Shown here one piece after another: positions 1 through 64,000 of a stretch of 64,000 nucleotides of DNA (position 1 is the stretch's first letter; every line of letters starts with the position of its first letter). Under the pieces are notes generated by a model. That model had not been told where the DNA came from. It searched no databases and was given only the letters and a program-made list of their open reading frames with translations. The stretch is taken from assembly GCA_964564915.1 (NCBI GenBank), contig CAZMCU010000003.1:2676-66675 (forward strand), read 5' to 3'. This stretch comes from an uncultured Demequinaceae bacterium (lineage in GTDB: Bacteria; Actinomycetota; Actinomycetes; Actinomycetales; Demequinaceae). The position numbers were made by a program, and so were the translations under genes.

Positions 1-1323
1 ACCCTCACGACGATGGGCATTCTCTCCACCTCATTCTTCGCGGGCATGACCGCGCTCGCGCTCTTCACCCACGTCCACTACGCGGAGACCCAGTGCGATC
101 TGATCGGATGGACGGAGTGCGCGGACGAACCCCAACGCAGCGTGATCGCCCAGATCGCGGCGGCTGTCTATGGCAGCGACCACCACATCATGTTCTACGC
201 GGTTCAGATCACGACCGCTCTCATCTTGCTCCTCGCGGCCAACACCGCCTTCAACGGCTTCCCTCTGCTGAGTTCCGTCCTCGCCCGCGACGGCTACGCC
301 CCCAAGGCGTTACGGACGCGCGGGGACCGGCTCGTCTTCTCCAACGGGGTCATCAGCCTCGGGGTCGCGGCATCGGGACTGCTCATCCTCTACCAAGCGG
401 ATCTGACCAAGCTGATCCAGCTATACATCATCGGGGTATTCATCAGCTTCACCCTCGGCCAGACGGGGATGGTCATCCATTGGACTCGTGAACTGCGCGA
501 AAAGGGCGTGCCTCGCCGTGAGGGAAACATCAGCAGGGCCATCAATACGGTCGGAATGCTCTCGACGGGAAGCGTGCTGTGCATCGTCACGATCACCAAG
601 TTCGTCCATGGAGCCTGGCTCGTCTTCGCAGCCATGCCGATCCTGATTTGGATCATGTTCCAAACGCGGCAGTACTACCGCCACGTGGACAACCAGATCC
701 GGGTCGATGGGAAGACCGAGTTCGGATCGTCGGGGGACCATGCAATCGTCCTGGTTGGACGACTCCACAAGCCCGTACTCAAGGCACTCGACTACGCCAT
801 CGCCGCCAACCATAAGTCGCTTGAGGCCGTCCACGTCAACATGGACGAGATCGGGGCGGAGAGGCTCAAGCGTGCATGGAAGCGCCAGCACATCCTCATC
901 CCCCTCCGGATCATCCCGTCGCCGTATCGCGACGTTAGCGAGCCACTCATCGACTACATCCGCGCGCATCGCGAGTCGAACGGCTCCGAGGTCATCACCG
1001 TCTACGTCCCCCAATACATCTATGGTCACTGGTGGGAGGGGTTTCTTCACAACAGGCGAACCCAGCGTGTGCGCAACCGCCTCATGCTCTTCCCTGGGGT
1101 CGAGGTGACGCTCGTTCCCTGGCTCCTCGACTCGTCGCGCTACCTCTACACTCGGCCGGATCGACCGCTGCCCGGCCAGGTGCGTCGTGGAGAGCCCATT
1201 TCCCCACCGCGACCCGGTCGGTCGACCAAGCCGCGAAAGAACCCCCCGAAAGTCCGAAAAGACGGAACGCCCGCAAACACGCGGAGCACGGACACCCCTT
1301 CGACCCCTCCAGGGAAGCGATAG
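1..1323 (+). CDS. APC-superfamily-like permease, C-terminal part (5-prime partial), with soluble C-terminal domain and basic Pro/Lys/Arg tail
   Basis: The frame is open from nt 1 (ACC CTC ACG ACG ATG has no stop), so the gene continues upstream. It has several hydrophobic TM-like stretches (ITTALILLLAANTAFNGFPLL, LIQLYIIGVFISFTLG, VLCIVTITKFVHGAWLVFAAMPILIWIMF), then about 200 aa of soluble sequence. The family call is from memory of actinobacterial amino-acid/cation permeases. Confidence 0.6.
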   Translation, partial: TLTTMGILSTSFFAGMTALALFTHVHYAETQCDLIGWTECADEPQRSVIAQIAAAVYGSDHHIMFYAVQITTALILLLAANTAFNGFPLLSSVLARDGYAPKALRTRGDRLVFSNGVISLGVAASGLLILYQADLTKLIQLYIIGVFISFTLGQTGMVIHWTRELREKGVPRREGNISRAINTVGMLSTGSVLCIVTITKFVHGAWLVFAAMPILIWIMFQTRQYYRHVDNQIRVDGKTEFGSSGDHAIVLVGRLHKPVLKALDYAIAANHKSLEAVHVNMDEIGAERLKRAWKRQHILIPLRIIPSPYRDVSEPLIDYIRAHRESNGSEVITVYVPQYIYGHWWEGFLHNRRTQRVRNRLMLFPGVEVTLVPWLLDSSRYLYTRPDRPLPGQVRRGEPISPPRPGRSTKPRKNPPKVRKDGTPANTRSTDTPSTPPGKR

Positions 1324-1336
1324 GCTCGCGACTGTG
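1321..1336 (+). promoter_or_regulatory. putative -10 box (TAGGCT) 7 nt before the GTG of the TipAS gene (leaderless architecture)
   Basis: TAnnnT hexamer at 1321-1326 with no SD. The pattern recurs across the window. Confidence 0.3.
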
Positions 1337-1750
1337 ACCGACGATTCCGCAGATCGCGCCATCGAAGGCCTTGACAATACCGAGTACGAGCACGAAGCCC
1401 ACGCCCGCTGGGGTGGGGATGCTGTCGAGCGGTCGAATGCCGCGTGGCTCGCGCTGGGGCCGGATGGGCAACAAGAGCACATGGCCAAACACGTCCGCGT
1501 GGCTCGCAACCTCGCCGAGCATGCGGCGGAATATGCCGATCCCGGGTCCGAGGCCGTCCAGTCACTCGTCTCCCTCCACTACGACTGGATATCCCTCTTC
1601 TGGACGCCCGACCGCGAAGCCTACGAGGGCCTCGCGGACATGTACGTCGAGGATCACCGCTTCCGCGCGAACTACGACAAGTTCGGGGACGGCACGGCGG
1701 AGTTGCTGCGCGACGCGATCAAGATCTGGGCGGACACGAACCTGACCTAA
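1334..1750 (+). CDS. stand-alone TipAS antibiotic-recognition domain protein (no MerR HTH)
   Basis: The sequence EYEHEAHARWGGDAVERS...HYDWISLFWTPDREAYEGLADMYVEDHRFRANYDKFGDGTAELLRDAI matches the TipAS/Mta C-terminal domain pattern. I chose the in-frame GTG at 1334, 7 nt after a TAGGCT -10-like box. The upstream ORF part overlaps the permease gene. Confidence 0.65.
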   Translation: MTDDSADRAIEGLDNTEYEHEAHARWGGDAVERSNAAWLALGPDGQQEHMAKHVRVARNLAEHAAEYADPGSEAVQSLVSLHYDWISLFWTPDREAYEGLADMYVEDHRFRANYDKFGDGTAELLRDAIKIWADTNLT

Positions 1751-1765
1751 CGAGGTTGGGGCAGA

Positions 1766-2740
1766 TCAGGACCTGAAGGTGACCTCACCGCTGGGCCCAT
1801 CGGTTGTGGGTCCGACCGCGACGACGTTTTCCGGTTCGCGGCCCTCGCGCAATGCCTCGACCTGACGGCGGAGTAGCGCGGCGAAGCGGGGATCGGCGGC
1901 ACGAACGGCACCACCGAGGTGCGGGGTGATGAGGACACCGGGAGCGCGCCACAGCGGGTGCTCGGGGGGCAGCGGTTCGGGATCGGTGACGTCGAGCGCC
2001 GCGCGGAGACGACCGGAGGAAACCTCCGCGAGAAGCGCCTCCGTATCGACGACCTTTCCACGGCCGACGTTCACCAGGAGTGCCCCGTCCGGCATCGCCG
2101 CCAGGAAACCCGGACCCACCAACCGGTCGGTTTCGACCGTGTGGGGGGTGACGACGAAGACGATCTCCGCCCGCGCGAGCAAGGAGGTCAATTCCTCCGT
2201 GCCGTGGACGACGCGGCCATCCGCTTCCGTTCGTGGCGTGCGCGCCACCGCCGTCACCTCGGCCTCCATCGCGTCGAGCCTCCGACCGATCGCCTTCCCG
2301 ATGCTCCCGTACCCCACGATGAGACAGCGGCGATCGGCGAGCGACGTGAGTTCGCGCCACCTCCACGTCGCTGTCTCCATGTCTCGCGCGGCGTCGTCGA
2401 TCCCCCGGAGGACGGCAATCGCGAGGCCGATCGCCATTTCCGATGTCCCGGCGTCGTGAACACCTCGAGCGTTCGCAAGCGGCACCCCTTCTGGCGTGTG
2501 CTCGATCGCGTGTTCGTAGCCCGCAGACGGGATCTGAAGGAGCCGGAGGTTCGGGAGGACGTGCGTCCGGCGCAGCAGGGTGCCTCCGCCCTCGTAGTAG
2601 GGAACGGCAACGATGGTGATGGCTTCGCGCTCCGCTTCGGGGGCGTCCCCGTGCAGGTCCCACACGACGACCCGAACGTCGGGGCCGAGGTCACCGAGAA
2701 GCGGGATGAACCGCTCGTCGGGAACGGAAAGCGTGATCAC
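1766..2740 (-). CDS. D-isomer-specific 2-hydroxyacid dehydrogenase family, NAD-binding
   Basis: Contains the Rossmann motif LIVGYGSIGKAIGRRL, and VNVGRGKVVDTEAL plus DVTDPEPLP...ITPHLGG typical of the D-2-HDH family. GTG start. Confidence 0.8.
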   Translation of the reverse strand: MITLSVPDERFIPLLGDLGPDVRVVVWDLHGDAPEAEREAITIVAVPYYEGGGTLLRRTHVLPNLRLLQIPSAGYEHAIEHTPEGVPLANARGVHDAGTSEMAIGLAIAVLRGIDDAARDMETATWRWRELTSLADRRCLIVGYGSIGKAIGRRLDAMEAEVTAVARTPRTEADGRVVHGTEELTSLLARAEIVFVVTPHTVETDRLVGPGFLAAMPDGALLVNVGRGKVVDTEALLAEVSSGRLRAALDVTDPEPLPPEHPLWRAPGVLITPHLGGAVRAADPRFAALLRRQVEALREGREPENVVAVGPTTDGPSGEVTFRS

Positions 2741-2792
2741 CCCGCTAGTCTGCCATCCTCGCCGAGAAGGAAATCGACGCCGTGGCGCGAGG

Positions 2793-4331
2793 TCAGCCCT
2801 CGACCCCCGCCCGCTGGAGGATGATCTCGCGGACGCGCCCGGCGTCGGCCTGGCCCCCCGTCGCCTTCATGACTGCCCCGACGATGGCCCCGGCTGCGGC
2901 AACCTTGCCCTCGCGGATCTTGTTGAACACCTCGGGTTGGGCGGCGAGCGCCTCGTCCACGGCCTTCTCGAGGGCGGAATCGTCGGACACGACCGCGAGT
3001 CCACGTGCGGCGACAACGGCGGAGGGCGACCCCTCCCCCGCGAGCGTCCCCGCGAGAGCCTGACGAGCGAGCTTGTCGTTGAGCCCACCGGAGTCGACCA
3101 ACCCCTGAAGCTCGGCGATGTCGGTCGGTGTCACCGGCAGGTCGGCCAACTCGACGCTTTGCTCCTTCGCCGTGCGGGCCAACTCCCCCATCCACCACTT
3201 ACGCGCGGCTTGGGGCGCCACCCCCGCGGCGACCGTGTCCGCGATGAGCGCGATCGCGTCCGCCGCGACAACGTCGCGCATTTCCAGGTCGGCGAAGCCC
3301 CACTCCTCCTGCAATCGAGCACGCCGCTTGGCGGGAGGCTCGGGCAGGGTCGCGCGCAACTCTTGGATCCAAGCGGACGAGGGCTCGATCGGCATGAGAT
3401 CCGGCTCGGGGAAATACCGGTAATCCTCCGCCTCCTCCTTCGACCGACCGGGCGTGGTCGAGTTGGTGTCCTCGTGCCAATGGCGCGTCTCCTGGACAAC
3501 GGGCTTCCCCGCCGAAAGGAGCGCCGCCTGGCGACCCACCTCGTGATGGATGGCCTTCTCGATCGCGCGCAAGGAGTTGACGTTCTTGGTCTCGCTGCGC
3601 TTGCCGAACGGAATCGCATCCTGATCCTCCCCGGGCGCGACCTTGGCGCGCAACGAGAGGTTGACATCCGCCCGGAGTGACCCCTGCTCCATCCGACCGT
3701 CGGAAATCTCCAGTGCCTTGACAAGGTCGCGCAGGGTCGCGACGTAGGCACGGGCCACCTCGGCCGTGCGCAACCCCATCCCCGTGATGGGCTTGGACAC
3801 GATCTCGACGAGCGGCACCCCCCCGCGGTTGTAGTCGACGAGGGAGTGGTCGGCACCCTGGATGCCACCCGTGCCCCCAACGTGGGTGTTCTTCCCCGCG
3901 TCCTCCTCGATGTGCGCGCGTTCGATCCCGATCGCGACCGTTGTCCCATCGTCGAGGACGACGTCGAGCGAGCCTTCGTACGACGTGGGCTCGTCGTATT
4001 GGGAGATTTGGTAGTCCTTCGCGAGGTCGGGATAGAAATAGTTCTTGCGGGCGAATCGGCTCGACTCGCGGATCGAACACCCGAGCGCGAGACCGAGTCG
4101 GATCGCGCTCTCGACGGCCTTCTCGTTCGTCACCGGAAGCGAACCGGGAAGGCCCAGGCACACGGGGCACACGCGCGTATTCGGTTCCGCCCCGAATTCG
4201 TTCGCGCACCCGCAGAACATCTTCGTCTTGGTGTTGAGTTCAACGTGGACCTCGATCCCGAACACGGGATCGAACGTCTCGAGTGCCTCCTCGTACGCGA
4301 GCACCCTTCCCGTCGACGCCTTCGCCGTCAT
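2793..4331 (-). CDS. gatB: Asp-tRNA(Asn)/Glu-tRNA(Gln) amidotransferase subunit B
   Basis: N-terminus is [47 protein letters not shown]. The ATG at 4331 overlaps the gatA stop (ATGA). The rest of the 712-aa ORF is upstream read-through. Confidence 0.95.
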
Positions 4332-5857
4332 GGCGTCACCTCCAACGTGGGAGCCTGCGTCAGAAGCGTCCCCGCCCACAACCCGATGAGCGCACTCTCC
4401 AGCGCCGCCCCCACCCGATAGAGGCGGTCGTCGTGCCGAGCGGGGGCGAGGATCTGGAGCCCAACGGGCAACCCGTCCTCCGGGGCTAACCCGATCGGCA
4501 GCGACATCCCCGGGATCCCCGCGAGGTTCGCCGGAATCGTCGCGATGTCGTTGAGGTACATCGTCAAGGGATCGTTCACCTGCTCGCCGAGCTTGAACGC
4601 CGTTGTGGGACAGGTAGGCGAGACCAGGACATCGACGGAACCGAATGCGTCCGCGAAGTCTCGTTGGATGAGGGTCCGGACCTTCTGGGCGCTCCCGTAG
4701 TACGCGTCGTAGTACCCAGCCGATAGCGCGTACGTCCCGAGGATGATGCGGCGCTTGACCTCGTCGCCGAACCCGGCGGCGCGCGTCGTCCCCATCACCC
4801 GCTCGATCGTTCCGCTTCCGTCGTCGACCCTCAGTCCAAACCGAACGGCATCGTACTTGGCGAGGTTGGAGGACGCCTCCGACGGGAGGATCAGGTAGTA
4901 GGCGGCCAACGCGTAGGCGAAACTCGGGCACGAGACTTCGGTGACCGTTGCCCCCGCGGAGCGCAACTGCTGGATAGCCTCGTCGAATCGCTGCCGAACC
5001 CCCGGTTGAAAACCTTCCCCGGTCAGATCCTTGATGACACCAATCCGCACACCCTCAAGCCCATGATCGCGGCCCCTGTTTGCCGCGGAGAGGACCGGGG
5101 GCACGTCGTCCGGAAGGCTCGTGGAATCCCGGGGGTCGTGACCGGCGATCACCTCATGGAGGAGCGCGGCATCGTGCACGGTCCTCGCACACGGCCCGAC
5201 CTGGTCGAGGGAGGATGCGAGCGCGATCACCCCGTAGCGACTCACCGCACCGTAGGTGGGCTTGACCCCAACCGTCCCGGTGACGGACGCCGGCTGCCGG
5301 ATCGAACCACCGGTGTCCGAGCCGATCGCCAGCGGGGCTTCGAACGCGGCGAGGGCCGCGGCCGAACCACCCCCGGACCCTCCGGGGATTCGCGAAAGAT
5401 CCCACGGGTTATGCGTCGGCCCAAAGCCGGAGTGCTCGGTCGACGAGCCCATGGCGAACTCGTCCATGTTCGTCTTGCCGAGGATCGGCATCCGCGCGGC
5501 ACGAATCTTCTCGGTGACGGTCGCATCGTAGGGGGGAATCCACCCCTCGAGGATGCGGGAACCCGCGGTGGTCGGGAGTCCCTTGGTGACGAGGACATCC
5601 TTGATCGCGATCGGCACCCCCGCGAGCGGCGGCAGGGGCTTCCCCGCCTCACGGTCGGCATCGACCGCGGCGGCCGTCGCGAGCGCGCCCTCCGCGTCGA
5701 CGTGAAGGAAGGCGTGAACGTCGCCTTCGACCGCTGCGATCCGATCGAGCGCGGCTTGCGTCGCCTGCACCGACGTGAACTTGCCCGACTCGAAGGCATC
5801 GGCCATGGCTTGGGCGGTTAGCCGCGTAATGGAGGCGCCGTTGTGGTTCGTTACCAC
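4328..5857 (-). CDS. gatA: Asp-tRNA(Asn)/Glu-tRNA(Gln) amidotransferase subunit A
   Basis: Amidase signature [27 protein letters not shown]...[13 protein letters not shown]. The GTG at 5857 overlaps the gatC TAG (TAGTG). Confidence 0.93.
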
Positions 5858-6153
5858 TACTCCTCCCCCAAGATCTGGGGTACGCGGAACCGACCGTCCT
5901 CCGCTGCCGGTGCCGCCGCAAGAGCGGACTCCTGGGTCAGCGAGGGGACGACGACGTCGGGTCGGTACACATTGGACATCGGGATCGGGTGCGAGGTTGC
6001 GGGGACGTGAGGGGTCGCCACCTCTTGGACCTTCGCGACGGCGTCGACGATCGCAGAGATTTGACCCGAAAGCCGATCGAGATCGGCCTCCGTCATGTCG
6101 ATGCGCGCGAGCGCGGCGAGGCGCGCCACCTCGGCGCGATCGAGCGTTGCCAT
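5857..6153 (-). CDS. gatC: Asp-tRNA(Asn)/Glu-tRNA(Gln) amidotransferase subunit C
   Basis: 98 aa beginning [34 protein letters not shown], immediately upstream of gatA. Confidence 0.9.
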
Positions 6154-6179
6154 GCCCAGAGTCTAGCCGTGTGCCGGGG

Positions 6180-6755
6180 TCAGGCCGGTGGCTCCCATGC
6201 GTAGGCGAGCAAGCGACTACCGCCTTCCGAACAGGAACCGTCCGGGCGAAGGCACGAGGCGTCGCATTGAGTCTTAGCCGGGGTGAGGTTGTGGGCGGTC
6301 CAGTCGAGTTCGGGAACGCGGACGAATCCCACCTTCTCGTAGAGCGCATGCGCGGCCTTCATCGTCTCCATCGTGCTCAACACGACCCTGTTCGCACCGG
6401 CCTCGACGGCGAGGTTCAGCCCAAAGCGAGTGAGGTCCAGGCCGATCCCCTTGGCGCGCGCCAGCGGCGAGACCGCAAGCATCCTGAACTCGAAGTCATC
6501 CCCCCCGAACTCCGCGAAGGTCGTGTGAGGCGGTACGACGGTGAGGGTTCCCACCGCCGCCCCCTCCCCCTTCGCCCCGCTCGCCACCATGAGAAGGATG
6601 GCATCGGCGGCGCGCGCGTGTGCGTCGCGAAGGCGCGGGAGGTAGGGATCGGCCGAGTCGAGGAGGCCGTCCGCGAGGTAGGCGAGTGCCGTCAGTTCCC
6701 CAATCTCCGCAAGGCGAAGGGTCTGGTCGGGGGTGACGATGGCGACCTTCCTCAT
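6180..6755 (-). CDS. GNAT family N-acetyltransferase
   Basis: Acetyl-CoA binding-like segment [17 protein letters not shown]...[10 protein letters not shown]. The ATG at 6755 overlaps the upstream stop (ATGA). Confidence 0.7.
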
Positions 6756-7240
6756 TTGCCGCCGACTAGTTTGTCCGTGAGTTTCTTGAACTCCTCCCAC
6801 TTTCCTCCGGCGAGGAGCCTCGCCTGCCGGGGCCATGTCTTGGGGTCGTGGAGGTTGTACCGCGACCCCGCCGCATCGAGGACCTTCCGCAGGTGCTCCG
6901 GGGTCGTTGCGCCCAACTCCTTCCAGGTGGAGATGCCGTCGACCTGGAGGAGGTCGTTAATTCGCGACCCGATTCCTTCGATCAGCGTGAGGTCGTCCAT
7001 CTTCACCTTCACGCCGAGGACCTTTTTCCCCGCACGGAGATCGGGGCGTCTCAGCCACGAAGGACGCTTGGGTGCCGTGGCTGCGACCGCAGCGACCGTC
7101 GCGCCCTTGGCTTTGGTGTCCTGTTCCTCCCGGGGGTGTCGGTCCCGGCACCACGCGAGGGTCACGTACCACCCGCAGAAAAGGCCAATGAGGAACGCCG
7201 GGATCAACCACGGCCACGCGTCACCGATGACGTCGAGCAT
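6752..7240 (-). CDS. membrane-anchored helix-hairpin-helix domain protein (DUF4332-like)
   Basis: N-terminal TM segment WPWLIPAFLIGLFCGWYVTLAW, followed by LTLIEGIGSRINDLLQVDGISTWKELG (an HhH GIG motif). The ATG at 7240 lies 1 nt after the OmpA-like gene stop. Confidence 0.55.
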   Translation of the reverse strand: MLDVIGDAWPWLIPAFLIGLFCGWYVTLAWCRDRHPREEQDTKAKGATVAAVAATAPKRPSWLRRPDLRAGKKVLGVKVKMDDLTLIEGIGSRINDLLQVDGISTWKELGATTPEHLRKVLDAAGSRYNLHDPKTWPRQARLLAGGKWEEFKKLTDKLVGGK

Positions 7241-7241
7241 G

Positions 7242-7985
7242 TCAGTCCTCCAAGATGTTGAGGTCGACGCGACGGTTAGCCGCGCGTCCGGCTTCGGTTT
7301 CGTTCGTCGCGATCGGTCGAGACTCACCGTAGCCGACGGCGACGAGCGCGTCGGCGGGAACCCCCTTCGAAACGAGGTAATCGCGCACGCTCGCGGCACG
7401 TTTCTCGCTCAGGGTTTGGTTGTAGTCGGCGGATAGGACCGAGTCGGTGTGCCCCGCAATCGAGAGGCGCAGGGTGGGGTCGATCTCGAGCGCGGCGATC
7501 ATGACGGTCGCGACCGTATCGAGGGCCTGAAGCGACGCGGAATCGAGTTCCGCGCTGTCAACGGCGAAGGTCACGGACTGAGGTTCCGGCAGGACGGCTT
7601 CGACCGCCTCGGCGGGGGTCGTCGGCGACGGGCTCGGCGACAGGGTGATCGTCGGCGTCGGCTGCGGGGTGACGGTGGGAGTCGGCGTTGCCGACGGCTC
7701 CGGCGTCGGTTCCACGTTGGACAGGTAGACCACGCTCGTCACGAGCCTCACCGCCCAGACGGCGCGCGTCGCGAGGCCCGAGTAGTTTGGGGGGCCCGTC
7801 AGAGTCAGTGAACGGTAGGAGGCGTCTACCGCTACCACGTCGAGCGAAGCCTTGTGCAGGGCCACCGTCGCCTGGCTCTCGATCTGGTGCTCGATCGTGT
7901 GAGCAAACCCGGCCGTTACGGCCGTCGCCGTCACCACCAGCCCGAGCGCGGGAACCCACCACTTCACACCCCGCAGATCTGCCAC
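7242..7985 (-). CDS. OmpA/MotB C-terminal domain protein with N-terminal TM anchor and Pro/Thr linker
   Basis: C-terminus is IAGHTDSVLSADYNQTLSEKRAASVRDYLVSKGVPADALVAVGYGESRPIA...NRRVDL (peptidoglycan-binding OmpA_C). Linker is EPTPEPSATPTPTVTPQPTPTITLSPSPSPTTP. GTG start with an AGGGGG SD upstream. Confidence 0.85.
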   Translation of the reverse strand: MADLRGVKWWVPALGLVVTATAVTAGFAHTIEHQIESQATVALHKASLDVVAVDASYRSLTLTGPPNYSGLATRAVWAVRLVTSVVYLSNVEPTPEPSATPTPTVTPQPTPTITLSPSPSPTTPAEAVEAVLPEPQSVTFAVDSAELDSASLQALDTVATVMIAALEIDPTLRLSIAGHTDSVLSADYNQTLSEKRAASVRDYLVSKGVPADALVAVGYGESRPIATNETEAGRAANRRVDLNILED

Positions 7986-8080
7986 CTTTGGCCCCCTGCC
8001 TTACGCCATCGAACGGTTGTGCCCTCCAGGCTAGTCGCCGAGGCAAACCTCGGCTAGCGGTGGTCCACGTCAGGAACCGC

Positions 8081-10252
<2,172 letters not shown>

Positions 10253-10311
10253 TCACCAACGCGGATACCCCACTAGTTCTATGATCGAGTCGTCCCCTCT
10301 CGGAGGTAGAT

Positions 10312-10512
10312 ATGCCGGACAACATTCCCTGGGCCGCCCTCGCGCCCGTGCTCGTGCTTCTAATGGCGTTTCTCGTGTATTGCTGGGTCGACATCGCGTA
10401 CCACCCCGTGCGGTACCTCCCCAAGTGGACATGGGCCCTCATCTGTTGCGTCATGATTCCGTTGGGGCCGATCGTCTACCTCGTCCTCGGCCGAGACCAC
10501 GGACAGGAGTAG
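10312..10512 (+). CDS. PLDc_N-type small two-TM membrane protein
   Basis: 66 aa with two hydrophobic helices flanking the conserved-looking RYLPKWTWALI...GPIVYLVLGR. GGAGG SD lies upstream. Confidence 0.6.
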   Translation: MPDNIPWAALAPVLVLLMAFLVYCWVDIAYHPVRYLPKWTWALICCVMIPLGPIVYLVLGRDHGQE

Positions 10513-10521
10513 TCCGCACCG

Positions 10522-11415
10522 GTGATCACGACCCACACCCTCACCAAGAGGTATGGTTCCACGACCGCTCTCGACGCGGTCGACCTCGTCGTACCCGACG
10601 GCTCGATCTATGGCCTCGTGGGGCCCAATGGGGCGGGGAAGACGACGCTCCTGGGGATTCTCGCCGGGCTACGCGCCCCAACGTCGGGCACCATCGCGAT
10701 CGACGCCGACTCTAGCGATGTGGCCGTCCTCTCCGATACCCCCCGCTTCGACCGCTGGCTCACGGGCTACGAGGTCGTGTCCCTCGCCCGAAACCTCACC
10801 GACCCCAACGGTTCGCCCGATCGCGTCGCGGAAGTCTTGGACGAGACGGGACTGCACAACGCCGCCAACCGACGGGTGGGCGGGTACTCGCGCGGGATGC
10901 TCCAACGGCTCGGTATCGCCGCGACGCTCGTCGGCAACCCTCGGCTCGTGCTCCTCGACGAACCCGCCTCCGCTCTCGACCCTCAGGGCCGCCGTGAAGT
11001 CCTCGACCTCATCGCCCGCCTGCGTGGCTCGGCTACCGTTCTGTTTTCCAGCCACATCCTCACGGACGTCCAGGAGGTGTGCGACACGGTCGGAATTTTA
11101 GGTAGCGGACGGCTGCTGTTCCAGGGACCGCTCCACCAGTTGCTCGTCGGTTCCGCCGTACCCCGCTACCACGTAAGACTCCGAAGCGATGCGACCCCGG
11201 TTGCCGTGGCGTTGCGCAAGGCACGTTGGGTGAAGGCCGTCGAGGTGTCGGACGGTGGGGGGCTCGTGATACAGGTGAAATCTCTCGCAGACGCCGAGAC
11301 CCACCTTCCGCAGGCGCTCGCCGACGCCAAGGCCGCGGTCGTATCGTTCGGGCCAGAGGAGGTCTCGCTGGAGCGGGCGTTCCTCGGTCTGACGGGTACG
11401 GGGGCAAAGCAATGA
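10522..11415 (+). CDS. ABC transporter ATP-binding protein (ABC-2/DrrA-like)
   Basis: Walker A GPNGAGKTT, signature YSRGMLQRLGIA, Walker B LVLLDEPASALD. GTG start. Confidence 0.9.
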   Translation: MITTHTLTKRYGSTTALDAVDLVVPDGSIYGLVGPNGAGKTTLLGILAGLRAPTSGTIAIDADSSDVAVLSDTPRFDRWLTGYEVVSLARNLTDPNGSPDRVAEVLDETGLHNAANRRVGGYSRGMLQRLGIAATLVGNPRLVLLDEPASALDPQGRREVLDLIARLRGSATVLFSSHILTDVQEVCDTVGILGSGRLLFQGPLHQLLVGSAVPRYHVRLRSDATPVAVALRKARWVKAVEVSDGGGLVIQVKSLADAETHLPQALADAKAAVVSFGPEEVSLERAFLGLTGTGAKQ

Positions 11416-12167
11416 CCCTGTGGCGGCTGGAGTGGACGCGACTCGTGCGCAGCAAGCGCTGGATCGCTCTCGTCGGCGTCTTCGTATTCTTCGGGCTGCT
11501 CGGCCCTCTCACGGCGCGATACCTCGCCCAGATCCTCCAGTTCGCTGGTACGGACTCGCAGGGCGTAACGATTACGTTCCCCGACCCCGTCCCCGCCGAC
11601 GGAATGGCCCAATACATCTCCAACGCGCTACAGATCGGCACCCTCGTCGTCGTCATCGTCGCCGCTGGTGCGCTCGCGTTCGACGCGATTCCCGAGATGG
11701 GGGTCTTCCTCCGTACCCGGGTTCCGAGCTTCTGGCGCATCCTCACCCCACGGCTCATCATCCCGTTCGTCGCTACGGCGGTGGCCTTTGTCGTCGGCAC
11801 GGTCGCGGCGTGGTACGAAACCTGGGTGCTCCTCGGCGCGCTCCCCGTTGGCGCCGTGCTGCTGGGGACCGCACTGGGCATTCTCTTCTTCGCCTTCATC
11901 ATCGCGGTCGTCGCCGCGGTTGCCCAGTGGGCGAGGAGCCTGCTGGCGACCGTCATGTGGTCGCTCGGCGTCTTTCTCGTCCTTCCGATCGTCGGGATCG
12001 TCGGCGTCCTCAAGCCCTGGATGCCCACGGTTTTAGGGAATGCCCTCACCGAACTCACGGCGGGGGCATCGGCGACCGGTTTTTGGCGGTCGACGGTCGT
12101 GGCCATCGTCGCGATTCCGGCCCTCATCTGGCTTGCCGAGCGGGGGGCACGACGCCGAGAGGCCTAG
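11412..12167 (+). CDS. ABC-2 type transporter permease
   Basis: The ATG at 11412 overlaps the ATPase stop (ATGA). About 6 hydrophobic segments. Function inferred from context. Confidence 0.7.
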   Translation: MTLWRLEWTRLVRSKRWIALVGVFVFFGLLGPLTARYLAQILQFAGTDSQGVTITFPDPVPADGMAQYISNALQIGTLVVVIVAAGALAFDAIPEMGVFLRTRVPSFWRILTPRLIIPFVATAVAFVVGTVAAWYETWVLLGALPVGAVLLGTALGILFFAFIIAVVAAVAQWARSLLATVMWSLGVFLVLPIVGIVGVLKPWMPTVLGNALTELTAGASATGFWRSTVVAIVAIPALIWLAERGARRREA

Positions 12168-12175
12168 CGCTCGTC

Positions 12176-12191
12176 ACCGGCCATTGCCGGT
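12176..12191 (+). terminator. weak hairpin after the ABC-2 permease
   Basis: ACCGGC-CATT-GCCGGT, followed by TCATTC. Confidence 0.25.
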
Positions 12192-12379
12192 CATTCACCG
12201 CTGGGGCACCACGGATTCTTCGATTTCGTGCTTCTGGCGTGCGTTTGACGGGTGGCGTGTGTCTCATTTCGCCTCTAATGTGACCCACCAATCACCGTTG
12301 CGCTTGCCCCCCCGCCAAGTCCGGGACAACGATGAAAGTGGAAATAAGAAACCGATCGACTGAGCGATCGGAGAGGACC

Positions 12380-13132
12380 ATGAATGAGACATCAGTCAAG
12401 GCCTGGACCGAGGAGTCCAGCGACAGCGAACTGATCGAGAGCGTCCGCGAAGGCGACTCCACGGCATTCAGCACTCTCTTCCACCGACACGTATCAGCGG
12501 CCCACCGCGTCGCGCTCGCGTACTCCCCTGTTCCCAGCGATGCCGATGACATCGTCTCGGAAGCCTTTGAACGGGTCCTCATCGCCCTTCAGAAGGGCCG
12601 CGGCCCCGACCACGCCTTCCGCGCGTACCTGTTCACCGTCGTGCGTCGGACCGGTGGCGAGTTCATTCGGCGCGCCAAGCAGGTGCGGCCGTACGAAGAC
12701 ATGGCCGAACACGACAAAGCCTTGGGCTTCTCCGACTCCAGTGGCGAGTCCACCCTGCATGAGTTCGAGCGGTCGACGATCGCGGACGCATTCCGATCCC
12801 TTCCCGAGCGCTGGCAGATGATCCTCTGGTACACCGAGATCGAGAAGATGACTCCGGCCGAGGTCGCGCCACGGCTTGGCCTTACCCCCAACGGGGCGGC
12901 TTCCCTCGGCTACCGAGCCCGCGAGGCCCTGCGCCAGGCCTACCTCCAACAGCACCTCGCCGAGGCGGAGGACCCCGCTTGCCTCTCGGTGTTCGACAAC
13001 CTCGCGGCCTACGTCCGAGGCTCCTTGACCCCCCGCGAGCGAGCGAAGGTGGCCGCCCACATCGCGACGTGCGCCAAGTGCGATTCCCTCATCTCCGAAC
13101 TTGAGGACGTCAACGGCGTCCTCCGAGGGTGA
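12380..13132 (+). CDS. ECF (sigma-70 family) sigma factor with C-terminal fused ZAS-type anti-sigma zinc motif
   Basis: Region 2-like DDIVSEAFERVLIAL...AYLFTVVRR and region 4 LPERWQMILWYTEIEKMTPAEVAPRLGLTPNGAASLGYRAREALR. These are followed by C-x25-H-x3-C-x2-C (Cys 12980, His 13058, Cys 13070, Cys 13079). I chose ATG 12380 because a GGAGAGGA SD precedes it; the track start at 12332 has no SD. Confidence 0.8.
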   Translation: MNETSVKAWTEESSDSELIESVREGDSTAFSTLFHRHVSAAHRVALAYSPVPSDADDIVSEAFERVLIALQKGRGPDHAFRAYLFTVVRRTGGEFIRRAKQVRPYEDMAEHDKALGFSDSSGESTLHEFERSTIADAFRSLPERWQMILWYTEIEKMTPAEVAPRLGLTPNGAASLGYRAREALRQAYLQQHLAEAEDPACLSVFDNLAAYVRGSLTPRERAKVAAHIATCAKCDSLISELEDVNGVLRG

Positions 13133-13240
13133 CGGCAAACGGCCCGGCGCGGGCGCGTCGGGCTCGATGGCGACACCAGGAGCACGCGGCTTCCTTACGC
13201 GGGCACCATCTACGTCGATCTGCCCCAAGAAGCGAGAAAG

Positions 13241-13257
13241 TCTAGACTTCCCCCATG
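13241..13257 (+). promoter_or_regulatory. TCTAGACT-N6-ATG: putative -10 (TAGACT) and leaderless start of hybrid kinase 1
   Basis: Identical 8-mer and identical spacing occur before kinase 2. No SD. Confidence 0.45.
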
Positions 13258-14859
13258 GGGACTTCAGCGAAAGACGGGGGACGCAAAGAAGGAGCGCGGC
13301 GGACTAGCGCGGGGAAACCGGCGGCACGCGTCAACTCCACGGCCTCCACGAATAGCAGCGCCACGGATGACAGCGCGGTCCTGGAAAGCCTCACCGACGG
13401 CGTCTTTGCGCTCGATCGCGAATTCCGATTCACCTACCTCAACGGCATCGCGGCGGCCTTCCTGGGGTGCACCCGCGACGAACTTCTGGGAACGTCTCTA
13501 CTGGACGAGTGCCCCGAGGTTCGGGACTCCGACCTCGGCCTCGCGCTCAGCCGCGTCCTCGAGACCGGGCTCGTCGAGCGGCTCCTGGCATGGTCCGGAC
13601 CTCAAACGAAATGGTTTGACGTCGGCGTGTGTGCTTCGCCCAACGGGCTCACGGTCATTCTCCACGACATCGCCGAGATCAAGTCCCTCTCGGAGCATTT
13701 CTCCGCCGCCCAGCGGCTGGAAATCCTGGGACAACTCACCGAAGGAATCGCGCACGAGTTCGGCAATCTCCTCACCGTCATCACGGGTGCCGTCGAATCC
13801 CTGGCCATCGAAACTCGCTTGGGTCCGACCGGCCGCGAAATGGTCGATGTCGTCAATGAAGCGACGACGCGCGGAGCCGACCTCATACGCCGCCTCCTGT
13901 CCTTCGCTGGGAGGCAGCCGCTCGCGCCTCAGCCCATCAACCTCACTCGACACGTCGGCGACCTTATCCCCCTCCTCCGGCGAACCCTGGGGGAAGCGAT
14001 CGAGGTGGCCTCGGACTTGACCCCCGGACTCCCCACCGTCAGCGTGGATCCCGGCCGACTCGAGGGCGCCATCCTCAACCTCGCGATCAACGCCCGCGAC
14101 GCGATGCCCAACGGCGGGATCCTCGAACTCGGGACGTCCCTGGCCGAGGTCGACCAAGAGGTGGAAGCCAGTCACGGCACCATCCAACCGGGAACCTACG
14201 CGGTCGTCACGGTCACCGATTCCGGCACGGGCGTCGCGCCGGAGAACCTGAGCCGGATGTTCGATCCGTTCTTCACCACCAAAAACGCCCATTGGGGTTC
14301 GGGGCTCGGTTTGGCAACCGTGTGGGGGTTTGCCCAGGAGTCCGGTGGATACCTCTCCGTTCACTCCGAACTTGGCCACGGCACGTCCATCCGCCTGTAC
14401 CTGCCCACCGTCCCCGTGGAGGTTGACCTGAATGCGGACAGTTGGATGGAGCCCACGCCCCAGTTCCGAGGCACCGGGCATGTGCTTCTCGTGGAGGACG
14501 ACGATCTCGTCCGCCGGTTCGCGACCGAGCAACTGATCGCGCGAGGGTTCAGCGTGACGGACGTCAACTCGGGACCGGAGGCGCTGAGGGCGCTCGACGG
14601 AATCGATAGGGTCGACCTGTTGTTCACCGACATCGTTCTGCCCAGCGGAACGACCGGTCGAGAATTGGCGGCGGAGGTGCAGGCGCAACGGCCCGGAACT
14701 CCTGTGCTCTACACCTCCGGCTACTCGGAGAGCGCCCTCCTGCACGACGGGAAACTCGATCCAGACGCGGTACTTCTCCCCAAGCCCTACTCCAGTCGGC
14801 AGCTGCTCGATGCCGTCCAGAGGCTTCTGTCCCCCGGTCCCCCCGCGTCGAGCCACTAG
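13255..14859 (+). CDS. cytoplasmic hybrid sensor histidine kinase (PAS-HisKA-HATPase-REC)
   Basis: PAS segment LESLTDGVFALDREFRFTYLN. H-box GIAHEFGNLLTVITG. N, G1 and G2 boxes NLAINARDAMP, DSGTGV, GSGLGL. Receiver domain VLLVEDDD...LLFTDIVLP...YTSGY...LPKPY. No TM segment. Confidence 0.9.
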   Translation: MGTSAKDGGRKEGARRTSAGKPAARVNSTASTNSSATDDSAVLESLTDGVFALDREFRFTYLNGIAAAFLGCTRDELLGTSLLDECPEVRDSDLGLALSRVLETGLVERLLAWSGPQTKWFDVGVCASPNGLTVILHDIAEIKSLSEHFSAAQRLEILGQLTEGIAHEFGNLLTVITGAVESLAIETRLGPTGREMVDVVNEATTRGADLIRRLLSFAGRQPLAPQPINLTRHVGDLIPLLRRTLGEAIEVASDLTPGLPTVSVDPGRLEGAILNLAINARDAMPNGGILELGTSLAEVDQEVEASHGTIQPGTYAVVTVTDSGTGVAPENLSRMFDPFFTTKNAHWGSGLGLATVWGFAQESGGYLSVHSELGHGTSIRLYLPTVPVEVDLNADSWMEPTPQFRGTGHVLLVEDDDLVRRFATEQLIARGFSVTDVNSGPEALRALDGIDRVDLLFTDIVLPSGTTGRELAAEVQAQRPGTPVLYTSGYSESALLHDGKLDPDAVLLPKPYSSRQLLDAVQRLLSPGPPASSH

Positions 14860-14925
14860 GCGGCGCGACCACCCGATACTCGGCTCCTCGTCCGTCTCTC
14901 CAACCTGCGCGAATCGACCGGCCAA

Positions 14926-14942
14926 TCTAGACTGGCGGAATG
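14926..14942 (+). promoter_or_regulatory. TCTAGACT-N6-ATG: putative -10 (TAGACT) and leaderless start of hybrid kinase 2
   Basis: Identical 8-mer and spacing to 13241-13257. Confidence 0.45.
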
Positions 14943-16931
14943 GGACCTCCGTCAGGGGGCAATGCGAAACCGGCGAAGAAGCGGGAATCGTCCCGATCGT
15001 CGAGCGGTGCTTCCGTGCCCGATGCGGCTCCCATCGTGCAACCCCGGAAGCCAGCGGATTTCGCGCGACTCGCCGAATCGATGCCCTTCATCGTGTGGAC
15101 GGCGACACCGGATGGCGCGGTCGACTACTTCAACTTGGCCTTCACCGAGTACACCGGACAATCTCCCGACTTGCTTCTGGCCGACGGGTGGCTCACGGTC
15201 CTCCATCCCGAGGATGTCCCGCTCGTCCTGGCCCGTTGGGAGTCTTCTCTCGCTTCGGGTAGTCCCTACGAGGTTGACTTCCGCATTCGGCGAGCGGACG
15301 GGGAGTATCGCTGGCACAGGGTGCAAGCCCGTGCGGAGACCAGCGAGAAGGGGAAGGTCGTCCGCTGGTGGGGAAGCGGAGTGGACATCCACGAACTCCA
15401 CCTCCTCCGTGCGCAGGCCGCCACCCTCGCGGAGGAACGCGAAGCCATCCTGGAAAGCATCGTCGACGGAGTGTTGACGTTGGATCGCGACTTCCGGTTC
15501 ACCTACCTCAATAGCAATGCCGAGAAGTTGACGGAGCGTACACGCGACGAACTCATTGGGAAGATCTTCTGGGATGCGTTTCCCGAGACTCGCGGCTCCG
15601 ACCTCCTCGAGATGTTCCAGCGCGTCGTCGAGACGAGGACGCCGGAGCGCATCGAAGACTACGGGGCACCGATGCGACGATGGTTCGAGGTAAGCGCTAA
15701 CCCGACACCGGACGGGCTCACCGTCTACCTTCGTGACATCACGCAAATGAAATCCCTCTCCGACCAACTTGCCATCGCGCAGCGGATGGAGGCGATGGGA
15801 CAACTGACCGGCGGTATCGCCCACGACTTCAACAACCTTCTGACGGTCATCATCGGAGGCACGGAGTCGCTTCTCGACGAGCCGAACCTGAGCGACCATT
15901 GCCGTGACACGCTCGATCTCTTCTCTCAGGCCACCTCGAAGGCGGCGGAACTGACCCATCGACTCCTCGCCTTCGCACGGAAGCAACCCCTGGCACCCCA
16001 GGCGATCAATGTCAGCCACTACGTCTCGGAGATCGTCCCCCTCCTTCGACGCACCCTGGGAGAGGGCGTTCGCATCGTGACCTCTCTCGCGGAGGACGTA
16101 CCCGCCGCCAACGTCGATCCGGGGCAATTCGAGAACGCCCTCTTGAACCTTGGCATCAACGCGAGGGACGCGATGCCGGAAGGAGGGACCCTCACCCTTG
16201 AGACCTATGCCGTGCACTTGGAGGAGCCCCAACCCGCCCTGCACCGGTTAGTCCCCCCGGGAAACTACGTCGCGACAACGGTGAGCGACACCGGGACGGG
16301 CATACCCGCGGAATTCCTGGGCAGGCTCTTCGACCCGTTCTTCACGACCAAGCCCGTCGGTCAGGGTTCTGGTCTGGGGTTGGCAATGGTGTACGGGTTC
16401 ATTCGGCAGTCGGAGGGTTACGTCGCGGTGTACTCGGAGGAAGGACGGGGCACGACCATCCGCCTCTACTTGCCCGTCGCATCAGACGAAACCATGACGT
16501 CGACGGTGGAACCGACCCAACCGACCCCTATCCATCAAGGAACGGGCCACATCCTGCTCGTCGAAGACGACGAACTCGTGCGCCACTTCACCGCCGCCCA
16601 TTTGATGGCACATGGGTACGAGGTGACCTCGGCTAGCTCGGGCCCCGAAGCGATCGCACTTCTCGATTCGATCGATCGCCTCGACCTCCTCCTCACCGAC
16701 GTGATCATGCCGGGCGGGATGACCGGCGCGCAACTCGCGGCGCGGATTCTTCAGCGGCGCCCCGGTACTCCCATCCTGTATTCGTCCGGATACACCGAAA
16801 ACGTCAACCTCGGCGACGGGCTTTCGGGCCGGGAGATCTCCTTCCTCTCCAAACCGTATTCGGGAACGCAGTTGATCGACGCCATCCAACGCCTCATCGC
16901 ACCACCGACCGCGGAGGAATCGGCAACGTGA
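14940..16931 (+). CDS. cytoplasmic hybrid sensor histidine kinase (PAS-PAS-HisKA-HATPase-REC), paralog of the preceding gene
   Basis: Two PAS segments (MPFIVWTATPDGAVDYFN...; ILESIVDGVLTLDRDFRFTYLN). H-box GIAHDFNNLLTVIIG. NLGINARDAMP, DTGTGI, GSGLGL. Receiver domain ILLVEDDE...LLLTDVIMP...YSSGY...LSKPY. Confidence 0.9.
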   Translation: MGPPSGGNAKPAKKRESSRSSSGASVPDAAPIVQPRKPADFARLAESMPFIVWTATPDGAVDYFNLAFTEYTGQSPDLLLADGWLTVLHPEDVPLVLARWESSLASGSPYEVDFRIRRADGEYRWHRVQARAETSEKGKVVRWWGSGVDIHELHLLRAQAATLAEEREAILESIVDGVLTLDRDFRFTYLNSNAEKLTERTRDELIGKIFWDAFPETRGSDLLEMFQRVVETRTPERIEDYGAPMRRWFEVSANPTPDGLTVYLRDITQMKSLSDQLAIAQRMEAMGQLTGGIAHDFNNLLTVIIGGTESLLDEPNLSDHCRDTLDLFSQATSKAAELTHRLLAFARKQPLAPQAINVSHYVSEIVPLLRRTLGEGVRIVTSLAEDVPAANVDPGQFENALLNLGINARDAMPEGGTLTLETYAVHLEEPQPALHRLVPPGNYVATTVSDTGTGIPAEFLGRLFDPFFTTKPVGQGSGLGLAMVYGFIRQSEGYVAVYSEEGRGTTIRLYLPVASDETMTSTVEPTQPTPIHQGTGHILLVEDDELVRHFTAAHLMAHGYEVTSASSGPEAIALLDSIDRLDLLLTDVIMPGGMTGAQLAARILQRRPGTPILYSSGYTENVNLGDGLSGREISFLSKPYSGTQLIDAIQRLIAPPTAEESAT

Positions 16932-18130
16932 AGGCCTCGGCCACGTCCGAGCGAGTCCTCATCATCGACGACGACCCGATGGTCGGGCGAACCACTCTCA
17001 CAACCGTCGAGACCCTCGGGCATGAGGGCCAATTGACGACCGACGCCCAGGACTTCATGGAGTTGTGCCAACGATGGCACCCCACCTTCGTCATCGTCGA
17101 TCTCGTCATGGAGAAAACCGACGGCCTGGAAATCCTTCGGATGCTCTCGGCGAAGGGGTGCACACCAACGGTCATCATCGCGAGCGGCCAAGGCAGCCGC
17201 GTCCTCAACGCGGCCAGACGCCTAGCGCAAGCCGAGAATCTCCCGTTCGGGGGGATCCTCTCCAAGCCGTACCGACGCTCCCAACTCGCGGAATTGCTGT
17301 CGAGGCCCCCCGCGCAACTCGGTGACGACTCCTCGACCGAGGTCACGGCTCCTCGTTCGTGGACGGACGCGGAGTTCGAAGAAGAGTTCCGCGACGCCCT
17401 CGGCAGCGGGGCGGTATCCGTCGTCTTCCAGCCCAAGGTCAGTTGCGCGGACGGCCGCGTGGTGGGGTACGAGGCCCTCGCCCGCTGGGCGCATCCCGAT
17501 CGGGGCAACATCGTTCCCGACGACTTCGTCCCGAAGGCCGAGAAGGCGGGCCTCGCTGGCCTGTTGAGCGACGTTGTCCTCCGCCAGTCGCTGGGGTGGT
17601 TCGGCGATCACCTCGAACGGAACGGAAAGCGCCTGTCCATCAACATCTCCGCAACGGAGGTTGCCGAGTCCGGTCTCGACGAACGCTTACTGCAGGCATG
17701 CCGAATCGCCGGAGTGCCAACCCAACAGGTGATCATCGAAGTGACGGAAACGAGCGCGATGGAGGACCCCGTCCTCTCCCTCCAGTTCTTAACGCGTCTT
17801 CGGCTTCAGGGTTTCGAGGTGTCCCTCGACGACTTTGGTACGGGGTACTCCTCGATGGTTCAGTTGGCGAAGATGCCGTTCAGCGAGATCAAGGTGGACC
17901 GCTCGTTCGTCAAGAACGCCGCTACATCCCAGGAGTCCGCGATCGTCATCCGCTCGATCATCGATTTGGGTCACGCCTTGGAGATGACGTGCACCGCCGA
18001 GGGCGTGGAAAGCGCGGCCGTTATGACCCTTCTCCACAAATGGGGGTGCGATCACGCGCAGGGGTACCACATCGCGCGTCCCATGACCACGGACGACCTT
18101 GGAATCTGGCTCGAAACCGCACCCGATTAG
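16928..18130 (+). CDS. response regulator with EAL domain (predicted c-di-GMP phosphodiesterase)
   Basis: REC domain VLIIDDDP...FVIVDLVM...ILSKPY. The EAL catalytic set is intact: YEALARW, RLSINIS, IIEVTET, DDFGTGYSS, IKVDRSF, AEGVE, QGY. The GTG at 16928 overlaps the kinase stop (GTGA). Confidence 0.9.
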   Translation: MKASATSERVLIIDDDPMVGRTTLTTVETLGHEGQLTTDAQDFMELCQRWHPTFVIVDLVMEKTDGLEILRMLSAKGCTPTVIIASGQGSRVLNAARRLAQAENLPFGGILSKPYRRSQLAELLSRPPAQLGDDSSTEVTAPRSWTDAEFEEEFRDALGSGAVSVVFQPKVSCADGRVVGYEALARWAHPDRGNIVPDDFVPKAEKAGLAGLLSDVVLRQSLGWFGDHLERNGKRLSINISATEVAESGLDERLLQACRIAGVPTQQVIIEVTETSAMEDPVLSLQFLTRLRLQGFEVSLDDFGTGYSSMVQLAKMPFSEIKVDRSFVKNAATSQESAIVIRSIIDLGHALEMTCTAEGVESAAVMTLLHKWGCDHAQGYHIARPMTTDDLGIWLETAPD

Positions 18131-19224
18131 GCTCTCACCGCGGCCGTCGCCTGCCCGAGCACCCGCGTCCCGGCGTACACCACGAGCGACTGGCCCGGTG
18201 CGACCGCACGCATCGGCTCGTCGAGTTCGACGAGCATCCTGTCCCCCGCTACCGTGACGCGACCAGCGGCCGGCGTCCCGTGGGCGCGGACCTGGACGTG
18301 ACACCGGGTCGGTTCCTCGGCGGGGATGTCGGGGGCGAGCCACACCACTCCGTCACCCGCTAACGTGGTCACCGAAAGCCGCCGTTCCGGCCCCACCTCG
18401 ACCGTGTTGGTCCCGACCCGCACGCCGGTAACGTACCGGGGTTCGCCATCGGTTGCGGGTCGCGGCAAGCGCAATCCCTTGCGTTGCCCGACGGTGAACG
18501 CGAACGCGCCGGCGTGCGTCCCGACCACATCCCCCGCCTCGTCCACGATGTCGCCCGGTTGCTCCCCCAGGCGTTCGAGGAGGAAGGCCGTGGCGTCGCC
18601 ATCGGAGATGAAGCAGATGTCGAGCGAATCGGCCTTCGTCGAGACGCCGAGCCCGCGAGCCGCTGCCTCCGCACGAACGTCGCCCTTGGATTCCGCTCCA
18701 CCGAGCGGAAAGATCGTGCGGGAGAGTCGTTGGAGACCAACCGCGGCGAGGACGTACGACTGGTCCTTCGCATCGACGGTGGCTCGGTGCAGTTCGATCG
18801 CACCAACGCTATCCTCGACGCCCCGGTGTTTGGTGACTCCTCCGCCCGCCGCCTCGTGCGGCCGCGCGATCCTCGCGTAGTGACCCGTGCAGACCGCGTC
18901 GAAGCCTCGCGACAGGGCGCGATCGAGAAGGGCCCCAAACTTGACCCGTTGGTTGCACCGCACACAGGGGTTGGGGGTACGGCCCGCGCGGTACTCGGAC
19001 AGAAACTCGTCCACCACGATTCGTTCGAAATCCTCCCGCATGTCCCAGACCTCGTACGGGATGCCCAGGACGTCGGCAACACGGCGGGCGTCGTCGTCCT
19101 CCACTCCCGGCGCGTTCGTGGTCAGCGCGAGACGCACGCCCATCACGGCATGTCCGGCGTCGATGGCGCGCGCGGCGGCAACGGCGGAGTCGACGCCGCC
19201 CGAGAGCGCCGCGATCACCTGCAT
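18127..19224 (-). CDS. mnmA: tRNA-specific 2-thiouridylase
   Basis: PP-loop ALSGGVDSAVAA and RTPNPCVRCNQRVKF. ATG at 19224; the longer ORF is upstream read-through. Confidence 0.92.
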   Translation of the reverse strand: MQVIAALSGGVDSAVAAARAIDAGHAVMGVRLALTTNAPGVEDDDARRVADVLGIPYEVWDMREDFERIVVDEFLSEYRAGRTPNPCVRCNQRVKFGALLDRALSRGFDAVCTGHYARIARPHEAAGGGVTKHRGVEDSVGAIELHRATVDAKDQSYVLAAVGLQRLSRTIFPLGGAESKGDVRAEAAARGLGVSTKADSLDICFISDGDATAFLLERLGEQPGDIVDEAGDVVGTHAGAFAFTVGQRKGLRLPRPATDGEPRYVTGVRVGTNTVEVGPERRLSVTTLAGDGVVWLAPDIPAEEPTRCHVQVRAHGTPAAGRVTVAGDRMLVELDEPMRAVAPGQSLVVYAGTRVLGQATAAVRA

Positions 19225-19304
19225 GCTATCGACCTGTGTCGCTTGGCCATCCCGCGATTCTACGACGGGCTGACGAGAGACGATTTCGCCGTGAGGCCCG
19301 CGCG

Positions 19305-19321
19305 TAGACTCTCGAAGCATG
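19305..19321 (+). promoter_or_regulatory. putative -10 (TAGACT) 8 nt before the ATG of the DUF1003 gene
   Basis: TAnnnT hexamer with no SD. Confidence 0.35.
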
Positions 19322-19756
19322 ACGATCGCAAGCGCACGGCGAATCCCCAAGAAGAACTGGCACACCAAGCACCAAGAAGGGTTGACACGCGGAGAACGCG
19401 CCGCCGACCACATGCGCAACTCCATGGGCAGTTGGGGGTTCGTCGGGGGGTTCCTGGTCTTCATGGCACTGTGGGCTGTCATCAACACCGCGACGAGCGG
19501 CTGGGACCCGTACCCGTACATCCTCCTCAACCTCTTCCTCAGCATGCTCGCCGGGCTCCAAGGCGCGATCCTCCTCATCGCCGCGAAACGCCAGGACGCG
19601 ATCGCCGCCGCCCTCGCCGAGCACGATTATCAAACCAACATCGCCGCGAAGGAAGACATCGAGGCGTTGCTCAAGATCAACCACCGGCAGCTCGAGATGA
19701 TCTTGGAGTTGCGCGCGACCGTCGAGCGGCTCGGCCCGGACGGCGCCAAACCGTAA
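19319..19756 (+). CDS. DUF1003 family membrane protein
   Basis: Matches the DUF1003 pattern as I recall it: GSWGFVGGFLVFMALWAVINT...WDPYPYILLNLFLSMLAGLQGAILLIAAKRQ. Apparently leaderless (TAGACT, 8 nt, ATG). Confidence 0.65.
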   Translation: MTIASARRIPKKNWHTKHQEGLTRGERAADHMRNSMGSWGFVGGFLVFMALWAVINTATSGWDPYPYILLNLFLSMLAGLQGAILLIAAKRQDAIAAALAEHDYQTNIAAKEDIEALLKINHRQLEMILELRATVERLGPDGAKP

Positions 19757-19778
19757 GCGTGCTTGGCCCGAACCGGGT

Positions 19779-20426
19779 CTAGGTCTCCCGCAGTTCGGGG
19801 TCGGGATCGACCGTGACGGCGACCGAGAACGCCCCCGTCTTGACCGCACCCTGGAGGGTGTAGTCCGAGATCACCACACCCGTCGTCGACACCCGTGTGC
19901 TCTCCAGGTGGAGGCTCGCGGCCTGCGCCATTCCCTCGAACATGCGCTTCCCCCGGCCGAGAAGCACGGGGAAGGTCCAGATGCGGTACTCGTCCACGAG
20001 GCCCTGCTCCTGGAGGGTTTGGGCGAGGCCGGGGCAACCATGGACCTGCAGTTCGGGGCCATCGCCCGCCTTGAGGGCACGCACGGCCGCGGCAACATCT
20101 CCCTCGAGCGGAACGGTGTTGGCCCACGATGTGGGGATCGGCCGATGGGTCGCGACGTACTTGGTTGCGGCCGTGAACTTCTGGGCAACGGGATCGTCGA
20201 GCGCGAAGGGATAGTGCGACGCGAAGATGTCGTAGGTTCCGCGACCGAGGAGGAGGTCGAAGCCTCCCTCCATGAACGATGCCGAGGCCTGGCTCATCAT
20301 GTCGTCCCACAAGGCGACGGACCAACCACCGAGGGCGAACCCTCCGGAGCGGTCCTCGTTCGGACCGCCGGGTGCCTGCACCACGCCATCGAGAGACGTA
20401 AACACCGTGACAATCAGTCTGCGCAT
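19779..20426 (-). CDS. dihydrofolate reductase family protein (RibD C-terminal domain type)
   Basis: MRRLIVTVFTSLDGVVQAPGGPNEDRSGGF...LLLGRGTYDIF...DEYRIWTFPVLLGRGKRMF. Only the last 215 codons of the 918-aa ORF are taken as real. Confidence 0.75.
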   Translation of the reverse strand: MRRLIVTVFTSLDGVVQAPGGPNEDRSGGFALGGWSVALWDDMMSQASASFMEGGFDLLLGRGTYDIFASHYPFALDDPVAQKFTAATKYVATHRPIPTSWANTVPLEGDVAAAVRALKAGDGPELQVHGCPGLAQTLQEQGLVDEYRIWTFPVLLGRGKRMFEGMAQAASLHLESTRVSTTGVVISDYTLQGAVKTGAFSVAVTVDPDPELRET

Positions 20427-20495
20427 GACGATTCCCTCACTTCCCACGGACGAAGACCCGCATGGTGCAACTCTATCCGTGCGGGCTGAGGCACA

Positions 20496-22676
20496 ATGGG
20501 CCGCATGCCCACGGCAGATTCCGTCACCCCTAACCCAACGCCGCATCGACTCGGATTCCACCTCGTACGCGGCGGCGCGGCGATGTCGGTGTGGGCTCCC
20601 CACGCGACCGGGATCGACCTCTGCCTCGTCGACGCCGCGGGGGGGGAAAAGCGCTTCGCGCTCGTTGGACCCGAGGCTGGACTGTGGCACGGCATGGTCG
20701 AGGGCGTCAAGGCGGGTCAGCGGTACGGCCTTCGCGCCTACGGACCATGGGATCCGGCGCAGGGGCACGTCTTCAATCCCGCCAAGTTGCTCCTCGATCC
20801 CTACGCCCGGGGAATTGACGGGCACCTCGTCGACATCTCCCACGAGAGTTTCGAAGCAACCCTGTCGAACAAGGACCCCGAGGATTCCGCCCCGTTCGTA
20901 CCCAAGGGAGTGCTCCTCGACCCGCGCATCGGTCCCGCCGTAACTCGAGCGGTAACGCGGTCGCTCGCACCCCCGCCCCGCGTCCCGTGGCGAGATACCG
21001 TCATCTACGAGGCTCACGTCAAAGGCCTCACGTGGCACCTTCCCGGTGTTCCCGCACGCATCCGCGGCACCTACGCGGCGCTGGGCCACGATGCGCTCAT
21101 TGGGTACCTCACCGAGTTGGGAGTGACGACCCTTGAGCTTCTTCCCATCCACGCTTTCGCAAGCGAGCGCCACCTCGAGCGCGAGGGCCTCGTCAACTAT
21201 TGGGGGTACAACACCCTCGCCTTCTTCGCCCCCCACCCCGACTACGCGACGGCAACCGCGAGGCGCGCGGGACCGGCGGCGATCCTCCGCGAATTCAGGG
21301 GAGCGGTCGACCGCCTCCACCGCGCGGGAATCGAGGTCATCCTCGACGTGGTCTACAACCACACCTGCGAGGGCGGCAAGACGGGACGCCAGATCTCCTG
21401 GCGGGGATTGGCGAATCGCGCGTACTACCGGCACCGTGACGCCGAACCGGGCGTGCTCGAGGACACGACGGGAACGGGCAACACCCTCGACTTCGGAGAA
21501 CCGGCCAACGTCAGGATGGCCCTCGATTCCTTGCGGTATTGGGTGACGACCACCGGGATCGATGGATTCCGCTTCGATCTTGCCGCGACCCTCGGCCGTG
21601 GAGGAAATGGCTTCGATCCCCGTCACCCGTTCCCCGTTGGCCTCATCACCGATCCCATCATCGGCGGCACCAAACTCATCGCCGAACCGTGGGACATTGG
21701 ATCGGGAGGATGGCAAACGGGAGCATTCCCCGCGCCCATAGTGGAATGGAACGACCGGTTCCGCGACTCGGTTCGCACGTTCTGGCTGACCGACGCGGAC
21801 CGAACGCTCCGCAAGAAGACCACCCACGGCGTCCGCGACCTCGCCACCCGTCTCGCCGGTTCCTCCGATCTTTTTGGCCAAGGCGACCCTCCCCTCGCAC
21901 GTGGACCCCACGCCTCCATCAATTTCGTCACAGCACACGACGGCTTCACGCTGCACGACCTCACGGCGTACTCCCGCAAACACAACGTTGCCAACGGCGA
22001 GGGCGGCAGGGACGGGGCGAGCCATAACCTCTCGTGGAACCACGGCGTCGAGGGGCCGACAAGAAAGCCCGCCATCCTCGACGCGCGGCGACGGTCGGCC
22101 CGCAACCTCCTCGGGACCCTCATCCTCGCCGCGGGCACCCCCATGCTCCTCGCTGGCGACGAGATCGGCCGAACGCAGAAGGGCAACAACAACGCCTACT
22201 CCCAGGACAACGACACGTCCTGGCTCGATTGGGCATCGGCCCCCAGCCACGAGGATCTTCGCGCAACGGTCGCGTACCTCCTCCGACTCCGGAAGACCAA
22301 CCCCGTCCTTCGCCCCAGGACGTTCTACGAGGGTCGCGACAAGGACGTCACTCGCCGCGACGATCTCGCGTGGTTCTCCCAGGAGGGGCACCCGGAATCC
22401 GAGGCATGGTGGCACGACTCCTCCGTTCGAGCGCTTCAAATGATGCGGTCGCTCTCCGTGGGCGCCGATGCCCTGATGATCATCAACGGGTACGCGTCGG
22501 ATGTGCCGGTGACCATTCCGGCGGACGACGGCCATCCCTGGCGCCTCGCATGGGATAGCGCGTGGGAGTCGCCGACATCCCCCGACGCGCTCGCGGCGCG
22601 TGACGGGGAACCCGTCGCCCCGGGCGACACCATCGCACTACCGTCGCTCTCGATGCGGCTGTACCTCAGCGCGTAG
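20496..22676 (+). CDS. glgX: glycogen debranching enzyme
   Basis: GQRYGLRAYGPWDPAQGHVFNPAKLLLDPYAR; GH13 motifs DVVYNHT, GFRFDLA, AEPWD, NFVTAHDGFTL. An alternative leaderless ATG lies at 20505. Confidence 0.92.
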   Translation: MGRMPTADSVTPNPTPHRLGFHLVRGGAAMSVWAPHATGIDLCLVDAAGGEKRFALVGPEAGLWHGMVEGVKAGQRYGLRAYGPWDPAQGHVFNPAKLLLDPYARGIDGHLVDISHESFEATLSNKDPEDSAPFVPKGVLLDPRIGPAVTRAVTRSLAPPPRVPWRDTVIYEAHVKGLTWHLPGVPARIRGTYAALGHDALIGYLTELGVTTLELLPIHAFASERHLEREGLVNYWGYNTLAFFAPHPDYATATARRAGPAAILREFRGAVDRLHRAGIEVILDVVYNHTCEGGKTGRQISWRGLANRAYYRHRDAEPGVLEDTTGTGNTLDFGEPANVRMALDSLRYWVTTTGIDGFRFDLAATLGRGGNGFDPRHPFPVGLITDPIIGGTKLIAEPWDIGSGGWQTGAFPAPIVEWNDRFRDSVRTFWLTDADRTLRKKTTHGVRDLATRLAGSSDLFGQGDPPLARGPHASINFVTAHDGFTLHDLTAYSRKHNVANGEGGRDGASHNLSWNHGVEGPTRKPAILDARRRSARNLLGTLILAAGTPMLLAGDEIGRTQKGNNNAYSQDNDTSWLDWASAPSHEDLRATVAYLLRLRKTNPVLRPRTFYEGRDKDVTRRDDLAWFSQEGHPESEAWWHDSSVRALQMMRSLSVGADALMIINGYASDVPVTIPADDGHPWRLAWDSAWESPTSPDALAARDGEPVAPGDTIALPSLSMRLYLSA

Positions 22677-22700
22677 CGGGCGAGCCGAAGCAATCGCCTT

Positions 22701-23405
22701 CTAATTCCCGAGGTCGTTCGCCTGATCGATCAGGTCATTCTGGGTTCCCGTCATCCCGTCGTTGCCAAGGTTGTCGAGGGTGCCGTTGAGCGAACCGTTG
22801 GGGTCGAGGTTCCCCGCGATGACCATGCCCTCGATGTCTCCCACGTCAACAACGCCCGCGGTGTAAGCCGACTCCTGACCCACCGGGATGAACGGCATCG
22901 AGATGTTGCCGTTCCTGTCGGACTGGGCCACTGCCCACCCGCCATCGACGAGGACCCACTGGCCGGATGCGGGATCCCGCTTGAGGAAGAGCACAAGGTT
23001 GTCCGCACCGCGAAGCGCGTCGGCGGCGAGGAACGCGCCGTGAACGGAACCGAGGTTCACCTCGAACGACGTGCCGGCGTTTCCCCGGATGTACTTGTGG
23101 ACCTGGAAGGTCCCGATGAGGGTGGAGGCGGTCATGTCCAGCGCGCCCGCTTGCGGCAGGAGTTTCTGCCCATCGGTGAAACTACCCGTCACGATCACCT
23201 CGGCTGGTGTGACTCCCACTCCCCCGAGCACGTACTCGCGGATGCTCGTCGGAACCGACACGGGAAAAGCCGCGGGGAAGTCGGACTGCCGCTCCGCCGC
23301 AAGCCGGTTGAACTGCTCAATCTCTTCGCCACTCGGGCCGGTCGAGCACCCGCTGAACAACCACGCGGACACCACCACCAGCAGGCCTGTCGCCACTCGC
23401 TTCAT
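22701..23405 (-). CDS. lipoprotein of unknown function
   Basis: Signal peptide plus lipobox (VVVSAWLFSGC). GAGGGAGG SD. Asn/Gly/Asp-rich C-terminus. I recognise no family. Confidence 0.6.
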   Translation of the reverse strand: MKRVATGLLVVVSAWLFSGCSTGPSGEEIEQFNRLAAERQSDFPAAFPVSVPTSIREYVLGGVGVTPAEVIVTGSFTDGQKLLPQAGALDMTASTLIGTFQVHKYIRGNAGTSFEVNLGSVHGAFLAADALRGADNLVLFLKRDPASGQWVLVDGGWAVAQSDRNGNISMPFIPVGQESAYTAGVVDVGDIEGMVIAGNLDPNGSLNGTLDNLGNDGMTGTQNDLIDQANDLGN

Positions 23406-23461
23406 CGTCGCCTCCCTCGGACCTCCACGAGGTCCTCCGCGGTCCTACAAGAACCAGGCTA

Positions 23462-23488
23462 GTCCCGGCTCGCCGTTGGAGCCAGGAC
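23462..23488 (-). terminator. terminator-like hairpin after glgP
   Basis: 10-bp stem GTCCTGGCTC / GAGCCGGGAC (one G-U pair), 7-nt loop, followed by a TAGCCTGGTTCTTGT tail. Confidence 0.45.
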
Positions 23489-23499
23489 GACGCGTCTCC

Positions 23500-25467
23500 C
23501 TAGTTCTTCGCGGCATCCCGCGCCGCTGGTACGTAGTAGTCGTTCGTGTAGTCCCGAACCATCCTCGTGGCTTGGACCTTGGGGCCGAGGGTCTCAAGGG
23601 TGTGGCGCACGCGGGCCAGCCACCTCAACGGAAGACCAGAATCGGGATCGCGATCGTAGAAGAGCGGCACGACCTGCTTCTCGAGAATGTCGTAGAGGCT
23701 CGCCGCCTCGGCGTCGTCGCGCGCCTCCCCTTCCCCGACCCCATTCGCCGAGGGGATGTCCCAACCGTTCTCCCCGTCCGACCACTCGTCCCACCATCCG
23801 TCGCGAATGGACAGGTTGAGGGCACCATTGAGAGCGGCCTTCATGCCGGACGTGCCACATGCCTCGTAGGGCCGTAAGGGGTTGTTGAGCCAGACATCGC
23901 AGCCGGGGAAGATCGTCGCCGCCATGGCCATGTCGTAGTTGGGCAGGAACGCGACGCTCCCCCGAATCTCGGGATCGTCCGCAAAGGCGACGAACTCGCT
24001 GAGAAGCGCCTTCCCCCCCTTGTCGGCTGGATGAGCCTTGCCCGCCACGATGATCTGCACGCGACCCGCCGGGTGGTTAAGGAGGATGTCGCGCAAACGA
24101 TCGGGTTCGCGAAGCATGAGGGTTAAGCGCTTGTACGTGGGCACCCGACGCGCGAAACCAATCGTGAGGACATCGGGATCCAGGGCCGTTTTCACCCACT
24201 CGAGGTCCTCGGTCGTGTGACCACGCTCCACGCCGGAAGCGACAAGCCTCGCGCGCGCGTCGTCGACCAGGGCCGCGCGCATCTCGCGCTTGGTCGCGTG
24301 AAGGTCCGCGGAGGACACCGCCTCACCGAGCCACCCCTCGGGGGAGGTCGACGCTTGCGCGCCGAGCGAGACCATGCGCGGGTGAACCCACGTGGGTGAG
24401 TGGACGCCGTTGGTAATGGAGCCGATCGGCACGTCCTTCGGCGCCACTCCCGGCCAGAGGGGTGCGAACATCTCGCGGGACACCACCCCGTGCAGTTTCG
24501 ATACGGCGTTCGCTCGCGCCGCGAGCCGGAGTCCCATGTGCGCCATGTTGAACATCGCGGGGTCGCCGTCCTCCGCTTCCTCCTCCCCAAACGCCACGAC
24601 CCGGTCCGCCCCGACGGCCTTCCACGTCGCGGTCCCGAAATACTCCCGGATCGTTGTCGTCGCGAACCGATCGATCCCGGCGGGGACCGGCGTGTGGGTG
24701 GTGAAAACCGTTCCACAGCGGACGACCATCAAGGCCGCGTCGATATCCACCCCAGCCTCCAATTGCTCGCGGAGACGTTCGACCCCCAGGAACCCCGCGT
24801 GGCCCTCGTTCATGTGGTACACGGAGGGCTCCTGTGCTCCGGTCAAGCGCGAGAACGCCCGGAGTGCGCGAATCCCGCCAACGCCCAAGAGGAGTTCCTG
24901 GCGGAGCCGTTCCTCGCCACGTCCGCCGTAGAGGCGCCCGGTCAGGGACCGCATCTCGGGTTCGTTGACCGGCACGTTCGAGTCAAGGAGGAGCAAGGGG
25001 ATACGGCCGACCGCGGCGCGCCACACCTGGGCGTGGAGCACGATGTCGTCGGGAAAATCGAGGACGATGTCCACGGGCGATCCGTCCGCTTCCCTCAACA
25101 GCTGAAGGGGGACGGTCGCGGGATCGAGGATGGGGTACGACTCCGTCTGATCTCCTGCGGCGTCGAGGCCCTGGCGGAAGTACCCCGCCCCATACAGGAG
25201 GCCGACACCGATGATCGGAACCCCGAGGTCGGAGGCGCTCTTGAGGTGATCCCCGGCTAGGATTCCCAGTCCGCCGGAGTACTGGGGCATCTCGGCGGTG
25301 ATCCCGAACTCGGGGGAGAAGTAGGCGATCGCTCGGGGGCGGGTATCGCCCGGTCCGTCGGGGCCGTCGTACCACGTCGGGGACTCGGACGCCCATGCGG
25401 GGGCTTTCGTGGCGGGGTAAAGGGAGGCGAGGGGAGTCGCGGCGGCGGCTCGGCTGTTGGCGTTCAC
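23500..25467 (-). CDS. glgP: alpha-glucan phosphorylase (GT35, alpha-glucan family phosphorylase type)
   Basis: AYFSPEFGITAEMPQYSGGLGILAGDHLKSASDLGVP, and the PLP-lysine region EACGTSGMKAALNGALN. I chose the GTG at 25467 (TAGCCT box 7 nt upstream). The ATG at 25563 would overlap the glgE promoter. Confidence 0.85.
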   Translation of the reverse strand: MNANSRAAAATPLASLYPATKAPAWASESPTWYDGPDGPGDTRPRAIAYFSPEFGITAEMPQYSGGLGILAGDHLKSASDLGVPIIGVGLLYGAGYFRQGLDAAGDQTESYPILDPATVPLQLLREADGSPVDIVLDFPDDIVLHAQVWRAAVGRIPLLLLDSNVPVNEPEMRSLTGRLYGGRGEERLRQELLLGVGGIRALRAFSRLTGAQEPSVYHMNEGHAGFLGVERLREQLEAGVDIDAALMVVRCGTVFTTHTPVPAGIDRFATTTIREYFGTATWKAVGADRVVAFGEEEAEDGDPAMFNMAHMGLRLAARANAVSKLHGVVSREMFAPLWPGVAPKDVPIGSITNGVHSPTWVHPRMVSLGAQASTSPEGWLGEAVSSADLHATKREMRAALVDDARARLVASGVERGHTTEDLEWVKTALDPDVLTIGFARRVPTYKRLTLMLREPDRLRDILLNHPAGRVQIIVAGKAHPADKGGKALLSEFVAFADDPEIRGSVAFLPNYDMAMAATIFPGCDVWLNNPLRPYEACGTSGMKAALNGALNLSIRDGWWDEWSDGENGWDIPSANGVGEGEARDDAEAASLYDILEKQVVPLFYDRDPDSGLPLRWLARVRHTLETLGPKVQATRMVRDYTNDYYVPAARDAAKN

Positions 25468-25480
25468 GTGTTCGAGGCTA
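25465..25480 (-). promoter_or_regulatory. putative -10 (TAGCCT) 7 nt before the GTG of glgP
   Basis: Read on the minus strand as TAGCCT cgaacac GTG. Confidence 0.35.
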
Positions 25481-25554
25481 CCCGCGTCGCGCCGGGGTTC
25501 GTGACGTTCGTCGCACCACCGCCCTCCCGCTACCGGTCGTGGCTCCGGGCCGGG

Positions 25555-25569
25555 TAGGTTCATGACATG
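25555..25569 (+). promoter_or_regulatory. putative -10 (TAGGTT) 6 nt before the ATG of glgE
   Basis: TAGGTT catgac ATG, with no SD. Confidence 0.4.
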
Positions 25570-27591
25570 GCATCCGCCCCTGGGCCGTCCGTCGGCCGTA
25601 TCCCCGTCGTCGCGGTCATGCCATCTCTTGAGGAGGGACGCTGGCCGGCGAAGGCGGTGGTCGGGGAGGCCATGCCCATCGTCGCCACGGTCTTCCGGGA
25701 GGGGCACGACGCCGTTGGCGCGACGGCCGTCGTCACCGGCCCGAAGGGGTCGCCGATCGTGCTCCCCATGACGTGCGTCAACAAGGGTTTGCGTGAGTAC
25801 CGCGCGCTCGTCACCCCGCGCATGGAGGGCGACTACACCTTCCGGGTCGAGGGTTGGTCCGACCCGGTGACGACGTGGGAACACGTCGCCGCCACCAAAC
25901 TGCACGCGGGGCAGGACGTCGCACTGGTCCTCGCGGACGGGATCGCGGTTCTCGAGCGAGCCCTGACGGAGGTCAAGCGAAGCGCCTCGAAGCGTCGCAC
26001 CCTTACGGGGGCCCTCGACGCCCTTCGAGCCGAGACCGACGATCCCGAAACGCGGTTCGCCCGTGCGATGTCGAAGGAGGTTCGAGCGGTCCTCGCGGAG
26101 ACCCCGCTGCGCGACTGGGTGACGGCTTCGCGGGAATACCCGCTACGCGTGGATCGCGAACGCGCGCTCGTCAGCGCGTGGTACGAGATGTTCCCGCGAT
26201 CGGAAGGGGCGAAGTACAGCGCCGTCAAGAAGCGATGGAAATCGGGGACGTTCGCAACGGCCTCGAAGCGTCTCCCCGCGATCGCGAAGATGGGGTTCGA
26301 CATCGTGTACCTCACGCCGATCCATCCCATCGGCACCTCGTTCCGCAAGGGACGCAACAACGCGCTCGAGTCGAACCCGACCGACCCCGGAAGCCCCTAC
26401 GCGATCGGCTCGCCCGAGGGAGGTCATGATGCCATTCACCCCGACCTGGGGACGATGGAGGATTTCCGCGCGTTTGTCGCTTCGGCACGGAGGCTCGGCC
26501 TTGAGGTTGCCCTTGACCTTGCCCTCCAATGCTCTCCCGATCACCCGTGGGTCACGGAACACCCGGAGTGGTTCACCACAAAGCTCGATGGGAGCATCGC
26601 GTACGCGGAGAACCCCCCCAAGAAGTACCACGACATCTACCCTCTCAACTTCGACAACGACCCGGAGGGTATCTACCGGGAAATCCGGCGTGTGCTCGAC
26701 GTCTGGATGGGAGCCGGGGTCACGGCCTTCCGGGTGGACAACCCTCACACCAAGCCCCTGACGTTCTGGGAACGTCTGCTCGCCGACGTGCGTCGTGACC
26801 ACCCCGACGTCATCTTCTTGAGCGAGGCGTTTACGAACCCGCCCATGATGCACACGCTGGCGAAGATCGGCTTCCACCAGTCGTACACGTACTTCACGTG
26901 GCGCCAGACAGCCGAGGAGCTAGGCGCGTACCTCGTCGAACTTTCCGACGAGTCCTCCTCCTTCATGCGTCCCAACTTCTGGCCGACCACCCATGACATC
27001 CTCACCCCCGACATGCAAGACGGCGGCGCCCCCCTGTTCCAGGCGCGAGCGGTCGTCGCGGCGACGGGCTCCCCGTCGTGGGGGATTTACTCCGGGTACG
27101 AGTTCGCGGAATGCGTCGCGCGGCCCGGGGCCGAGGAGCAGATCGACAACGAGAAGTACGAGTTCCGCCCCCGTCCATGGGCCAAGGCCAACAAACGGGG
27201 AATCGCGCCCCTTCTGGCGCAGTTGAACGCGATCCGACGCGACCACCCCGCCCTCCAGCGACTGCGCGGTCTCGCGATTCACCGTGCGGACAACCCCGCG
27301 ATTCTGTGCTTCTCACGTCACCTCGACGCGGACGAGTCCCCCACCGGCCTCGAGGACACGATCATCGTCGTCGCGAGCCTCGACCCGTCGGCGACGCAAG
27401 AATCGATCATCCACCTCAACCCGCTCGTCCTCGGGCTTCCGGACGTCAAGCGCGTCCCCGTCGTCGACCTGCTGACGGGGACGGAACTCCAGTGGGGCCC
27501 GACCTGCCGCGTGACCCTCGGACCCAAGACGGGCATGGCTTACGTCGCCGCACTCCAGCGCAACGTGACCGCCGGAGGTGCCCGTGGCTAA
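25567..27591 (+). CDS. glgE: alpha-1,4-glucan:maltose-1-phosphate maltosyltransferase
   Basis: GRIPV...PAKAVVGE...WYEMFPRS...GFDIVYLTPIHPIG...RKGRNN...GSPYAIGS, AYAENPPKKYHDIYPLNFDNDPEG and FRVDNPHTKP are near-identical in pattern to mycobacterial GlgE as I recall it. Confidence 0.95.
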   Translation: MASAPGPSVGRIPVVAVMPSLEEGRWPAKAVVGEAMPIVATVFREGHDAVGATAVVTGPKGSPIVLPMTCVNKGLREYRALVTPRMEGDYTFRVEGWSDPVTTWEHVAATKLHAGQDVALVLADGIAVLERALTEVKRSASKRRTLTGALDALRAETDDPETRFARAMSKEVRAVLAETPLRDWVTASREYPLRVDRERALVSAWYEMFPRSEGAKYSAVKKRWKSGTFATASKRLPAIAKMGFDIVYLTPIHPIGTSFRKGRNNALESNPTDPGSPYAIGSPEGGHDAIHPDLGTMEDFRAFVASARRLGLEVALDLALQCSPDHPWVTEHPEWFTTKLDGSIAYAENPPKKYHDIYPLNFDNDPEGIYREIRRVLDVWMGAGVTAFRVDNPHTKPLTFWERLLADVRRDHPDVIFLSEAFTNPPMMHTLAKIGFHQSYTYFTWRQTAEELGAYLVELSDESSSFMRPNFWPTTHDILTPDMQDGGAPLFQARAVVAATGSPSWGIYSGYEFAECVARPGAEEQIDNEKYEFRPRPWAKANKRGIAPLLAQLNAIRRDHPALQRLRGLAIHRADNPAILCFSRHLDADESPTGLEDTIIVVASLDPSATQESIIHLNPLVLGLPDVKRVPVVDLLTGTELQWGPTCRVTLGPKTGMAYVAALQRNVTAGGARG

Positions 27592-29776
27592 CAGCATCGA
27601 TCCGGGCCTCCTCTCCGAGGTTGCCTCCGGGCTTCACGACCAACCCCATGACATCCTCGGCGCCCACGTGGAAGCGGATGGAGTCGTGGTGCGGGTCCTC
27701 CGTCCCCACGCGTCCTCCGTTTCCATCATGACCCTCGACGGCACCTTCCCGGCGAAGCGCGATGCGAGCGGAATCTGGATGGCGTGCGTCCCCGGCGACG
27801 ACGCACCCGATTACCGTGTCGTCGTCACGTATCCGTCGGAGGGCGATGATTCCACCCCCGTCACGGAGGATGACCCCTATCGCTTCCTTCCCAGCCTGGG
27901 GGACCTCGATCGCCACCTCATCATGGAGGGACGACACGAGAGGCTCTGGGAGGTTCTCGGCGCGAACGTCAAGCACTACCCCTCGGTCTTGGGCGAGGTG
28001 GATGGCACCGCCTTCGCGGTGTGGGCACCCAACGCGCGCATCGTTCGTGTTGTCGGTGACTTCAACCACTGGCAAGGTGTCGGCCACACCATGCGTGCCC
28101 TCGGCTCCACGGGGTTGTGGGAACTCTTCATCCCCGGCGTCGTCGCGGGAGAGAGATACAAATTCGACGTCCTCGGTCGTGACGGGCACTGGCAATTGAA
28201 GGCCGATCCGATGGCGAAGGCCACGGAGGTGCCGTCACAGACGGCCTCCGTCGTCGCGGAGTCCACCCACACGTGGGAAGACGACGCGTGGATGGAAGCG
28301 CGCGAATCCCGGCACCCGGAGAGCGAAGCGATGAGCGTGTACGAGGTCCACCTCGGCTCGTGGAAACAGGGACTCTCCTATCGGGATCTCGCGGACGAAC
28401 TCATCCCCTACGTGGCGGAGACGGGATTCACCCACGTCGAGTTCATGCCCGTCACGGAGCACCCGTTCCCTCCCTCGTGGGGGTACCAGGTCACCTCCTA
28501 CTACGCCCCCACGGCCCGCTTCGGTGGACCCGACGATTTCCGCTACCTCGTCGATCGCCTGCACCAGGCGGGCATCGGCGTACTTCTCGACTGGGTCCCC
28601 GGGCACTTCCCCAAGGACGAGTGGGCGCTCGCTCGTTTCGATGGGACGCCCCTGTACGAGCATCCCGACCCGCTACGCGGCGAACAACCGGACTGGGGAA
28701 CCCTCGTGTTCGACTTCGCCCGCCCCGAGGTACGCAACTTCCTCGTCGCGAGCGCGGTCTTCTGGCTCAAGGAGTACCACGCGGACGGATTGCGCGTTGA
28801 CGCCGTCGCCTCGATGCTCTACCTCGACTACTCCCGCAAGGCGGGCCAGTGGCGCCCCAACATCCATGGAGGACGCGAGAACCTCGACGCGGTTGCCTTC
28901 CTCGAAGAAGCGACGTCCACAACCGCGCGGTTGTGCCCCGGCACGATCATGGTCGCGGAGGAATCTACGGCATGGCCGGGGGTGACGACTCCGAGGAGCG
29001 CGGGCGGACTCGGGTTCTCCTTCAAATGGAACATGGGGTGGATGAACGACACCCTGAAATACCTCGCGGAACAACCCGAACACCGTAGCCACCACCACGC
29101 GCTCGTGACGTTCTCCATGATGTACGCCTTCTCCGAACACTTCCTGTTGCCCTTGAGCCACGACGAGGTGGTCCACGGGAAGGGATCCCTGTGGACGAGG
29201 ATGCCGGGGGACGAGTGGCAGAAGGCCGCCGGCGTTCGGGCGCTTCTCACGTACCAATGGACGCACCCCGGAAAGAAGTTGCTCTTCATGGGCGGGGAGT
29301 TCGCCCAGATTCGCGAGTGGGCGGAGGACCGTTCCCTCGATTGGGACATTCTCGACAAGCCTTTCCACGGTGGCGTGCACCTCTTGGTCCGCGACCTCAA
29401 CGCGCTGTACCACTCCACCCCCGCGTTATGGGAACTCGATTCCGATCCCGCTGGCTTCGAGTGGATCGATTCGGAGGACGCGGCTCATTGCGTTCTCGCC
29501 TACCTGCGCAAGGACCGCGATGGGCACCCGCTCGCAGTCGCGTGCAACTTCTCGACCGATGCGCACGAGGACTACCGGTTGGGGTTTCCCTCCGCCGGGC
29601 CGTGGGACGAAATCCTCAACTCGGATTCGGAGTTCTACGGAGGATCGGGGGTGGGCAACCTCGGACGGGTGATCGCGGACGAGATACCCCAAGGACGGTG
29701 GGCGAACTCCGCCTCGGTCCGAGTCCCCCCACTCGGGGCCGTGATCTTCCGACCAGCCGACGAGGAGTCTCCTTAA
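27578..29776 (+). CDS. glgB: 1,4-alpha-glucan branching enzyme
   Basis: GRHERLWEVLGA...FAVWAPNA...WGYQVTSYYAPT.RFG.PDDFRYLVD.LHQAGIGV..DWVP.HFPKD, GLRVDAVASMLYLDY, PLSHDEVVHGKGS. The GTG start overlaps the glgE end; an alternative GTG lies at 27584. Confidence 0.95.
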   Translation: MPVANSIDPGLLSEVASGLHDQPHDILGAHVEADGVVVRVLRPHASSVSIMTLDGTFPAKRDASGIWMACVPGDDAPDYRVVVTYPSEGDDSTPVTEDDPYRFLPSLGDLDRHLIMEGRHERLWEVLGANVKHYPSVLGEVDGTAFAVWAPNARIVRVVGDFNHWQGVGHTMRALGSTGLWELFIPGVVAGERYKFDVLGRDGHWQLKADPMAKATEVPSQTASVVAESTHTWEDDAWMEARESRHPESEAMSVYEVHLGSWKQGLSYRDLADELIPYVAETGFTHVEFMPVTEHPFPPSWGYQVTSYYAPTARFGGPDDFRYLVDRLHQAGIGVLLDWVPGHFPKDEWALARFDGTPLYEHPDPLRGEQPDWGTLVFDFARPEVRNFLVASAVFWLKEYHADGLRVDAVASMLYLDYSRKAGQWRPNIHGGRENLDAVAFLEEATSTTARLCPGTIMVAEESTAWPGVTTPRSAGGLGFSFKWNMGWMNDTLKYLAEQPEHRSHHHALVTFSMMYAFSEHFLLPLSHDEVVHGKGSLWTRMPGDEWQKAAGVRALLTYQWTHPGKKLLFMGGEFAQIREWAEDRSLDWDILDKPFHGGVHLLVRDLNALYHSTPALWELDSDPAGFEWIDSEDAAHCVLAYLRKDRDGHPLAVACNFSTDAHEDYRLGFPSAGPWDEILNSDSEFYGGSGVGNLGRVIADEIPQGRWANSASVRVPPLGAVIFRPADEESP

Positions 29777-30777
29777 CTCGTTGCGACCGACACCAGGTTG
29801 TGATCCGCCGCGACGACCGTCGGCAGCAGGCCCGAGCCCGCGGCTCCGATCCGCAAGACGACGAGATCCTCGTATCGATGAACCACCCTCGCCTTCAGGG
29901 TTTCTTGAAGGAGGGCCTTGTCCGAGGCAGGGAGGGAGAGTTGCGCGCCGGGAACGTTGAAGTCCGACACCACGTCAAGGGGCAAGAAGACGAGCGCTCC
30001 CCCCTCGGCATCGGCGAGGACGAACGCCTCGTCGATGCGGGCCGTTACGGTGTCGCCGTAGGTCCCGCTGCGGGGAGCCGCGCTCGCGGCGAGGGCGGTG
30101 CGCGCCTCGAACATCCTTTGGCGATACGGGTCGGGGGCGAACGCTTCCTCCAACTCGCTCGAGGCTCCCGCGTTCAGAAGCGCGACGTAGTCCTCGATCG
30201 CCTGCTCCGGTGTCAAGGTGAATCCCGGGGTGTCGAGCGAGAGTTGGTCGGCGCCCGTCGACTGGCCCGGCATCGCCGGGAGGACGCCTCCGGGGACCAT
30301 GTGAGCCCACCATCGAAGCTGGTACTCGGATTGGACGTCGTCCTGGACCCATTCGAGCACCACCGGTGTGTGGGCGGCGTCGGCGGCTTCCGCGACGGTC
30401 GCCATCACGCGTGGCCACGTTGCCGAACCCGTCGTGTACGTGGCGAGCATGGTCTCGGAGATGACCTCCGGGGCGGCTCCCCCGTTGGCCGCAACGATGT
30501 ATTCCGTCGCCCTTGTTGTCGCGGCGGAACCGGACACCCGCTCCCCCAACAGGCTGGGGTCTTTCGCCCCATCGGCTGCGGCGAGTTCGCTCATGGTCTC
30601 GGATACGATCCGGTCGGATTGAGCCGGGACGACGGCCCCCGGGGCGTCGAGCGTGGGTGCGTCTGGCGTTGAGGGAACGGGGGGCATGCAGGCGGCGAGG
30701 GAGAGCGCGGCAAGGGCGGCGGCCGCGGCTCGCACGACTCGCGCGGGTCGTGCGGCACGCATCGGCGTGAGCGTCAT
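29773..30777 (-). CDS. lipoprotein of unknown function
   Basis: The ATG at 30777 overlaps the upstream stop (ATGA). Signal peptide plus lipobox (AALAALSLAAC). I recognise no family. Confidence 0.6.
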   Translation of the reverse strand: MTLTPMRAARPARVVRAAAAALAALSLAACMPPVPSTPDAPTLDAPGAVVPAQSDRIVSETMSELAAADGAKDPSLLGERVSGSAATTRATEYIVAANGGAAPEVISETMLATYTTGSATWPRVMATVAEAADAAHTPVVLEWVQDDVQSEYQLRWWAHMVPGGVLPAMPGQSTGADQLSLDTPGFTLTPEQAIEDYVALLNAGASSELEEAFAPDPYRQRMFEARTALAASAAPRSGTYGDTVTARIDEAFVLADAEGGALVFLPLDVVSDFNVPGAQLSLPASDKALLQETLKARVVHRYEDLVVLRIGAAGSGLLPTVVAADHNLVSVATS

Positions 30778-31466
30778 GGCTTCTTCGCCTTCCGCTTGGG
30801 CTGGGCATCCACCTTGGCCTTCTTCGCCTCGCTCGTCTTCTTCACGCTGTCGTGCCCCTTCCGTTCCCTCTCCCGCGTGGTAGGCAGCTGAGACTCGACG
30901 AGTCCGGCAGCGAGGATGACGAGTCCCACGACGATCAGGGAGAGCCCCCCGGCGATGACGGGCCACGCCCACCCATTGCCACGGTCGCGCGAGAGGGTGA
31001 GCGTGACGTCTCCCAGCGACGACCCGGATTCGGACACGAGGACGATCACCACGCCCGGTTCGACATCGGCGGGGTCGATCGTCGTCTCCCCCGTAGCGTG
31101 TCTCGAATCCCGCCACAGGTCGCCATCGCCATCGGCGACGTAGCTCCCGCCAGCGTTAACGTCGTCGACCTGGACGTCGTCCCACGACACGAGACCCCTG
31201 ACGACGCTCGTGTGATCATCCTCGGCCCACGCGAACACGTCGACCGGTCGTGCCGTCCGGACGTCGAACGCCCCCGGCGCCGTGACGGAAATCGACAGGA
31301 GTCCATCGAAGGCAACCACCTCGGGAGGGATGACCGCGATGGGTGCTTCAAGGTCTCCTACGGCGTTAACGGTTGCGGCGGGACGGAGCAGAATGGCGAC
31401 TCCGCCGACGGCGCACAGAGCCAATCCGGCAAGGCCAACAAGGGGTGCCAACCACTTTCGCTTCAC
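30774..31466 (-). CDS. membrane protein with TM segments at both ends, an acidic extracytoplasmic domain and a Lys-rich C-terminal tail
   Basis: N-terminal TM LAPLVGLAGLALCAVGGVAILL and C-terminal TM WPVIAGGLSLIVVGLVILAAGLV, then ...KKTSEAKKAKVDAQPKRKAKKP. Confidence 0.55.
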   Translation of the reverse strand: MKRKWLAPLVGLAGLALCAVGGVAILLRPAATVNAVGDLEAPIAVIPPEVVAFDGLLSISVTAPGAFDVRTARPVDVFAWAEDDHTSVVRGLVSWDDVQVDDVNAGGSYVADGDGDLWRDSRHATGETTIDPADVEPGVVIVLVSESGSSLGDVTLTLSRDRGNGWAWPVIAGGLSLIVVGLVILAAGLVESQLPTTRERERKGHDSVKKTSEAKKAKVDAQPKRKAKKP

Positions 31467-31585
31467 GTTCCTCCCTGGATCGGCTTTCTACTCTAGTGTC
31501 CCGCCGTCAGGGAGTCGCGTTGTGGTGTCCGCGCGTGCCCACTACCCTGGGAACGAGTGTTACCTGCCCTGCAGAAGGAGTGCCC

Positions 31586-33034
31586 ATGTCGGAACCGAAT
31601 TCGCCGTTCCCGATCACGATGCGCGGTTACGACCGCGACGCCGTGGCGGCGTACCTCGGGCAGATGGAGGATCAGATCCGGGACGCGAGAGCGGAAGCCG
31701 ACGCTGCCCGTCAGGAAGCCGAGCGCGTGCGTTCGGAACTCGATGCAGCTCAGGAGAGCCTCCGCGAGGCGGGCAAGCCGACGTACACCGGATTGGGAAC
31801 CAGGGTCGAGCAACTCCTGCGTTCCGCGGAGGAGCAGTCGGCCGACGTGCTCGCCCGCGCCAACACACACTCGCAAGAAACGATCGCTCGTGCCAATCTC
31901 GCCGCGCAGCAACTCCGCGCTCGCGCGGACAACGAGGTCTCCGAGTTGCTGGCCCAGGCCAGACGGGAGGCGGATCTGCTCAAGACGTCGAGCGAGCGTG
32001 AGGCCGCCGCGCTGCGTGAGACGACCCAGCAACAGGTCGACGAACTCCTGTCGACTACGAAGCGTGAGGTCGAGTCCACGCGTTCCGCCCTCGACGCCGA
32101 GGTCGCCGAGAAAAGGGCGACGCTGGAGCGAGAGGTCGCGTCCACGAGGGCGACCGCCGAGCGCGAGGCAACGGAACTCAGGGTCGCGACGCAACGAGAG
32201 GCCTCCGAACTGGAGGAGTCCTCCCGCGTCCAGGCTGACCGTCTTCTCGCCGAAGCGAAGGCGACGGCCGATCGCATGGTCGAGGAGGGCCGCGCCGAAC
32301 GCGACAAGGCCCGTCAGGATGCGTTGCGGATCCGCGAGGACCTACAAGTCGAGTCGGCTCAGAAGAAGGAAGACACCGAACGCGTCCTCAAGGTGAGGTA
32401 CGACGAGGCAAACGCGGAGTACGAGGCGCTGGTCTCCGACGCTCGCCAGCGGGCACACGAGGCCGAGGCCCGGATGCAAGCCGCGATCGAACGCGGGGAG
32501 GCTGCGCGATCCGAGGCCGAACGTCATGCGGAAACCCTGCTGACCAACGCGCGAAAGAACGCCGACGAGATCATCGCGGAAGCCCGCGAGCACGCAGAGA
32601 AGATCATGAGCGAGGCCGTCAACGATTCCGAGAGGGAGCGCGCCTCCGCGCAGCGCGAGGTTGCCGAACTCAACCGCCAGCGTGAATCGATCACGGCCTA
32701 CCTCGATGAGTTGAGGGTGCTCCTGACGACGGACCCGACCGCACGACCCGCCAACTCGCCGCTACCGGCCATGCTCGCGCCACTCGTCGCCTCGTCCCCG
32801 TCGTCCGACGCTGAGGCACCGGAGGCGAACCCCGATCTGAGCGCCGATCTGGTCAGCGCCCTAGGACTCGCCGAGGAGGCAGCCCGGTCCAAGCCGACCG
32901 ACACCGCCGCCACGAACGTCGGGCTCGACGGACAACCGATCGACGACGCGCCGGAAACGGCGGAGGTCTTCGATGCGTTCGAGGAAATCGAGGAGACCAA
33001 GGCCCCCGCCGACGAAATCGAAGACGTCGACTAG
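31586..33034 (+). CDS. DivIVA-domain protein with long Ala/Glu/Arg coiled-coil and acidic C-terminus
   Basis: N-terminal FPITMRGYDRDAVAAYLGQMEDQI (DivIVA motif), then about 350 aa of heptad-like E/A/R-rich sequence. ATG 31586 is preceded by a GAAGGAG SD. Confidence 0.8.
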   Translation: MSEPNSPFPITMRGYDRDAVAAYLGQMEDQIRDARAEADAARQEAERVRSELDAAQESLREAGKPTYTGLGTRVEQLLRSAEEQSADVLARANTHSQETIARANLAAQQLRARADNEVSELLAQARREADLLKTSSEREAAALRETTQQQVDELLSTTKREVESTRSALDAEVAEKRATLEREVASTRATAEREATELRVATQREASELEESSRVQADRLLAEAKATADRMVEEGRAERDKARQDALRIREDLQVESAQKKEDTERVLKVRYDEANAEYEALVSDARQRAHEAEARMQAAIERGEAARSEAERHAETLLTNARKNADEIIAEAREHAEKIMSEAVNDSERERASAQREVAELNRQRESITAYLDELRVLLTTDPTARPANSPLPAMLAPLVASSPSSDAEAPEANPDLSADLVSALGLAEEAARSKPTDTAATNVGLDGQPIDDAPETAEVFDAFEEIEETKAPADEIEDVD

Positions 33035-33035
33035 C

Positions 33036-33500
33036 ATGACCCCCACGGTCGCGCCCGACGGCGCCGATAGCGGCACGTCGGCACGGCCCGCCGATCCCCG
33101 AACGGAACGGGTGATGGCCCATGCGGAGGCCCTGGCTAAGGCCAAGGCTGCGGAGGGGCACCGAGCCTCCACCCTCCTTCAGGATTTCGTCCGTCACGCG
33201 CAGGCCGCGGGAATCCCCGCCACGCGACTGCGAGCGCGCTCCCACCGAGGGAAGGCTCGCTACGGCACGAATGTCGTGGGGTGGTACCTGCGCCACGACC
33301 GCTCCGTCGGGGTTTCGACCGACGGCGCCTTCTACGTTCTCACGACCCCGGCAAGCCCGACCGCTCGATTTCTGGGTGTGACCCTCAACCCGACCGACCC
33401 TCCGATGGAACTGGGGAGGGGTGCCCGCGATGGCGAGTCGATGCCGCTTTCCGTGGCGCTCAAACGGCGGCTCGACGCCGGGACGGACTTCCCCTCCTAG
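33036..33500 (+). CDS. hypothetical protein
   Basis: The ATG at 33036 lies 1 nt after the DivIVA-domain gene TAG. High GC3. I recognise no motif. Confidence 0.5.
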   Translation: MTPTVAPDGADSGTSARPADPRTERVMAHAEALAKAKAAEGHRASTLLQDFVRHAQAAGIPATRLRARSHRGKARYGTNVVGWYLRHDRSVGVSTDGAFYVLTTPASPTARFLGVTLNPTDPPMELGRGARDGESMPLSVALKRRLDAGTDFPS

Positions 33501-33517
33501 GCGGGCGCGGCCCCGCA

Positions 33518-34327
33518 CTATCGCCCGATCAGCCTCTGGAGCGCGTCTGCGACCGCCTCAGGGGCCTCCAGCGGACTCAGGTGCCCCACCCCGGGGATCT
33601 GGTCCACCGACACCCCGGCGGCGTCCGCCATCTGCTCGGCTTCCTCGCGGGACGCCAGGGCGTCGTTCTCGCCCCACACGACGACCACCGGTCCTCCGAC
33701 GGCCCCCAGGAGACGCGTGCGGTCCGGCCGCGCCGCCATCGCCCGCTGCCCCCACGCGACGGCTTCTGGGGTGGCCGAGCCGATAATCGCAGCCGCGGCC
33801 GTTACCGCGTCCTCGCGGCCGGGGCCGACGAGCCCGACGAGGGTCTGCGCCTGATCCTTGGGGTCGGGCAGGGAATGGCTCGTTTCGGCTTCGAGGGCCA
33901 CCGCGAGCCTTCCCTGTCGCCTCGCGTCATCGTCGGCAATGGACCGAGTGTCGACGAGCCCGAGCCCGGCGACGGCGTCGGGGTGCCGCTCGGCGATCGC
34001 CAACGCGACATAGCCGCCCATCGAACACCCAACCCAGTGCGCGGCTTCCGCTCCGATTCCGTTCCTCAGGGTGACGACGGCGGCGTCGGCGATGGCGTCG
34101 ATGCTCGGCTCGATCCCGGGCCATGGTGGCGTGGTGCCGAAGCCGGGGTAGTCGAGACCGTGACACGTCGCCCCGCGGGCCTCAAGAAGGCGAGCGAGGG
34201 GTTCCCACATGCGTGCGTCGAGGGGGAAGGCATGGAGGAACACCACGGGGTGCTTCCCGCGTCGGCCCGCGGCGGGACCCGCGCCTCTCAGGCCGACGTT
34301 CAGGACAGGCCTATCGTTTCCCATCAT
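33518..34327 (-). CDS. alpha/beta hydrolase
   Basis: Oxyanion-region HPVVFLHAFPLD, nucleophile elbow GCSMGGYVA, C-terminal GVGHLSPLE. ATG ATG at 34327 overlaps the upstream stop. Confidence 0.8.
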   Translation of the reverse strand: MMGNDRPVLNVGLRGAGPAAGRRGKHPVVFLHAFPLDARMWEPLARLLEARGATCHGLDYPGFGTTPPWPGIEPSIDAIADAAVVTLRNGIGAEAAHWVGCSMGGYVALAIAERHPDAVAGLGLVDTRSIADDDARRQGRLAVALEAETSHSLPDPKDQAQTLVGLVGPGREDAVTAAAAIIGSATPEAVAWGQRAMAARPDRTRLLGAVGGPVVVVWGENDALASREEAEQMADAAGVSVDQIPGVGHLSPLEAPEAVADALQRLIGR

Positions 34328-35106
34328 CGCTCCACCTTTCCCGCATCCACGGAGGGCACCTCGGTCGGCAGCGGCGCGCGCCCCGGTGCGATCCTCTCGA
34401 CCACGCGATCCAGCACCCATCGTACGTACCGCTCCCCGACCCACAGGTGGCGCGCCCCTTCTCCTTCGACGACCTCGACCCCGGGGAAGGCGGCAAACCT
34501 CGCGCGCGCCTCGACGGGGGTGAGGTATTCGTCGTGCTCCGGCACGAGGGCGACGACGGGCTTGCCCGTCGCTTGCCACGCGGCGATGTCGTCGTCCCGC
34601 GCGCGCATGAGCGGAGGGGAAAGGAGAATCGCCCCCTCGACATCGAGGGCGCTCCCGTGCATCAGGGCGAGCTCCGTCCCAAAGGACCATCCCAGCAGCC
34701 ATCGGTGAGGGAGGCCCCGAGAGACGATGAGATCGACGGCCGCCCGAACGTCGGCCCCCTCGCCCACTCCCCCCTCGAAGTGCCCCTCGGAAGCCCCTCG
34801 CGGGCTGTGGGTGCCGCGTGTGTTGAACCGGAGCACGGCGATATCGGCTAAGTACGGCAGTCTCCAAGCCGCCTTGCGCAATACGTGGGAGTCCATGAAT
34901 CCGCCGTGCGTGGGGAGGGGGTGGAGCGTCACGAGTGTCGCGACGACCGTGCCCGAGGCGGGAAGCGCCAACTCGCCAACGAGGTTGAGCCCGTCTTCGG
35001 TGTGTATCGTGACGTCCTCCCGGATCGCGGGGAGGATCGTCATCGACCGCAGTTCGGTGGTCGGCTCCCCCTCTGGCGTCTCCTCGGGCAACGCAGGGTC
35101 AACCAC
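34324..35106 (-). CDS. alpha/beta hydrolase
   Basis: Nucleophile elbow GWSFGTELA and HPLPTHGG. The start is ambiguous. GTG 35106 has a GGGAGGG SD and overlaps the upstream gene end; ATG 35043 has no SD. Confidence 0.7.
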   Translation of the reverse strand: MVDPALPEETPEGEPTTELRSMTILPAIREDVTIHTEDGLNLVGELALPASGTVVATLVTLHPLPTHGGFMDSHVLRKAAWRLPYLADIAVLRFNTRGTHSPRGASEGHFEGGVGEGADVRAAVDLIVSRGLPHRWLLGWSFGTELALMHGSALDVEGAILLSPPLMRARDDDIAAWQATGKPVVALVPEHDEYLTPVEARARFAAFPGVEVVEGEGARHLWVGERYVRWVLDRVVERIAPGRAPLPTEVPSVDAGKVER

Positions 35107-35404
35107 GCGCCCTCCCGAAGCGCTCCCAACACGCCGTGTGCCAGTGCCGACGTTCCTCCTCCGCGACCGCTGGCCCAAAGAGGCCTCCCGCGGCCCACGC
35201 GACCACATGATTGGTCATCGCGGGGATGTCCTGGCCGCACGCGGGGCATACATAGGTCTTGTCGCGCTGGCGCGAGATGGCGACGTAGAACGGCTCGTTC
35301 CCCGGTCCAGCCTCGAGCCGCGCGGGAAATCCCCCCGTCACCTTGTCGAGGTCGAGTTCGGGGTGGGGCTCGCCGTACGGACGTTTGCGGGATCGGCGGG
35401 CCAT
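35099..35404 (-). CDS. small conserved-looking protein with CxxC...HxHxxC putative zinc site
   Basis: 101 aa with YVCPACGQ and RRHWHTACWERF. Apparently leaderless (TAGGAT, 6 nt, ATG). Confidence 0.55.
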   Translation of the reverse strand: MARRSRKRPYGEPHPELDLDKVTGGFPARLEAGPGNEPFYVAISRQRDKTYVCPACGQDIPAMTNHVVAWAAGGLFGPAVAEEERRHWHTACWERFGRARG

Positions 35405-35416
35405 AAGGCAATCCTA
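35402..35416 (-). promoter_or_regulatory. putative -10 (TAGGAT) 6 nt before the ATG of the small CxxC protein gene
   Basis: Minus strand reads TAGGAT tgcctt ATG. Confidence 0.35.
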
Positions 35417-35469
35417 GGCTCGCGATCCTGGGAGACTTTCCCGTGCGAGTGGCCCAGCGGCGCTGCCCC

Positions 35470-36165
35470 CTAGAACAGGCGGCGCGAGTGGTCTTCCGTC
35501 CCCCGGAGCGCTTCGTAGTCGAGGACAACGCACCGGATCCCTCGGTCCTCGGCGAGCACACGCGCCTGCGGCTTGATCTCCTGAGCCGCAAACACCCCCT
35601 CGACCGGGGACAACAAGGGGTCGCGATTGAGCAGGTCGAGGTACCGCGTGAGTTGCTCGACCCCATCGACGTCGCCCCGCCTCTTGATCTCAATCGCCAC
35701 CGACCGACCCCCGCCGTCGCGCGCGAGGATGTCCACGGGACCGATCGCGGTGGGATACTCCCGGCGGACGAGCGTGTACCCCTCCCCCAACGTTCCGATC
35801 TGGTCGGCCAGCAATTCCTGGAGGTGCGCCTCGACACCGTCCTTGACGAGCCCGGGGTCCGCCCCCAACTCGTGCTCGCTGTCGGCCAGTACCTCGTGAA
35901 TCTCGATCTCCAGCCGGTCGTCCGCCTTCGCGTGTTGAACGATCCACACGAGGACGGCTCCGCGGGCGGCCGCCTCCTCCCCGGGAGCCTCCTCGCGCAG
36001 CGTGCACGGGGGGCTCATCCAGTTGAGGGGCTTGTACGAACCGCCATCGGCATGCACCAGCACCGAGCCGTCGGCCTTGACCATGATGGCTCTCGTCGCC
36101 AGCGGCAGATTCGCCGAGAGGCGCCCGGAGTACGCCGCGGAGCATCGAGCGATAAGGATGCGCAC
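35470..36165 (-). CDS. nucS: endonuclease NucS (EndoMS), non-canonical mismatch repair nuclease
   Basis: N-terminus MRILIARC..AYSGRL. RecB-like core [21 protein letters not shown]-terminal ...SRRLF resembles a beta-clamp-binding tail. The GTG start lies 1 nt after the atpC stop. Confidence 0.9.
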
Positions 36166-36166
36166 G

Positions 36167-36463
36167 CTACCCGCCGGACGGAGCGGCGAACCCCTCGACC
36201 GAGGCGTCCGACCCCGGGGACGGGTCCGCGGCGATCGTCACCAAATCCTCGTCGAACGACACGTAGCCTCCACCGATCGGCACGTCGATGACGTCTCCGT
36301 CCTCCTGCACGACGTGGACGTTGCATGCCCGGAGCACCGAGAGGATGGGTTCGTGGGCGGGGTACAGCCCCATCGAACCCTCGACGGTCATGAGGGACAC
36401 ATGCTCGGCCGAACCCCGGAAGAGCACCCCGGCGGGCGAGACGATGTTGACGCTGAGAGACAT
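36167..36463 (-). CDS. atpC: F1 ATP synthase subunit epsilon (short form, beta-sandwich domain only)
   Basis: 98 aa beginning [42 protein letters not shown]. Last gene of the atp operon. Confidence 0.85.
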
Positions 36464-36466
36464 GGT

Positions 36467-38915
<2,449 letters not shown>

Positions 38916-38918
38916 CCG

Positions 38919-40553
38919 CTACGCCTTCTTCTTCCTGATGATTTTCTCCTGCGCCACGTCCGCCGTGCGGCCGTCGGCCACGGACTGCGTCGTGCTCAAC
39001 TCGGTACCCAGGGTCGCGGTGAAGGTCGCAAGGTACTCGTCCACCTGCTTCGCCAGTTCCGCCTCAACCTCGTCGGAGAGAAGTCCGGTCGTCGCGATCT
39101 TTTGGAGCACCTTGGTGTTGCGACGCAAATGGTCGAGGAACTGGCGCTCGAAACGCAGCACGTCGATCACGGGGAGTTTGTCGAGCTTGCCGTTCGTCCC
39201 CACCCAGATCGAGACCACCTGATCCTCGATGGGATACGGGGAGAACTGGGGCTGCTTGAGGAGTTCCATCAGGCGGGAACCCCGGGCGAGCTGCTGGCGC
39301 GATGCCGCATCGAGGTCGGATGCGAACATCGCGAAGGCCTCGAGCGCACGGTACTGGGCGAGGTCGATCTTGAGGGTGCCCGCTACCTTCTTCATCGCCT
39401 TCACCTGGGCGGCACCTCCGACGCGCGAGACCGAGATGCCAACGTCGATCGCGGGGCGTTGGTTAGCGTTGAACAGGTCGGATTGGAGGAAGATCTGCCC
39501 GTCCGTGATCGAGATGACGTTGGTGGGGATGTACGCGGAGACGTCGTTTGCCTTCGTCTCGATGATCGGCAACCCCGTCATGGAGCCTCCACCCAGGTCG
39601 TCGGAAAGCTTCGCACACCGCTCCAGGAGTCGGGAGTGCAGGTAGAAGACGTCGCCGGGGTAGGCCTCGCGGCCCGGTGGGCGGCGGAGGAGGAGGGAGA
39701 CGGCGCGATAGGCCTCCGCTTGTTTGGAAAGGTCGTCGAAAACGATGAGGACGTGCTTGCCGCCGTACATCCAGTGCTGGCCGATCGCCGAGCCGGTGTA
39801 GGGGGCGAGGTACTTGAAGCCAGCCGGGTCGGACGCCGGGGCGGCGACGATTGTCGTGTACTTCAAGGCACCGGCATCCTCGAGCGCTCCACGCACCGCG
39901 GCGATCGTCGACCCCTTCTGCCCGATGGCGACGTAGATGCAGCGCACCTGTTTCGCGGGGTCGCCGCTCTCCCAGTTGTCCTTCTGGTTGATGATCGTGT
40001 CCGTCGCGATGGCGGTCTTCCCGGTCTGGCGGTCTCCGATGATGAGTTGGCGTTGACCGCGACCGATCGGAATCATCGCGTCGATCGCCTTGAGACCCGT
40101 CTGAAGCGGCTCAAAGACGGACTTGCGCTGCATGACACCGGGGGCTTGAAGTTCGAGGGCACGCCGCGCCTCCTTGGCGATCTCGCCCAACCCATCGATC
40201 GGAGTTCCGAGCGGGTCGACGACTCGTCCGAGGTACCCATCGCCTACGGCCACCGAGAGGACTTCTCCCGTCCGGTGGACCACCTGGCCCTCCTCGACGC
40301 CCGTGAACTCCCCAAGGATGACGACACCGATCTCGCGTACGTCGAGGTTGAGCGCAAGTCCTAGGGTCCCGTCCTCGAAGCGAAGGAGTTCGTTGGCCAT
40401 AACACCCGGCAGCCCGTCGACCTCGGCGATGCCGTCTGCCGCGAGCGTGACGTGACCGATCTCCTCCCGGGGCGAACCGGAAGGCTGGTAGGACCTCACG
40501 TAGGTGTCGAGGGCGGCCCGGATCTCCTCCGGACTGATCGTCATCTCGGCCAT
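38919..40553 (-). CDS. atpA: F1 ATP synthase subunit alpha
   Basis: Walker [12 protein letters not shown], plus [13 protein letters not shown]. Confidence 0.97.
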
Positions 40554-40596
40554 ATTCTCTCTCCTGTAGGTGGTGCACTAACGTTCTGGGTCAGGT

Positions 40597-41409
40597 CTAG
40601 CCGACTAGTCGTCCCCTGGCGTCTTCGAGGCGAGCCACAATCGTGCCATCGATAACCTCGTCACCGATCTGAACCCTCACTCCTCCGATGACTCGACTAT
40701 CGACAGTAACGTTCACTCGAATGTCCCGCCCGTAGGAACGACGCAACGTCTCGGTAAGACGCTCGCGTTGGTTCGCACTCAACTCGATGGCCGTGGCGAC
40801 GTGGGCTACCGTCTTTTCACGACGGGCGGCGGCGACCTTGATGTAGTAGCAGATCATCTTTTCGAATCGACGGCCACGCGGAGAACCCGCCGCCCGGGTG
40901 AGGAGGGCAAGCGTTTCGGACGAGATGTGCGACCCGAAGAGCGTGGTAGCGAGCGCCACGCGGGCATCCGGGGGGGCGGTACGTAAGTCCAGCGCGGTGT
41001 GCAACTCGCTCTGCGTCGCGACGGTGCGCTCGATGTAGAACAACTCCTCCTCGACGGCTTCCAACTTCCCCGCGTGCTCCGCGGAGGCGAGCATGGCGTT
41101 GACGGCGGCGTCCTCGATCCCGCCGATCATGTCCTCCTGCAACCACCACCGCCGAGCCGCGAAGTCCGTGACCGCGGTGACGACGCGTGGGTCCATCCAT
41201 CCGAACAGGGATTCGATGAGGGCGCGCTTGTCCGTACCGGGACGCGCGGGGTCGGTGAGGGCGCGACGAAGCGAACCGGACGAGTCGAGGGTGTCGACCA
41301 CTCGGAAGAGTTGAGCCGCGAGACGCGCACCGTCCTCCCCTGCCGCGTTCGCGACCGGGTCGAAGGCGCGAAGACTCGCGTCTCTCGATGCCTCACTCGT
41401 CCCGCGCAT
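40597..41409 (-). CDS. atpH: F1 ATP synthase subunit delta
   Basis: Operon position between atpF and atpA. OSCP-like C-terminus IGGVRVQIGDEVIDGTI. Confidence 0.85.
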   Translation of the reverse strand: MRGTSEASRDASLRAFDPVANAAGEDGARLAAQLFRVVDTLDSSGSLRRALTDPARPGTDKRALIESLFGWMDPRVVTAVTDFAARRWWLQEDMIGGIEDAAVNAMLASAEHAGKLEAVEEELFYIERTVATQSELHTALDLRTAPPDARVALATTLFGSHISSETLALLTRAAGSPRGRRFEKMICYYIKVAAARREKTVAHVATAIELSANQRERLTETLRRSYGRDIRVNVTVDSRVIGGVRVQIGDEVIDGTIVARLEDARGRLVG

Positions 41410-41411
41410 GG

Positions 41412-42247
<836 letters not shown>

Positions 42248-43156
42248 CTAATGCTCTTCATCGATAGCCAAGGTCAAGTACACAGCTGACAGGATGGTGA
42301 AGAGGTACGCCTGAAGTAGCGCGACCGCGATCTCAAAGAGGGTGAAGGCGAACCCCGCGGCCAACGAGACGGCGCCGAACCCGCGCATCGCCCCGCTCGC
42401 GGTGAAGAAAAAGTACTGGGTCGCGGAGAAGCATAGGACAAGGAGCAGGTGCCCCGCGATCATGTTGGCCACCAGCCGCAACGCGAGCGTTGCTGGCCGC
42501 AGCACAAAGACCTGCAGGGCCTCGACAGGAGTCAGCAGGAGATAGATCGGCCACGGAATACCCGGAGGGAACAGGCTGAGGCGTAGGTATCTCAACAATC
42601 CGTGGTGATGAATCCCCGCGCCGAGGTACAAGAGGTATACCCACAAAGCCATGACGATCGGTAGCCCGATGAGCGACGTGCCAGAGAGATTCAGGAACGG
42701 AATGACCCCGGTGACGTTGAAGACGAAGACGGCGAGGAAGAGCGCGGTGAGAAACGCAACGTAGCGCTTGCCCCGCTCCTTACCCAGAACCTCGTCGACA
42801 ATCTGGAGGCGCACAAAGTCCAGCGCGATCTCCACCAGTGCCTGTCCGCGTCGTGGCACGATACGCGCTCGCGAAGCGACGAGGCCGAAGATCCCGACGA
42901 GGACGATCGCGGAAACGATGCGGATCATCGCGATGCGGTTGAATTCGAAGATCGTTCCCTGGAAGAGAACCGCATCGGGGAAGAAGTCCGTGAGCGATGG
43001 CGGATGGAATCCGTTCGACGCGAAAAGCCATCCGAAGAAACTCTCGCCCGACGCCGGGCTGGGGGTTGGTGTCGGATCGCCTCCCGCGTTGGTGGTCACC
43101 ACCCCGGCGATGGTGACCAGGGCGTGCAGCACGGCGACTCCATTTGTTGGCCTCAT
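42248..43156 (-). CDS. atpB: Fo ATP synthase subunit a
   Basis: Conserved Arg region LRLVANMIAGHLLL, and the operon position. Confidence 0.92.
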   Translation of the reverse strand: MRPTNGVAVLHALVTIAGVVTTNAGGDPTPTPSPASGESFFGWLFASNGFHPPSLTDFFPDAVLFQGTIFEFNRIAMIRIVSAIVLVGIFGLVASRARIVPRRGQALVEIALDFVRLQIVDEVLGKERGKRYVAFLTALFLAVFVFNVTGVIPFLNLSGTSLIGLPIVMALWVYLLYLGAGIHHHGLLRYLRLSLFPPGIPWPIYLLLTPVEALQVFVLRPATLALRLVANMIAGHLLLVLCFSATQYFFFTASGAMRGFGAVSLAAGFAFTLFEIAVALLQAYLFTILSAVYLTLAIDEEH

Positions 43157-43219
43157 GAGGGCGCTGACGCGGCACCGAGGCAGGGCGACAATCGAACTTA
43201 AGACTAACGCATCGGCTCG

Positions 43220-43630
43220 TTACGACGAACCAGGCGCGACGTAGGGAACCCTGGCCCGGGTGGTCAGAATCAGCTTGATCGTTAGCCCAGCGAGCACCCC
43301 GCAACCAAACGTCACGACCAGCGCAACCCGAGCCGAGCCGTCGAGTTTTTGCCCCTGTGACACGAGAGCGATCGCGATCAGGATCACCACAAGAAACTCC
43401 GAGACGACGGCGAGCGCTAAGAGCCATGGGGCGCGGTGGTGCGAGGCTAGCATCGCCGCTGGCCCGATGAGCGAGACCACGAGCGCGGCACCACCTCCGG
43501 CGGCCGCCGCAGCCGCCGCCCCACCACTGTCGATCATTCCGGCGATTCCGGCGCCGAGGACCCCGATCGCCGTGACGATGATCGCCGCGTAAACGATGAT
43601 CTTCCGATACAACGCCGCTTCCGTCGTCAT
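43220..43630 (-). CDS. small polytopic membrane protein upstream of atpB (AtpI-like position; Rv1303-like)
   Basis: 136 aa and highly hydrophobic. The ATG at 43630 overlaps the wecA stop (ATGA). Confidence 0.6.
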   Translation of the reverse strand: MTTEAALYRKIIVYAAIIVTAIGVLGAGIAGMIDSGGAAAAAAAGGGAALVVSLIGPAAMLASHHRAPWLLALAVVSEFLVVILIAIALVSQGQKLDGSARVALVVTFGCGVLAGLTIKLILTTRARVPYVAPGSS

Positions 43631-44823
43631 GACGTGGGGGACTCCCGTCGCTCTCGCCGAGCGGAGGTGCTGCCCTTCCGCCCGGACGCTGGTTGCTTCC
43701 CGGCTCGAACTCCGGCCCATTCGAGAACCTCCGCGAGCCTCCCCCGGTATTTCGGGGAGAACGTCACCAGTCCTGCCGCAACGATCCCGATCGCCATGAA
43801 CAGGGCCGCATATCGACCTCGGACGAACACGAGGGACACGGTGCCAAAGCTTAAGACCGCGGTCCACACGTAGAGGACGGAAACCGCCCAACGATGCGAA
43901 TGCCCAAACGCGAGGAGGCGATGGTGCAAATGGTGGGAGTCCGCAGACCACGGAGACTTACCCCGGAGTGTCCGTGTGACAACCGCGAGCGCCATGTCGA
44001 GTAAGGGCACGGCAACCACCATGACGGGCAAGAGGATCGGAACGAACGCCGGGAGCCGCTCACGGCTTGAGACGACCTCCGGGTCGATCTGGCCCGTGAC
44101 GATGATCGCGGCGCACGCCATCGTGAGGCCCAGCACCATCGAGCCGGAGTCGCCCATGAAGATTCGTGCGGGGTGCAGGTTGTGGGGGAGGAACCCGAGG
44201 CACGCCCCGACGAGGGCCGCGAGGATGAGGGTCGCGAGGCTCGAGTAGTCACCGGGAGACGCGTTCCTCTGGATGACGTAGGTGTAGAGGAAGAACGCCG
44301 ACCCCCCGATCGCCATCATGCCGGCGGCAAGCCCATCGAGGCCATCGATGAAGTTGACGGCGTTGATCGCGACGACGACGACGATCATGGTCACGGCGAG
44401 GGAAATGGGGCTCGACGCGATCGTCAGGCCTCCGATGGGCACGGACACGAGTTGGACCCCACCCCACGCGACGATCCATGCGGCGAACACCTGGCCCGCG
44501 AGTTTGGCCATCCAGTCGAGATCGATGATGTCGTCGATCACCCCGATGACGCACACCAGGAAGGCCCCTCCGATAACCGCCCACACCGCCCCCGACGTCT
44601 GGAAGACCGCACCGAGGAACGGGACCCTGCTCGCGAGCGCGAGGGACACGGCGAGCCCGAGGAAGATGGCGACGCCCCCGAGCCTCGCGGTGGCGACCTG
44701 GTGAACGTCGCGCTCGCGCACAGCCGCGACCGCGCCGATCTTGAACGCGAGGTATCGCATCGCGGGGGTCGCGACGTATGTGACGAGGGCGGAGACGAAG
44801 AGGAGAAGGAGGTAGACCTTCAC
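43627..44823 (-). CDS. wecA: UDP-GlcNAc:polyprenyl-phosphate GlcNAc-1-phosphate transferase (WecA/Rfe, MraY-like GT4)
   Basis: NAVNFIDGLDGLAAG and IFMGDSGSMVLG. The GTG at 44823 overlaps the upstream stop (GTGA). Confidence 0.88.
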   Translation of the reverse strand: MKVYLLLLFVSALVTYVATPAMRYLAFKIGAVAAVRERDVHQVATARLGGVAIFLGLAVSLALASRVPFLGAVFQTSGAVWAVIGGAFLVCVIGVIDDIIDLDWMAKLAGQVFAAWIVAWGGVQLVSVPIGGLTIASSPISLAVTMIVVVVAINAVNFIDGLDGLAAGMMAIGGSAFFLYTYVIQRNASPGDYSSLATLILAALVGACLGFLPHNLHPARIFMGDSGSMVLGLTMACAAIIVTGQIDPEVVSSRERLPAFVPILLPVMVVAVPLLDMALAVVTRTLRGKSPWSADSHHLHHRLLAFGHSHRWAVSVLYVWTAVLSFGTVSLVFVRGRYAALFMAIGIVAAGLVTFSPKYRGRLAEVLEWAGVRAGKQPASGRKGSTSARRERRESPTS

Positions 44824-45497
44824 GCGGCCGCCGCCTTGTCCAGCACACCGGGACCGACGATCGCTTCGATCGCCTCCCGGGTGATCGCCCCCACCCTCAC
44901 GAGGCGCATCGGCGATTGTGTCGCGTCGAGGACGGTCGAGGCCGTGCCGATGGGTGACGGCCCGGCATCGAGAATGACCTCGCACACGGCCCCGAGAAAC
45001 CGCTCCGCCTCCTGCGCGGTAGTCGCGGGCGCCTCTCCCGTGAGGTTGGCACTCGTCACCGCAAGGGGGCCGGTGCGGGTGAGGAGTGCCCGTGCGGTCG
45101 CGTGGTCGGGAACGCGCAGGGCGACCGTCCCGTGCGTCTCCCCGAGGTCCCAGTCGAGACTGGGCATCGCGGGAACGACGAGGGTCAAGGGTCCGGGCCA
45201 GAAGGCGTCCATGAGGGCTACTGCCACAGAGGGGAGTCTCTCCGCGAGTTGGGCCGCGGCTTCTGCGGATTCGACGAGCACGGGCGGAGGGGATTGGGGG
45301 CCCCTGCCCTTGGCCGTGAGCATCCGGGCAACGGCCTGCGCATCGAACGCGTCGCATCCGATGCCGTAGACGGTGTCCGTCGGCAGGACGATCGATTCCC
45401 CTCGCCCCACCGCGTCGGCCGCCGCGTCGAGCGACGGATCCCAAACGGAGGCGTCGTGCGCGGGGAGGATCACGTGGGCCAGTCTCCCACGGCTCAC
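44820..45497 (-). CDS. tsaC: L-threonylcarbamoyladenylate synthase (Sua5/YwlC/TsaC, YrdC domain)
   Basis: LPTDTVYGIGCDAF...PGPLTLVV...VALRVPDH...GPLAVTSANLTGE. The GTG at 45497 overlaps the prmC stop (GTGA). Confidence 0.85.
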   Translation of the reverse strand: MSRGRLAHVILPAHDASVWDPSLDAAADAVGRGESIVLPTDTVYGIGCDAFDAQAVARMLTAKGRGPQSPPPVLVESAEAAAQLAERLPSVAVALMDAFWPGPLTLVVPAMPSLDWDLGETHGTVALRVPDHATARALLTRTGPLAVTSANLTGEAPATTAQEAERFLGAVCEVILDAGPSPIGTASTVLDATQSPMRLVRVGAITREAIEAIVGPGVLDKAAAA

Positions 45498-46417
45498 ACG
45501 CGTATCGCCACGACGAACCGGTCCCTTTCGGTGAGGTCCCGTCGGGTGTCGACGTCTCGCCAAGCGCCTTGCCCCTCAAGGATGCACCTGACGGCCTCCC
45601 CCTGGTCGTCTCCGTGCTCCATGACGAACGTGCCTCCGGGGTGAAGGAGGCGGGCGGCCGCTGCCGCGATGCCGCGCGGAACCTCGAGCCCATCCGCCCC
45701 GAGCCCGTAGAGCGCGATGTCCGGGTCGTGAATCGCGACCTCGGGATCGCGCGGTACGGCGCCATGGGGGACGTACGGGGGGTTCGAGACGACGACATCG
45801 ACGGTCCCCGTTCGGTCGGCGAGGACGGTCCTCGCGTCGCCCCTGATGGGGGTGAGTCGACGCCGGACGTCCTCCGGCTGGGCGGCGACGTTGCGCTCCA
45901 GGTACGCGAACGCCTCGCGGCTCATTTCGACCAAGGTGACGTGGACACCGAGCGCCTCCATCGCGACCGCGATCCCGATCGCGCCCGACCCCGCGCACAG
46001 GTCTACGACCTTCACCGGCAAGCACGGTCCGCGCTCGCGCAAGTAGTCGTCGGCCGCTTGGATCGTCGCCCCCGCGACCACCTCCGTCTCGGGCCGAGGA
46101 ACGAACACCCCTGGTCCAACCTCAAGCTCGATCCCTCGGAACGCCGCCCGGCCAAGGAGGTGTTGGAGCGGTTCGCGCGCGGCGCGCCGCTTCACCAACA
46201 GCGCCCAGCCCGCGGCATCGAATCCCGCGGGAATCGCGTCCCCCCTCGCCACCGCGGTCCGGCATTCTCCGGGATCCCAGCCGAGGGCGTACGCCAGCAA
46301 GGCCAAAGCGTCGTGGGCGGGGCTGGGCACCCCGCTTGCCCCCAATCGCTCGGTGGCGTCGACAAGGAGCGACGAGAGCGAGGGGCCGGTCGCCCCCGTG
46401 TCGGCGGCCACCGTCAT
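45494..46417 (-). CDS. prmC: peptide chain release factor N5-glutamine methyltransferase
   Basis: SAM motif VVDLCAGSGAIG and catalytic VVSNPPYV. Confidence 0.9.
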   Translation of the reverse strand: MTVAADTGATGPSLSSLLVDATERLGASGVPSPAHDALALLAYALGWDPGECRTAVARGDAIPAGFDAAGWALLVKRRAAREPLQHLLGRAAFRGIELEVGPGVFVPRPETEVVAGATIQAADDYLRERGPCLPVKVVDLCAGSGAIGIAVAMEALGVHVTLVEMSREAFAYLERNVAAQPEDVRRRLTPIRGDARTVLADRTGTVDVVVSNPPYVPHGAVPRDPEVAIHDPDIALYGLGADGLEVPRGIAAAAARLLHPGGTFVMEHGDDQGEAVRCILEGQGAWRDVDTRRDLTERDRFVVAIRV

Positions 46418-46420
46418 TGC

Positions 46421-47506
46421 CTACTCGACGTCGCCCGCGAGGCGCGCGGCTTCGTCGGCGTCGATCGCGGACTGGATGACCGGCCCGAGATCGCCAGCAA
46501 GAACCTGGTCGAGGTTGTACGCCTTGAACCCCGTCCGGTGGTCGGCGATCCGATTCTCGGGGAAGTTGTACGTGCGGATGCGCTCGGAGCGGTCGACCGT
46601 CCGAACCTGGGACCGGCGGGCGGCCGCGACCTCCGCATCGGCGGCCTCGCGTTCCACGGCGAGCAACCGCGCGCGGAGGATGCGCAGCGCGGATTCCTTG
46701 TTCTGCAGTTGGCTCTTCTCGTTCTGGCACGTCACCACGGTCCCCGTGGGGATGTGGGTGATGCGCACGGCGGAGTCCGTCGTGTTGACGGACTGACCAC
46801 CGGGGCCGGACGAGTGATAGACGTCGATCCGAAGGTCGTTCATGTCGATCGGCACTTCGGTAATCTCTTCGACCTCGGGGAACACCAGTACCCCAGCGGC
46901 CGAGGTGTGGATACGCCCCTGGGACTCCGTCGTTGGGACGCGCTGGACGCGGTGGACACCGCCCTCGTACTTGAGGTGAGCCCACACCCCGTTTTCGGGA
47001 TCGGGGTTTCCCTTGGCCTTAATCGCGACCGACACGTCCTTGTAGCCACCGAGTTCCGTTTCAGTCGCGTCGAGGATCTGGGTGGACCAGCCCTGCTGCT
47101 CCGCGTACTTGAGGTACATCTTGAGGAGGTCGCCCGCGAAGAGCGCGGACTCGTCCCCACCCTCCCCCGCCTTGACCTCGAGGATGACGTCGCGTGCGTC
47201 GTCCGGGTCGCGGGGAATGAGGATGGTACGCAGGTCCGCCGCCTTAGCGTCCGCTGCCTCACGAAGGGCGGGAATCTCGGCTGCGAACTCGGGGTCCGCC
47301 GCCGCCATCTCCTCCGCCGCGCTCAGGTCGTTCATCGCCGCGTCCCACGCGTGGTAGGCCGCCACGACCCTCCCGAGTTCCGCAAAGCGGCGTCCGAGTT
47401 TCTTTGCCCTTCCGGCGTCCGTATGAACGGACGGGTCCTGAAGCTGCAGCTCGATATCGGCGTACTCGTCCAGAAGTGGGTGGACGGCGGCGAAGGGGTC
47501 GGTCAC
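46421..47506 (-). CDS. prfA: peptide chain release factor 1
   Basis: GGQ motif [20 protein letters not shown], and [17 protein letters not shown]. Confidence 0.96.
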
Positions 47507-47527
47507 GATGATCGTCCGGCGGGCGGA

Positions 47528-47773
47528 CTACTGGGCCGCCGCTTTACTAGCAGCGGCCTTGCCCGCCGCCGTCTTGCCGTACCGCTTCTCGAACTTGGCG
47601 ACGCGACCCCCGGTGTCGAGGATCTTTTGCTTGCCCGTATAGAACGGGTGGCATTCGTTGCACACGTCGGCTTGCATGACTCCGGAGGCGACGGTGCTGC
47701 GCGTCTTGAACGTATTACCGCACGTGCACGTGACAATCGTGTCGACGTACTCGGGGTGAATGTCCTTCTTCAT
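47528..47773 (-). CDS. rpmE: 50S ribosomal protein L31 (Zn-binding type)
   Basis: MKKDIHPEY...CTCGN...[21 protein letters not shown] before the ATG at 47773. Confidence 0.95.
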
Positions 47774-47859
47774 GATCTCCTCTATCGCTCCGGGTCGGGC
47801 GCGTCGCTCGCGTCCGTGAACCGGTGCTCGGCGTCCCATGGTACTACCGGGGGTTGGGC

Positions 47860-49605
47860 CTAGTCGTCGCTGGTGCCGTTCGGCGTTGTCTTGGCGACCT
47901 GAAGGAGGAACTCGACGTTGGTCTTGTTCTCCTTGAGCTTCTGGAGCACGAGCTCGATCGCTTGCTGTTGGTCGAGGGCGGACAGCACCCGACGAAGCTT
48001 CCAGGCGATCTTGAGTTCGTCGGCGGGAAGGAGGATCTCCTCGCGACGCGTACCGGAGGCATCGACGTCGACGGCGGGGAAGATGCGCTTGTCCGCGAGC
48101 GAACGGCTGAGCTTGAGCTCCATGTTGCCGGTGCCCTTGAACTCCTCGAAAATGACCTCGTCCGCCTTCGATCCCGTCTCGACCAGGGCGGTCGCGAGGA
48201 TCGTCAGGGACCCACCGTGCTCGATGTTCCGCGCCGCGCCAAAGAAGCGCTTGGGCGGGTAGAGCGCGGACGAGTCGACACCACCGGACAGGATGCGGCC
48301 CGATGCCGGCGCGCTGATGTTGTAGGCGCGCCCAAGGCGGGTGATCGAGTCGAGGAGGATGACGACGTCCTTGCCCATCTCGACGAGACGCTTGGCGCGC
48401 TCGATTGCGAGTTCGGCGATGGCTGTGTGGTCGGTCGCGGGGCGGTCGAACGTCGAAGCGACAACCTCTCCCTTGACCGTCCGCTGCATGTCGGTGACCT
48501 CTTCCGGCCGCTCGTCGACCAGGACGACCATGAGGTGAACCTCGGGGTTGTTCGTCGTGATGGCGTTCGCGATGGCCTGGAGCACCAGGGTCTTTCCGGC
48601 CTTCGGCGGCGAGACGATGAGGCCACGCTGGCCCTTGCCGATCGGGGCGACCAAATCGATGACACGAGTCGTCATGACGTTGGGCGTCGTCTCGAGGCGC
48701 AACCGCTCTTGCGGGTACAGCGGTGTGAGATCGCCGAAGAGGACCCTGTTGTGAGCCTCCTCGAGCGAGACGCCGTTGATGGTCTCGACGCGCACGAGGG
48801 CGTTGAACTTCTGCCGCTGGCCGCGCTCTCCCGGGCGGGGTGGGCGTACGGCACCGGTAATCGCGTCTCCCCTGCGGAGCCCGTACTTCCTCACCTGGTT
48901 GGTGGAGACGTAGACGTCCGCCTTGCCCGGAAGATAACCGGACGTCCGGATGAACGCGTAGTTCTCGACGATGTCGACGAGCCCACCGACGGGGGTCAAC
49001 TCCTCGCCTTCGCGGACCTCGTCGTCCTCGCGCTCGTCGCCCATGTCCTGGCCGTCCGAACGCATGGGACGCTCGCGGTCGCGGCCCCGGCCACGGCCCC
49101 GGCGTCTGCGGGAGTTGCGATCGTCGCCTCCCTGGCCACCGCCTTGCTGGCCACCGCCTTGCTGGCCGCCGCCCTGCTGGTTGCCGCCCTGCTGGTTGCC
49201 GCCCTGTTGGTTGCCGCCTTGTTGGTTGCCACCTTGTTGGTTGCCACCGGACTCCCCACTCGCCGCGCTCGCGACGGCCTGGCGGGCCCTCTGGGCACGG
49301 GAGTCGCCGGAGTTGCCCGAACCCCCGGAGCCACTCGAGTCTCCCGACGGGGTGGTGTCACTGGTCGAAGCGTTACCACTAGTCTGCGCGGAGTCCCCGG
49401 AGTTGCCGGAGTCCGCGCTCTGCTCGGCACGAGCGGGAGACACAACCCCGCCGCTTTGGATGGCGTCCACGAGATCGCCCTTCTTCATGTTTGAGGTACC
49501 CGAGACCCCGAGTTCAGACGCGAGGGCCTGGAGTTGGGGAAGCTTCATGGCACTGAGGGATACCGCGGCGTTTGCGCCACCGGCCGCCTCGTTCTGTTCC
49601 GTCAC
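47860..49605 (-). CDS. rho: transcription termination factor Rho with long low-complexity insertion
   Basis: N-terminus [18 protein letters not shown]. Walker [13 protein letters not shown]-terminal ATPase core [12 protein letters not shown]...[16 protein letters not shown] at 49605 is preceded by AAAGGA. Confidence 0.93.
49126..49248 (-). repeat. eight tandem 15-bp units inside rho encoding (GGNQQ)x5 (GGGQQ)x3
   Basis: Plus-strand units are ctgctggttgccgcc / ctgttggttgccgcc / ttgttggttgccacc / ttgctggccaccgcc. They are in frame, with synonymous or near-synonymous variation. Confidence 0.9.
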
Positions 49606-49873
49606 ACTTATCCTTTCGTCGCACGGGCCTCTGGGGTCCTCGGTGCGAGACGTCCACGGGTGCGCGGTATGCGTCACAGCAACGTCAGAAAAGACGCGCT
49701 CCTCGTGGATTGCTTCCGGATTGTCGATGCGCCCTCGAGGGCGGATCCTCCTGGAATGCGCAACCACCATACCACTACGCGGTGTCAACCCCCAACACGC
49801 GTGGGGGGACGCACACCCCTGCGCGCTGGCGGTGCACGAGTGCCGAAACGCGTATAGAACCGGCACTCCAGCA
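49606..49873 (-). promoter_or_regulatory. long untranslated region upstream of rho (about 290 nt) with several GC hairpins
   Basis: I accept no ORF here. Contains the palindrome GCCCTCGAGGGC (49731-49742) and the hairpin CCCCCA-N7-TGGGGG (49789-49807). Confidence 0.35.
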
Positions 49874-49898
49874 CCGCAGGGGCGCTTCGGCCCCGCGG
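49874..49898 (-). terminator. terminator-like hairpin directly after the ABC exporter stop
   Basis: Minus strand reads CCGCGGGGC-CGAAGC-GCCCC(T)GCGG, 9 bp with one bulge and no clear U-tract. Confidence 0.35.
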
Positions 49899-51758
49899 TC
49901 AGGCCTCGACGGGGGCGGCGAACTGGGCTTCGTAGAGGCGCGCGTACGCCCCGTTCGCCTCGAGAAGCTCCTGGTGCGTACCCTGCTCGACGATCGCACC
50001 CTCCTCCATCACGAGGATGAGATCGGCGTCCCGAATGGTCGAGAGTCGGTGGGCGATGACGAAGCTCGTCCGGTCCTTGCGCAGTTCGATCATCGCGTGC
50101 TGAACGAGGAGTTCGGTTCGGGTATCGACGGAGGACGTCGCCTCGTCGAGGATGAGGACGCTCGGCTTGGCGAGGAAGGCCCGGGCAATCGTGATGAGCT
50201 GCTTCTCCCCCGCGCTGATGTTCGAGGCGTTGTCGTCGAGGATGGTGTCGTACCCGTCGGGGAGCGCGTGGACGAATCGGTCGACATAGGCTGCCTCCGC
50301 CGCCGCGTGGATGTCCTTCTCCGTCGCATCCGGGCGACCGTACGCGATGTTTTCGCGAATCGTCCCCTCGAACAGCCACGTGTCCTGGAGGACCATGCCC
50401 GTTCGGGAACGGAGGTCGTCGCGGGTCATCTGAGAGATGTCGACACCGTCGAGCGTGATGCGCCCACCGTCGAGTTCGTAGAACCGCATGATGAGGTTGA
50501 CGAGCGTTGTCTTTCCCGCGCCCGTTGGACCGACGATCGCGACGGTCTTGCCCGGACACGCGACGAGCGAAAGGTCGTCGATGAGGGGCTTGTCGGGGAC
50601 GTAGCGGAACGACACGTGCTCGAACTCGAGCTTGCCGTGCTTGGAGCGCGGGCTCAAAGGCGCGGAGGGATCGTCGGACTGCGGATCGGCGTCGAGAAGC
50701 TCGAACACGCGCTCCGCGCTCGCCACCCCAGACTGAAGAAGGTTGGCCATCGATCCGAGCTGAGCCAACGGCTGCGTGAATTGCCGCGTGTACTGGATGA
50801 ACGCCTGAATGTCGCCCAGGGGGATCGAGCCATGAGCGACCATGATCCCGCCGACGACCGCGATGGCGACGAACACGAGGTTCCCCACGAACATCGTCGC
50901 CGGCATGATGATCCCGCTCACGAACTGGGCCCCGAAGCTCGCCTGGTAAAGCGTCTCGTTCTCCTCCGCGAAGCGAGTCTCGACCTCCTTCTGGCGTCCG
51001 AAGACCTTGACGAGGGCGTGGCCCGTGTACATGTCCTCGATCTGCGCGTTGAGCGTCCCGGTGTGCTTCCACTGGGCGACGAACATCTTCTGGCTTCTCT
51101 TGGCGACCGCCATCGCAATCCCGGCGGTCAACGGGACGGAGATGAGCGCGATGAGGGCGAGGCGCCACGAGATGGAGAACATCATGCCGATGACGCCAAC
51201 GACGGTCAGGGCGGACATGAAGAGTTGCGCGAGCGTCTGTTGGAGCGACTGGGAGATGTTGTCGATGTCGTTCGTGACACGGCTGAGCAACTCGCCACGG
51301 GGGTGCTGGTCGAAGTAACTCAGAGGCAATTGATGGATCTTGTCCTCGACGCGAGCGCGCAACGTGAAGATCGTTCGTTGGGTCACGCTATTGAGGATGA
51401 GCCCCTGAAGCAACTGGAAGAGCGAGGCCGCAATGTAGATCCCCATGACCCAGAACAGGAGGCTATGAAGTCGAGAGAAATCGATTCCCGTACTGCGGGT
51501 GAAGCCTTCGAAGATGACCGTCGTCGCGTTGCCGAGGATCTTCGGTCCCGTCACCGAAAGCGCCACGCTTGCCGCACCCACAAGGATGACGACCGCTACC
51601 CAGAACTTCTCGGGGTGAAGAAGGCCGGCGAGCCGGCGAGCCGAGCCCTTGAAGTCCTTCGCCTTCTCGACGGGGACACCCATGCCGCCGAAGGGACCAT
51701 GGCCGGCCGGACCACGCCGCGGCTGGGGGCGGACGGGTGCTTGTTCTCGCTCGCTCAT
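49899..51758 (-). CDS. ABC exporter half-transporter (TMD-NBD), consensus Walker B (ILDEATS) and degenerate signature (ISAGEKQ)
   Basis: Walker A GPTGAGKTT. Six-helix N-terminal TMD. The ATG at 51758 overlaps the partner gene stop (ATGA). Confidence 0.9.
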   Translation of the reverse strand: MSEREQAPVRPQPRRGPAGHGPFGGMGVPVEKAKDFKGSARRLAGLLHPEKFWVAVVILVGAASVALSVTGPKILGNATTVIFEGFTRSTGIDFSRLHSLLFWVMGIYIAASLFQLLQGLILNSVTQRTIFTLRARVEDKIHQLPLSYFDQHPRGELLSRVTNDIDNISQSLQQTLAQLFMSALTVVGVIGMMFSISWRLALIALISVPLTAGIAMAVAKRSQKMFVAQWKHTGTLNAQIEDMYTGHALVKVFGRQKEVETRFAEENETLYQASFGAQFVSGIIMPATMFVGNLVFVAIAVVGGIMVAHGSIPLGDIQAFIQYTRQFTQPLAQLGSMANLLQSGVASAERVFELLDADPQSDDPSAPLSPRSKHGKLEFEHVSFRYVPDKPLIDDLSLVACPGKTVAIVGPTGAGKTTLVNLIMRFYELDGGRITLDGVDISQMTRDDLRSRTGMVLQDTWLFEGTIRENIAYGRPDATEKDIHAAAEAAYVDRFVHALPDGYDTILDDNASNISAGEKQLITIARAFLAKPSVLILDEATSSVDTRTELLVQHAMIELRKDRTSFVIAHRLSTIRDADLILVMEEGAIVEQGTHQELLEANGAYARLYEAQFAAPVEA

Positions 51759-53509
51759 GCCACTTCCTCCGCTCGGAGCTGGGTACTGACGATCTCGCGA
51801 TAGGTCTCGGACGAGGCGAGCAACTCCTCGTGGGTGCCGCGTGCGACGATCCTGCCCTCGTCGAGAACGAGGATCTGGTCGGCGTCAATGATGCTCGAGA
51901 CTCGCTGGGCGACGACGATGACGGTCACATCTGTCGCGGCCCCTCGCAGGGCCTTGCGCAGCCGCGCGTCCGTTGCGGTGTCGAGGGCGGAGTACGAATC
52001 GTCGAAGATGAGGATCTCGGGGTTCCTGACCAGCGCCCGCGCGATGCTGAGGCGCTGCCGTTGGCCACCCGATACCGTCGTGCCACCCTGGGCTACCTCG
52101 GTCTCCAGTCCATCGGGCATCTCCTCGACAAACCGCTTGGCCTGGGCGATCTCGAGCGCGGCCCACAGTTCGTCGTCCGTCGCGTCGGGGTTGCCGTAAC
52201 GCAGGTTGCTCGCGACCGTACCGGTGAAGAGGTAGGGACGCTGGGGCACCAGCCCGATCTTGGACCACAGGGTCTCGAGATCGGCGTTGCGTACGTCGAC
52301 GCCGTCGACGAGAACCTGGCCTTCCGTAACGTCGTACAACCGCGGAAGGAGATTGACGAGAGTCGTCTTACCCGAACCCGTGCTTCCGACGATCGCCGTC
52401 CGCGTGCCTTTCTTGGCGACGAAGCTGATGTTCGAGAGCACTGGCTTCTCCGCGCCGGGGTAGGAGAAGGTGACGTCGCGTAACTCGACGGCGCCTTTCC
52501 CCGTGAAGGCAGTAATGGGGTTGACGGCGGGGACGACGGTCGAGTCGGTTCCGAGCACCTCGCCGATGCGGTCGGCGGCGACCGAGGCGCGGGGCAGAAG
52601 GACGAAGAGGAACGTCGCCATCATGACGGCCATGAGGATCTGCATGAGGTACTGGAGGAACGCGATGAGCGCGCCCACTTGCATCTCGCCGGAGTTGACA
52701 CGGGACGCTCCGAACCACAGGACGCCGATGCTGGAAAGGTTGAGCACGACCATGACGACCGGGAACATCGCCACCATGAGGCGGCCGGCCTTGAGGGCGG
52801 ACTCGGTGACGTTGGCGTTGGCCTCCGCGAAACGCTCACGCTCGACCGGTTCGCGCACGAACGCCCGCACCACCCGGATGCCGGTCAGCTGCTCGCGCAG
52901 CACGCGGTTGATCGCGTCGATGCGCCTCTGCATCCGACGGAAGTGCGGAACCATGCGGACGACGATCGAGATGACGGCGGCGAGCAGCACCGGGATCGAG
53001 ACGACCATGATCCACGAGAGCCCTACATCCTGCTGAAGGGCCATGATGACCCCGCCGATCGACATGAAGGGCGCGGTGATGAGGAACGTGCTCCCCAACA
53101 TGACGAGCATCTGAACCTGCTGGACGTCGTTCGTCGTGCGCGTGATGAGCGAGGGGGCTCCGAAATGCTGCACCTCGTGTTCGGAGAACGTGCCGACCTG
53201 AGCGAAGACGTGGGAGCGGAGGTCGCGACCTACCCGCATCGCGAGCTTGGCGCCAAAGTAGACCGCGGTGATGGAACAGGAGATCTGGAAGAGCGTGAGC
53301 CCCAACATGATCCAGCCGTCGTACCAGATGTGGCCGATATCCGGGTTGGGGATGCCGTTCGTGATGTTCGCGACGCCCTTGTCGATGAGGTCGGCGTTGA
53401 GGCTCGGCAGGTACAGGTTGGCGATCGACTGTGCGAGTTGGAAGATGACGATACCGAGGAGTAGGCGCCCGTAGGGGCGCACACTTCTCACGAGGAGGTT
53501 CCAGAGCAT
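51755..53509 (-). CDS. ABC exporter half-transporter (TMD-NBD), canonical signature (VSGGQRQR) and degenerate Walker B (IFDDSYS, Asp in place of catalytic Glu)
   Basis: Walker A GSTGSGKTT. The ATG at 53509 lies 4 nt after the TetR stop. Confidence 0.9.
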   Translation of the reverse strand: MLWNLLVRSVRPYGRLLLGIVIFQLAQSIANLYLPSLNADLIDKGVANITNGIPNPDIGHIWYDGWIMLGLTLFQISCSITAVYFGAKLAMRVGRDLRSHVFAQVGTFSEHEVQHFGAPSLITRTTNDVQQVQMLVMLGSTFLITAPFMSIGGVIMALQQDVGLSWIMVVSIPVLLAAVISIVVRMVPHFRRMQRRIDAINRVLREQLTGIRVVRAFVREPVERERFAEANANVTESALKAGRLMVAMFPVVMVVLNLSSIGVLWFGASRVNSGEMQVGALIAFLQYLMQILMAVMMATFLFVLLPRASVAADRIGEVLGTDSTVVPAVNPITAFTGKGAVELRDVTFSYPGAEKPVLSNISFVAKKGTRTAIVGSTGSGKTTLVNLLPRLYDVTEGQVLVDGVDVRNADLETLWSKIGLVPQRPYLFTGTVASNLRYGNPDATDDELWAALEIAQAKRFVEEMPDGLETEVAQGGTTVSGGQRQRLSIARALVRNPEILIFDDSYSALDTATDARLRKALRGAATDVTVIVVAQRVSSIIDADQILVLDEGRIVARGTHEELLASSETYREIVSTQLRAEEVA

Positions 53510-53513
53510 GTAC

Positions 53514-54122
53514 TTATCCGTCCTCTCGCGCGATCCCGCGCAGGATGAAGTCGACGAGTTCGTCGGTGGTGAGAGCCTGGGTCTCATTGAAGGCGGGGAT
53601 TTCGCTCGCGAACACGATGAGGCGAATCATCTGGGCGGCCACGCGCGGGCTGATACGGAGGCGGTCGCGCTCCGTTTCGAGCAGGCCGGTCAGAAGGCCC
53701 TCCATCTGGGCGCGATCGTGGACGGGTCCGCCGCGTCGATGGTGGCGGTGGGCGTGTCGCTCGCTCATACCGACCGCACTCATGATGCCCATGATCCCGG
53801 CGAAGCGGGTACGCATGAGGACGACGACTTGGCGAACCTTCTCCTCAAGGGCGAGGGCGGGGTCGATGGACGACAGCCCCTCGCGAATCGCCTCGGGATC
53901 CATGTATCGAGCGACGGCGGCCTTGCACAACTCCCTCTTGTCCTTGAAAGCCCGGAAGACCGTTCCCTCCGCGATTCCGGCGGCGTCGGCGATCTGCTTG
54001 GTCGTGACGTCCCGGCCGTACTCCGCGAAGAGTGGGATCGCGGCGTCGAGGATGGCCGCACGTCGATCGTCGACGGGGAGCGGTTGGGCTCGGCGGGATT
54101 CAGGACGCACGAGCGAGAGCAT
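53514..54122 (-). CDS. TetR family transcriptional regulator
   Basis: HTH TTKQIADAAGIAEGTVFRAFKDK. Start is ATG 54122 (preferred) or GTG 54140. A palindromic operator lies immediately upstream. Confidence 0.85.
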   Translation of the reverse strand: MLSLVRPESRRAQPLPVDDRRAAILDAAIPLFAEYGRDVTTKQIADAAGIAEGTVFRAFKDKRELCKAAVARYMDPEAIREGLSSIDPALALEEKVRQVVVLMRTRFAGIMGIMSAVGMSERHAHRHHRRGGPVHDRAQMEGLLTGLLETERDRLRISPRVAAQMIRLIVFASEIPAFNETQALTTDELVDFILRGIAREDG

Positions 54123-54152
54123 ATATGAGTGAGTGCTCACTCACAAGTCAAG
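54120..54152 (-). promoter_or_regulatory. putative TetR promoter/operator: TTGACT (-35-like), 18-bp palindrome TGAGTGAG-TG-CTCACTCA, then an AT-rich ATATAT segment
   Basis: The inverted repeat has perfect 8-bp arms at 54126-54143. TTGACT (minus strand) lies at 54146-54151. ATATAT at 54121-54126 is the only AT-rich hexamer nearby. Confidence 0.5.
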
Positions 54153-54175
54153 AAGGGAACCAGCGATGCCCTCGG

Positions 54176-55102
54176 CTACAACCTCTCGGCGACGGCTCCG
54201 GGAACCCGCTCGGTCGTGAGGATGCACCGCCACGTGTCATCGCCGATGCCGTCGGCCCACGGAAGCGGCCCGCTAGCGAGCCCCTCCGCCGCGAGGTCGG
54301 TGCCGATCACCAACACGGACGGCCCGGCCCCCGAGACGACTGCGGCGAGCCCGCGCCCGCGGAGCTCGCCGATCATCGCTACCGCCGAGGGCATGTGGCC
54401 CGCGCGGTAACCCTGGTGGATGCGGTCCTCCGTGGCATCGAAAAGCAGTTCCGGCCAACCCCCGAGCGCGTGAACGAGGAGGGCGGCACGTGACGCGTTG
54501 AACGCGGCGTCACGGTGGGGCACGGTTGCCGGGAGGGTTTTCCTCGCCTCCGACGTGGGTACCACGCCATGAGGAATGAGCACGGCGGTCTCGATGTCGT
54601 CCGCAACCTGCAACGGCGACGCGTGCGCCCCGGTGTCGTCCTGCCAACATACGACCGCGCCACCGTAGATGGCTGGCGCGGCATTGTCGGGGTGACCCTC
54701 GATGGCGGTCGCCATCGTCAGCGCCGCTTCGGGAGAGAGGGCGTGCGGCTCGGCGATCAGCTCGCGCGCGGCCGTGAGGGCGGCGACGATCGTCGCGGCC
54801 GAGGACCCGAGTCCCTGGCCGTGGGGGATCTCGTTGTGCGCGATCACGTGAAGGCCGGAGTGGGGAGCGGTGACGCTGTCGAGAGCGGAACGAAGCGTCT
54901 GGACAAACAGGTGCGACTCGTCGAGCGGAACCGTGCCCTCACCCTCCCCCGTCACGTCGATCGTCACGTCCGTCGAGGCGAGCAGTTCTACCTCGATCGT
55001 GTCCACCGCCCCGAGCGCGATCCCCAGGCAATCGAAACCGGGCCCCATGTTTCCCGCACTCGCGGGAACGGTCACCCGAACGTGATCGCAGCCGAGCCTC
55101 AT
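54176..55102 (-). CDS. thrB: homoserine kinase
   Basis: GHMP kinase motifs VPASAGNMGPGFD and PHGQGLGSSAATIVA. Confidence 0.93.
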   Translation of the reverse strand: MRLGCDHVRVTVPASAGNMGPGFDCLGIALGAVDTIEVELLASTDVTIDVTGEGEGTVPLDESHLFVQTLRSALDSVTAPHSGLHVIAHNEIPHGQGLGSSAATIVAALTAARELIAEPHALSPEAALTMATAIEGHPDNAAPAIYGGAVVCWQDDTGAHASPLQVADDIETAVLIPHGVVPTSEARKTLPATVPHRDAAFNASRAALLVHALGGWPELLFDATEDRIHQGYRAGHMPSAVAMIGELRGRGLAAVVSGAGPSVLVIGTDLAAEGLASGPLPWADGIGDDTWRCILTTERVPGAVAERL

Positions 55103-55115
55103 GTCAGCCCCGCTT

Positions 55116-56174
55116 TCATGTCAACCCCAGCGCCTCGGCCGCGGCGACAACGTCAACGGGAATGACGGTCGGGTCGGGCACGCGCCCGCTGAGCGCGGTC
55201 TCGGTGTCCTTGAGGCCCGTGCCGGTGACGGTGCACACGATGCACGCCCCCTCGGGGATCTCGTCTGCCTCCGCAGCGACGAGGAGCCCGGCGACGGAGG
55301 CGGCCGACGCGGGTTCGACGAATACCCCGACCTCGCCAGCGATCATCGCCTGGGCGTCGAGGATCTGCCGGTCGGACACCGCGCGGATCCACCCGCCGGA
55401 CTCGTCGCGCGCCGCTACCGCGAGGTCCCACGACGCCGGGTTGCCGATGCGGATGGCCGTCGCCACGGTCTCGGGGTTCTTGATCGGCTCACCCTTGACG
55501 AAGGGAGCGGCACCCTCCGCCTGGACGCCCCACATGATCGGGCGATGCGTCGCCTCCCCGTGGTCGGCGTACTCCGTGTATCCCATCCAATACGCGGAGA
55601 TGTTTCCCGCGTTCCCCACCGGCAGCACGTGGATGTCGGGGGCGTCTCCCAGGGCGTCGCAAATCTCGAACGCCGCGGTCTTTTGCCCCTGGAGGCGGTA
55701 CGGGTTGATGGAGTTGACGAGAGCGACGGCGTAGTCCTCCGCGAGCGCGCGGGCGATGTCAAGGCAATCGTCGAAGTTCCCATCGACTTGGAGCAGTTTG
55801 GCCCCGTGGACGATGGCCTGCGCCATCTTCCCCGCCGCGATCTTGCCTTGGGGAAGGATGACGGCGCACACCAAACCCGCTCGCGCGGCGTAGGCGGCGG
55901 CGGAAGCCGACGTGTTCCCGGTCGATGCGCATACGACCGTCGTCCCACTCTCCTTGACCACCTGGGTGATCGCCGCCGTCATGCCACGATCCTTGAAGCT
56001 TCCCGTCGGGTTGGCCCCCTCGACCTTGAGGTGAACATCCGCCCCCACCCGCTGGGAGATCGTGTCCGCGGGAACGAGCGGAGTGCCACCTTCGCCGAGC
56101 GTGACGATGGGGTCGCCAATGGTGAACGGCAAGTACTCCAGGTACTCGCGGATGACCCCACGCCAGAGCGCCAC
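55116..56174 (-). CDS. thrC: threonine synthase
   Basis: PLP-lysine motif [12 protein letters not shown]. The GTG at 56174 overlaps the hom TAG (TAGTG). Confidence 0.93.
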
Positions 56175-57469
56175 TATTCCCCCTCGATCCTCAAGACCGA
56201 CAGGACGGCGCGAACCACCTCGCACGCGCGAATCTCCTCCACGGTTTCGCGGAGATCCGACTCGACCGCCTCGTGGGTGGAGATGACGAGTTGGGCACTG
56301 CCCTCGGCGCCACCACTCGGGGGCTGGCGTACGGACTCGATCGAGACGCGGTGCGCGCCGAGGATCGCGGCGACCTTGGCGAGCACACCGGGGCGATCGT
56401 CTACCTCAAGGCGGATTTGGAACCGGGTGCGCGACGCCCCAATGGGCAAGAGCGGAAGGGAGACGTAGTTCGACTCGCGGGGGCCGGCGCCACCGAGCAC
56501 GCGGTGACGGGCGATCGAGACGATGTCCCCGAGGACGGCGGACGCGGTGGGGACTCCCCCCGCGCCGAGGCCGTAGAACATCAATTGCCCCGCCGCCTCC
56601 GCCTCGATGAAAACCGCGTTGAACGCGCCACCGACGGTCGCAAGGGGGTGCTGAAGTGGGACGAGGGTCGGGTGGACACGGACGGTTACCCCATCCTCGG
56701 AGCGTTCCGCGATCCCCAGAAGTTTGATGACGTGTCCCGATTCCGCAGCGGCCGCAACGTCGTGTGGCGTGATCTCCGTAATGCCTTCCCGGTAGACGTC
56801 GTCGAGACGCACGCGCATGTGGAACGCGAGGGAGGCAAGGATGGCGATCTTAGCCGCAGCGTCGTACCCCTCGACGTCGGCGGTCGGGTCGGCTTCGGCA
56901 AAACCCAACTCCTGCGCTTCCTTGAGGGCGATCTCGTACCCGAGGTGGGCCGTCGCCATGCGATCGAGAACGTAATTGGTGGTCCCGTTGACGATGCCGA
57001 GGATGCGGACGACGCGATCGCCCGCGAGCCCCTCGCGCACGGGGCGGATGAGGGGTATGGCCCCACCGACGGCGGCCTCGAAATAGAGGTCGACCCCGTT
57101 GGTATCCGCGGCTTCGTAGATCTCCGGGCCACACTCCGCCAGGAGTGCCTTATTCGCGGTCACCACGGCCTTGCCCGCGGCGAGCGCCTGAAGGACAAAG
57201 GTGCGGGCGGGTTCGATCCCACCGATCAGCTCGACGACGATATCGGCGTCCGGGATGAGCGACGCCGCGTCGGTGGTCAGGAGTTCGCGTGGGAGTCCGG
57301 CGAGGCGCTCGTCGTCGGGATCCATGGTGGCGATACCCGAGATGATGAGGGGGGCGCCGACGCGCTGGGCGAGGTCGTCCCTTCCCGTGTACAGGAGCCG
57401 CGCGACCTGGGAGCCGACGATACCGGCTCCGAGCAAGGCGACGCGGACGCGAGGGGATGCTTCTGCCAC
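56174..57469 (-). CDS. hom: homoserine dehydrogenase
   Basis: Rossmann [13 protein letters not shown] and a C-terminal ACT-like domain. The GTG start is apparently leaderless (TAGAGT, 6 nt, GTG). Confidence 0.93.
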
Positions 57470-57481
57470 GCGCCAACTCTA
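57467..57481 (-). promoter_or_regulatory. putative -10 (TAGAGT) 6 nt before the GTG of hom
   Basis: Minus strand reads TAGAGT tggcgc GTG. Confidence 0.4.
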
Positions 57482-57502
57482 CCGGTTAGGCCACTGAGGT
57501 TC

Positions 57503-57527
57503 GTGGGGGTTTGCCGTCCCCTCCACG
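57503..57527 (-). terminator. weak hairpin between the Arg-rich hypothetical gene and the hom promoter
   Basis: Minus strand reads GTGG(A)GGGG...CCCCCAC with no U-tract. Confidence 0.25.
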
Positions 57528-57534
57528 ATCGCCG

Positions 57535-58257
57535 TTACGTGCCCCGGGAGATGGGGAAGTCTTGTGAAAACGGGCCCCACGGGTCGGAGGGGTCGGACGC
57601 CTGGGTCTTCCTCGACGTCGCCGTCGCGGGCTGTGCGGTTTCGGACCCCGCCATCGCGGACTTGGCTTTAGCCTCCCCCTGGGGCCGGAAGCGATCCGCG
57701 TCCAGCAAGAGGTGGACGAAGGCGAGGCGAACCCGGGAGGTCGCGAACAGGCTGAGGACGGCCCTCGACCCCTCCGGTGTCATCGTCACCTCGGCGTCCC
57801 CATATCGCACGACGACCGGCTCCGATGTCGCGAGTGCGCGCTCGAGGAAAGCCCGTGCCTCGTCCGCGTCGGTCGCGATCCATATCCGGCCGGAGGCGTA
57901 TCGCTTCACGCGGCGACGTGCGCGACGAGTAGCGCGGTCGGGCTTGGCCGTGGCTGGCGCATCCGTCGACCCATTGGAGCCGAGGGGCTGGGCGATCACC
58001 GCCGTCGACACCGCTGCCCTCGTTGAGGCCGCGGACGCCGCTCGGGGTCGCTTCATCCGTCGGATACGCAAGACCCGCAGCGCCTTCCCCATGCGTGGGC
58101 CGCCGACAACAAGCGACGAGGCCACGAGGGTCCCCCATCGGTTGAGGTCAAAACGATCGTTTCCCACCCGAAGCGAGACCCGCCCCCCCTCGGTCCGAGG
58201 GATCTCCCCGAAGGCACGCGCCGCCTCGGGATCGTTAACCACCACCGTCTCCGCCAT
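57535..58257 (-). CDS. Arg-rich hypothetical protein
   Basis: 240 aa with a strong GGAAGGAGG SD and high GC3. Two segments each carry an E-A-R-A-F element, separated by a basic Ala/Arg/Thr linker. I recognise no family. Confidence 0.55.
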   Translation of the reverse strand: MAETVVVNDPEAARAFGEIPRTEGGRVSLRVGNDRFDLNRWGTLVASSLVVGGPRMGKALRVLRIRRMKRPRAASAASTRAAVSTAVIAQPLGSNGSTDAPATAKPDRATRRARRRVKRYASGRIWIATDADEARAFLERALATSEPVVVRYGDAEVTMTPEGSRAVLSLFATSRVRLAFVHLLLDADRFRPQGEAKAKSAMAGSETAQPATATSRKTQASDPSDPWGPFSQDFPISRGT

Positions 58258-58356
58258 GCCCCCTCCTTCCCTCGTTCACGGTTAGGTTACCGGTGACGCC
58301 GGTTCTCCATGAGGCCTCGGACCGCCCGCGTGTTGCTCCCCCTGGTAAACGCAACA

Positions 58357-58379
58357 GCCCCCGGGGAAATCCCGGGGGC
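58357..58379 (-). terminator. intrinsic terminator-like hairpin after the LRV gene
   Basis: Perfect 9-bp GC stem GCCCCCGGG-ATTTC-CCCGGGGGC, followed on the minus strand by TGTTGCGTTT. Confidence 0.55.
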
Positions 58380-58408
58380 CGAGCGGTCAACGAAGGATAG
58401 TCGGGAGT

Positions 58409-58729
58409 CTACGCCACTCCATTGAGCGTCCGCAGACGGGCGAGAGCGACATCGTGGATCTGGGGTCGGCGGTCCACCGCGAGCGTGCGGAGAACCCATA
58501 GCGGGCTCGTGGGGTTTCCCGCAAGGGCTTGCCTCACCCGAATGTCGTCGTCATGGGCGAGCGAGATGAGCGAGGCCATCGGAGCGTCGACCCGTGACGC
58601 CACCGCGGCGCGCACCCGCATGTCGCGGTGAGCCGCGAGGGTGACGAGTTCCATGCGCGTCACCCCGGGATCGAGGGCGCGTGAAACGTCTTCCGTAATG
58701 GTGTGAGGCGAGTGCGCGAGGATCGCCAT
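58409..58729 (-). CDS. leucine-rich repeat variant (LRV)-like small protein
   Basis: Repeated pattern L..LA.H.D..VR.AVA / L..LA.D.D..VR.ALA.NP. AAGGAAA SD before the ATG at 58729. A hairpin terminator follows the stop. Confidence 0.55.
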   Translation of the reverse strand: MAILAHSPHTITEDVSRALDPGVTRMELVTLAAHRDMRVRAAVASRVDAPMASLISLAHDDDIRVRQALAGNPTSPLWVLRTLAVDRRPQIHDVALARLRTLNGVA

Positions 58730-58902
58730 GGGAGGTTTCCTTTCGTGGTGTTCTTCCACAGGAAACGATGCCCGGATAGGACCCTGGCTGTCATCGGCCG
58801 TCAGAGCGAATTCCGGGCTCCGGTAATCCCCCCACGCGGAGGATGCCGCTCCCCCGATAGGCTCAGGGTAGTCAACCGCCCCATCGCCCTTCAGGAGAGC
58901 CC

Positions 58903-59481
58903 GTGAGCGAGCCCCCCATGATCGATCCGGCCTCGATGGAACCCGCCCTTGCGACCGTCAAGTGCGTCTGTACCGGCAACATCTGTCGATCCGCCGCGAT
59001 GGAGGCGTACTTGGCGCGGGCGTGGGTGGATGCCGCCACCGTGACCTCCGCGGGGACGATGGCGGCCGCGGGCTGGCATTCTCCCGCACCGATGCTCGCC
59101 GCCATGAAGAGCGTGGGCCTCGACGGATCGAAGCACGTCGCCCGGCAACTCGAGATGGCCGACGTGGAGTCCTCCGACCTCGTCCTCGTCGCGACCCACC
59201 TCCACTTGGCGTGGATCGCCCGCCACTTCGGCGCCGCTCCTCCCAACACCTTCGTGCTGACCGAGGCCGCCGAGCTCACCCAGCGGGCCCGTCGTCCTGC
59301 GGGGAACGATCGCATCGATCGCATCCGCACCGCCGCGGCGCTCCTCGATGCCGCGCGCGCGGAGCAACCGGCCGAATACCAGGACGTGCACGATCCGTAT
59401 GGGCACGGCGACGATGCCTACCACCACGCCATGGACATCATCGTCGGGGCGTGTACGTCGATCGTCGAGTGGGTCGGTTAG
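58903..59481 (+). CDS. low-molecular-weight protein tyrosine phosphatase
   Basis: P-loop VCTGNICRS (CX5R-S) and the general-acid DP motif VHDPYG. GTG start with an AGGAGAG SD. Confidence 0.85.
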   Translation: MSEPPMIDPASMEPALATVKCVCTGNICRSAAMEAYLARAWVDAATVTSAGTMAAAGWHSPAPMLAAMKSVGLDGSKHVARQLEMADVESSDLVLVATHLHLAWIARHFGAAPPNTFVLTEAAELTQRARRPAGNDRIDRIRTAAALLDAARAEQPAEYQDVHDPYGHGDDAYHHAMDIIVGACTSIVEWVG

Positions 59482-59490
59482 GCGGGTCCG

Positions 59491-60834
59491 CTACCGCGCG
59501 ACGTCCCAGGCGAGCAGGTCCTCGATCGTGTCGCGGCGAATGAGGAGCCGCGCCTTACCCCCCTTGACGGAGACGACGGCGGATCGCAACGCGGCGTTGT
59601 AGTTGTTGGCCATCACCCTGCCGTACGCGCCGGTCGCGGGGGTAGCAAGGAGGTCACCACGTTGAATGTCGCTCGGGAGGTCCACGTCCTGGACGAGGAT
59701 GTCGCCCGATTCACAGTGTTTGCCGACGACGCGGGATCGGACGAGCGGGGCGTCGCTCTCGCGGGAGGCGAGAGCGGCCGTGTACTCGGCCCCGTAGGTG
59801 ACGGGCCTCATGTTGTCGCTCATGCCGCCATCGACGGCGATGTATCGACGCTCCCCGCCATCCGCAAGGCGAACCTCCTTGGTGAACCCAACGGTGTAGA
59901 TCGTCATGCCCGCGGGGCCGGCGATGGCGCGACCCGGTTCGATCGATAGGTGAGGCCACGAGCCCCCGGACGCCTCAAGCGCGGCTGCGACGGCGTCGGC
60001 GATGCCTTCTGCCGCTTGGGCTGCGTCCAGGACGTCTTCCCCCGGACGGTACGCGATCGCGAAACCACCGCCGAGATCGACCTGGGGCATCTCGTACCCC
60101 GATGAAGCGGCGAACTCCGCCCGGAGGCGCAGCATGCGTTCGGCGCTGTCCCGGAACGCGTCGAGGGAAAGGATCTGGCTCCCGATGTGCGTGTGGATCC
60201 CGAGCAGGTTGAGGGAGGGGGCCTCGTGGCACAACCTGAGGGCCTCGATCGCGGCGCCGGAGGCAACCGAGAGGCCAAACTTCTGGTCCTCGTGGGCGGT
60301 CGCGATGTGCTGGTGTCCTCCCGCGTGCACGCCCGTCGCGACGCGGACCAACACCGGTGCGATGACACCCTCGGCTTGCGCGGCGGCGGAGAGAACATCG
60401 ATCTCGGCAAGCGAATCGACGACGATCCGGCCCACGCCGACCTCGAGCGCGCGGGCGATCTCCGCGTCGGATTTGTTGTTCCCGTGCATCGTGATGCGCT
60501 GAGGCGGCATGCCACCGCGGAGGGCGATTTCGAGTTCCCCCGCCGACGCCACGTCGAGGCCGAGGCCATCCTTTTTCATCCACGCGGCGACGCGGGAACA
60601 CAGGAAGGCCTTGCCCGCGTAGTAGACGTCGACGTCGGCGCCGTACCGGGAGAATGCCTGGGCGAACGCGGCGGCGAAACCCGTGGCCCGCGCACGGAAG
60701 TCGTCCTCGTCGAGCACGTAGAGGGGGGTGCCGAACTCGGCCGTGAGCGCCGCCACCTCGCAGCCCCCGACCTCGATCCCGCCATCGGTGCCGCGTGTCA
60801 CCGTGGAGGACCACACGGTTGCGTCGGCGTTCAT
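59491..60834 (-). CDS. lysA: diaminopimelate decarboxylase
   Basis: FGTPLYVLDED...YAGKAF (PLP Lys)...HIGSQ...CESGD. ATG at 60834 lies 2 nt after the argS stop. Confidence 0.93.
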   Translation of the reverse strand: MNADATVWSSTVTRGTDGGIEVGGCEVAALTAEFGTPLYVLDEDDFRARATGFAAAFAQAFSRYGADVDVYYAGKAFLCSRVAAWMKKDGLGLDVASAGELEIALRGGMPPQRITMHGNNKSDAEIARALEVGVGRIVVDSLAEIDVLSAAAQAEGVIAPVLVRVATGVHAGGHQHIATAHEDQKFGLSVASGAAIEALRLCHEAPSLNLLGIHTHIGSQILSLDAFRDSAERMLRLRAEFAASSGYEMPQVDLGGGFAIAYRPGEDVLDAAQAAEGIADAVAAALEASGGSWPHLSIEPGRAIAGPAGMTIYTVGFTKEVRLADGGERRYIAVDGGMSDNMRPVTYGAEYTAALASRESDAPLVRSRVVGKHCESGDILVQDVDLPSDIQRGDLLATPATGAYGRVMANNYNAALRSAVVSVKGGKARLLIRRDTIEDLLAWDVAR

Positions 60835-60836
60835 CC

Positions 60837-62579
60837 CTACATCCTGTCGGGGGCGCCGACGCCCAGCAAGCCGAGACCGGTCGCGAAGACCTGGCGGGCG
60901 GCGTCGTTGAGCCACAAGCGGGTGCGGTGGGTGTCGGAGACGTCCTCGTCACCGTGAGGCGTGACGCGGCAATGGTCGTACCACTGATGGAACGCCGAGG
61001 CCAATTCCTCGAGGTAGCGGGCGACGCGATGCTGCTCACGGAACTCGACGGCTTGGGCGACGATCCCGGGGAATCGCCCGAGGACGGCCAGGAGCGCCGT
61101 CTCCGAATCGTCCGATAGAAGCGCCGGGACGAAGGCCTGATCCCGAGAGATTCCGTATTCCGCCGCGTTGCGCGCGATGTTGGCGGCGCGCGCGTGCGCG
61201 TACTGGACGTAGAAGACGGGGTTGGCGTTCGTGTGGGAGGCGAGGAGGTCGAGGTCGATGTCGAGGGTCGAGTCCGCGCTCGAGCGCGTGAGCGCGTATC
61301 GGGCGGCGTCGATGCCGACGGCGTCGACGAGGTCCTCCATGGTGACGACGGTTCCGGCCCGCTTGGACATCCGCACGGGGGCGCCGCCACGGACGAGGCT
61401 GACCATCTGACCGATGATGACCTCGACGGACTCGGCCGGGTACCCGAGCGCGACGGCTGCGGCCTTGAGGCGGGAGATGTACCCGTGATGGTCCGCCCCG
61501 AGGAGGTAGACGCACAGGTCGGCGCCGCGCTCGTGTTTGTCGCGGATGTAGGCGATGTCGCCGGCGATGTACGCCTCCGTGCCGTCGGACTTGATGACGA
61601 CGCGGTCCTTGTCGTCGCCGAAGTCGGTCGAGCGGAGCCACCAGGCACCGTCGTGCTCGTAGAGGGCGCCGCTCGCCTTGAGTTCGGCGAGGGCGCGCTC
61701 GACCGCCCCGGAGTCGTGGAGGGATTCCTCGTGCGTGTAGACGTCGAAGTCCACACCAAAGTCGTGAAGCGATTGACGGATCTGAGCGAACATGAGCGCC
61801 ACGCCACGCTCGCGGAAGACCTCGAGGGCCTGCTCGTCGGGAAGCGTCGTCGGGTCGGGCTCTCCCGCGGCGACCGCCTGGGCCACAACGTCGCGTGCGA
61901 TGTCCTCGACGTATTGACCGCCATAGCCGTCTTCCGGAGCCTCGTCGCCTCGCGCCTTGGCGAGGAGCGACGCCGCGAATCGGTCGATCTGCACGCCGTG
62001 GTCGTTGAAGTAGTACTCGCGGGTCACGCGGGCACCGTGCGCCTCGAACAGGCGCGCGAGGCTATCCCCGACCGCCGCCCACCGGGTACCGCCCAAGTGG
62101 ATGGGCCCCGTCGGGTTGGCGGACACGAACTCGACGTTGACCGTCTTGCCCGACATGCTGGTCCCACGCCCGTAGGTCGCGCGCGCGTCGACGATGGTGC
62201 GGGCGAGTTCTCCCGCGGCGTCCGCGTCGAGACAGATGTTGAGGAATCCGGGTCCGGCGGCCTCGGCCGATGCGATTCCGGGTTCTCTCGCGAGCCGCGC
62301 GGCGAGCAGGGTGGCGATTTCTCGTGGGGGCATGTCCGCCGCCTTCGCCACTTGCATCGCGACGTTGGTCGCCCAATCGCCGTGCTCGCGCTGACGGGGG
62401 CGTTCGACGAGGGGTTCGGGGATCGCGACGGTTTCCGTGCCCGCGCCGGTTCCCGCACCAGTACCCGCACCGGTGCCCCCACCAGTACCCCCACTCGCGC
62501 CACCCAGGGCAATCTCCCCCGCCGCGACCGCCGCCTCAAGGCAGGTGCGGATGACGGCGGAGAGTTCCTCGGGGGTCAC
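60837..62579 (-). CDS. argS: arginine--tRNA ligase
   Basis: HIGH-type motif [13 protein letters not shown] and KMSKS-type VRMSKRAG. The GTG start is apparently leaderless (TAGACT, 6 nt, GTG). Confidence 0.95.
62439..62505 (-). repeat. imperfect 12-bp tandem repeat inside argS encoding GGTGGGTGAGTGAGTGAGT
   Basis: Plus-strand units are cccgcgccggtt / cccgcaccagta / cccgcaccggtg / cccccaccagta. Confidence 0.75.
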
Positions 62580-62591
62580 CGGGCGAGTCTA
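62577..62591 (-). promoter_or_regulatory. putative -10 (TAGACT) 6 nt before the GTG of argS
   Basis: Minus strand reads TAGACT cgcccg GTG. Confidence 0.35.
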
Positions 62592-62636
62592 TCGGGCCCG
62601 GCACATGCCCGGATCGGAAAGGTAGCGTCCCAGAAC

Positions 62637-63029
62637 TCAGTCGACGCTAGTGAGGCGAAGGTGGGTCACGCGACATTGGACGGGAAAGGACTCCGCACAT
62701 GCGTCCGTCCACACGTCGACCGCGTCGCCAGCGGAAAGATCCGTCACGCTCAGGACGTCACCGAACTGGTTGCCGATAACCGTGTCGTCATCGATGGAGA
62801 GCACAGCGTCGGCGAAGTAGGAGTACCGATCGTCGTCGATCGTGAGGTGGAAGACGCCCACACCGGGCGGGTAGGACGCTGCCGGCCCGTCGTCGTTGTA
62901 TGGGGCGAGTGTGCCCCGAGCATCGGGAGCGGCGGCGGGGAACGATACGCCCGTCCCGCACGACGCGAAACCGAGAAGAGCGGCAAGGACGACGACGATC
63001 GTGCGGGCGCGCACCAGCAAGCGGGTCAT
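62637..63029 (-). CDS. small lipoprotein of unknown function
   Basis: Signal peptide plus lipobox (LAALLGFASC). 130 aa. Confidence 0.55.
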   Translation of the reverse strand: MTRLLVRARTIVVVLAALLGFASCGTGVSFPAAAPDARGTLAPYNDDGPAASYPPGVGVFHLTIDDDRYSYFADAVLSIDDDTVIGNQFGDVLSVTDLSAGDAVDVWTDACAESFPVQCRVTHLRLTSVD

Positions 63030-63184
63030 GTTACGTCAACGTACGAGTGGGCAAATCCGTTGGCGTTCCACGGCACCATTTCGCGACCGACACCACGACG
63101 GTGCCCCGGCTCCCCCCTCTCCCGGGACCACTCTCTCGGCGACGGGGGCTGGTAGCCTTGCGTGTTGCGGGTTGTCCCGTGCAC

Positions 63185-63257
63185 GCCCTCGTAGCTCAGC
63201 GGATAGAGCGCCGGTTTCCGGTACCGAAGGTCGCAGGTTCGACTCCTGTCGAGGGCG
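63185..63257 (+). tRNA. tRNA-Arg (anticodon CCG)
   Basis: Manual cloverleaf fold. Acceptor GCCCTCG/CGAGGGC. D arm GCTC-AGCGGATA-GAGC. Anticodon arm CCGGT-TTCCGGT-ACCGA, with one C-A mismatch at the stem top. Variable loop AGGTC. T arm GCAGG-TTCGACT-CCTGT. Discriminator G. No encoded CCA. Confidence 0.85.
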
Positions 63258-63308
63258 CTGGTGCGGTCGGGACGTGCTCGGTTGCGTCGCTCGACCCTTA
63301 GGGGTTCT

Positions 63309-63364
63309 CCCCCATGTGCACCACGAGGAATTCCCCCCTCTGAACGATGCCCCCCGAACCCCCC
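63309..63364 (+). other. cluster of four C5-C6 tracts between tRNA-Arg and the DUF2807 gene
   Basis: C5 at 63309-63313; C6 at 63333-63338, 63350-63355 and 63359-63364. Confidence 0.6.
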
Positions 63365-63382
63365 GTCGCTACCGTGACCACT

Positions 63383-64000
63383 ATGAGACGCACCATCATC
63401 GCTATCGCCGCCGGTTCTCTCCTCGTTCTGACCGGCTGCCGCATCGTCAACTCCGATCTGTCCGGCGACATCGTCACGGATACCCGATTCGGTGGCCCCT
63501 TCACGTCCGTTCGCCTCGAGGGCGCGGGCGACGTCACCATCGTGGCGGGCGCCACCTCCTCGGTCCAGGTGACGGCGGACTCCGCGCTGATGGACGGCAT
63601 CACCACCACGATCGACGACGGCGTGCTGGTGCTGGACGAGCACTGGGGGTTCCGGGTTCGCAACCCCCACATCACGTTCCTCGTCACCGTCCCGGAGCTT
63701 GAGGCGGTTTCGCTCGCGGGAGCCGGAGACATCACGATCTCGGGGGTGGATACCGCGGCGTTCGACGTTTCGCTCGCCGGAGCCGGAGATATCACGGTCT
63801 CGGGGCGGGCGGACCGTGTTTCCGTCCGCGTCGCCGGCGCTGGCGACATCGATGCTCGCGCGCTCAACGGCCGTGACGTTGTCGCCAGGGTCGCGGGAGT
63901 CGGCGACATCACCGTCTCGGCTTCGGACACATTGGACGCCTCGGTGGCGGGGGTTGGCGATATCACGTACTTTGGCGATCCGACGGTTACGTCGTCGGTC
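63383..64000 (+). CDS. lipoprotein with DUF2807/head-GIN-like repeats (3-prime partial, runs off the window)
   Basis: Not in the supplied ORF track because it has no stop in the window. My translation from ATG 63383 gives MRRTIIAIAAGSLLVLTGC (lipobox), then repeated AGAGDIT(I/V)SG / AGVGDIT units. High GC3. Confidence 0.75.
   Translation, partial: MRRTIIAIAAGSLLVLTGCRIVNSDLSGDIVTDTRFGGPFTSVRLEGAGDVTIVAGATSSVQVTADSALMDGITTTIDDGVLVLDEHWGFRVRNPHITFLVTVPELEAVSLAGAGDITISGVDTAAFDVSLAGAGDITVSGRADRVSVRVAGAGDIDARALNGRDVVARVAGVGDITVSASDTLDASVAGVGDITYFGDPTVTSSV

What the first reader, a model, noticed from the sequence alone, without database searches (positions are those of the whole stretch)
10312..18130. 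Plus-strand accessory signalling island between ligA and mnmA: sigma-ZAS fusion, two soluble PAS hybrid kinases and a REC-EAL output
Seven co-directional plus-strand genes sit between two minus-strand housekeeping genes, ligA and mnmA. In M. tuberculosis, from memory, both lie in the Rv3009c-Rv3025c segment. After a PLDc_N/ABC-2 module come an ECF sigma factor carrying its own ZAS motif and two paralogous TM-less PAS-HisKA-HATPase-REC kinases. The last gene is a REC-EAL protein whose start overlaps the kinase 2 stop (GTGA). Every catalytic residue set I checked is intact: H-boxes, N/G1/G2 boxes, receiver Asp and Lys, and the EAL metal and base residues. There is no Hpt protein, no GGDEF cyclase and no DNA-binding response regulator in the window. 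The wiring (hybrid kinase REC to REC-EAL, and any link to the sigma factor) cannot be explained by a standard two-component scheme. The H-box context GIAHDFNNLLTVI is the form I associate with proteobacterial hybrid kinases, which hints at horizontal origin. A cytoplasmic PAS and ZAS sensing module feeding c-di-GMP degradation would be an unusual system for this lineage.
Basis: partly seen in the sequence, partly recalled or inferred. Interest (0 to 1): 0.7.

Follow-up and report, generated by a model that had tools for sequence, protein, structure and literature searches.

The report
Kinase-controlled c-di-GMP phosphodiesterase cassette in Demequinaceae
The seven genes are real, but they are not one system: a portable kinase plus c-di-GMP-degrading regulator pair has landed next to an unrelated transporter and sigma-factor block, and the pair is common in this bacterial family, so the region is fairly ordinary.

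Summary
Seven plus-strand genes lie between ligA and mnmA, with the reported domains, no membrane segments in the signalling proteins, a GTGA overlap and intact catalytic residues. No Hpt, GGDEF or DNA-binding response regulator was found among about 57 window ORFs.

The organism is an uncultured Demequinaceae (Micrococcales). The "island" is composite.
- **Resident block:** PLDc_N, ABC ATPase, permease and the sigma-ZAS gene. One relative has this block between ligA and mnmA with no kinase or EAL gene.
- **Mobile unit:** a hybrid kinase plus REC-EAL gene pair. It sits at three or more different places in Demequinaceae and also occurs in Gammaproteobacteria, Acidobacteriota and Gemmatimonadota.
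- **HK1:** the extra kinase is found only in this species. Four relatives with the same context have one kinase at that position.

The REC-EAL protein is RocR-like. The kinases are CckA-type, with a "FATGUY" fused receiver. Each kinase gene has its own TANNNT hexamer 5-6 nt before the start codon, which suggests leaderless transcripts.

The most likely wiring is direct His-to-Asp transfer to the REC-EAL protein, with the fused receiver as a second acceptor. A relay through an unlinked phosphotransferase is not excluded.

The sigma factor is a truncated, membrane-free relative of ECF52-type sigma/anti-sigma fusions. This is the least ordinary element.

The parts
10312..10512 (+). Small membrane protein with a PLDc_N domain. 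It is the first gene of the resident transporter block and is not part of the signalling cassette.
   Evidence: PF13396, E 2.5e-7. Conserved with the ABC genes in L085, L090, L092 and L096. A TANNNT-like hexamer upstream is conserved in relatives.
10522..11415 (+). ABC transporter ATPase, DrrA-like.
   Evidence: ABC_tran E 2.4e-25. TIGR01188 drrA scores 166 bits, below its cutoff. It is 86% identical to its L092 counterpart.
11412..12167 (+). Polytopic permease of the ABC module. Its start overlaps the ATPase stop.
   Evidence: 77 hydrophobic 19-residue windows. Only a sub-threshold ABC2_membrane_2 match (E 0.018). Conserved at 251 aa in relatives.
12380..13132 (+). ECF sigma factor with a fused C-terminal ZAS motif (C201...H227-x3-C231-x2-C234). 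It is a membrane-free, truncated ECF52-like form.
   Evidence: Pfam r2, r4_2 and zf-HC2 hits. The four ligand residues are invariant in alignment A2, and the protein stops exactly where relatives start a membrane helix. All 80 metagenomic relatives carry long tails.
13241..13248 (+). TCTAGACT, containing a -10-like TAGACT hexamer 6 nt before the HK1 ATG. Inferred promoter of a leaderless transcript.
   Evidence: One of only two TCTAGA sites in the 64 kb window. Homologous hexamers precede kinase starts in L085, L087, L092, L093 and L096.
13255..14859 (+). HK1: a soluble PAS-HisKA-HATPase_c-REC hybrid kinase. It is found only in this species and lacks the first PAS domain.
   Evidence: Pfam. 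72-74% identical to the single kinase of the closest relative L092, with NJ bootstrap 100. Absent from L085, L092 and L095.
14926..14933 (+). Second TCTAGACT, 6 nt before the HK2 ATG. Inferred promoter of the HK2/REC-EAL transcript.
14940..16931 (+). HK2: a soluble hybrid kinase with two PAS domains, a CckA-type H-box and a FATGUY-type fused receiver.
   Evidence: Pfam. NCBIfam CckA and PRK13557 models score below their cutoffs. LYSSGY motif. Its best homologue in another organism is only 60% identical.
16928..18130 (+). RocR-like REC-EAL response regulator, predicted to be an active c-di-GMP phosphodiesterase.
   Evidence: EAL E 1e-65. Full-length match to the RocR structure 3sy8, E 1.9e-46. 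D58 and ten catalytic residues are conserved in the 120 nearest homologues. GTGA overlap with HK2.
8081..10231 (-). ligA, the left housekeeping flank.
   Evidence: Pfam DNA_ligase_aden, E 7e-89.
18127..19230 (-). mnmA, the right housekeeping flank. It is convergent with REC-EAL, and the two stop codons overlap (TTAG).
   Evidence: tRNA_Me_trans E 7.1e-57. Sequence at the junction.

Best explanation
The region is a juxtaposition of independent transcription units, not one system.

1. **Resident block.** PLDc_N, ABC ATPase and permease form one operon. The membrane-free ECF sigma/ZAS gene follows it.
2. **Portable cassette.** A two-component cassette has been inserted between the sigma gene and mnmA. 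It consists of a cytoplasmic PAS-sensing, CckA-type hybrid histidine kinase (HK2) translationally coupled to a RocR-like REC-EAL response regulator.
3. **Extra kinase.** HK1 is a second kinase of the same family, present only in this species. It has its own copy of the promoter and has lost the first PAS domain.

Proposed mechanism (inferred, not shown). Intracellular signals sensed by the PAS domains control autophosphorylation of the H-box histidine. The phosphoryl group then passes directly to Asp58 of the REC-EAL protein and changes its hydrolysis of c-di-GMP to pGpG. The kinase's own FATGUY-type receiver acts as a second, reversible acceptor that buffers or gates this flow. HK1 and HK2 would let two different inputs converge on one phosphodiesterase.

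Shown here: the domain content, the intact residues, the co-inheritance of kinase and REC-EAL, and their separability from the sigma and ABC genes. Inferred: the direction and route of phosphotransfer, the effect of phosphorylation on enzyme activity, and leaderless transcription.
For: Kinase and REC-EAL are a unit:
- The kinase/REC-EAL adjacency is found in every Demequinaceae locus read: L085, L087, L088/L089, L092, L093, L095 and L096. In most of them the genes overlap by 4 nt.
- The same pair occurs in Gammaproteobacteria, Acidobacteriota, Gemmatimonadota and another Actinomycetota MAG.
- At least 35 of the 120 REC-EAL clusters have a longest contig of exactly the same length as that of an HK2 homologue, which suggests a shared contig.

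The cassette is separable from the sigma and ABC genes:
- L090 has the sigma and ABC block without the cassette.
- The cassette sits at three different genomic sites.

The components look functional:
- REC-EAL matches RocR over its full length.
- All receiver and EAL catalytic residues are conserved in the 120 nearest homologues.

Own promoters:
- A conserved TANNNT hexamer lies 5-6 nt before the kinase start codons.

No phosphotransferase nearby:
- No Hpt or HPTransfase was found in the window.
- None appears among the Pfam-annotated genes within 8-10 kb in L085, L087, L088, L092, L093 or L096.
- Only 14.5% of surveyed Actinobacteria species have any HPt domain (PMC4558063).
- SgmT, a soluble Hpt-less hybrid kinase, phosphorylates DigR directly (PMC3509222).
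Against: - The fused receiver belongs to the CckA class with the FATGUY motif. That class is associated with intermediary receivers that pass phosphate on to DHp-like or Hpt partners (PMC9981736).
- The phospho-Asp of the fused receiver is conserved in 120 of 120 homologues. The receiver is therefore clearly used, which would also fit a true relay.
- Only 64 kb of this genome was visible, so an unlinked Hpt or ChpT-like protein cannot be excluded.
- No biochemical data exist for any member of this cassette family.
- The origin of HK2 is unresolved. It could be a fast-evolving tandem duplicate or a copy acquired from another Demequinaceae lineage.
Confidence: 0.5

Rival explanations
1. A true multistep phosphorelay. 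The phosphoryl group goes from the His to the kinase's own FATGUY receiver, then to an unlinked histidine phosphotransferase (Hpt or ChpT-like), and finally to the REC-EAL protein, as in CckA-ChpT-CtrA/CpdR.
For: - The fused receivers carry the CckA-class FxSGY/FATGUY motif (LYSSGY in HK2, LYTSGY in HK1). This class is tied to intermediary receivers (PMC9981736).
- The fused receiver's phospho-Asp, Ser, Tyr and Lys are conserved in about 120 of 120 homologues.
- The best NCBIfam matches are CckA models, and CpdR for the receiver.
Against: - No Hpt or HPTransfase is present in the 64 kb window or within 8-10 kb of the cassette in six other genomes.
- The cassette relocates as a two-gene unit, which suggests it is self-sufficient.
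- HPt domains are found in only 14.5% of surveyed Actinobacteria species.
- One homologue (L005) has Ala at the receiver Asp but keeps the adjacent REC-EAL gene.
Confidence: 0.28
2. The sigma-ZAS protein, both kinases and the REC-EAL protein form one integrated five-gene sensing system, horizontally acquired, in which redox sensing by the ZAS motif and PAS sensing jointly feed c-di-GMP degradation.
For: - The order sigma-kinase-REC-EAL-mnmA is conserved in five genomes of one Demequinaceae sub-clade: the window, L085, L092, L095 and L096.
- HK2 has low GC3 (z = -3.0).
Against: - L090 keeps the sigma gene next to mnmA with no kinase or EAL gene.
- Three other Demequinaceae lineages have the pair without the sigma gene nearby.
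- None of the 80 sigma relatives from metagenomes has these neighbours.
- The kinase genes carry housekeeping-type -10 hexamers, not ECF-type promoters.
- The sigma gene is separated from HK1 by a 122-bp gap.
Confidence: 0.08
3. The kinases and the REC-EAL protein are neighbours but not phosphotransfer partners. The fused receiver would be the terminal acceptor, or the REC-EAL receiver would be fed by another kinase or by acetyl phosphate.
For: - Helix alpha-1 of the REC-EAL receiver differs markedly from that of the fused receivers.
- From memory: some REC-EAL enzymes, such as VieA, are reported to be active independently of phosphorylation.
Against: - Gene adjacency, and in most loci a 4-nt overlap, are conserved across phyla and at different genomic sites.
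- REC-EAL Asp58 and its partner residues are invariant.
Confidence: 0.1

Closest known systems
RocR / PvrR (Pseudomonas aeruginosa REC-EAL response regulators of the Roc and Pvr systems)
   Same: - Same two-domain architecture and length. The alignment to the RocR structure 3sy8 runs over the full length (residues 9-387 against 5-381, E 1.9e-46).
- The best NCBIfam model is PvrR.
- The full set of EAL catalytic and loop-6 residues is present.
- The protein is controlled by a hybrid-type sensor kinase encoded nearby.
   Different: - It scores 234 bits against the PvrR equivalog cutoff of 580.
- RocS1 and PvrS are, from my own knowledge, membrane-bound unorthodox kinases with an Hpt domain that also feed a DNA-binding regulator. 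Here the kinases are soluble and lack Hpt, and no DNA-binding regulator is present.
CckA-type hybrid histidine kinases (Caulobacter and Brucella CckA; PRK13557 LOV-kinase-like proteins)
   Same: - H-box GGIAHDFNNLLTVI, with conserved N, G1, F and G2 boxes.
- A C-terminal receiver with the FxSGY 'FATGUY' motif (PMC9981736).
- Tandem PAS sensors.
   Different: - No membrane anchor.
- No ChpT, CtrA or CpdR partners in view.
- Far below the equivalog cutoffs (356 bits against 1000).
- The partner gene is an EAL phosphodiesterase.
SgmT/DigR of Myxococcus xanthus (and VirA/VirG, from my own knowledge)
   Same: A soluble hybrid kinase without Hpt that transfers phosphate directly to a separate response regulator, while its own conserved receiver is dispensable or regulatory (PMC3509222). 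This is the functional precedent for the proposed wiring.
   Different: Different sensor domain (GAF) and output (DNA binding). SgmT and DigR are orphans rather than an operon. There is no close sequence relationship.
ECF52-type (also ECF48 and ECF53) actinobacterial sigma factors with a fused zinc-finger anti-sigma extension, such as SCO4117
   Same: The sigma-2 and sigma-4 regions are followed in the same polypeptide by an invariant C...HxxxCxxC motif. The protein is 44-66% identical to many long-form proteins from Cellulomonas, Pseudonocardiaceae and metagenomes (PMC8999054).
   Different: The Demequinaceae form stops directly before the membrane helix. It therefore lacks the transmembrane and extracytoplasmic parts on which the proposed proteolytic activation depends. 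The exact ECF group was not assigned.

Membership tests
REC-EAL response regulator / class I c-di-GMP phosphodiesterase (RocR-like) | Receiver domain with an acidic pair, phospho-Asp, Ser/Thr and Lys | tested here: met
   D14, D15, D58, S86 and K113 are invariant in alignment A1 and in 118-121 of 121 aligned sequences.
REC-EAL response regulator / class I c-di-GMP phosphodiesterase (RocR-like) | EAL domain with the complete metal, base and substrate residue set and the DFG(T/A)GYSS loop 6 | tested here: met
   E182, R186, N239, E271, E274, D301, D302, K322, E358 and Q378 are present in 121 of 121 sequences. The Pfam EAL model is covered at positions 2-236 of 236, E 1e-65. The mapping to RocR residue numbers is from memory.
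REC-EAL response regulator / class I c-di-GMP phosphodiesterase (RocR-like) | Curated equivalog score (NCBIfam PvrR, NF052596) | tested here: not met
   234.3 bits against a cutoff of 580. It has the same architecture but is not an ortholog of PvrR.
REC-EAL response regulator / class I c-di-GMP phosphodiesterase (RocR-like) | Hydrolysis of c-di-GMP to pGpG, modulated by phosphorylation | not testable with these tools
   This needs an enzyme assay with and without BeF3- or the cognate kinase.
Roc/Pvr-type branched system | Unorthodox sensor kinase that carries an Hpt domain | tested here: not met
   Pfam finds no Hpt in HK1 or HK2 or anywhere else in the window.
Roc/Pvr-type branched system | Companion DNA-binding response regulator | tested here: not met
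   None was found among about 57 window ORFs. None is annotated next to the cassette in relatives.
CckA-type hybrid kinase | HisKA H-box of the HDFNNLL type plus a C-terminal receiver with the FATGUY (FxSGY) motif | tested here: met
   HK2 has GIAHDFNNLLTVI and LYSSGY. HK1 has GIAHEFGNLLTVI and LYTSGY. The motif Tyr is conserved in 119 of 120 homologues. The definition is from PMC9981736.
CckA-type hybrid kinase | Curated equivalog score, membrane anchoring and a ChpT phosphotransferase partner | tested here: not met
   356 and 340 bits against cutoffs of 1000. No hydrophobic segment. No HPTransfase hit in the window.
ECF52-like sigma factor with fused anti-sigma extension | ECF sigma-2 and sigma-4 regions followed by a ZAS zinc-finger motif in one polypeptide | tested here: met
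   Pfam r2, r4_2 and zf-HC2 hits. C201, H227, C231 and C234 are invariant in 18 sequences.
ECF52-like sigma factor with fused anti-sigma extension | Transmembrane helix and extracytoplasmic (Pro-rich or carbohydrate-binding) extension after the ZAS motif | tested here: not met
   The protein ends at residue 250, where long forms begin the helix IAPLVLG.... Its maximum hydropathy is 0.71. All 80 metagenomic relatives have tails (200-1600 aa where the contig is not cut).
ECF52-like sigma factor with fused anti-sigma extension | Assignment by the ECF-classification group models | not tested
   The group HMMs are not available here, and SCO4117 itself was not compared.
ABC-2 type transporter | ABC ATPase plus a permease that matches an ABC-2 membrane model | tested here: inconclusive
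   The ATPase match is clear. The permease matches ABC2_membrane_2 only at E 0.018, 14.8 bits against 27.2.

The most novel reading that the evidence does not exclude
Two unexcluded readings would go beyond an ordinary two-component system.

(a) The widespread cassette of a hybrid kinase without Hpt plus a REC-EAL gene could be a self-contained relay. The CckA-class FATGUY receiver would hand the phosphoryl group back to a DHp domain, either its own or that of the paralogue HK1 or HK2. That DHp domain would then act as the phosphotransferase towards the REC-EAL protein. This would be a relay without any Hpt or ChpT protein.

(b) The 250-residue Demequinaceae sigma factor could be a one-polypeptide cytoplasmic thiol/zinc switch. 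It would be an ECF52-type sigma/anti-sigma fusion that has shed its membrane part and now auto-inhibits in cis through the retained CHCC motif.
Probability: 0.2. Interest if true: 0.55.

Novelty: new member of a known kind. Interest (0 to 1): 0.3.

Why it matters
- The kinase/REC-EAL cassette adds an uncharacterised but widespread family to the known sensor-controlled c-di-GMP phosphodiesterases. It extends such systems to Micrococcales, where c-di-GMP signalling is little studied.
- The cassette is simple and soluble, so it would be a convenient test case for an open question: what the conserved FATGUY-type receivers of Hpt-less hybrid kinases do.
- The truncated sigma/ZAS protein could show how a membrane-tethered ECF sigma factor is converted into a cytoplasmic one.
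- None of this overturns current understanding. The practical result is that the "island" should be annotated as separate units, not as one system.

Tried and rejected
- **Genome-contig scan with the REC-EAL alignment.** The Demequina genomes were not returned. The scan was still useful because it showed the cassette in other phyla.
- **Recent tandem duplication as the whole story for HK1 and HK2.** HK1 groups with the single kinase of L092 (bootstrap 100). HK2 groups weakly with L085 (69.5%) and has no close ortholog. The identical TCTAGACT element upstream of both genes still favours a local duplication with asymmetric divergence, but this is unresolved.
- **AlphaFold model of the sigma/ZAS protein.** pLDDT was 73 but pTM only 0.41, so the packing of the ZAS helices against sigma-2 and sigma-4 cannot be trusted. 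No fold search was run.
- **Consensus promoter and terminator scan.** It found no sigma-70 hits, and the number of terminator-like sites matched chance.
- **Rfam scan of 9500-20000.** Nothing was found, including no c-di-GMP riboswitch.
- **Composition as evidence of recent transfer.** Only HK2 (z = -3.0) and HK1 (z = -2.0) have lowered GC3. REC-EAL (-1.1) and sigma (-0.7) are normal.
- **Covariation between DHp and receiver residues.** This was considered and not run. About 40 related pairs are too few and too confounded by phylogeny to tell direct transfer from a relay.

Full report
**Observation.** ORF listing and profile searches confirm seven plus-strand genes between ligA (8081-10231, minus) and mnmA (18127-19230, minus).
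- PLDc_N protein, 10312-10512
- ABC ATPase, 10522-11415
- polytopic permease, 11412-12167
- ECF sigma factor with a zf-HC2 motif, 12380-13132
- HK1, 13255-14859 (PAS-HisKA-HATPase_c-REC)
- HK2, 14940-16931 (two PAS domains, then the same kinase core)
- REC-EAL protein, 16928-18130

The HK2 stop and the REC-EAL GTG start overlap as GTGA, behind a GGAGGA ribosome-binding site. HK1 and HK2 align without gaps at 51% identity over 498 residues. Neither they, the sigma factor nor REC-EAL has a hydrophobic segment. The only weak point is the permease: its ABC-2 match is below threshold. Pfam scans of about 57 ORFs over the whole window found no Hpt, HPTransfase, GGDEF or DNA-binding response regulator. 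Rfam found nothing in 9500-20000.

**Organism.** Exact copies of the proteins occur only on short metagenomic contigs. The named relatives of REC-EAL, the sigma factor and HK2 are Demequina species and Demequinaceae MAGs. The lineage is therefore Micrococcales, not Mycobacterium. The ligA and mnmA analogy with M. tuberculosis is only a loose parallel in gene order.

**The region is composite.** I read the neighbourhoods of relatives and compared them with the window.
- The closest relative, L092, has flanking proteins 80-94% identical to the window. Its order is ligA-PLDc_N-ABC-permease-sigma/ZAS, then one kinase, REC-EAL and mnmA.
- L085 and L095 have the same order with one kinase.
- L096 has a second kinase, but at a different place, between ligA and PLDc_N.
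- L090 has ligA-HSP20-PLDc_N-ABC-permease-sigma directly against mnmA, with no kinase and no EAL gene.
- D. aestuarii (L087) and two other lineages (L088/L089, L093) carry the kinase/REC-EAL pair at two other chromosomal sites. No sigma or ABC genes lie within 10 kb.

The transporter and sigma genes are therefore the resident block. The kinase/REC-EAL pair is a separable two-gene cassette. HK1 is an addition found only in this species.

**The cassette is a conserved unit.**
- In every Demequinaceae locus the REC-EAL gene follows the kinase directly, in most with a 4-nt overlap.
- Among loci fetched from other phyla, full-length REC-EAL genes that are 40% or more identical to the query nearly all have an HK2-like kinase next to them. 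Examples are L005 (Actinomycetota), L006 (Acidobacteriaceae), and L007 and L009 (Gammaproteobacteria). More distant examples are L011, L028 and L059.
- At least 35 of the 120 REC-EAL clusters have a longest contig of exactly the same length as that of one of the 120 best HK2 homologues. This points to shared contigs, although it is indirect.
- REC-EAL aligns over its full length with the RocR structure 3sy8 (E 1.9e-46).
- The receiver residues (D14, D15, D58, S86, K113) and ten EAL catalytic residues are conserved in essentially all of the 120 nearest homologues. The same holds for the kinases' His, H+1 and H+4 residues, the G1 and G2 boxes, and the fused receiver's Asp, Ser, Tyr and Lys.

**The two kinases.**
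- HK1 is 72-74% identical to L092's single kinase and groups with it at bootstrap 100.
- HK2 is only 54% identical to that kinase. Its best homologue in any other organism is 60% identical, and it groups weakly with L085 (69.5%).
- HK1 lacks the first PAS domain.
- Both genes are preceded by the octamer TCTAGACT, 6 nt before ATGGG. These are the only two TCTAGA sites in the 64 kb window.
- Relatives have CCTAGACT (L092, L096), CCTAAACT (L085), TAAGGT (L087) and TAACGT (L093), each 5-6 nt before the start codon.

I read this element as a TANNNT -10 hexamer driving leaderless transcripts. That is an inference from the motif, its position and its conservation. On this reading HK1 and HK2/REC-EAL are separate units with housekeeping-type promoters, and nothing suggests control by the neighbouring ECF sigma factor. 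A local duplication with asymmetric divergence best explains the shared T-variant of the octamer. Acquisition of HK2 from another Demequinaceae lineage is not excluded.

**Wiring.** The kinases are CckA-like. Their best NCBIfam models are PRK13557 and CckA, both far below cutoff. The fused receiver carries the FxSGY "FATGUY" motif (LYSSGY, LYTSGY). Brüderlin et al. associate this motif with intermediary receivers that exchange phosphate with DHp or Hpt partners (PMC9981736). This feature, together with the invariant receiver Asp, keeps a true relay alive as a rival.

Several points argue against a relay.
- No phosphotransferase gene appears in the window or beside the cassette in six other genomes.
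- The cassette moves as a pair.
- HPt domains occur in only 14.5% of surveyed actinobacterial species (PMC4558063).
- The soluble Hpt-less hybrid kinase SgmT phosphorylates DigR directly, with its own receiver dispensable (PMC3509222).

I therefore favour direct His-to-Asp58 transfer, with the fused receiver as a second reversible acceptor (about 0.5). A relay through an unlinked phosphotransferase comes second (about 0.28).

**The sigma factor.** C201, H227, C231 and C234 are invariant across short and long relatives. The long forms, from Cellulomonas, Pseudonocardiaceae and others, continue straight into a membrane helix and a long extension. The Demequinaceae protein ends just before that helix. 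Of the 34 best database hits, 24 are 248-252 residues long. All 80 relatives fetched from JGI metagenomes, at 44-66% identity, are long forms.

This matches the described ECF48, ECF52 and ECF53 sigma factors with fused zinc-finger anti-sigma parts, which are thought to be released by proteolysis (PMC8999054; PMC5826349). The difference is that the membrane part is missing here. A cis-acting cytoplasmic zinc/thiol switch is a reasonable guess, but it is untested. The AlphaFold model was too uncertain in its domain packing to help.

**Horizontal origin and composition.** The cassette's patchy distribution across phyla and its multiple insertion sites are compatible with past transfer. In this lineage, however, the arrangement is shared with four relatives. 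GC3 is mildly low for HK2 (0.774, z = -3.0) and HK1 (0.796, z = -2.0), and normal for REC-EAL and the sigma gene. The reference is 0.839 ± 0.022 for 26 other genes. No mobile-element genes flank the region.

**Verdict.** The integrated five-gene interpretation is only partly supported. What is present is a new, uncharacterised member of a known kind: a sensor kinase controlling a REC-EAL phosphodiesterase. It sits beside an unrelated transporter operon and an unusual truncated ECF sigma/ZAS fusion. Interest is modest at 0.3. The open questions are the role of the FATGUY receiver in an Hpt-less setting and the function of the membrane-free sigma/ZAS protein.

Noticed in passing
window 49125-49245 (minus-strand rho gene, about 47860-49700): The rho gene carries a 15-nt tandem repeat that encodes about eight [10 protein letters not shown] units in its N-terminal insertion. 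This is a low-complexity Gly/Asn/Gln-rich tract.
   Followed up: partly
window 13241-13248 and 14926-14933: TCTAGA occurs only twice in the 64 kb window. Both sites are part of TCTAGACT, 6 nt upstream of the HK1 and HK2 start codons. Related hexamers precede the orthologous kinases in five other genomes.
   Followed up: yes
window about 12235-12345 (upstream of the sigma gene): A non-coding block (GTGGCGTGTGTCTC..TTTC, TGTGAC, CTTG, ACGATGAAAGTGGAA) is conserved with L085, L090 and L092. Indels that are not multiples of three argue against it being coding. It may be the sigma gene's own promoter or leader.
   Followed up: partly
window 18127-18130: REC-EAL and mnmA are convergent, and their stop codons overlap (TTAG), which leaves no room for a terminator. 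The same junction is found in L085 and L092.
   Followed up: partly
L005:7587-9983: The kinase next to the REC-EAL gene in an uncultured Actinomycetota MAG has Ala in place of the receiver's phospho-accepting Asp. All 120 nearest HK2 homologues keep Asp.
   Followed up: partly
L096:3207-5042: A related Demequinaceae genome has recruited a second hybrid-kinase paralogue to the same ligA-mnmA interval, but between ligA and PLDc_N. Extra kinases have therefore been added independently at this locus.
   Followed up: partly
L097-L176: Every sigma/ZAS relative recovered from JGI metagenomes is a long form; where the contig is not cut, 200-1600 residues follow the zinc motif. None has ABC, kinase or EAL neighbours.
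   Followed up: yes
window 22701-23444 (-), 29773-31155 (-), 62637-63035 (-): These ORFs have good coding statistics but no Pfam match.
   Followed up: no
window 10231-10311 and homologous spacers in L085, L090, L092: A conserved CTAG(G/A)ATC(G/A)AG element, containing a TAGGAT/TAGAAT-like hexamer, lies upstream of the PLDc_N gene. It suggests the transporter operon has its own promoter.
   Followed up: partly

What the first reader, a model, noticed from the sequence alone, without database searches (positions are those of the whole stretch)
12380..13132. ECF sigma factor fused in frame to a complete but truncated ZAS anti-sigma module
After region 4 (…GYRAREALRQAYL) the same ORF continues into DPAC LSVFDNLAAYVRGSLTPRERAKVAA H IAT C AK C DSLISELEDV. 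This is C-x25-H-x3-C-x2-C, the same spacing I recall for the zinc ligands of RsrA-type ZAS anti-sigma factors. It also carries the LxAYVxGxL...HxxxCxxC consensus of zf-HC2 anti-sigma N-termini. The protein stops 17 aa later, so there is no fourth ASD helix, no TM segment and no sensor domain. Sigma and anti-sigma factors are normally separate, often overlapping genes. A covalent sigma-ZAS protein could act as a self-inhibited, thiol- or zinc-switchable one-component sigma factor. Alternatively it is the scar of a deletion that fused the two genes when the downstream kinase genes arrived.
Basis: partly seen in the sequence, partly recalled or inferred. Interest (0 to 1): 0.6.

Follow-up and report, generated by a model that had tools for sequence, protein, structure and literature searches.

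The report
Soluble sigma factor carrying own anti-sigma
This is a real, conserved gene for a small transcription-initiation (ECF sigma) factor that has a zinc-finger anti-sigma module fused to its end; it is a membrane-less offshoot of a known actinobacterial family of membrane-anchored sigma/anti-sigma fusions. That makes it a moderately interesting natural variant, not a new kind of system.

Summary
Window 12380-13132 (+) encodes a 250-aa protein with Sigma70_r2, Sigma70_r4_2 and a C-terminal zf-HC2 module. Its C201-x25-H227-x3-C231-x2-C234 motif is conserved in all relatives examined. It is not a sequencing error: four independent metagenome assemblies match with 0 differences. It is not a deletion scar linked to the kinases either. 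Orthologs of 248-252 aa sit at the same ligA...mnmA locus in at least 10 other Demequinaceae genomes, with or without the kinase block. The 27 short sequences form one clade nested inside long paralogs that continue into a TM helix and a large extracytoplasmic part. Those long forms have the ECF48/52/53-type architecture. The short proteins stop 0-3 residues before that TM helix. Sigma and ZAS parts are both under purifying selection (dN/dS about 0.23 and 0.26). A composite promoter-like element occurs in this genome only upstream of the short gene and its two long paralogs. Best reading: a soluble sigma that can no longer be controlled by membrane proteolysis. It is probably self-masked on sigma-4 by its own three-helix ZAS bundle and released by a cytoplasmic cue. 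That mechanism is inferred, not shown. Verdict: new variant of a known kind.

The parts
12280..12333 (+). Conserved composite promoter-like element: GTGACCCAC (12280-12288), CTTGC (12303-12307), AACGAT (12328-12333)
   Evidence: It aligns upstream of all 11 short orthologs and upstream of 8 long paralogs in the genus. The pattern GTGACnnAC-N14-16-sTTG-N20-24-AYnAT occurs exactly 3 times in the own genome, each time upstream of one of the three paralogs. It gave 20 hits in 11 genomes of the genus against 0 for the reversed control, and 18 of the 20 lie upstream of short or long sigma-ZAS genes.
12370..12376 (+). Shine-Dalgarno GGAGAGG, 3 nt before ATG 12380
   Evidence: Sequence. GGAG/GGTGAG is conserved at the same place in the orthologs. 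The longer ORF start at 12332 lies inside the conserved promoter element and is not supported by the ortholog N-termini.
12380..13132 (+). CDS of the 250-aa soluble ECF sigma-ZAS protein, including the TGA stop at 13130-13132
   Evidence: Orthologs have 248-252 aa. Four independent assemblies agree with the sequence.
12476..12679 (+). Sigma region 2 (residues 33-100)
   Evidence: Pfam PF04542, E 3.4e-12. The invariant residues F80, R81, Y83, L84 and R89 are shared with the long forms.
12683..12772 (+). Disordered sigma2-sigma4 linker (residues about 102-131)
   Evidence: AlphaFold pLDDT is below 50 for 102-109 and 111-131. This is the least conserved region.
12779..12931 (+). Sigma region 4 (residues 134-184)
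   Evidence: Pfam PF08281, E 7.8e-6. The invariant LPERW motif and the R179-A180-R181 block are shared with the long forms.
12974..13126 (+). Three-helix ZAS bundle (helices 199-213, 218-230, 232-249) with ligands C201, H227, C231 and C234
   Evidence: Pfam zf-HC2 at 201-234. AlphaFold helices have pLDDT 82-91. The region aligns with RslA, DdvA and RsiW. dN/dS is 0.26 among the short orthologs.

Best explanation
SHOWN. The gene encodes a soluble group-IV (ECF) sigma factor whose sigma-4 helix runs, after about 8 residues, into a three-helix CHCC zinc-finger anti-sigma bundle (class I ASD without helix 4), and then stops. It arose once, in the ancestor of one genus of Demequinaceae. The origin was duplication of a membrane-anchored sigma-ZAS-TM-sensor gene (ECF48/52/53-type) followed by loss of everything from the TM helix onward. 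It has since been kept at the ligA...mnmA locus under purifying selection on both the sigma and the ZAS parts. It keeps the family's sigma-2 and sigma-4 signature residues and the same upstream promoter-like element as the long paralogs.

INFERRED. Because it has no membrane anchor, it cannot be controlled by regulated intramembrane proteolysis, the mechanism proposed for the long forms. Most likely the ZAS bundle folds back on sigma-4 of the same chain. That would mask -35 recognition and beta-flap binding and hold the protein in a compact, inactive state. It would be released by a cytoplasmic event, either oxidation or zinc loss at the CHCC site or proteolytic removal of the ZAS tail. Because it shares the paralogs' promoter element, it would be switched on together with, or by, the membrane-sensing long forms. 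It would thus add a cytoplasmic checkpoint or amplifier to that circuit.
For: Domain content and motif. Sequence integrity. Conserved length and stop position: 248-252 aa against long forms that continue '...ELEDVNRGxR|xIIAPLVLG' into a TM helix. Synteny at ligA...mnmA in 10 genus genomes plus two divergent metagenome members. Single origin nested in the long forms: 94/90 and 97/87 support. Purifying selection: dN/dS 0.23 for sigma and 0.26 for ZAS. Rarity: 1 of 150 family representatives (the query's own cluster) and 1 of 80 genome loci (the genus ortholog in G008) lack the TM. Shared sigma residues: only one class-specific position, 228. Shared promoter element. Compact model: the sigma part superposes at 8.5-14 A rmsd on sigma chains from anti-sigma-bound complexes, against 25-27 A on RNAP-bound sigmas. 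Literature: the three-helix ASD bundle binds sigma-4 and helix 4 binds sigma-2 (PMC7406223). ECF48/52/53 are fused ZAS+TM proteins with proposed proteolytic activation, and the sigma-only truncation of SCO4117 is active on its own promoter (PMC5826349, PMC8999054).
Against: No experiment or coordinate-level model shows the ZAS contacting sigma-4 in cis. pTM is only 0.44, and neither PAE nor coordinates were available. The linker between sigma-4 and ASD helix I is very short, which might not allow the canonical docking geometry. Helix 4, which carries most of the sigma-2-blocking contacts in class I ASDs, is absent, so inhibition could be weak. A CHCC site does not by itself imply redox sensing; RsiW has the motif but binds SigW independently of zinc (PMC7406223). 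The C-terminal tails are not conserved (…LRG, …LCA, …MLR), so no degron is evident. Short forms evolve faster than long forms (dN/dS 0.23-0.26 against 0.07-0.13), which fits relaxed constraint as well as new function. No RNA data were found. The promoter element can also be read as a housekeeping-type TTGnnn-N17-18-nACGAT promoter with an upstream regulator site.
Confidence: 0.6

Rival explanations
1. Transcription-controlled amplifier. The ZAS module no longer inhibits and serves only as a structural or stabilising zinc ribbon. The short protein is then a constitutively competent sigma whose activity is set only by its synthesis. Synthesis would be driven from the shared family promoter once a membrane-bound long paralog has been activated.
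For: The short gene and the long paralogs share a promoter-like element found nowhere else in the genome. [quoted passage not shown] Helix 4, the sigma-2-blocking element, is absent (PMC7406223). Constraint is relaxed relative to the long forms. In SCO4117 the sigma-only truncation activates its own promoter (PMC5826349).
Against: All four zinc ligands and the helix pattern are strictly kept over divergence down to about 55% identity. ZAS dN/dS (0.26) is as low as that of the sigma part. A purely vestigial tail would be expected to decay or be lost in some of the 27 lineages, and none has lost it.
Confidence: 0.2
2. Trans-acting modulator of the long paralogs. The short protein acts on the membrane-anchored family members. 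Its free ZAS bundle could capture their released sigma domains, or its sigma domain could compete for their promoters or for core RNAP. Either way it would give negative feedback.
For: Genus genomes with the short form generally also carry at least one long paralog, and the own genome has two. The promoter element is shared. ZAS and sigma residues are nearly identical between the classes, so cross-recognition is plausible.
Against: A cis-fused partner has a large effective-concentration advantage over any trans target. No evidence for hetero-complexes could be obtained here. The short form keeps all residues expected for a working sigma, which a pure decoy would not need.
Confidence: 0.12
3. 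Recent accident. The gene is the scar of a deletion that fused or truncated a sigma/anti-sigma locus when the downstream kinase genes arrived, that is, a decaying pseudogene.
For: The long paralogs show what was lost. The kinase block is indeed an insertion/deletion polymorphism at this locus.
Against: The same truncated length occurs in orthologs without any kinase genes, next to mnmA or a DUF2157 gene. The short forms have one origin followed by diversification into 27 sequences at 55-96% identity. Selection is purifying. No TM-coding remnant lies downstream of the stop.
Confidence: 0.03
4. Assembly or sequencing frameshift that hides a longer membrane protein.
For: None beyond the fact that the window comes from a metagenome-assembled genome.
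Against: Four independent assemblies match exactly. A 96%-identical cluster also has 250 aa. Orthologs at 59-69% identity stop at the same place.
Confidence: 0.01

Closest known systems
ECF48/ECF52/ECF53-type actinobacterial ECF sigma factors with a fused zinc-finger anti-sigma domain, TM helix(es) and an extracytoplasmic extension (model: SCO4117 of Streptomyces coelicolor, ECF52)
   Same: Actinobacterial. An ECF core is followed directly by a zf-HC2/ZAS module in one polypeptide. The window protein is phylogenetically nested among such long proteins of its own genus. It shares their conserved residues and their upstream promoter-like element.
   Different: It has no TM helix, no Gly/Ala- or Pro/Thr-rich spacer and no extracytoplasmic domain. 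It therefore cannot be anchored, cannot sense outside the cell and cannot be released by intramembrane proteolysis. Which numbered group the long relatives belong to was not determined. Their sensor part hits DUF11/DUF3344, not the NPCBM-type module reported for SCO4117 (PMC5826349).
Soluble ZAS anti-sigma factors acting in trans (RsrA/SigR, RshA/SigH, ChrR/RpoE, RslA/SigL)
   Same: Cytoplasmic. CHCC or HHCC ligands with the same C-x25-H-x3-C-x2-C spacing (spacing recalled for RsrA, not checked here). A three-helix bundle. The region aligns with RslA with HxxxCxxC in register.
   Different: Here the ZAS is covalently attached to its presumed target and lacks helix 4 and any C-terminal sensor domain. 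Redox or zinc responsiveness is untested.
ECF sigma factors regulated by soluble C-terminal extensions ('one-component' ECFs: ECF41 SnoaL-like, ECF42 TPR, ECF238 CorE-type Cys-rich tail, ECF287/288 Cys-rich tails; some ECF270 members listed as carrying regulatory extensions)
   Same: A cytoplasmic sigma with a built-in C-terminal regulatory module and no separate anti-sigma gene. The metal- or redox-responsive Cys chemistry proposed for ECF238/287/288 is similar (PMC7826278, PMC8999054).
   Different: The extension is a bona fide zf-HC2 ASD bundle of about 55 aa derived from a membrane anti-sigma. It is not a SnoaL or TPR domain and not a roughly 20-aa Cys-rich tail, and there is no CxC in the linker. 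Whether any ECF270 fusion is comparably TM-less could not be checked here.

Membership tests
ECF (group IV) sigma-70 factors | [quoted passage not shown] | tested here: met
   PF04542 at 33-100 and PF08281 at 134-184. TIGR02937 (sigma70-ECF) scores 72.9 bits against a 42.9 cut-off. The best solved relatives are ECF sigmas: RpoE, AlgU and SigE.
Class I anti-sigma domain, zinc-binding subtype (ZAS, Pfam zf-HC2) | H-x3-C-x2-C motif plus an upstream Cys/His ligand on helix I | tested here: met
   C201-x25-H227-x3-C231-x2-C234. zf-HC2 scores 33.8 bits against a 22.2 cut-off. The ligands are invariant or at least 90% conserved. The region aligns with RslA, DdvA and RsiW.
Class I anti-sigma domain, zinc-binding subtype (ZAS, Pfam zf-HC2) | N-terminal three-helix bundle | tested here: met
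   AlphaFold helices 199-213, 218-230 and 232-249 with pLDDT 82-91.
Class I anti-sigma domain, zinc-binding subtype (ZAS, Pfam zf-HC2) | Fourth helix that binds sigma-2 regions 2.1/2.2 (PMC7406223) | tested here: not met
   The protein ends at residue 250, right after helix III. In the long relatives helix III runs directly into the TM segment.
Class I anti-sigma domain, zinc-binding subtype (ZAS, Pfam zf-HC2) | Binds zinc and sequesters its cognate sigma | not testable with these tools
   Only indirect evidence: a compact AlphaFold model (pTM 0.44) whose sigma part resembles anti-sigma-bound rather than RNAP-bound sigmas.
ECF48/52/53-type fused sigma-ZAS-TM sigma factors | ECF core fused in frame to a zf-HC2 domain, in Actinobacteria | tested here: met
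   Relatives are in Demequinaceae, Cellulomonadaceae, Promicromonosporaceae, Pseudonocardiaceae and Nocardioidaceae.
ECF48/52/53-type fused sigma-ZAS-TM sigma factors | One or more TM helices after the zinc finger | tested here: not met
   There is no hydrophobic segment, and the stop lies 0-3 residues before the position of the relatives' TM.
ECF48/52/53-type fused sigma-ZAS-TM sigma factors | Long Pro-rich extracytoplasmic extension with a carbohydrate-binding or other sensor domain | tested here: not met
   Absent here. It is present in the own-genome paralogs (904 and 595 aa; DUF11) and in the relatives.
ECF48/52/53-type fused sigma-ZAS-TM sigma factors | Phylogenetic placement of the sigma core within the group | tested here: inconclusive
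   The protein is nested within long fused forms of the same genus. No named ECF52/53/48 reference sequence (e.g. SCO4117) was available, so the numbered group was not assigned.
RsrA-type thiol-disulfide switch | Redox-triggered zinc release and sigma release; regulon of thiol-homeostasis genes | not tested
   Only the ligand spacing matches. A strict motif search found no targets beyond the three paralog genes.
CorE-like / ECF238 Cys-rich-tail sigma factors | Cys-rich tail of about 20 aa plus a CxC motif in the sigma2-sigma4 linker | tested here: not met
   The linker (residues 101-131) has no Cys, and the extension is a 55-aa zf-HC2 bundle.

The most novel reading that the evidence does not exclude
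A true single-polypeptide sigma/anti-sigma switch. The cis-fused CHCC bundle clamps sigma-4 until cytoplasmic thiol oxidation or zinc depletion opens it. The protein would then be a self-contained redox- or zinc-sensing sigma factor that evolved from a membrane signal transducer by losing its anchor. It would be wired through a shared promoter into the circuit of its membrane-bound paralogs.
Probability: 0.3. Interest if true: 0.65.

Novelty: new variant of a known kind. Interest (0 to 1): 0.42.

Why it matters
Fused sigma-ZAS-TM sigma factors (ECF48/52/53) are widespread in Actinobacteria: this family has more than 2,400 representatives at E<=1e-30. Their mechanism is still essentially untested. 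It is not known whether the on-board ZAS inhibits in cis, or what remains after the membrane cut. This lineage offers a natural, selection-maintained minimal version that corresponds to the cytoplasmic half alone. It is small, soluble and easy to express. It could therefore show directly whether a three-helix ZAS without helix 4 can silence its own sigma, and what releases it. It also shows how an extracytoplasmic sensor can be converted into a cytoplasmic regulator by a single truncation after duplication.

Tried and rejected
1. Frameshift or assembly error: rejected (ortholog lengths).
2. Remnant of TM-coding sequence or a conserved read-through frame downstream of the stop: none seen. In the 249-aa subclade the convergent mnmA gene starts within about 10 nt.
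3. Obligatory link to the kinases or to the ABC-2 operon: rejected. Both are absent in some orthologous loci.
4. Independent short forms elsewhere: the apparent ones (P0091, P0094, P0111) are partial or sit on very short contigs and fall among long forms. None appeared among 80 genome loci or 150 family representatives.
5. Regulon search with the strict promoter motif: only the three paralog genes. Two looser hits (C5:24984, C30:12565) lie inside coding sequence and were dismissed as chance.
6. Assigning the numbered ECF group through SCO4117: not possible. No Streptomyces sequence was among the 80 loci returned, and the classification supplement is not held.
7. Coordinate-level check of cis docking: the structure tool returns no coordinates or PAE.
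8. Expression evidence: no RNA runs hold the gene.
9. Class-specific residue changes between short and long forms that could hint at a new function: only position 228 (L versus V).

Full report
**1. Observation**

The + strand ORF ending at TGA 13130-13132 is real. Orthologous N-termini and a GGAGAGG ribosome-binding site at 12370-12376 place the start at ATG 12380, giving 250 aa. The longer ATG 12332 lies inside a conserved promoter-like element and is not supported.

Pfam finds three domains in one frame, all above gathering thresholds:
- Sigma70_r2 at residues 33-100
- Sigma70_r4_2 at residues 134-184
- zf-HC2 at residues 201-234 (E 3.6e-8)

NCBIfam assigns only the generic sigma70-ECF superfamily. 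The motif is C201-x25-H227-x3-C231-x2-C234, and 16 residues follow the last Cys. The ZAS part aligns with the solved zinc anti-sigmas RslA (3hug_B), DdvA and RsiW, with HxxxCxxC in register. AlphaFold2, run with a 99-sequence alignment, predicts three helices at 199-213, 218-230 and 232-249 with pLDDT 82-91. It also predicts a disordered sigma2-sigma4 linker.

**2. Not an artefact**

The window belongs to a 1.67-Mb, 97.7%-complete genome of an uncultured Demequinaceae bacterium. The exact sequence is present in many salt-marsh metagenome runs. Contigs assembled independently from four samples cover 12300-13300 with no mismatch or gap.

**3. What it is related to**

A search of 5.8 billion proteins gave 417 relatives of two kinds.
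- Short proteins of 248-252 aa, at 55-96% identity.
- Long proteins that are co-linear up to '...ELEDVNRGxR' and then continue 'xIIAPLVLG...'. This continuation is a hydrophobic TM segment, followed by a Gly/Ala-rich stretch, a second hydrophobic segment, a Pro/Thr-rich spacer and a large extracytoplasmic part. The open frames are 450-1,580 aa, and DUF11/DUF3344 hits occur in the outer part.

This long architecture matches what the literature describes for the actinobacterial groups ECF48, ECF52 and ECF53: an ECF core, a zinc finger that is likely a ZAS, TM helices and an extension. Activation by proteolysis has been proposed. The only studied member is SCO4117 (PMC5826349, PMC8999054).

All four ligands are conserved in both kinds. 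The short proteins end 0-3 residues before the TM helix of the long ones. The window genome itself carries two long paralogs in tandem on another contig.

**4. Evolution**

Whole-genome searches of 40 relatives found the short gene in all ten other genomes of the same genus, and only there. The other genera of the family have long forms only.

The locus is orthologous. The short gene always lies between ligA and mnmA. In four genomes, including this one, it is followed by the PAS-HisKA-HATPase-REC kinase gene(s) and, where the contig extends far enough, a REC-EAL gene. In seven others it directly abuts mnmA. In a divergent metagenomic member (55% identity) a DUF2157 gene intervenes and the upstream ABC-2 operon is missing.

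Maximum-likelihood trees put the short sequences in one clade nested within the long forms of the genus: 11 sequences and 27, with support 94/90 and 97/87. This indicates a single duplication followed by truncation.

| Form | dN/dS, sigma part | dN/dS, ZAS part |
|---|---|---|
| Short orthologs | 0.23 | 0.26 |
| Long paralogs | 0.07 | 0.13 |

Synonymous sites are near saturation, so these values are rough. The ZAS tail is as constrained as the sigma core, but the whole protein evolves faster than its long relatives. Only one position (228, L versus V) separates the two classes. [quoted passage not shown]

Outside this clade the TM-less form is essentially absent. Of 80 genome loci across actinomycete families, only the genus ortholog in G008 lacks the TM. 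Of the 150 best 50%-identity representatives, in a family with 2,414 representatives at E<=1e-30, only the query's own cluster is that short.

**5. Regulatory DNA**

The region upstream of all 11 short orthologs carries a conserved series of elements: TGTGAC(nn)AC, then (C/G)TTG 14-16 nt on, then nAC(G/C)AT 20-24 nt further. The long paralogs of the genus carry the same series.

The composite pattern occurs exactly three times in this genome, upstream of the short gene (window 12280-12333) and of the two long paralogs. Across the 11 genomes of the genus it gave 20 hits against 0 for the reversed control, and 18 of those lie in front of short or long sigma-ZAS genes.

It can be read in two ways:
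- as an ECF-type promoter, with -35 GTGACnnAC and -10 sTTGC, which would imply auto- or cross-regulation;
- as a housekeeping-type TTGnnn-N17-18-nACGAT promoter with an upstream regulator site.

Either way the duplicate kept the family's transcriptional control. No further targets were found with the strict motif.

**6. Mechanism**

Established knowledge: in class I anti-sigma domains the three-helix bundle binds sigma-4 and helix 4 binds sigma-2 (PMC7406223). Soluble ZAS proteins release their sigma on oxidation or zinc loss. Membrane-bound ones are removed by regulated proteolysis (PMC8999054).

The short protein has no anchor, so the membrane route is closed. The strict retention of the CHCC site and helices argues that the module still does something. 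The most economical inference is cis masking of sigma-4, relieved by a cytoplasmic cue (oxidation or zinc loss) or by proteolytic trimming.

One weak structural indication supports this. The model's sigma part superposes at 8.5-14 A rmsd on sigma chains taken from anti-sigma-bound, compact complexes (SigW/RsiW, CnrH/CnrY, SigK/RskA, RpoE/RseA). It superposes at 25-27 A on RNAP-bound, extended ECF sigmas. However, pTM is 0.44 and no coordinates or PAE could be inspected.

Several points count against the inference:
- the linker to helix I is very short;
- helix 4 is absent;
- CHCC sites are not always sensory (RsiW);
- the C-terminal tails are not conserved.

Two rivals remain open. In one, the ZAS is merely structural and the protein is an amplifier controlled at the level of transcription. 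In the other, the protein modulates the long paralogs in trans.

**7. Comparison and novelty**

The protein works like a 'one-component' ECF with a soluble regulatory extension. Its sequence is that of the cytoplasmic half of a fused sigma-ZAS-TM sigma factor. It meets the ECF and ZAS sequence criteria. It fails the TM and sensor criteria of ECF48/52/53 and the helix-4 criterion of a full class I ASD. Its numbered ECF group could not be assigned.

I found no description of a TM-less derivative of this family in the searchable literature. A review does list some ECF270 members as carrying regulatory extensions, and I could not examine those.

Verdict: a genuine, conserved, lineage-specific variant of a known kind. 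It is of moderate interest, chiefly as a tractable minimal model for fused sigma/anti-sigma proteins.

Noticed in passing
G000 contig C36 (locus L023:6146-6972 and 8025-8851): The two tandem long sigma-ZAS-TM paralogs of the window's genome share an exactly identical 827-nt 5' module covering sigma, ZAS and the first TM. Their extracytoplasmic parts are unrelated (904 versus 595 aa). This could be recent gene conversion or sensor swapping, or an assembly effect.
   Followed up: partly
L015-L018 and L020-L022, about 60-75 nt upstream of the short gene's start (249-aa subclade): A perfect 12-bp palindrome GAAAGCGCTTTC overlaps the TTGAAA -35-like box. It is found only in the subclade that lacks the kinase block (one mismatch in G004). 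It looks like an operator for an unknown repressor.
   Followed up: no
window 13255-18130, compared with L013-L022: The block of two PAS-HisKA-HATPase-REC hybrid kinases plus REC-EAL is a presence/absence polymorphism between the short sigma gene and mnmA. It is present in G000, G002, G008 and G010 and absent in seven other genomes of the genus.
   Followed up: partly
G010:C194:42-359 and G008:C5:107408-107506 (L019, L014): Fragments of a second sigma-ZAS gene (one with an internal TGA) lie just upstream of an extra hybrid-kinase copy on the far side of the ABC-2 operon. This suggests that a [sigma-ZAS + kinase] unit was once duplicated and its sigma copy then decayed.
   Followed up: partly
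window 13241-13257 and the regions downstream of the short gene in G002, G008 and G010: The TAGACT-like box 6-7 nt before the kinase ATG (TCTAGACT here; CCTAGACTGG / CCTAAACTGG in the orthologs) is conserved. This fits a leaderless kinase mRNA.
   Followed up: partly
window 10312-12167; L127:3932-5807: A small PLDc_N membrane protein heads the ABC ATPase and ABC-2 permease operon upstream of the sigma gene. The trio recurs in a divergent metagenomic ortholog locus but is missing in others (G007, and the P0034 contig).
   Followed up: partly
G009:C4:84384-85125: The long paralog of genome G009 is matched as two overlapping pieces (query 3-172 and 163-249) in different frames. This suggests a frameshift or an assembly error there.
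   Followed up: no

Follow-up and report, generated by a model that had tools for sequence, protein, structure and literature searches.

A variable-length, in-frame 15-bp minisatellite in the insertion domain of an actinobacterial Rho

Insertions in Rho proteins currently serve as bacterial models for the study of disordered regions in RNA capture and phase separation. In Actinomycetota, the insertion is arranged in the order APA-QN-RxR-EDDV, with a variable linker first, and its QN module recurs at the inter-domain position across this and other phyla (PMC11347177, 2024). The experimentally studied members of this type are the Rho proteins of M. luteus, M. tuberculosis, and M. smegmatis. Mycobacterial Rho carries "repeats of NDQG" followed by RxR and EDDV, and its additional disordered regions are required for condensation and form droplets in vitro on their own (bioRxiv 10.1101/2025.08.28.672908). 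The insertion of M. tuberculosis Rho is disordered and required for Rut-site selection on structured RNA (PMC13650167).

An Asn-rich prion-forming segment has been described in Clostridium botulinum Rho (Pallares et al. 2015; Yuan and Hochschild 2017, both as cited in PMC11347177). The Rho of Bacteroides thetaiotaomicron (BtRho) has a prion-like subdomain (PLD) whose length and sequence are not conserved, whereas its charged motifs are, and this subdomain alone is insufficient for RNA-driven condensation (Krypotou et al., PMC13269538). Short tandem repeats in the disordered regions of Rho have already been described as well, with 14 copies of YQSRGD in Clostridium symbiosum and five of RNYQD in Blautia obeum (Schumbera, Mier et al. 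2023, PMC10284900). The precedents on which the original prediction for the present locus had drawn, namely the actinobacterial insertions, the C. botulinum prion-like segment, and phase-separating disordered regions, are all to be found in the literature (PMC8828861, PMC11347177, PMC13269538).

Here, we analyzed a 64,000-nt stretch of DNA (the window) that contains the rho gene of a small, high-GC actinobacterium, probably a member of the Demequinaceae; rho is present as a single copy in a genome of 1.67 Mb. The product gave a full-length match to TIGR00767 (637.5 bits; cut-off, 509.45), contains the Pfam domains PF07498, PF07497, and PF00006 in this order, and has an intact Walker A sequence. 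Its GTG start codon is preceded by AAGGA 5 nt upstream, and the same start position is used by the Rho protein of a sister species (P0009). We preferred this start over those given by JGI 55 codons upstream (P0006 and P0008), because a Shine-Dalgarno sequence is present and the position agrees with the starts of homologues; calls from the upstream starts reach into the leader and are probably too long. Antisense and alternative-frame open reading frames that cross the tandem array listed in Table 1 were dismissed as high-GC artefacts, because Rho fully explains the frame.

Table 1. Features of the rho locus, in window coordinates
Feature	Residues	Position	Strand	Description
rho coding sequence		47860..49605	minus	581 aa + stop, GTG start
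Rho_N helix bundle, PF07498	17-49	49459..49557	minus	Pfam E = 1.5e-9
Insertion domain (NID)	50-206	48988..49458	minus	gap between Pfam Rho_N and Rho_RNA_bind
Conserved basic motif (RAQRARQAV element)	102-118	49252..49302	minus	immediately upstream of array
15-bp in-frame tandem array	120-160	49126..49248	minus	(GGNQQ)5 (GGGQQ)2 GGGQG G
Arg-rich RxR box	161-179	49069..49125	minus	directly after array
Acidic EDDV motif	190-204	48994..49038	minus	abuts RNA-binding domain
Rho RNA-binding (CSD-like) domain, PF07497	207-281	48763..48987	minus	Pfam E = 1.2e-24
RecA-type ATPase domain, PF00006	313-517	48055..48669	minus	Pfam E = 2.5e-26

Because Rho_N ends at residue 49 and the RNA-binding domain starts at residue 207, the insertion comprises 157 aa. 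By these Pfam boundaries, the predicted hydrophilic insertion of ~150 aa beside an Arg-rich box is indeed present, and its length lies above the minimum of at least 25 aa used to define Type 2 Rho (PMC11347177). The insertion contains 39 Gly, 21 Gln, 21 Ser, 17 Arg, and 13 Asp residues and carries a net charge of −5, and this composition (25% Gly, no aromatic residue) is consistent with disorder. Structure prediction with AF2 returned a pLDDT of ~30 over most of the insertion and no secondary structure at residues 117-195, but the whole model was poor (mean pLDDT 49.9, from a 10-sequence alignment), so that the low pLDDT of the array lends disorder weak support. A weak helix was predicted at residues 98-115 in the same poor model (pLDDT ~54).

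Within the insertion, the basic motif, the Arg-rich box, and the acidic motif are conserved, and the spacer between them is hypervariable. The basic motif is kept as [DE]RA(x)RA(K/Q)(E/Q)AV throughout the genus and family. The Arg-rich box had been described as RGG-like. An RGG/RG box, as Thandapani et al. are said to have defined it in 2013, consists of three RGG or three RG repeats 0-4 residues apart. The box contains RG-RG-RG (RGRGRG) and falls under the tri-RG form of this definition; it has no RGG triplet and is therefore an RG/RxR box, not an RGG box. Among the parsed family members and relatives, nearly all have this box in their Rho. R167-R169, R171, R173, and R175 are invariant in our alignment A2, and the box appears to correspond to the RxR motif of PMC11347177. 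The acidic motif, which is invariant among cluster members and conserved in alignment A2, likewise appears to correspond to the Actinomycetota EDDV motif of that study. The order of a central QN module, RxR, and EDDV ahead of the RNA-binding domain was recovered by eye and by alignment, with the three modules at residues 120-160, 166-179, and 191-203, respectively. Judged from sequence, the architecture is not unusual, being the published QN-RxR-EDDV layout of Actinomycetota Rho, and the insertion fits the pattern of short conserved charge-dense motifs set within composition-biased regions of variable length (cf. PMC13269538).

The array itself is an in-frame 15-bp minisatellite, far beyond what chance would produce. 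The original prediction had read it as a strictly periodic (GGNQQ)5(GGGQQ)3 at 49126-49248. The coordinates and the count of eight units hold, as does the periodicity at the GGxQQ level; the eighth unit, however, is a degenerate GGGQG (CAG GGA) and not GGGQQ, and therefore the protein sequence of the array is not strictly perfect. In the DNA, its eight units are spelled in six different ways. TRF identified a period of 15 across 49125-49245 (scores 121-123) as the top tandem repeat in the window, and the array is among the dozen or so highest-scoring tandem-repeat loci of the genome. Its 41 residues comprise 51% Gly and 49% Gln/Asn, with no aromatic or aliphatic residue, and no other stretch reaches at least 14 Gln/Asn per 40 aa among all open frames of at least 150 aa in the genome.

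We compared six alleles of one species that are 96-100% identical outside the array, the variant ones all taken from short-read metagenome contigs. The array has eight units in the window, L114, and L115, nine in L111, six in L112, and five in L113. L112 and L113 show no differences over the 1623 nt outside the array, yet they are one unit apart; the window and L111 have two differences over 1623 nt and are also one unit apart. The unit gained or lost was always an exact copy of an adjacent unit. Units of the array are gained or lost at a higher rate than point substitutions accumulate in the rest of the gene, and the predicted copy-number variation between strains is borne out by these near-identical alleles. 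With a unit length that is a multiple of 3 and whole-unit differences between near-identical alleles, the array is a coding VNTR. A metagenome scan with the 30-nt conserved flank returned three contigs, two of which were already known; the other (L116) is cut within the array.

Whole-unit variation extends beyond this species. In two unrelated Rho clusters, GG[GNS]QQ arrays likewise vary by whole 5-aa units (array-bearing cluster lengths of 603/608/559 aa and 611/591/616 aa), in support of the claim that the repeat is prone to slippage. Three Rho clusters without long arrays had 0 gap columns, so that length variation was present in 3/3 array-bearing clusters versus 0/3 array-less ones. More broadly, repeats of at least three copies occur in 67 of the 95 parsed Rho insertions, almost all of them actinobacterial, and the commonest repeat period is 5. 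As their sequences indicate, sister species carry a different repeat or none at the array position: in P0009, GGQGGSQGGSDRS-type repeats lie between these conserved flanks; in congeners, the site holds GGNS repeats or lacks a repeat, and one congener carries SDRQG repeats further upstream.

By analogy with other Rho proteins, we consider it reasonably probable that the array represents the variable QN module within a disordered insertion, acting as a slippage-resized, uncharged spacer that would position the Arg-rich RNA-binding box and may influence condensation driven by RNA. Whole units would be gained or lost through replication slippage or unequal recombination, and the 15-bp period would keep the single-copy gene in frame, Rho being essential in the species tested. 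The encoded segment would be a Gly-rich, flexible polar spacer that is constrained in composition but not in sequence or exact length, and it could set the reach or spacing of the Arg-rich box relative to the hexamer. In experimentally studied Rho proteins, the Arg-rich box helps to capture structured GC-rich transcripts, and the box here may do the same. The spacer would modulate, and not drive, RNA-dependent condensation, if the prion-like subdomain of Bacteroides Rho is a guide. We infer the spacer, RNA-capture, and condensation roles alike by analogy with these proteins.

It is very unlikely that the differences in array length are assembly artefacts in which a short repeat collapsed or expanded while its true length is equal in all strains. 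Every variant allele is a short-read metagenome contig, and the L116 contig breaks inside the array, indicating that assemblers do struggle there. The complete array nevertheless spans 78-138 nt and fits one read, and the longest exactly repeated word per allele, at 22-37 nt, is shorter than the final k that common assemblers use; assemblies with k of at least 39 should therefore not miscount units. The 8-unit form was assembled three times independently, and unit differences accompany lineage-specific synonymous unit spellings. Whole-unit variation in the two further Rho lineages, with none in the three repeat-poor ones, also speaks against an artefact. Real length differences could still be without consequence. 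The array would then be a neutral by-product of slippage, a tolerated hydrophilic filler that leaves Rho function unaffected, whatever its length and whether or not it is present, an explanation that we regard as unlikely though with an appreciable chance of being correct. The spacer between the conserved motifs ranges from ~14 to 46 aa across the genus, which would fit a neutral, tolerated linker equally well; two congeners have no repeat there, and arrays have been replaced between sister species. Nearly identical GGNQQ arrays in two unrelated non-Rho proteins, P0011 and P0016, are what would be expected of a generic slippage-prone sequence. On the other hand, the spacer stays rich in Gly, Gln, Asn, and Ser in every congener (in some with scattered Asp, Arg, and Glu as well), the QN module turns up repeatedly at this site in Actinomycetota and other phyla (PMC11347177), and deletion studies of M. 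tuberculosis, M. smegmatis, and B. thetaiotaomicron have found Rho insertions as a whole to be functional. CAA makes up 7 of the 15 Gln codons of the array compared with ~27% genome-wide, which fits unit amplification; the excess is not significant, and we dropped it as evidence.

The array had also been considered prion-like in composition. In its full form, this explanation would make it a prion-forming domain like the Asn-rich segment of C. botulinum Rho, giving rise to heritable low-activity aggregation, with copy number setting the switching frequency; we find this highly improbable. In its favor, the array is nearly half Gln/Asn, a density found nowhere else among the frames surveyed, and the number of oligopeptide repeats affects propagation in yeast prions. 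The Michelitsch-Weissman criterion, however, asks for a Gln/Asn density of at least 30 per 80 residues, and the insertion reaches at most 24 in 80 residues (with maxima of 23 per 60 and 20 per 40). The default core of PLAAC is ~60 aa, and the array is shorter. A score from our own PAPA-like implementation, indicative only, was 0.019 for the top 41-aa window and −0.047 on averaging; the PAPA threshold is 0.05. By such simple computed measures, the prion reading falls short. The abundance of glycine, the lack of aromatic and aliphatic residues, and the dense charge on both sides of the array argue in the same direction. According to PMC11347177, the published prion-like segment belongs to Rho as well and occupies this inter-domain position, but the C. 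botulinum segment that was tested measures ~70 aa and further predicted ones 62-95 aa, compared with 41 aa here. Moreover, a QN motif is not sufficient, and a B. fragilis Rho with such a motif did not aggregate (PMC11347177). The array is probably not a self-propagating prion domain.

With a copy number that differs between near-identical strains, the array cleanly illustrates a type of Rho variation already published; it is not a demonstrated prion. Published comparisons of Rho insertions are between species, whereas the alleles described here are natural and near-isogenic. This natural series of 5, 6, 8, and 9 units beside a conserved Arg-rich box provides a test of the effects of spacer length on RNA binding, termination, and condensation. 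If length proves irrelevant, the case documents free remodelling by slippage of the presumably disordered linker of an essential protein; either outcome leaves current views of Rho standing. That length variation might tune termination genome-wide, as originally suggested, is pure speculation. A stronger version, which we hold to be improbable, is that unit number works as a dial, heritable and fast-mutating, that adjusts an essential global regulator, and that it arose convergently in the Rho lineages that bear GGxQQ. Were this true, the saturation concentration at which RNA drives condensation, or else how far the Arg-rich box reaches, would vary among alleles of 5 to 9 units, and slippage would continually yield subpopulations with different genome-wide termination stringency. 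The locus would then be of the contingency type, acting via an intrinsically disordered region and not via an on/off frameshift.

Set against the known systems, the array shares with the C. botulinum segment its richness in Gln/Asn and its place in the same inter-domain insertion of Rho, but, by the description in PMC11347177, it is shorter than the segment tested there (41 versus ~70 aa), half glycine, and dominated by Gln instead of Asn. The PLD of BtRho and the array are both Gln/Asn-rich, lie beside conserved charge-dense motifs, and are associated with a positively charged motif, and in both the composition is conserved and the length and sequence are not. The PLD, however, is 68 aa, Asn/Gln-rich, and without a regular repeat, whereas the array is regular; condensation of BtRho is driven by a 176-aa Lys/Glu-rich subdomain that is absent from the Rho described here.

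The repeats reported in PMC10284900 and the array are independent tandem duplications of 5-6-aa units in the inter-domain region of Rho, which is disordered in those proteins and probably so here. The units in that study contain Tyr, Arg, and Asp ("stickers" and charge), and GGNQQ contains none of these; that study compares species, without copy-number differences between near-identical strains, whereas the array has such differences. Like other coding VNTRs, the array is in frame (15 bp), consists of near-identical units, and gains or loses whole units between near-identical alleles. Unlike the usual ones, it lies in an essential global regulator and not in a surface or host-interaction protein, and it alters length only and cannot switch the gene off.

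The published Actinomycetota Rho proteins carry their insertion at this place as well, between Rho_N and the RNA-binding domain, and have the same module order, with an S/A/P-rich variable linker, a Gln/Asn-rich centre, an Arg-rich box, and EDDV. The insertion here may share their disorder. The insertion here differs in being short and in possessing an extra conserved basic element (RAQRARQAV) upstream of the array, and its QN module is a nearly pure, uncharged array of eight Gly/Gln/Asn pentapeptides, whereas most relatives have charged Asp/Arg/Gln/Asn repeats.

The minus-strand gene whose features are collected in the table encodes a bona fide Rho, which matches TIGR00767 with 637.5 bits (cut-off 509) and is present in a single copy in the genome (1.67 Mb, 97.7% complete). 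Between Rho_N and the RNA-binding domain lies an insertion of 157 residues that has no domain match, contains 39 G, 21 Q, 21 S, 17 R, and 13 D, and lacks aromatic residues. The JGI gene calls of the same gene (P0006 and P0008; MVVAHSRRIRP...) start 55 codons further upstream (window 49606-49770), within a leader of ~290 nt. We consider that start less likely than the GTG at 49605, because the latter has a Shine-Dalgarno sequence and agrees with the N-termini of homologues.

Features of the rho gene and its product, in window and protein coordinates
Feature	Window	Rho residues	Strand	Remarks
rho CDS	47860-49605		minus	581 aa, GTG start, AAGGA 5 nt upstream
Rho_N		17-49	minus	Pfam
Basic motif	49252-49302	102-118	minus	conserved in an otherwise hypervariable insertion; also in the relatives' Rho L091, L096, and L097
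Repeat array	49126-49248	120-160	minus	GGNQQ x5, GGGQQ x2, GGGQG, G
RxR box		161-179	minus	Arg-rich, directly after the array
EDDV motif		190-204	minus	acidic
Rho_RNA_bind		207-281	minus	Pfam
ATPase domain		313-517	minus	Pfam

The original prediction had described a (GGNQQ)5(GGGQQ)3 array in this insertion. Reading the repeat from the translation confirmed its coordinates exactly, together with the five GGNQQ and two GGGQQ units; the third GGGQQ is GGGQG, a small correction. TRF gives it a period of 15 and scores of 121-123; no array in the window does better, and genome-wide it belongs to roughly the twelve highest-scoring repeat loci. When the genome's open frames of at least 150 aa are considered, no other segment reaches 14 Q/N per 40 aa. 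Elsewhere in this genome (G000), the strongest tandem repeats are a 66/198-bp array of ~10 copies (C27:693-1394) and a 15-bp array, AAGAAGCCxGCxGCC (KKPAA-type; C14:23444-23605).

The 90%-identity cluster of the window Rho has seven members, whose protein lengths differ by multiples of five. We read the arrays unit by unit from the DNA of near-identical metagenomic alleles and counted differences over the 1623 nt outside the array. Compared with the 8 units of the window allele, L114 and L115 also have 8 units (2 and 4 differences, respectively), L111 has 9 (2 differences), and L112 and L113 have 6 and 5 (62 differences each). The extra unit of L111 is an exact additional copy of GGCGGCAACCAACAG, and L112 and L113 show 0 differences from each other outside the array, yet L113 is one GGTGGCGGCCAGCAG short; array length changes therefore outpace point substitutions in rho. 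The array gains or loses whole units in every case, each duplicated from an identical neighbor or deleted next to one, and the predicted slippage-prone variation in copy number was thus borne out by the 5, 6, 8, and 9 units found. In the second lineage (L112/L113), the units follow a gradient from N (AAC) through S (AGC) to G (GGC) along the array.

Rho was matched in 30 of 30 related genomes searched, with the insertion in every full-length gene recovered. Three motifs are kept across genus and family: the basic [DE]RAxRA(K/Q)(E/Q)AV, the Arg-rich RxR box, and the EDDV motif, which directly precedes the RNA-binding domain. The charged flanks of the array are conserved, and the stretch from the basic motif to the RxR box is hypervariable (~14 to 46 aa): it holds GGNQQ-type units in the window genome (GGNQQ x8), GGQGGSQGGSDRS-type repeats in the sister species (P0009), GGNS repeats in two congeners, and no repeat in two others. 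AF2 weakly predicts a helix at the basic motif, which is duplicated in L091 (AEDRARRAKEAV... twice). Another congener (L084/P0020) carries 8 tandem SDRQ(G/S) pentapeptides upstream of the basic motif and none from there to the RxR box; the insertion thus has more than one site where an array can arise. Of 95 Rho insertions parsed, nearly all of them actinobacterial, 67 contain short peptide repeats of at least three copies, most commonly with period 5. Among these 95, only Kineococcus clearly exceeds the window's copy number (12 copies), and one Nocardioidaceae MAG (8.6) is comparable.

A database search with the insertion alone as query revealed GG[GNS]QQ arrays in the insertions of the unrelated Rho proteins P0012 and P0018, and in the N-terminal "initial" region of P0019, apparently a non-actinobacterial Rho. 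In the P0018 cluster (603, 608, and 559 aa) and the P0019 cluster (611, 591, and 616 aa), the array is longer or shorter by entire 5-aa units from member to member, whereas the P0021, P0013, and P0010 Rho clusters, without long perfect arrays, have zero gap columns in their alignments. Length variation was seen in 3/3 array-bearing clusters versus 0/3 of the others, a small sample with a clean control. From species to species the array is exchanged for other sequences, and it has arisen convergently more than once. Two non-Rho proteins, P0011 (826 aa) and P0016 (421 aa), one from a low-GC organism, contain an almost identical (GGNQQ)6-8 array; GGNQQ minisatellites therefore arise convergently across proteins and taxa.

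All six alleles come from short-read assemblies, and a further contig, L116 (Ga0315535_1021673, positions 2761-2810), stops in the first repeat unit, 20 nt past the conserved flank, an assembly break at the array that would fit an artefactual origin of the length differences. However, the complete array (78-138 nt) is short enough for a single read, its longest exactly repeated word is just 22-37 nt, and the 8-unit form was assembled independently three times, which argues against an artefact. The array is an in-frame minisatellite inside a probably disordered insertion. It would be resized by replication slippage or unequal exchange, with selection probably retaining just an uncharged, flexible, polar composition; the resulting spacer would fix the reach and spacing of the Arg-rich RNA-binding box and may modulate RNA-dependent condensation without driving it. 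We favor this mechanism as a whole with some confidence; its structural and evolutionary part is very probable, and its functional part, drawn by analogy, is tentative. The main rival, that the array is neutral, tolerated filler, appears rather unlikely.

Simple criteria did not support the prion or phase-separation interpretation of the original prediction. The classic threshold is 30 Q/N per 80 residues, and the maximum here is 24; a PAPA-like score, indicative only, was 0.019 versus a threshold of 0.05. The array comprises only 41 aa (51% Gly, 49% Q/N, no hydrophobic or aromatic residues), with a +10/-4 box and an acidic segment as its flanks, whereas the segment in Clostridium botulinum Rho and others predicted to be prion-like span 62-95 aa (PMC11347177). 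A true prion domain is very improbable on these grounds. By analogy, Rho could plausibly condense with RNA via the Arg-rich box, and the G/Q/N array would then act as a spacer or a modulator.

The insertion has exactly the Actinomycetota layout of Moreira et al. (2024; PMC11347177), APA, QN, RxR, and then EDDV; the basic motif is absent from these four named motifs. That study predicted disorder and droplet formation, with prion-like windows in a minority, and warned that a QN motif is insufficient for prion behavior. A 2025 preprint from the same group (bioRxiv 10.1101/2025.08.28.672908) describes mycobacterial "repeats of NDQG, then RxR and EDDV" and IDR-dependent condensation of Mycobacterium smegmatis Rho. 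In M. tuberculosis Rho, selection of structured Rut sites requires the insertion, which is disordered (Do et al. 2026; PMC13650167). The Bacteroides Rho prion-like subdomain conserves composition but neither length nor sequence, short charge-dense motifs are conserved in that Rho, and the subdomain alone did not yield RNA-driven condensation (Krypotou et al. 2026; PMC13269538). Schumbera et al. (2023; PMC10284900) had already noted that disordered regions of Rho from other species contain short tandem repeats. The literature searched yielded no mention of copy-number polymorphism between strains in a Rho array; a hint of strain-level length difference comes from insertions of 107 aa in M. tuberculosis variant africanum (bioRxiv 10.1101/2025.08.28.672908) versus +152 aa in H37Rv (PMC11347177). 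The array is thus real and neatly exemplifies a type of Rho variation already known, with an already published architecture. Its one modest addition is a natural allelic series of 5, 6, 8, and 9 units, a behavior that two further Rho lineages repeat.
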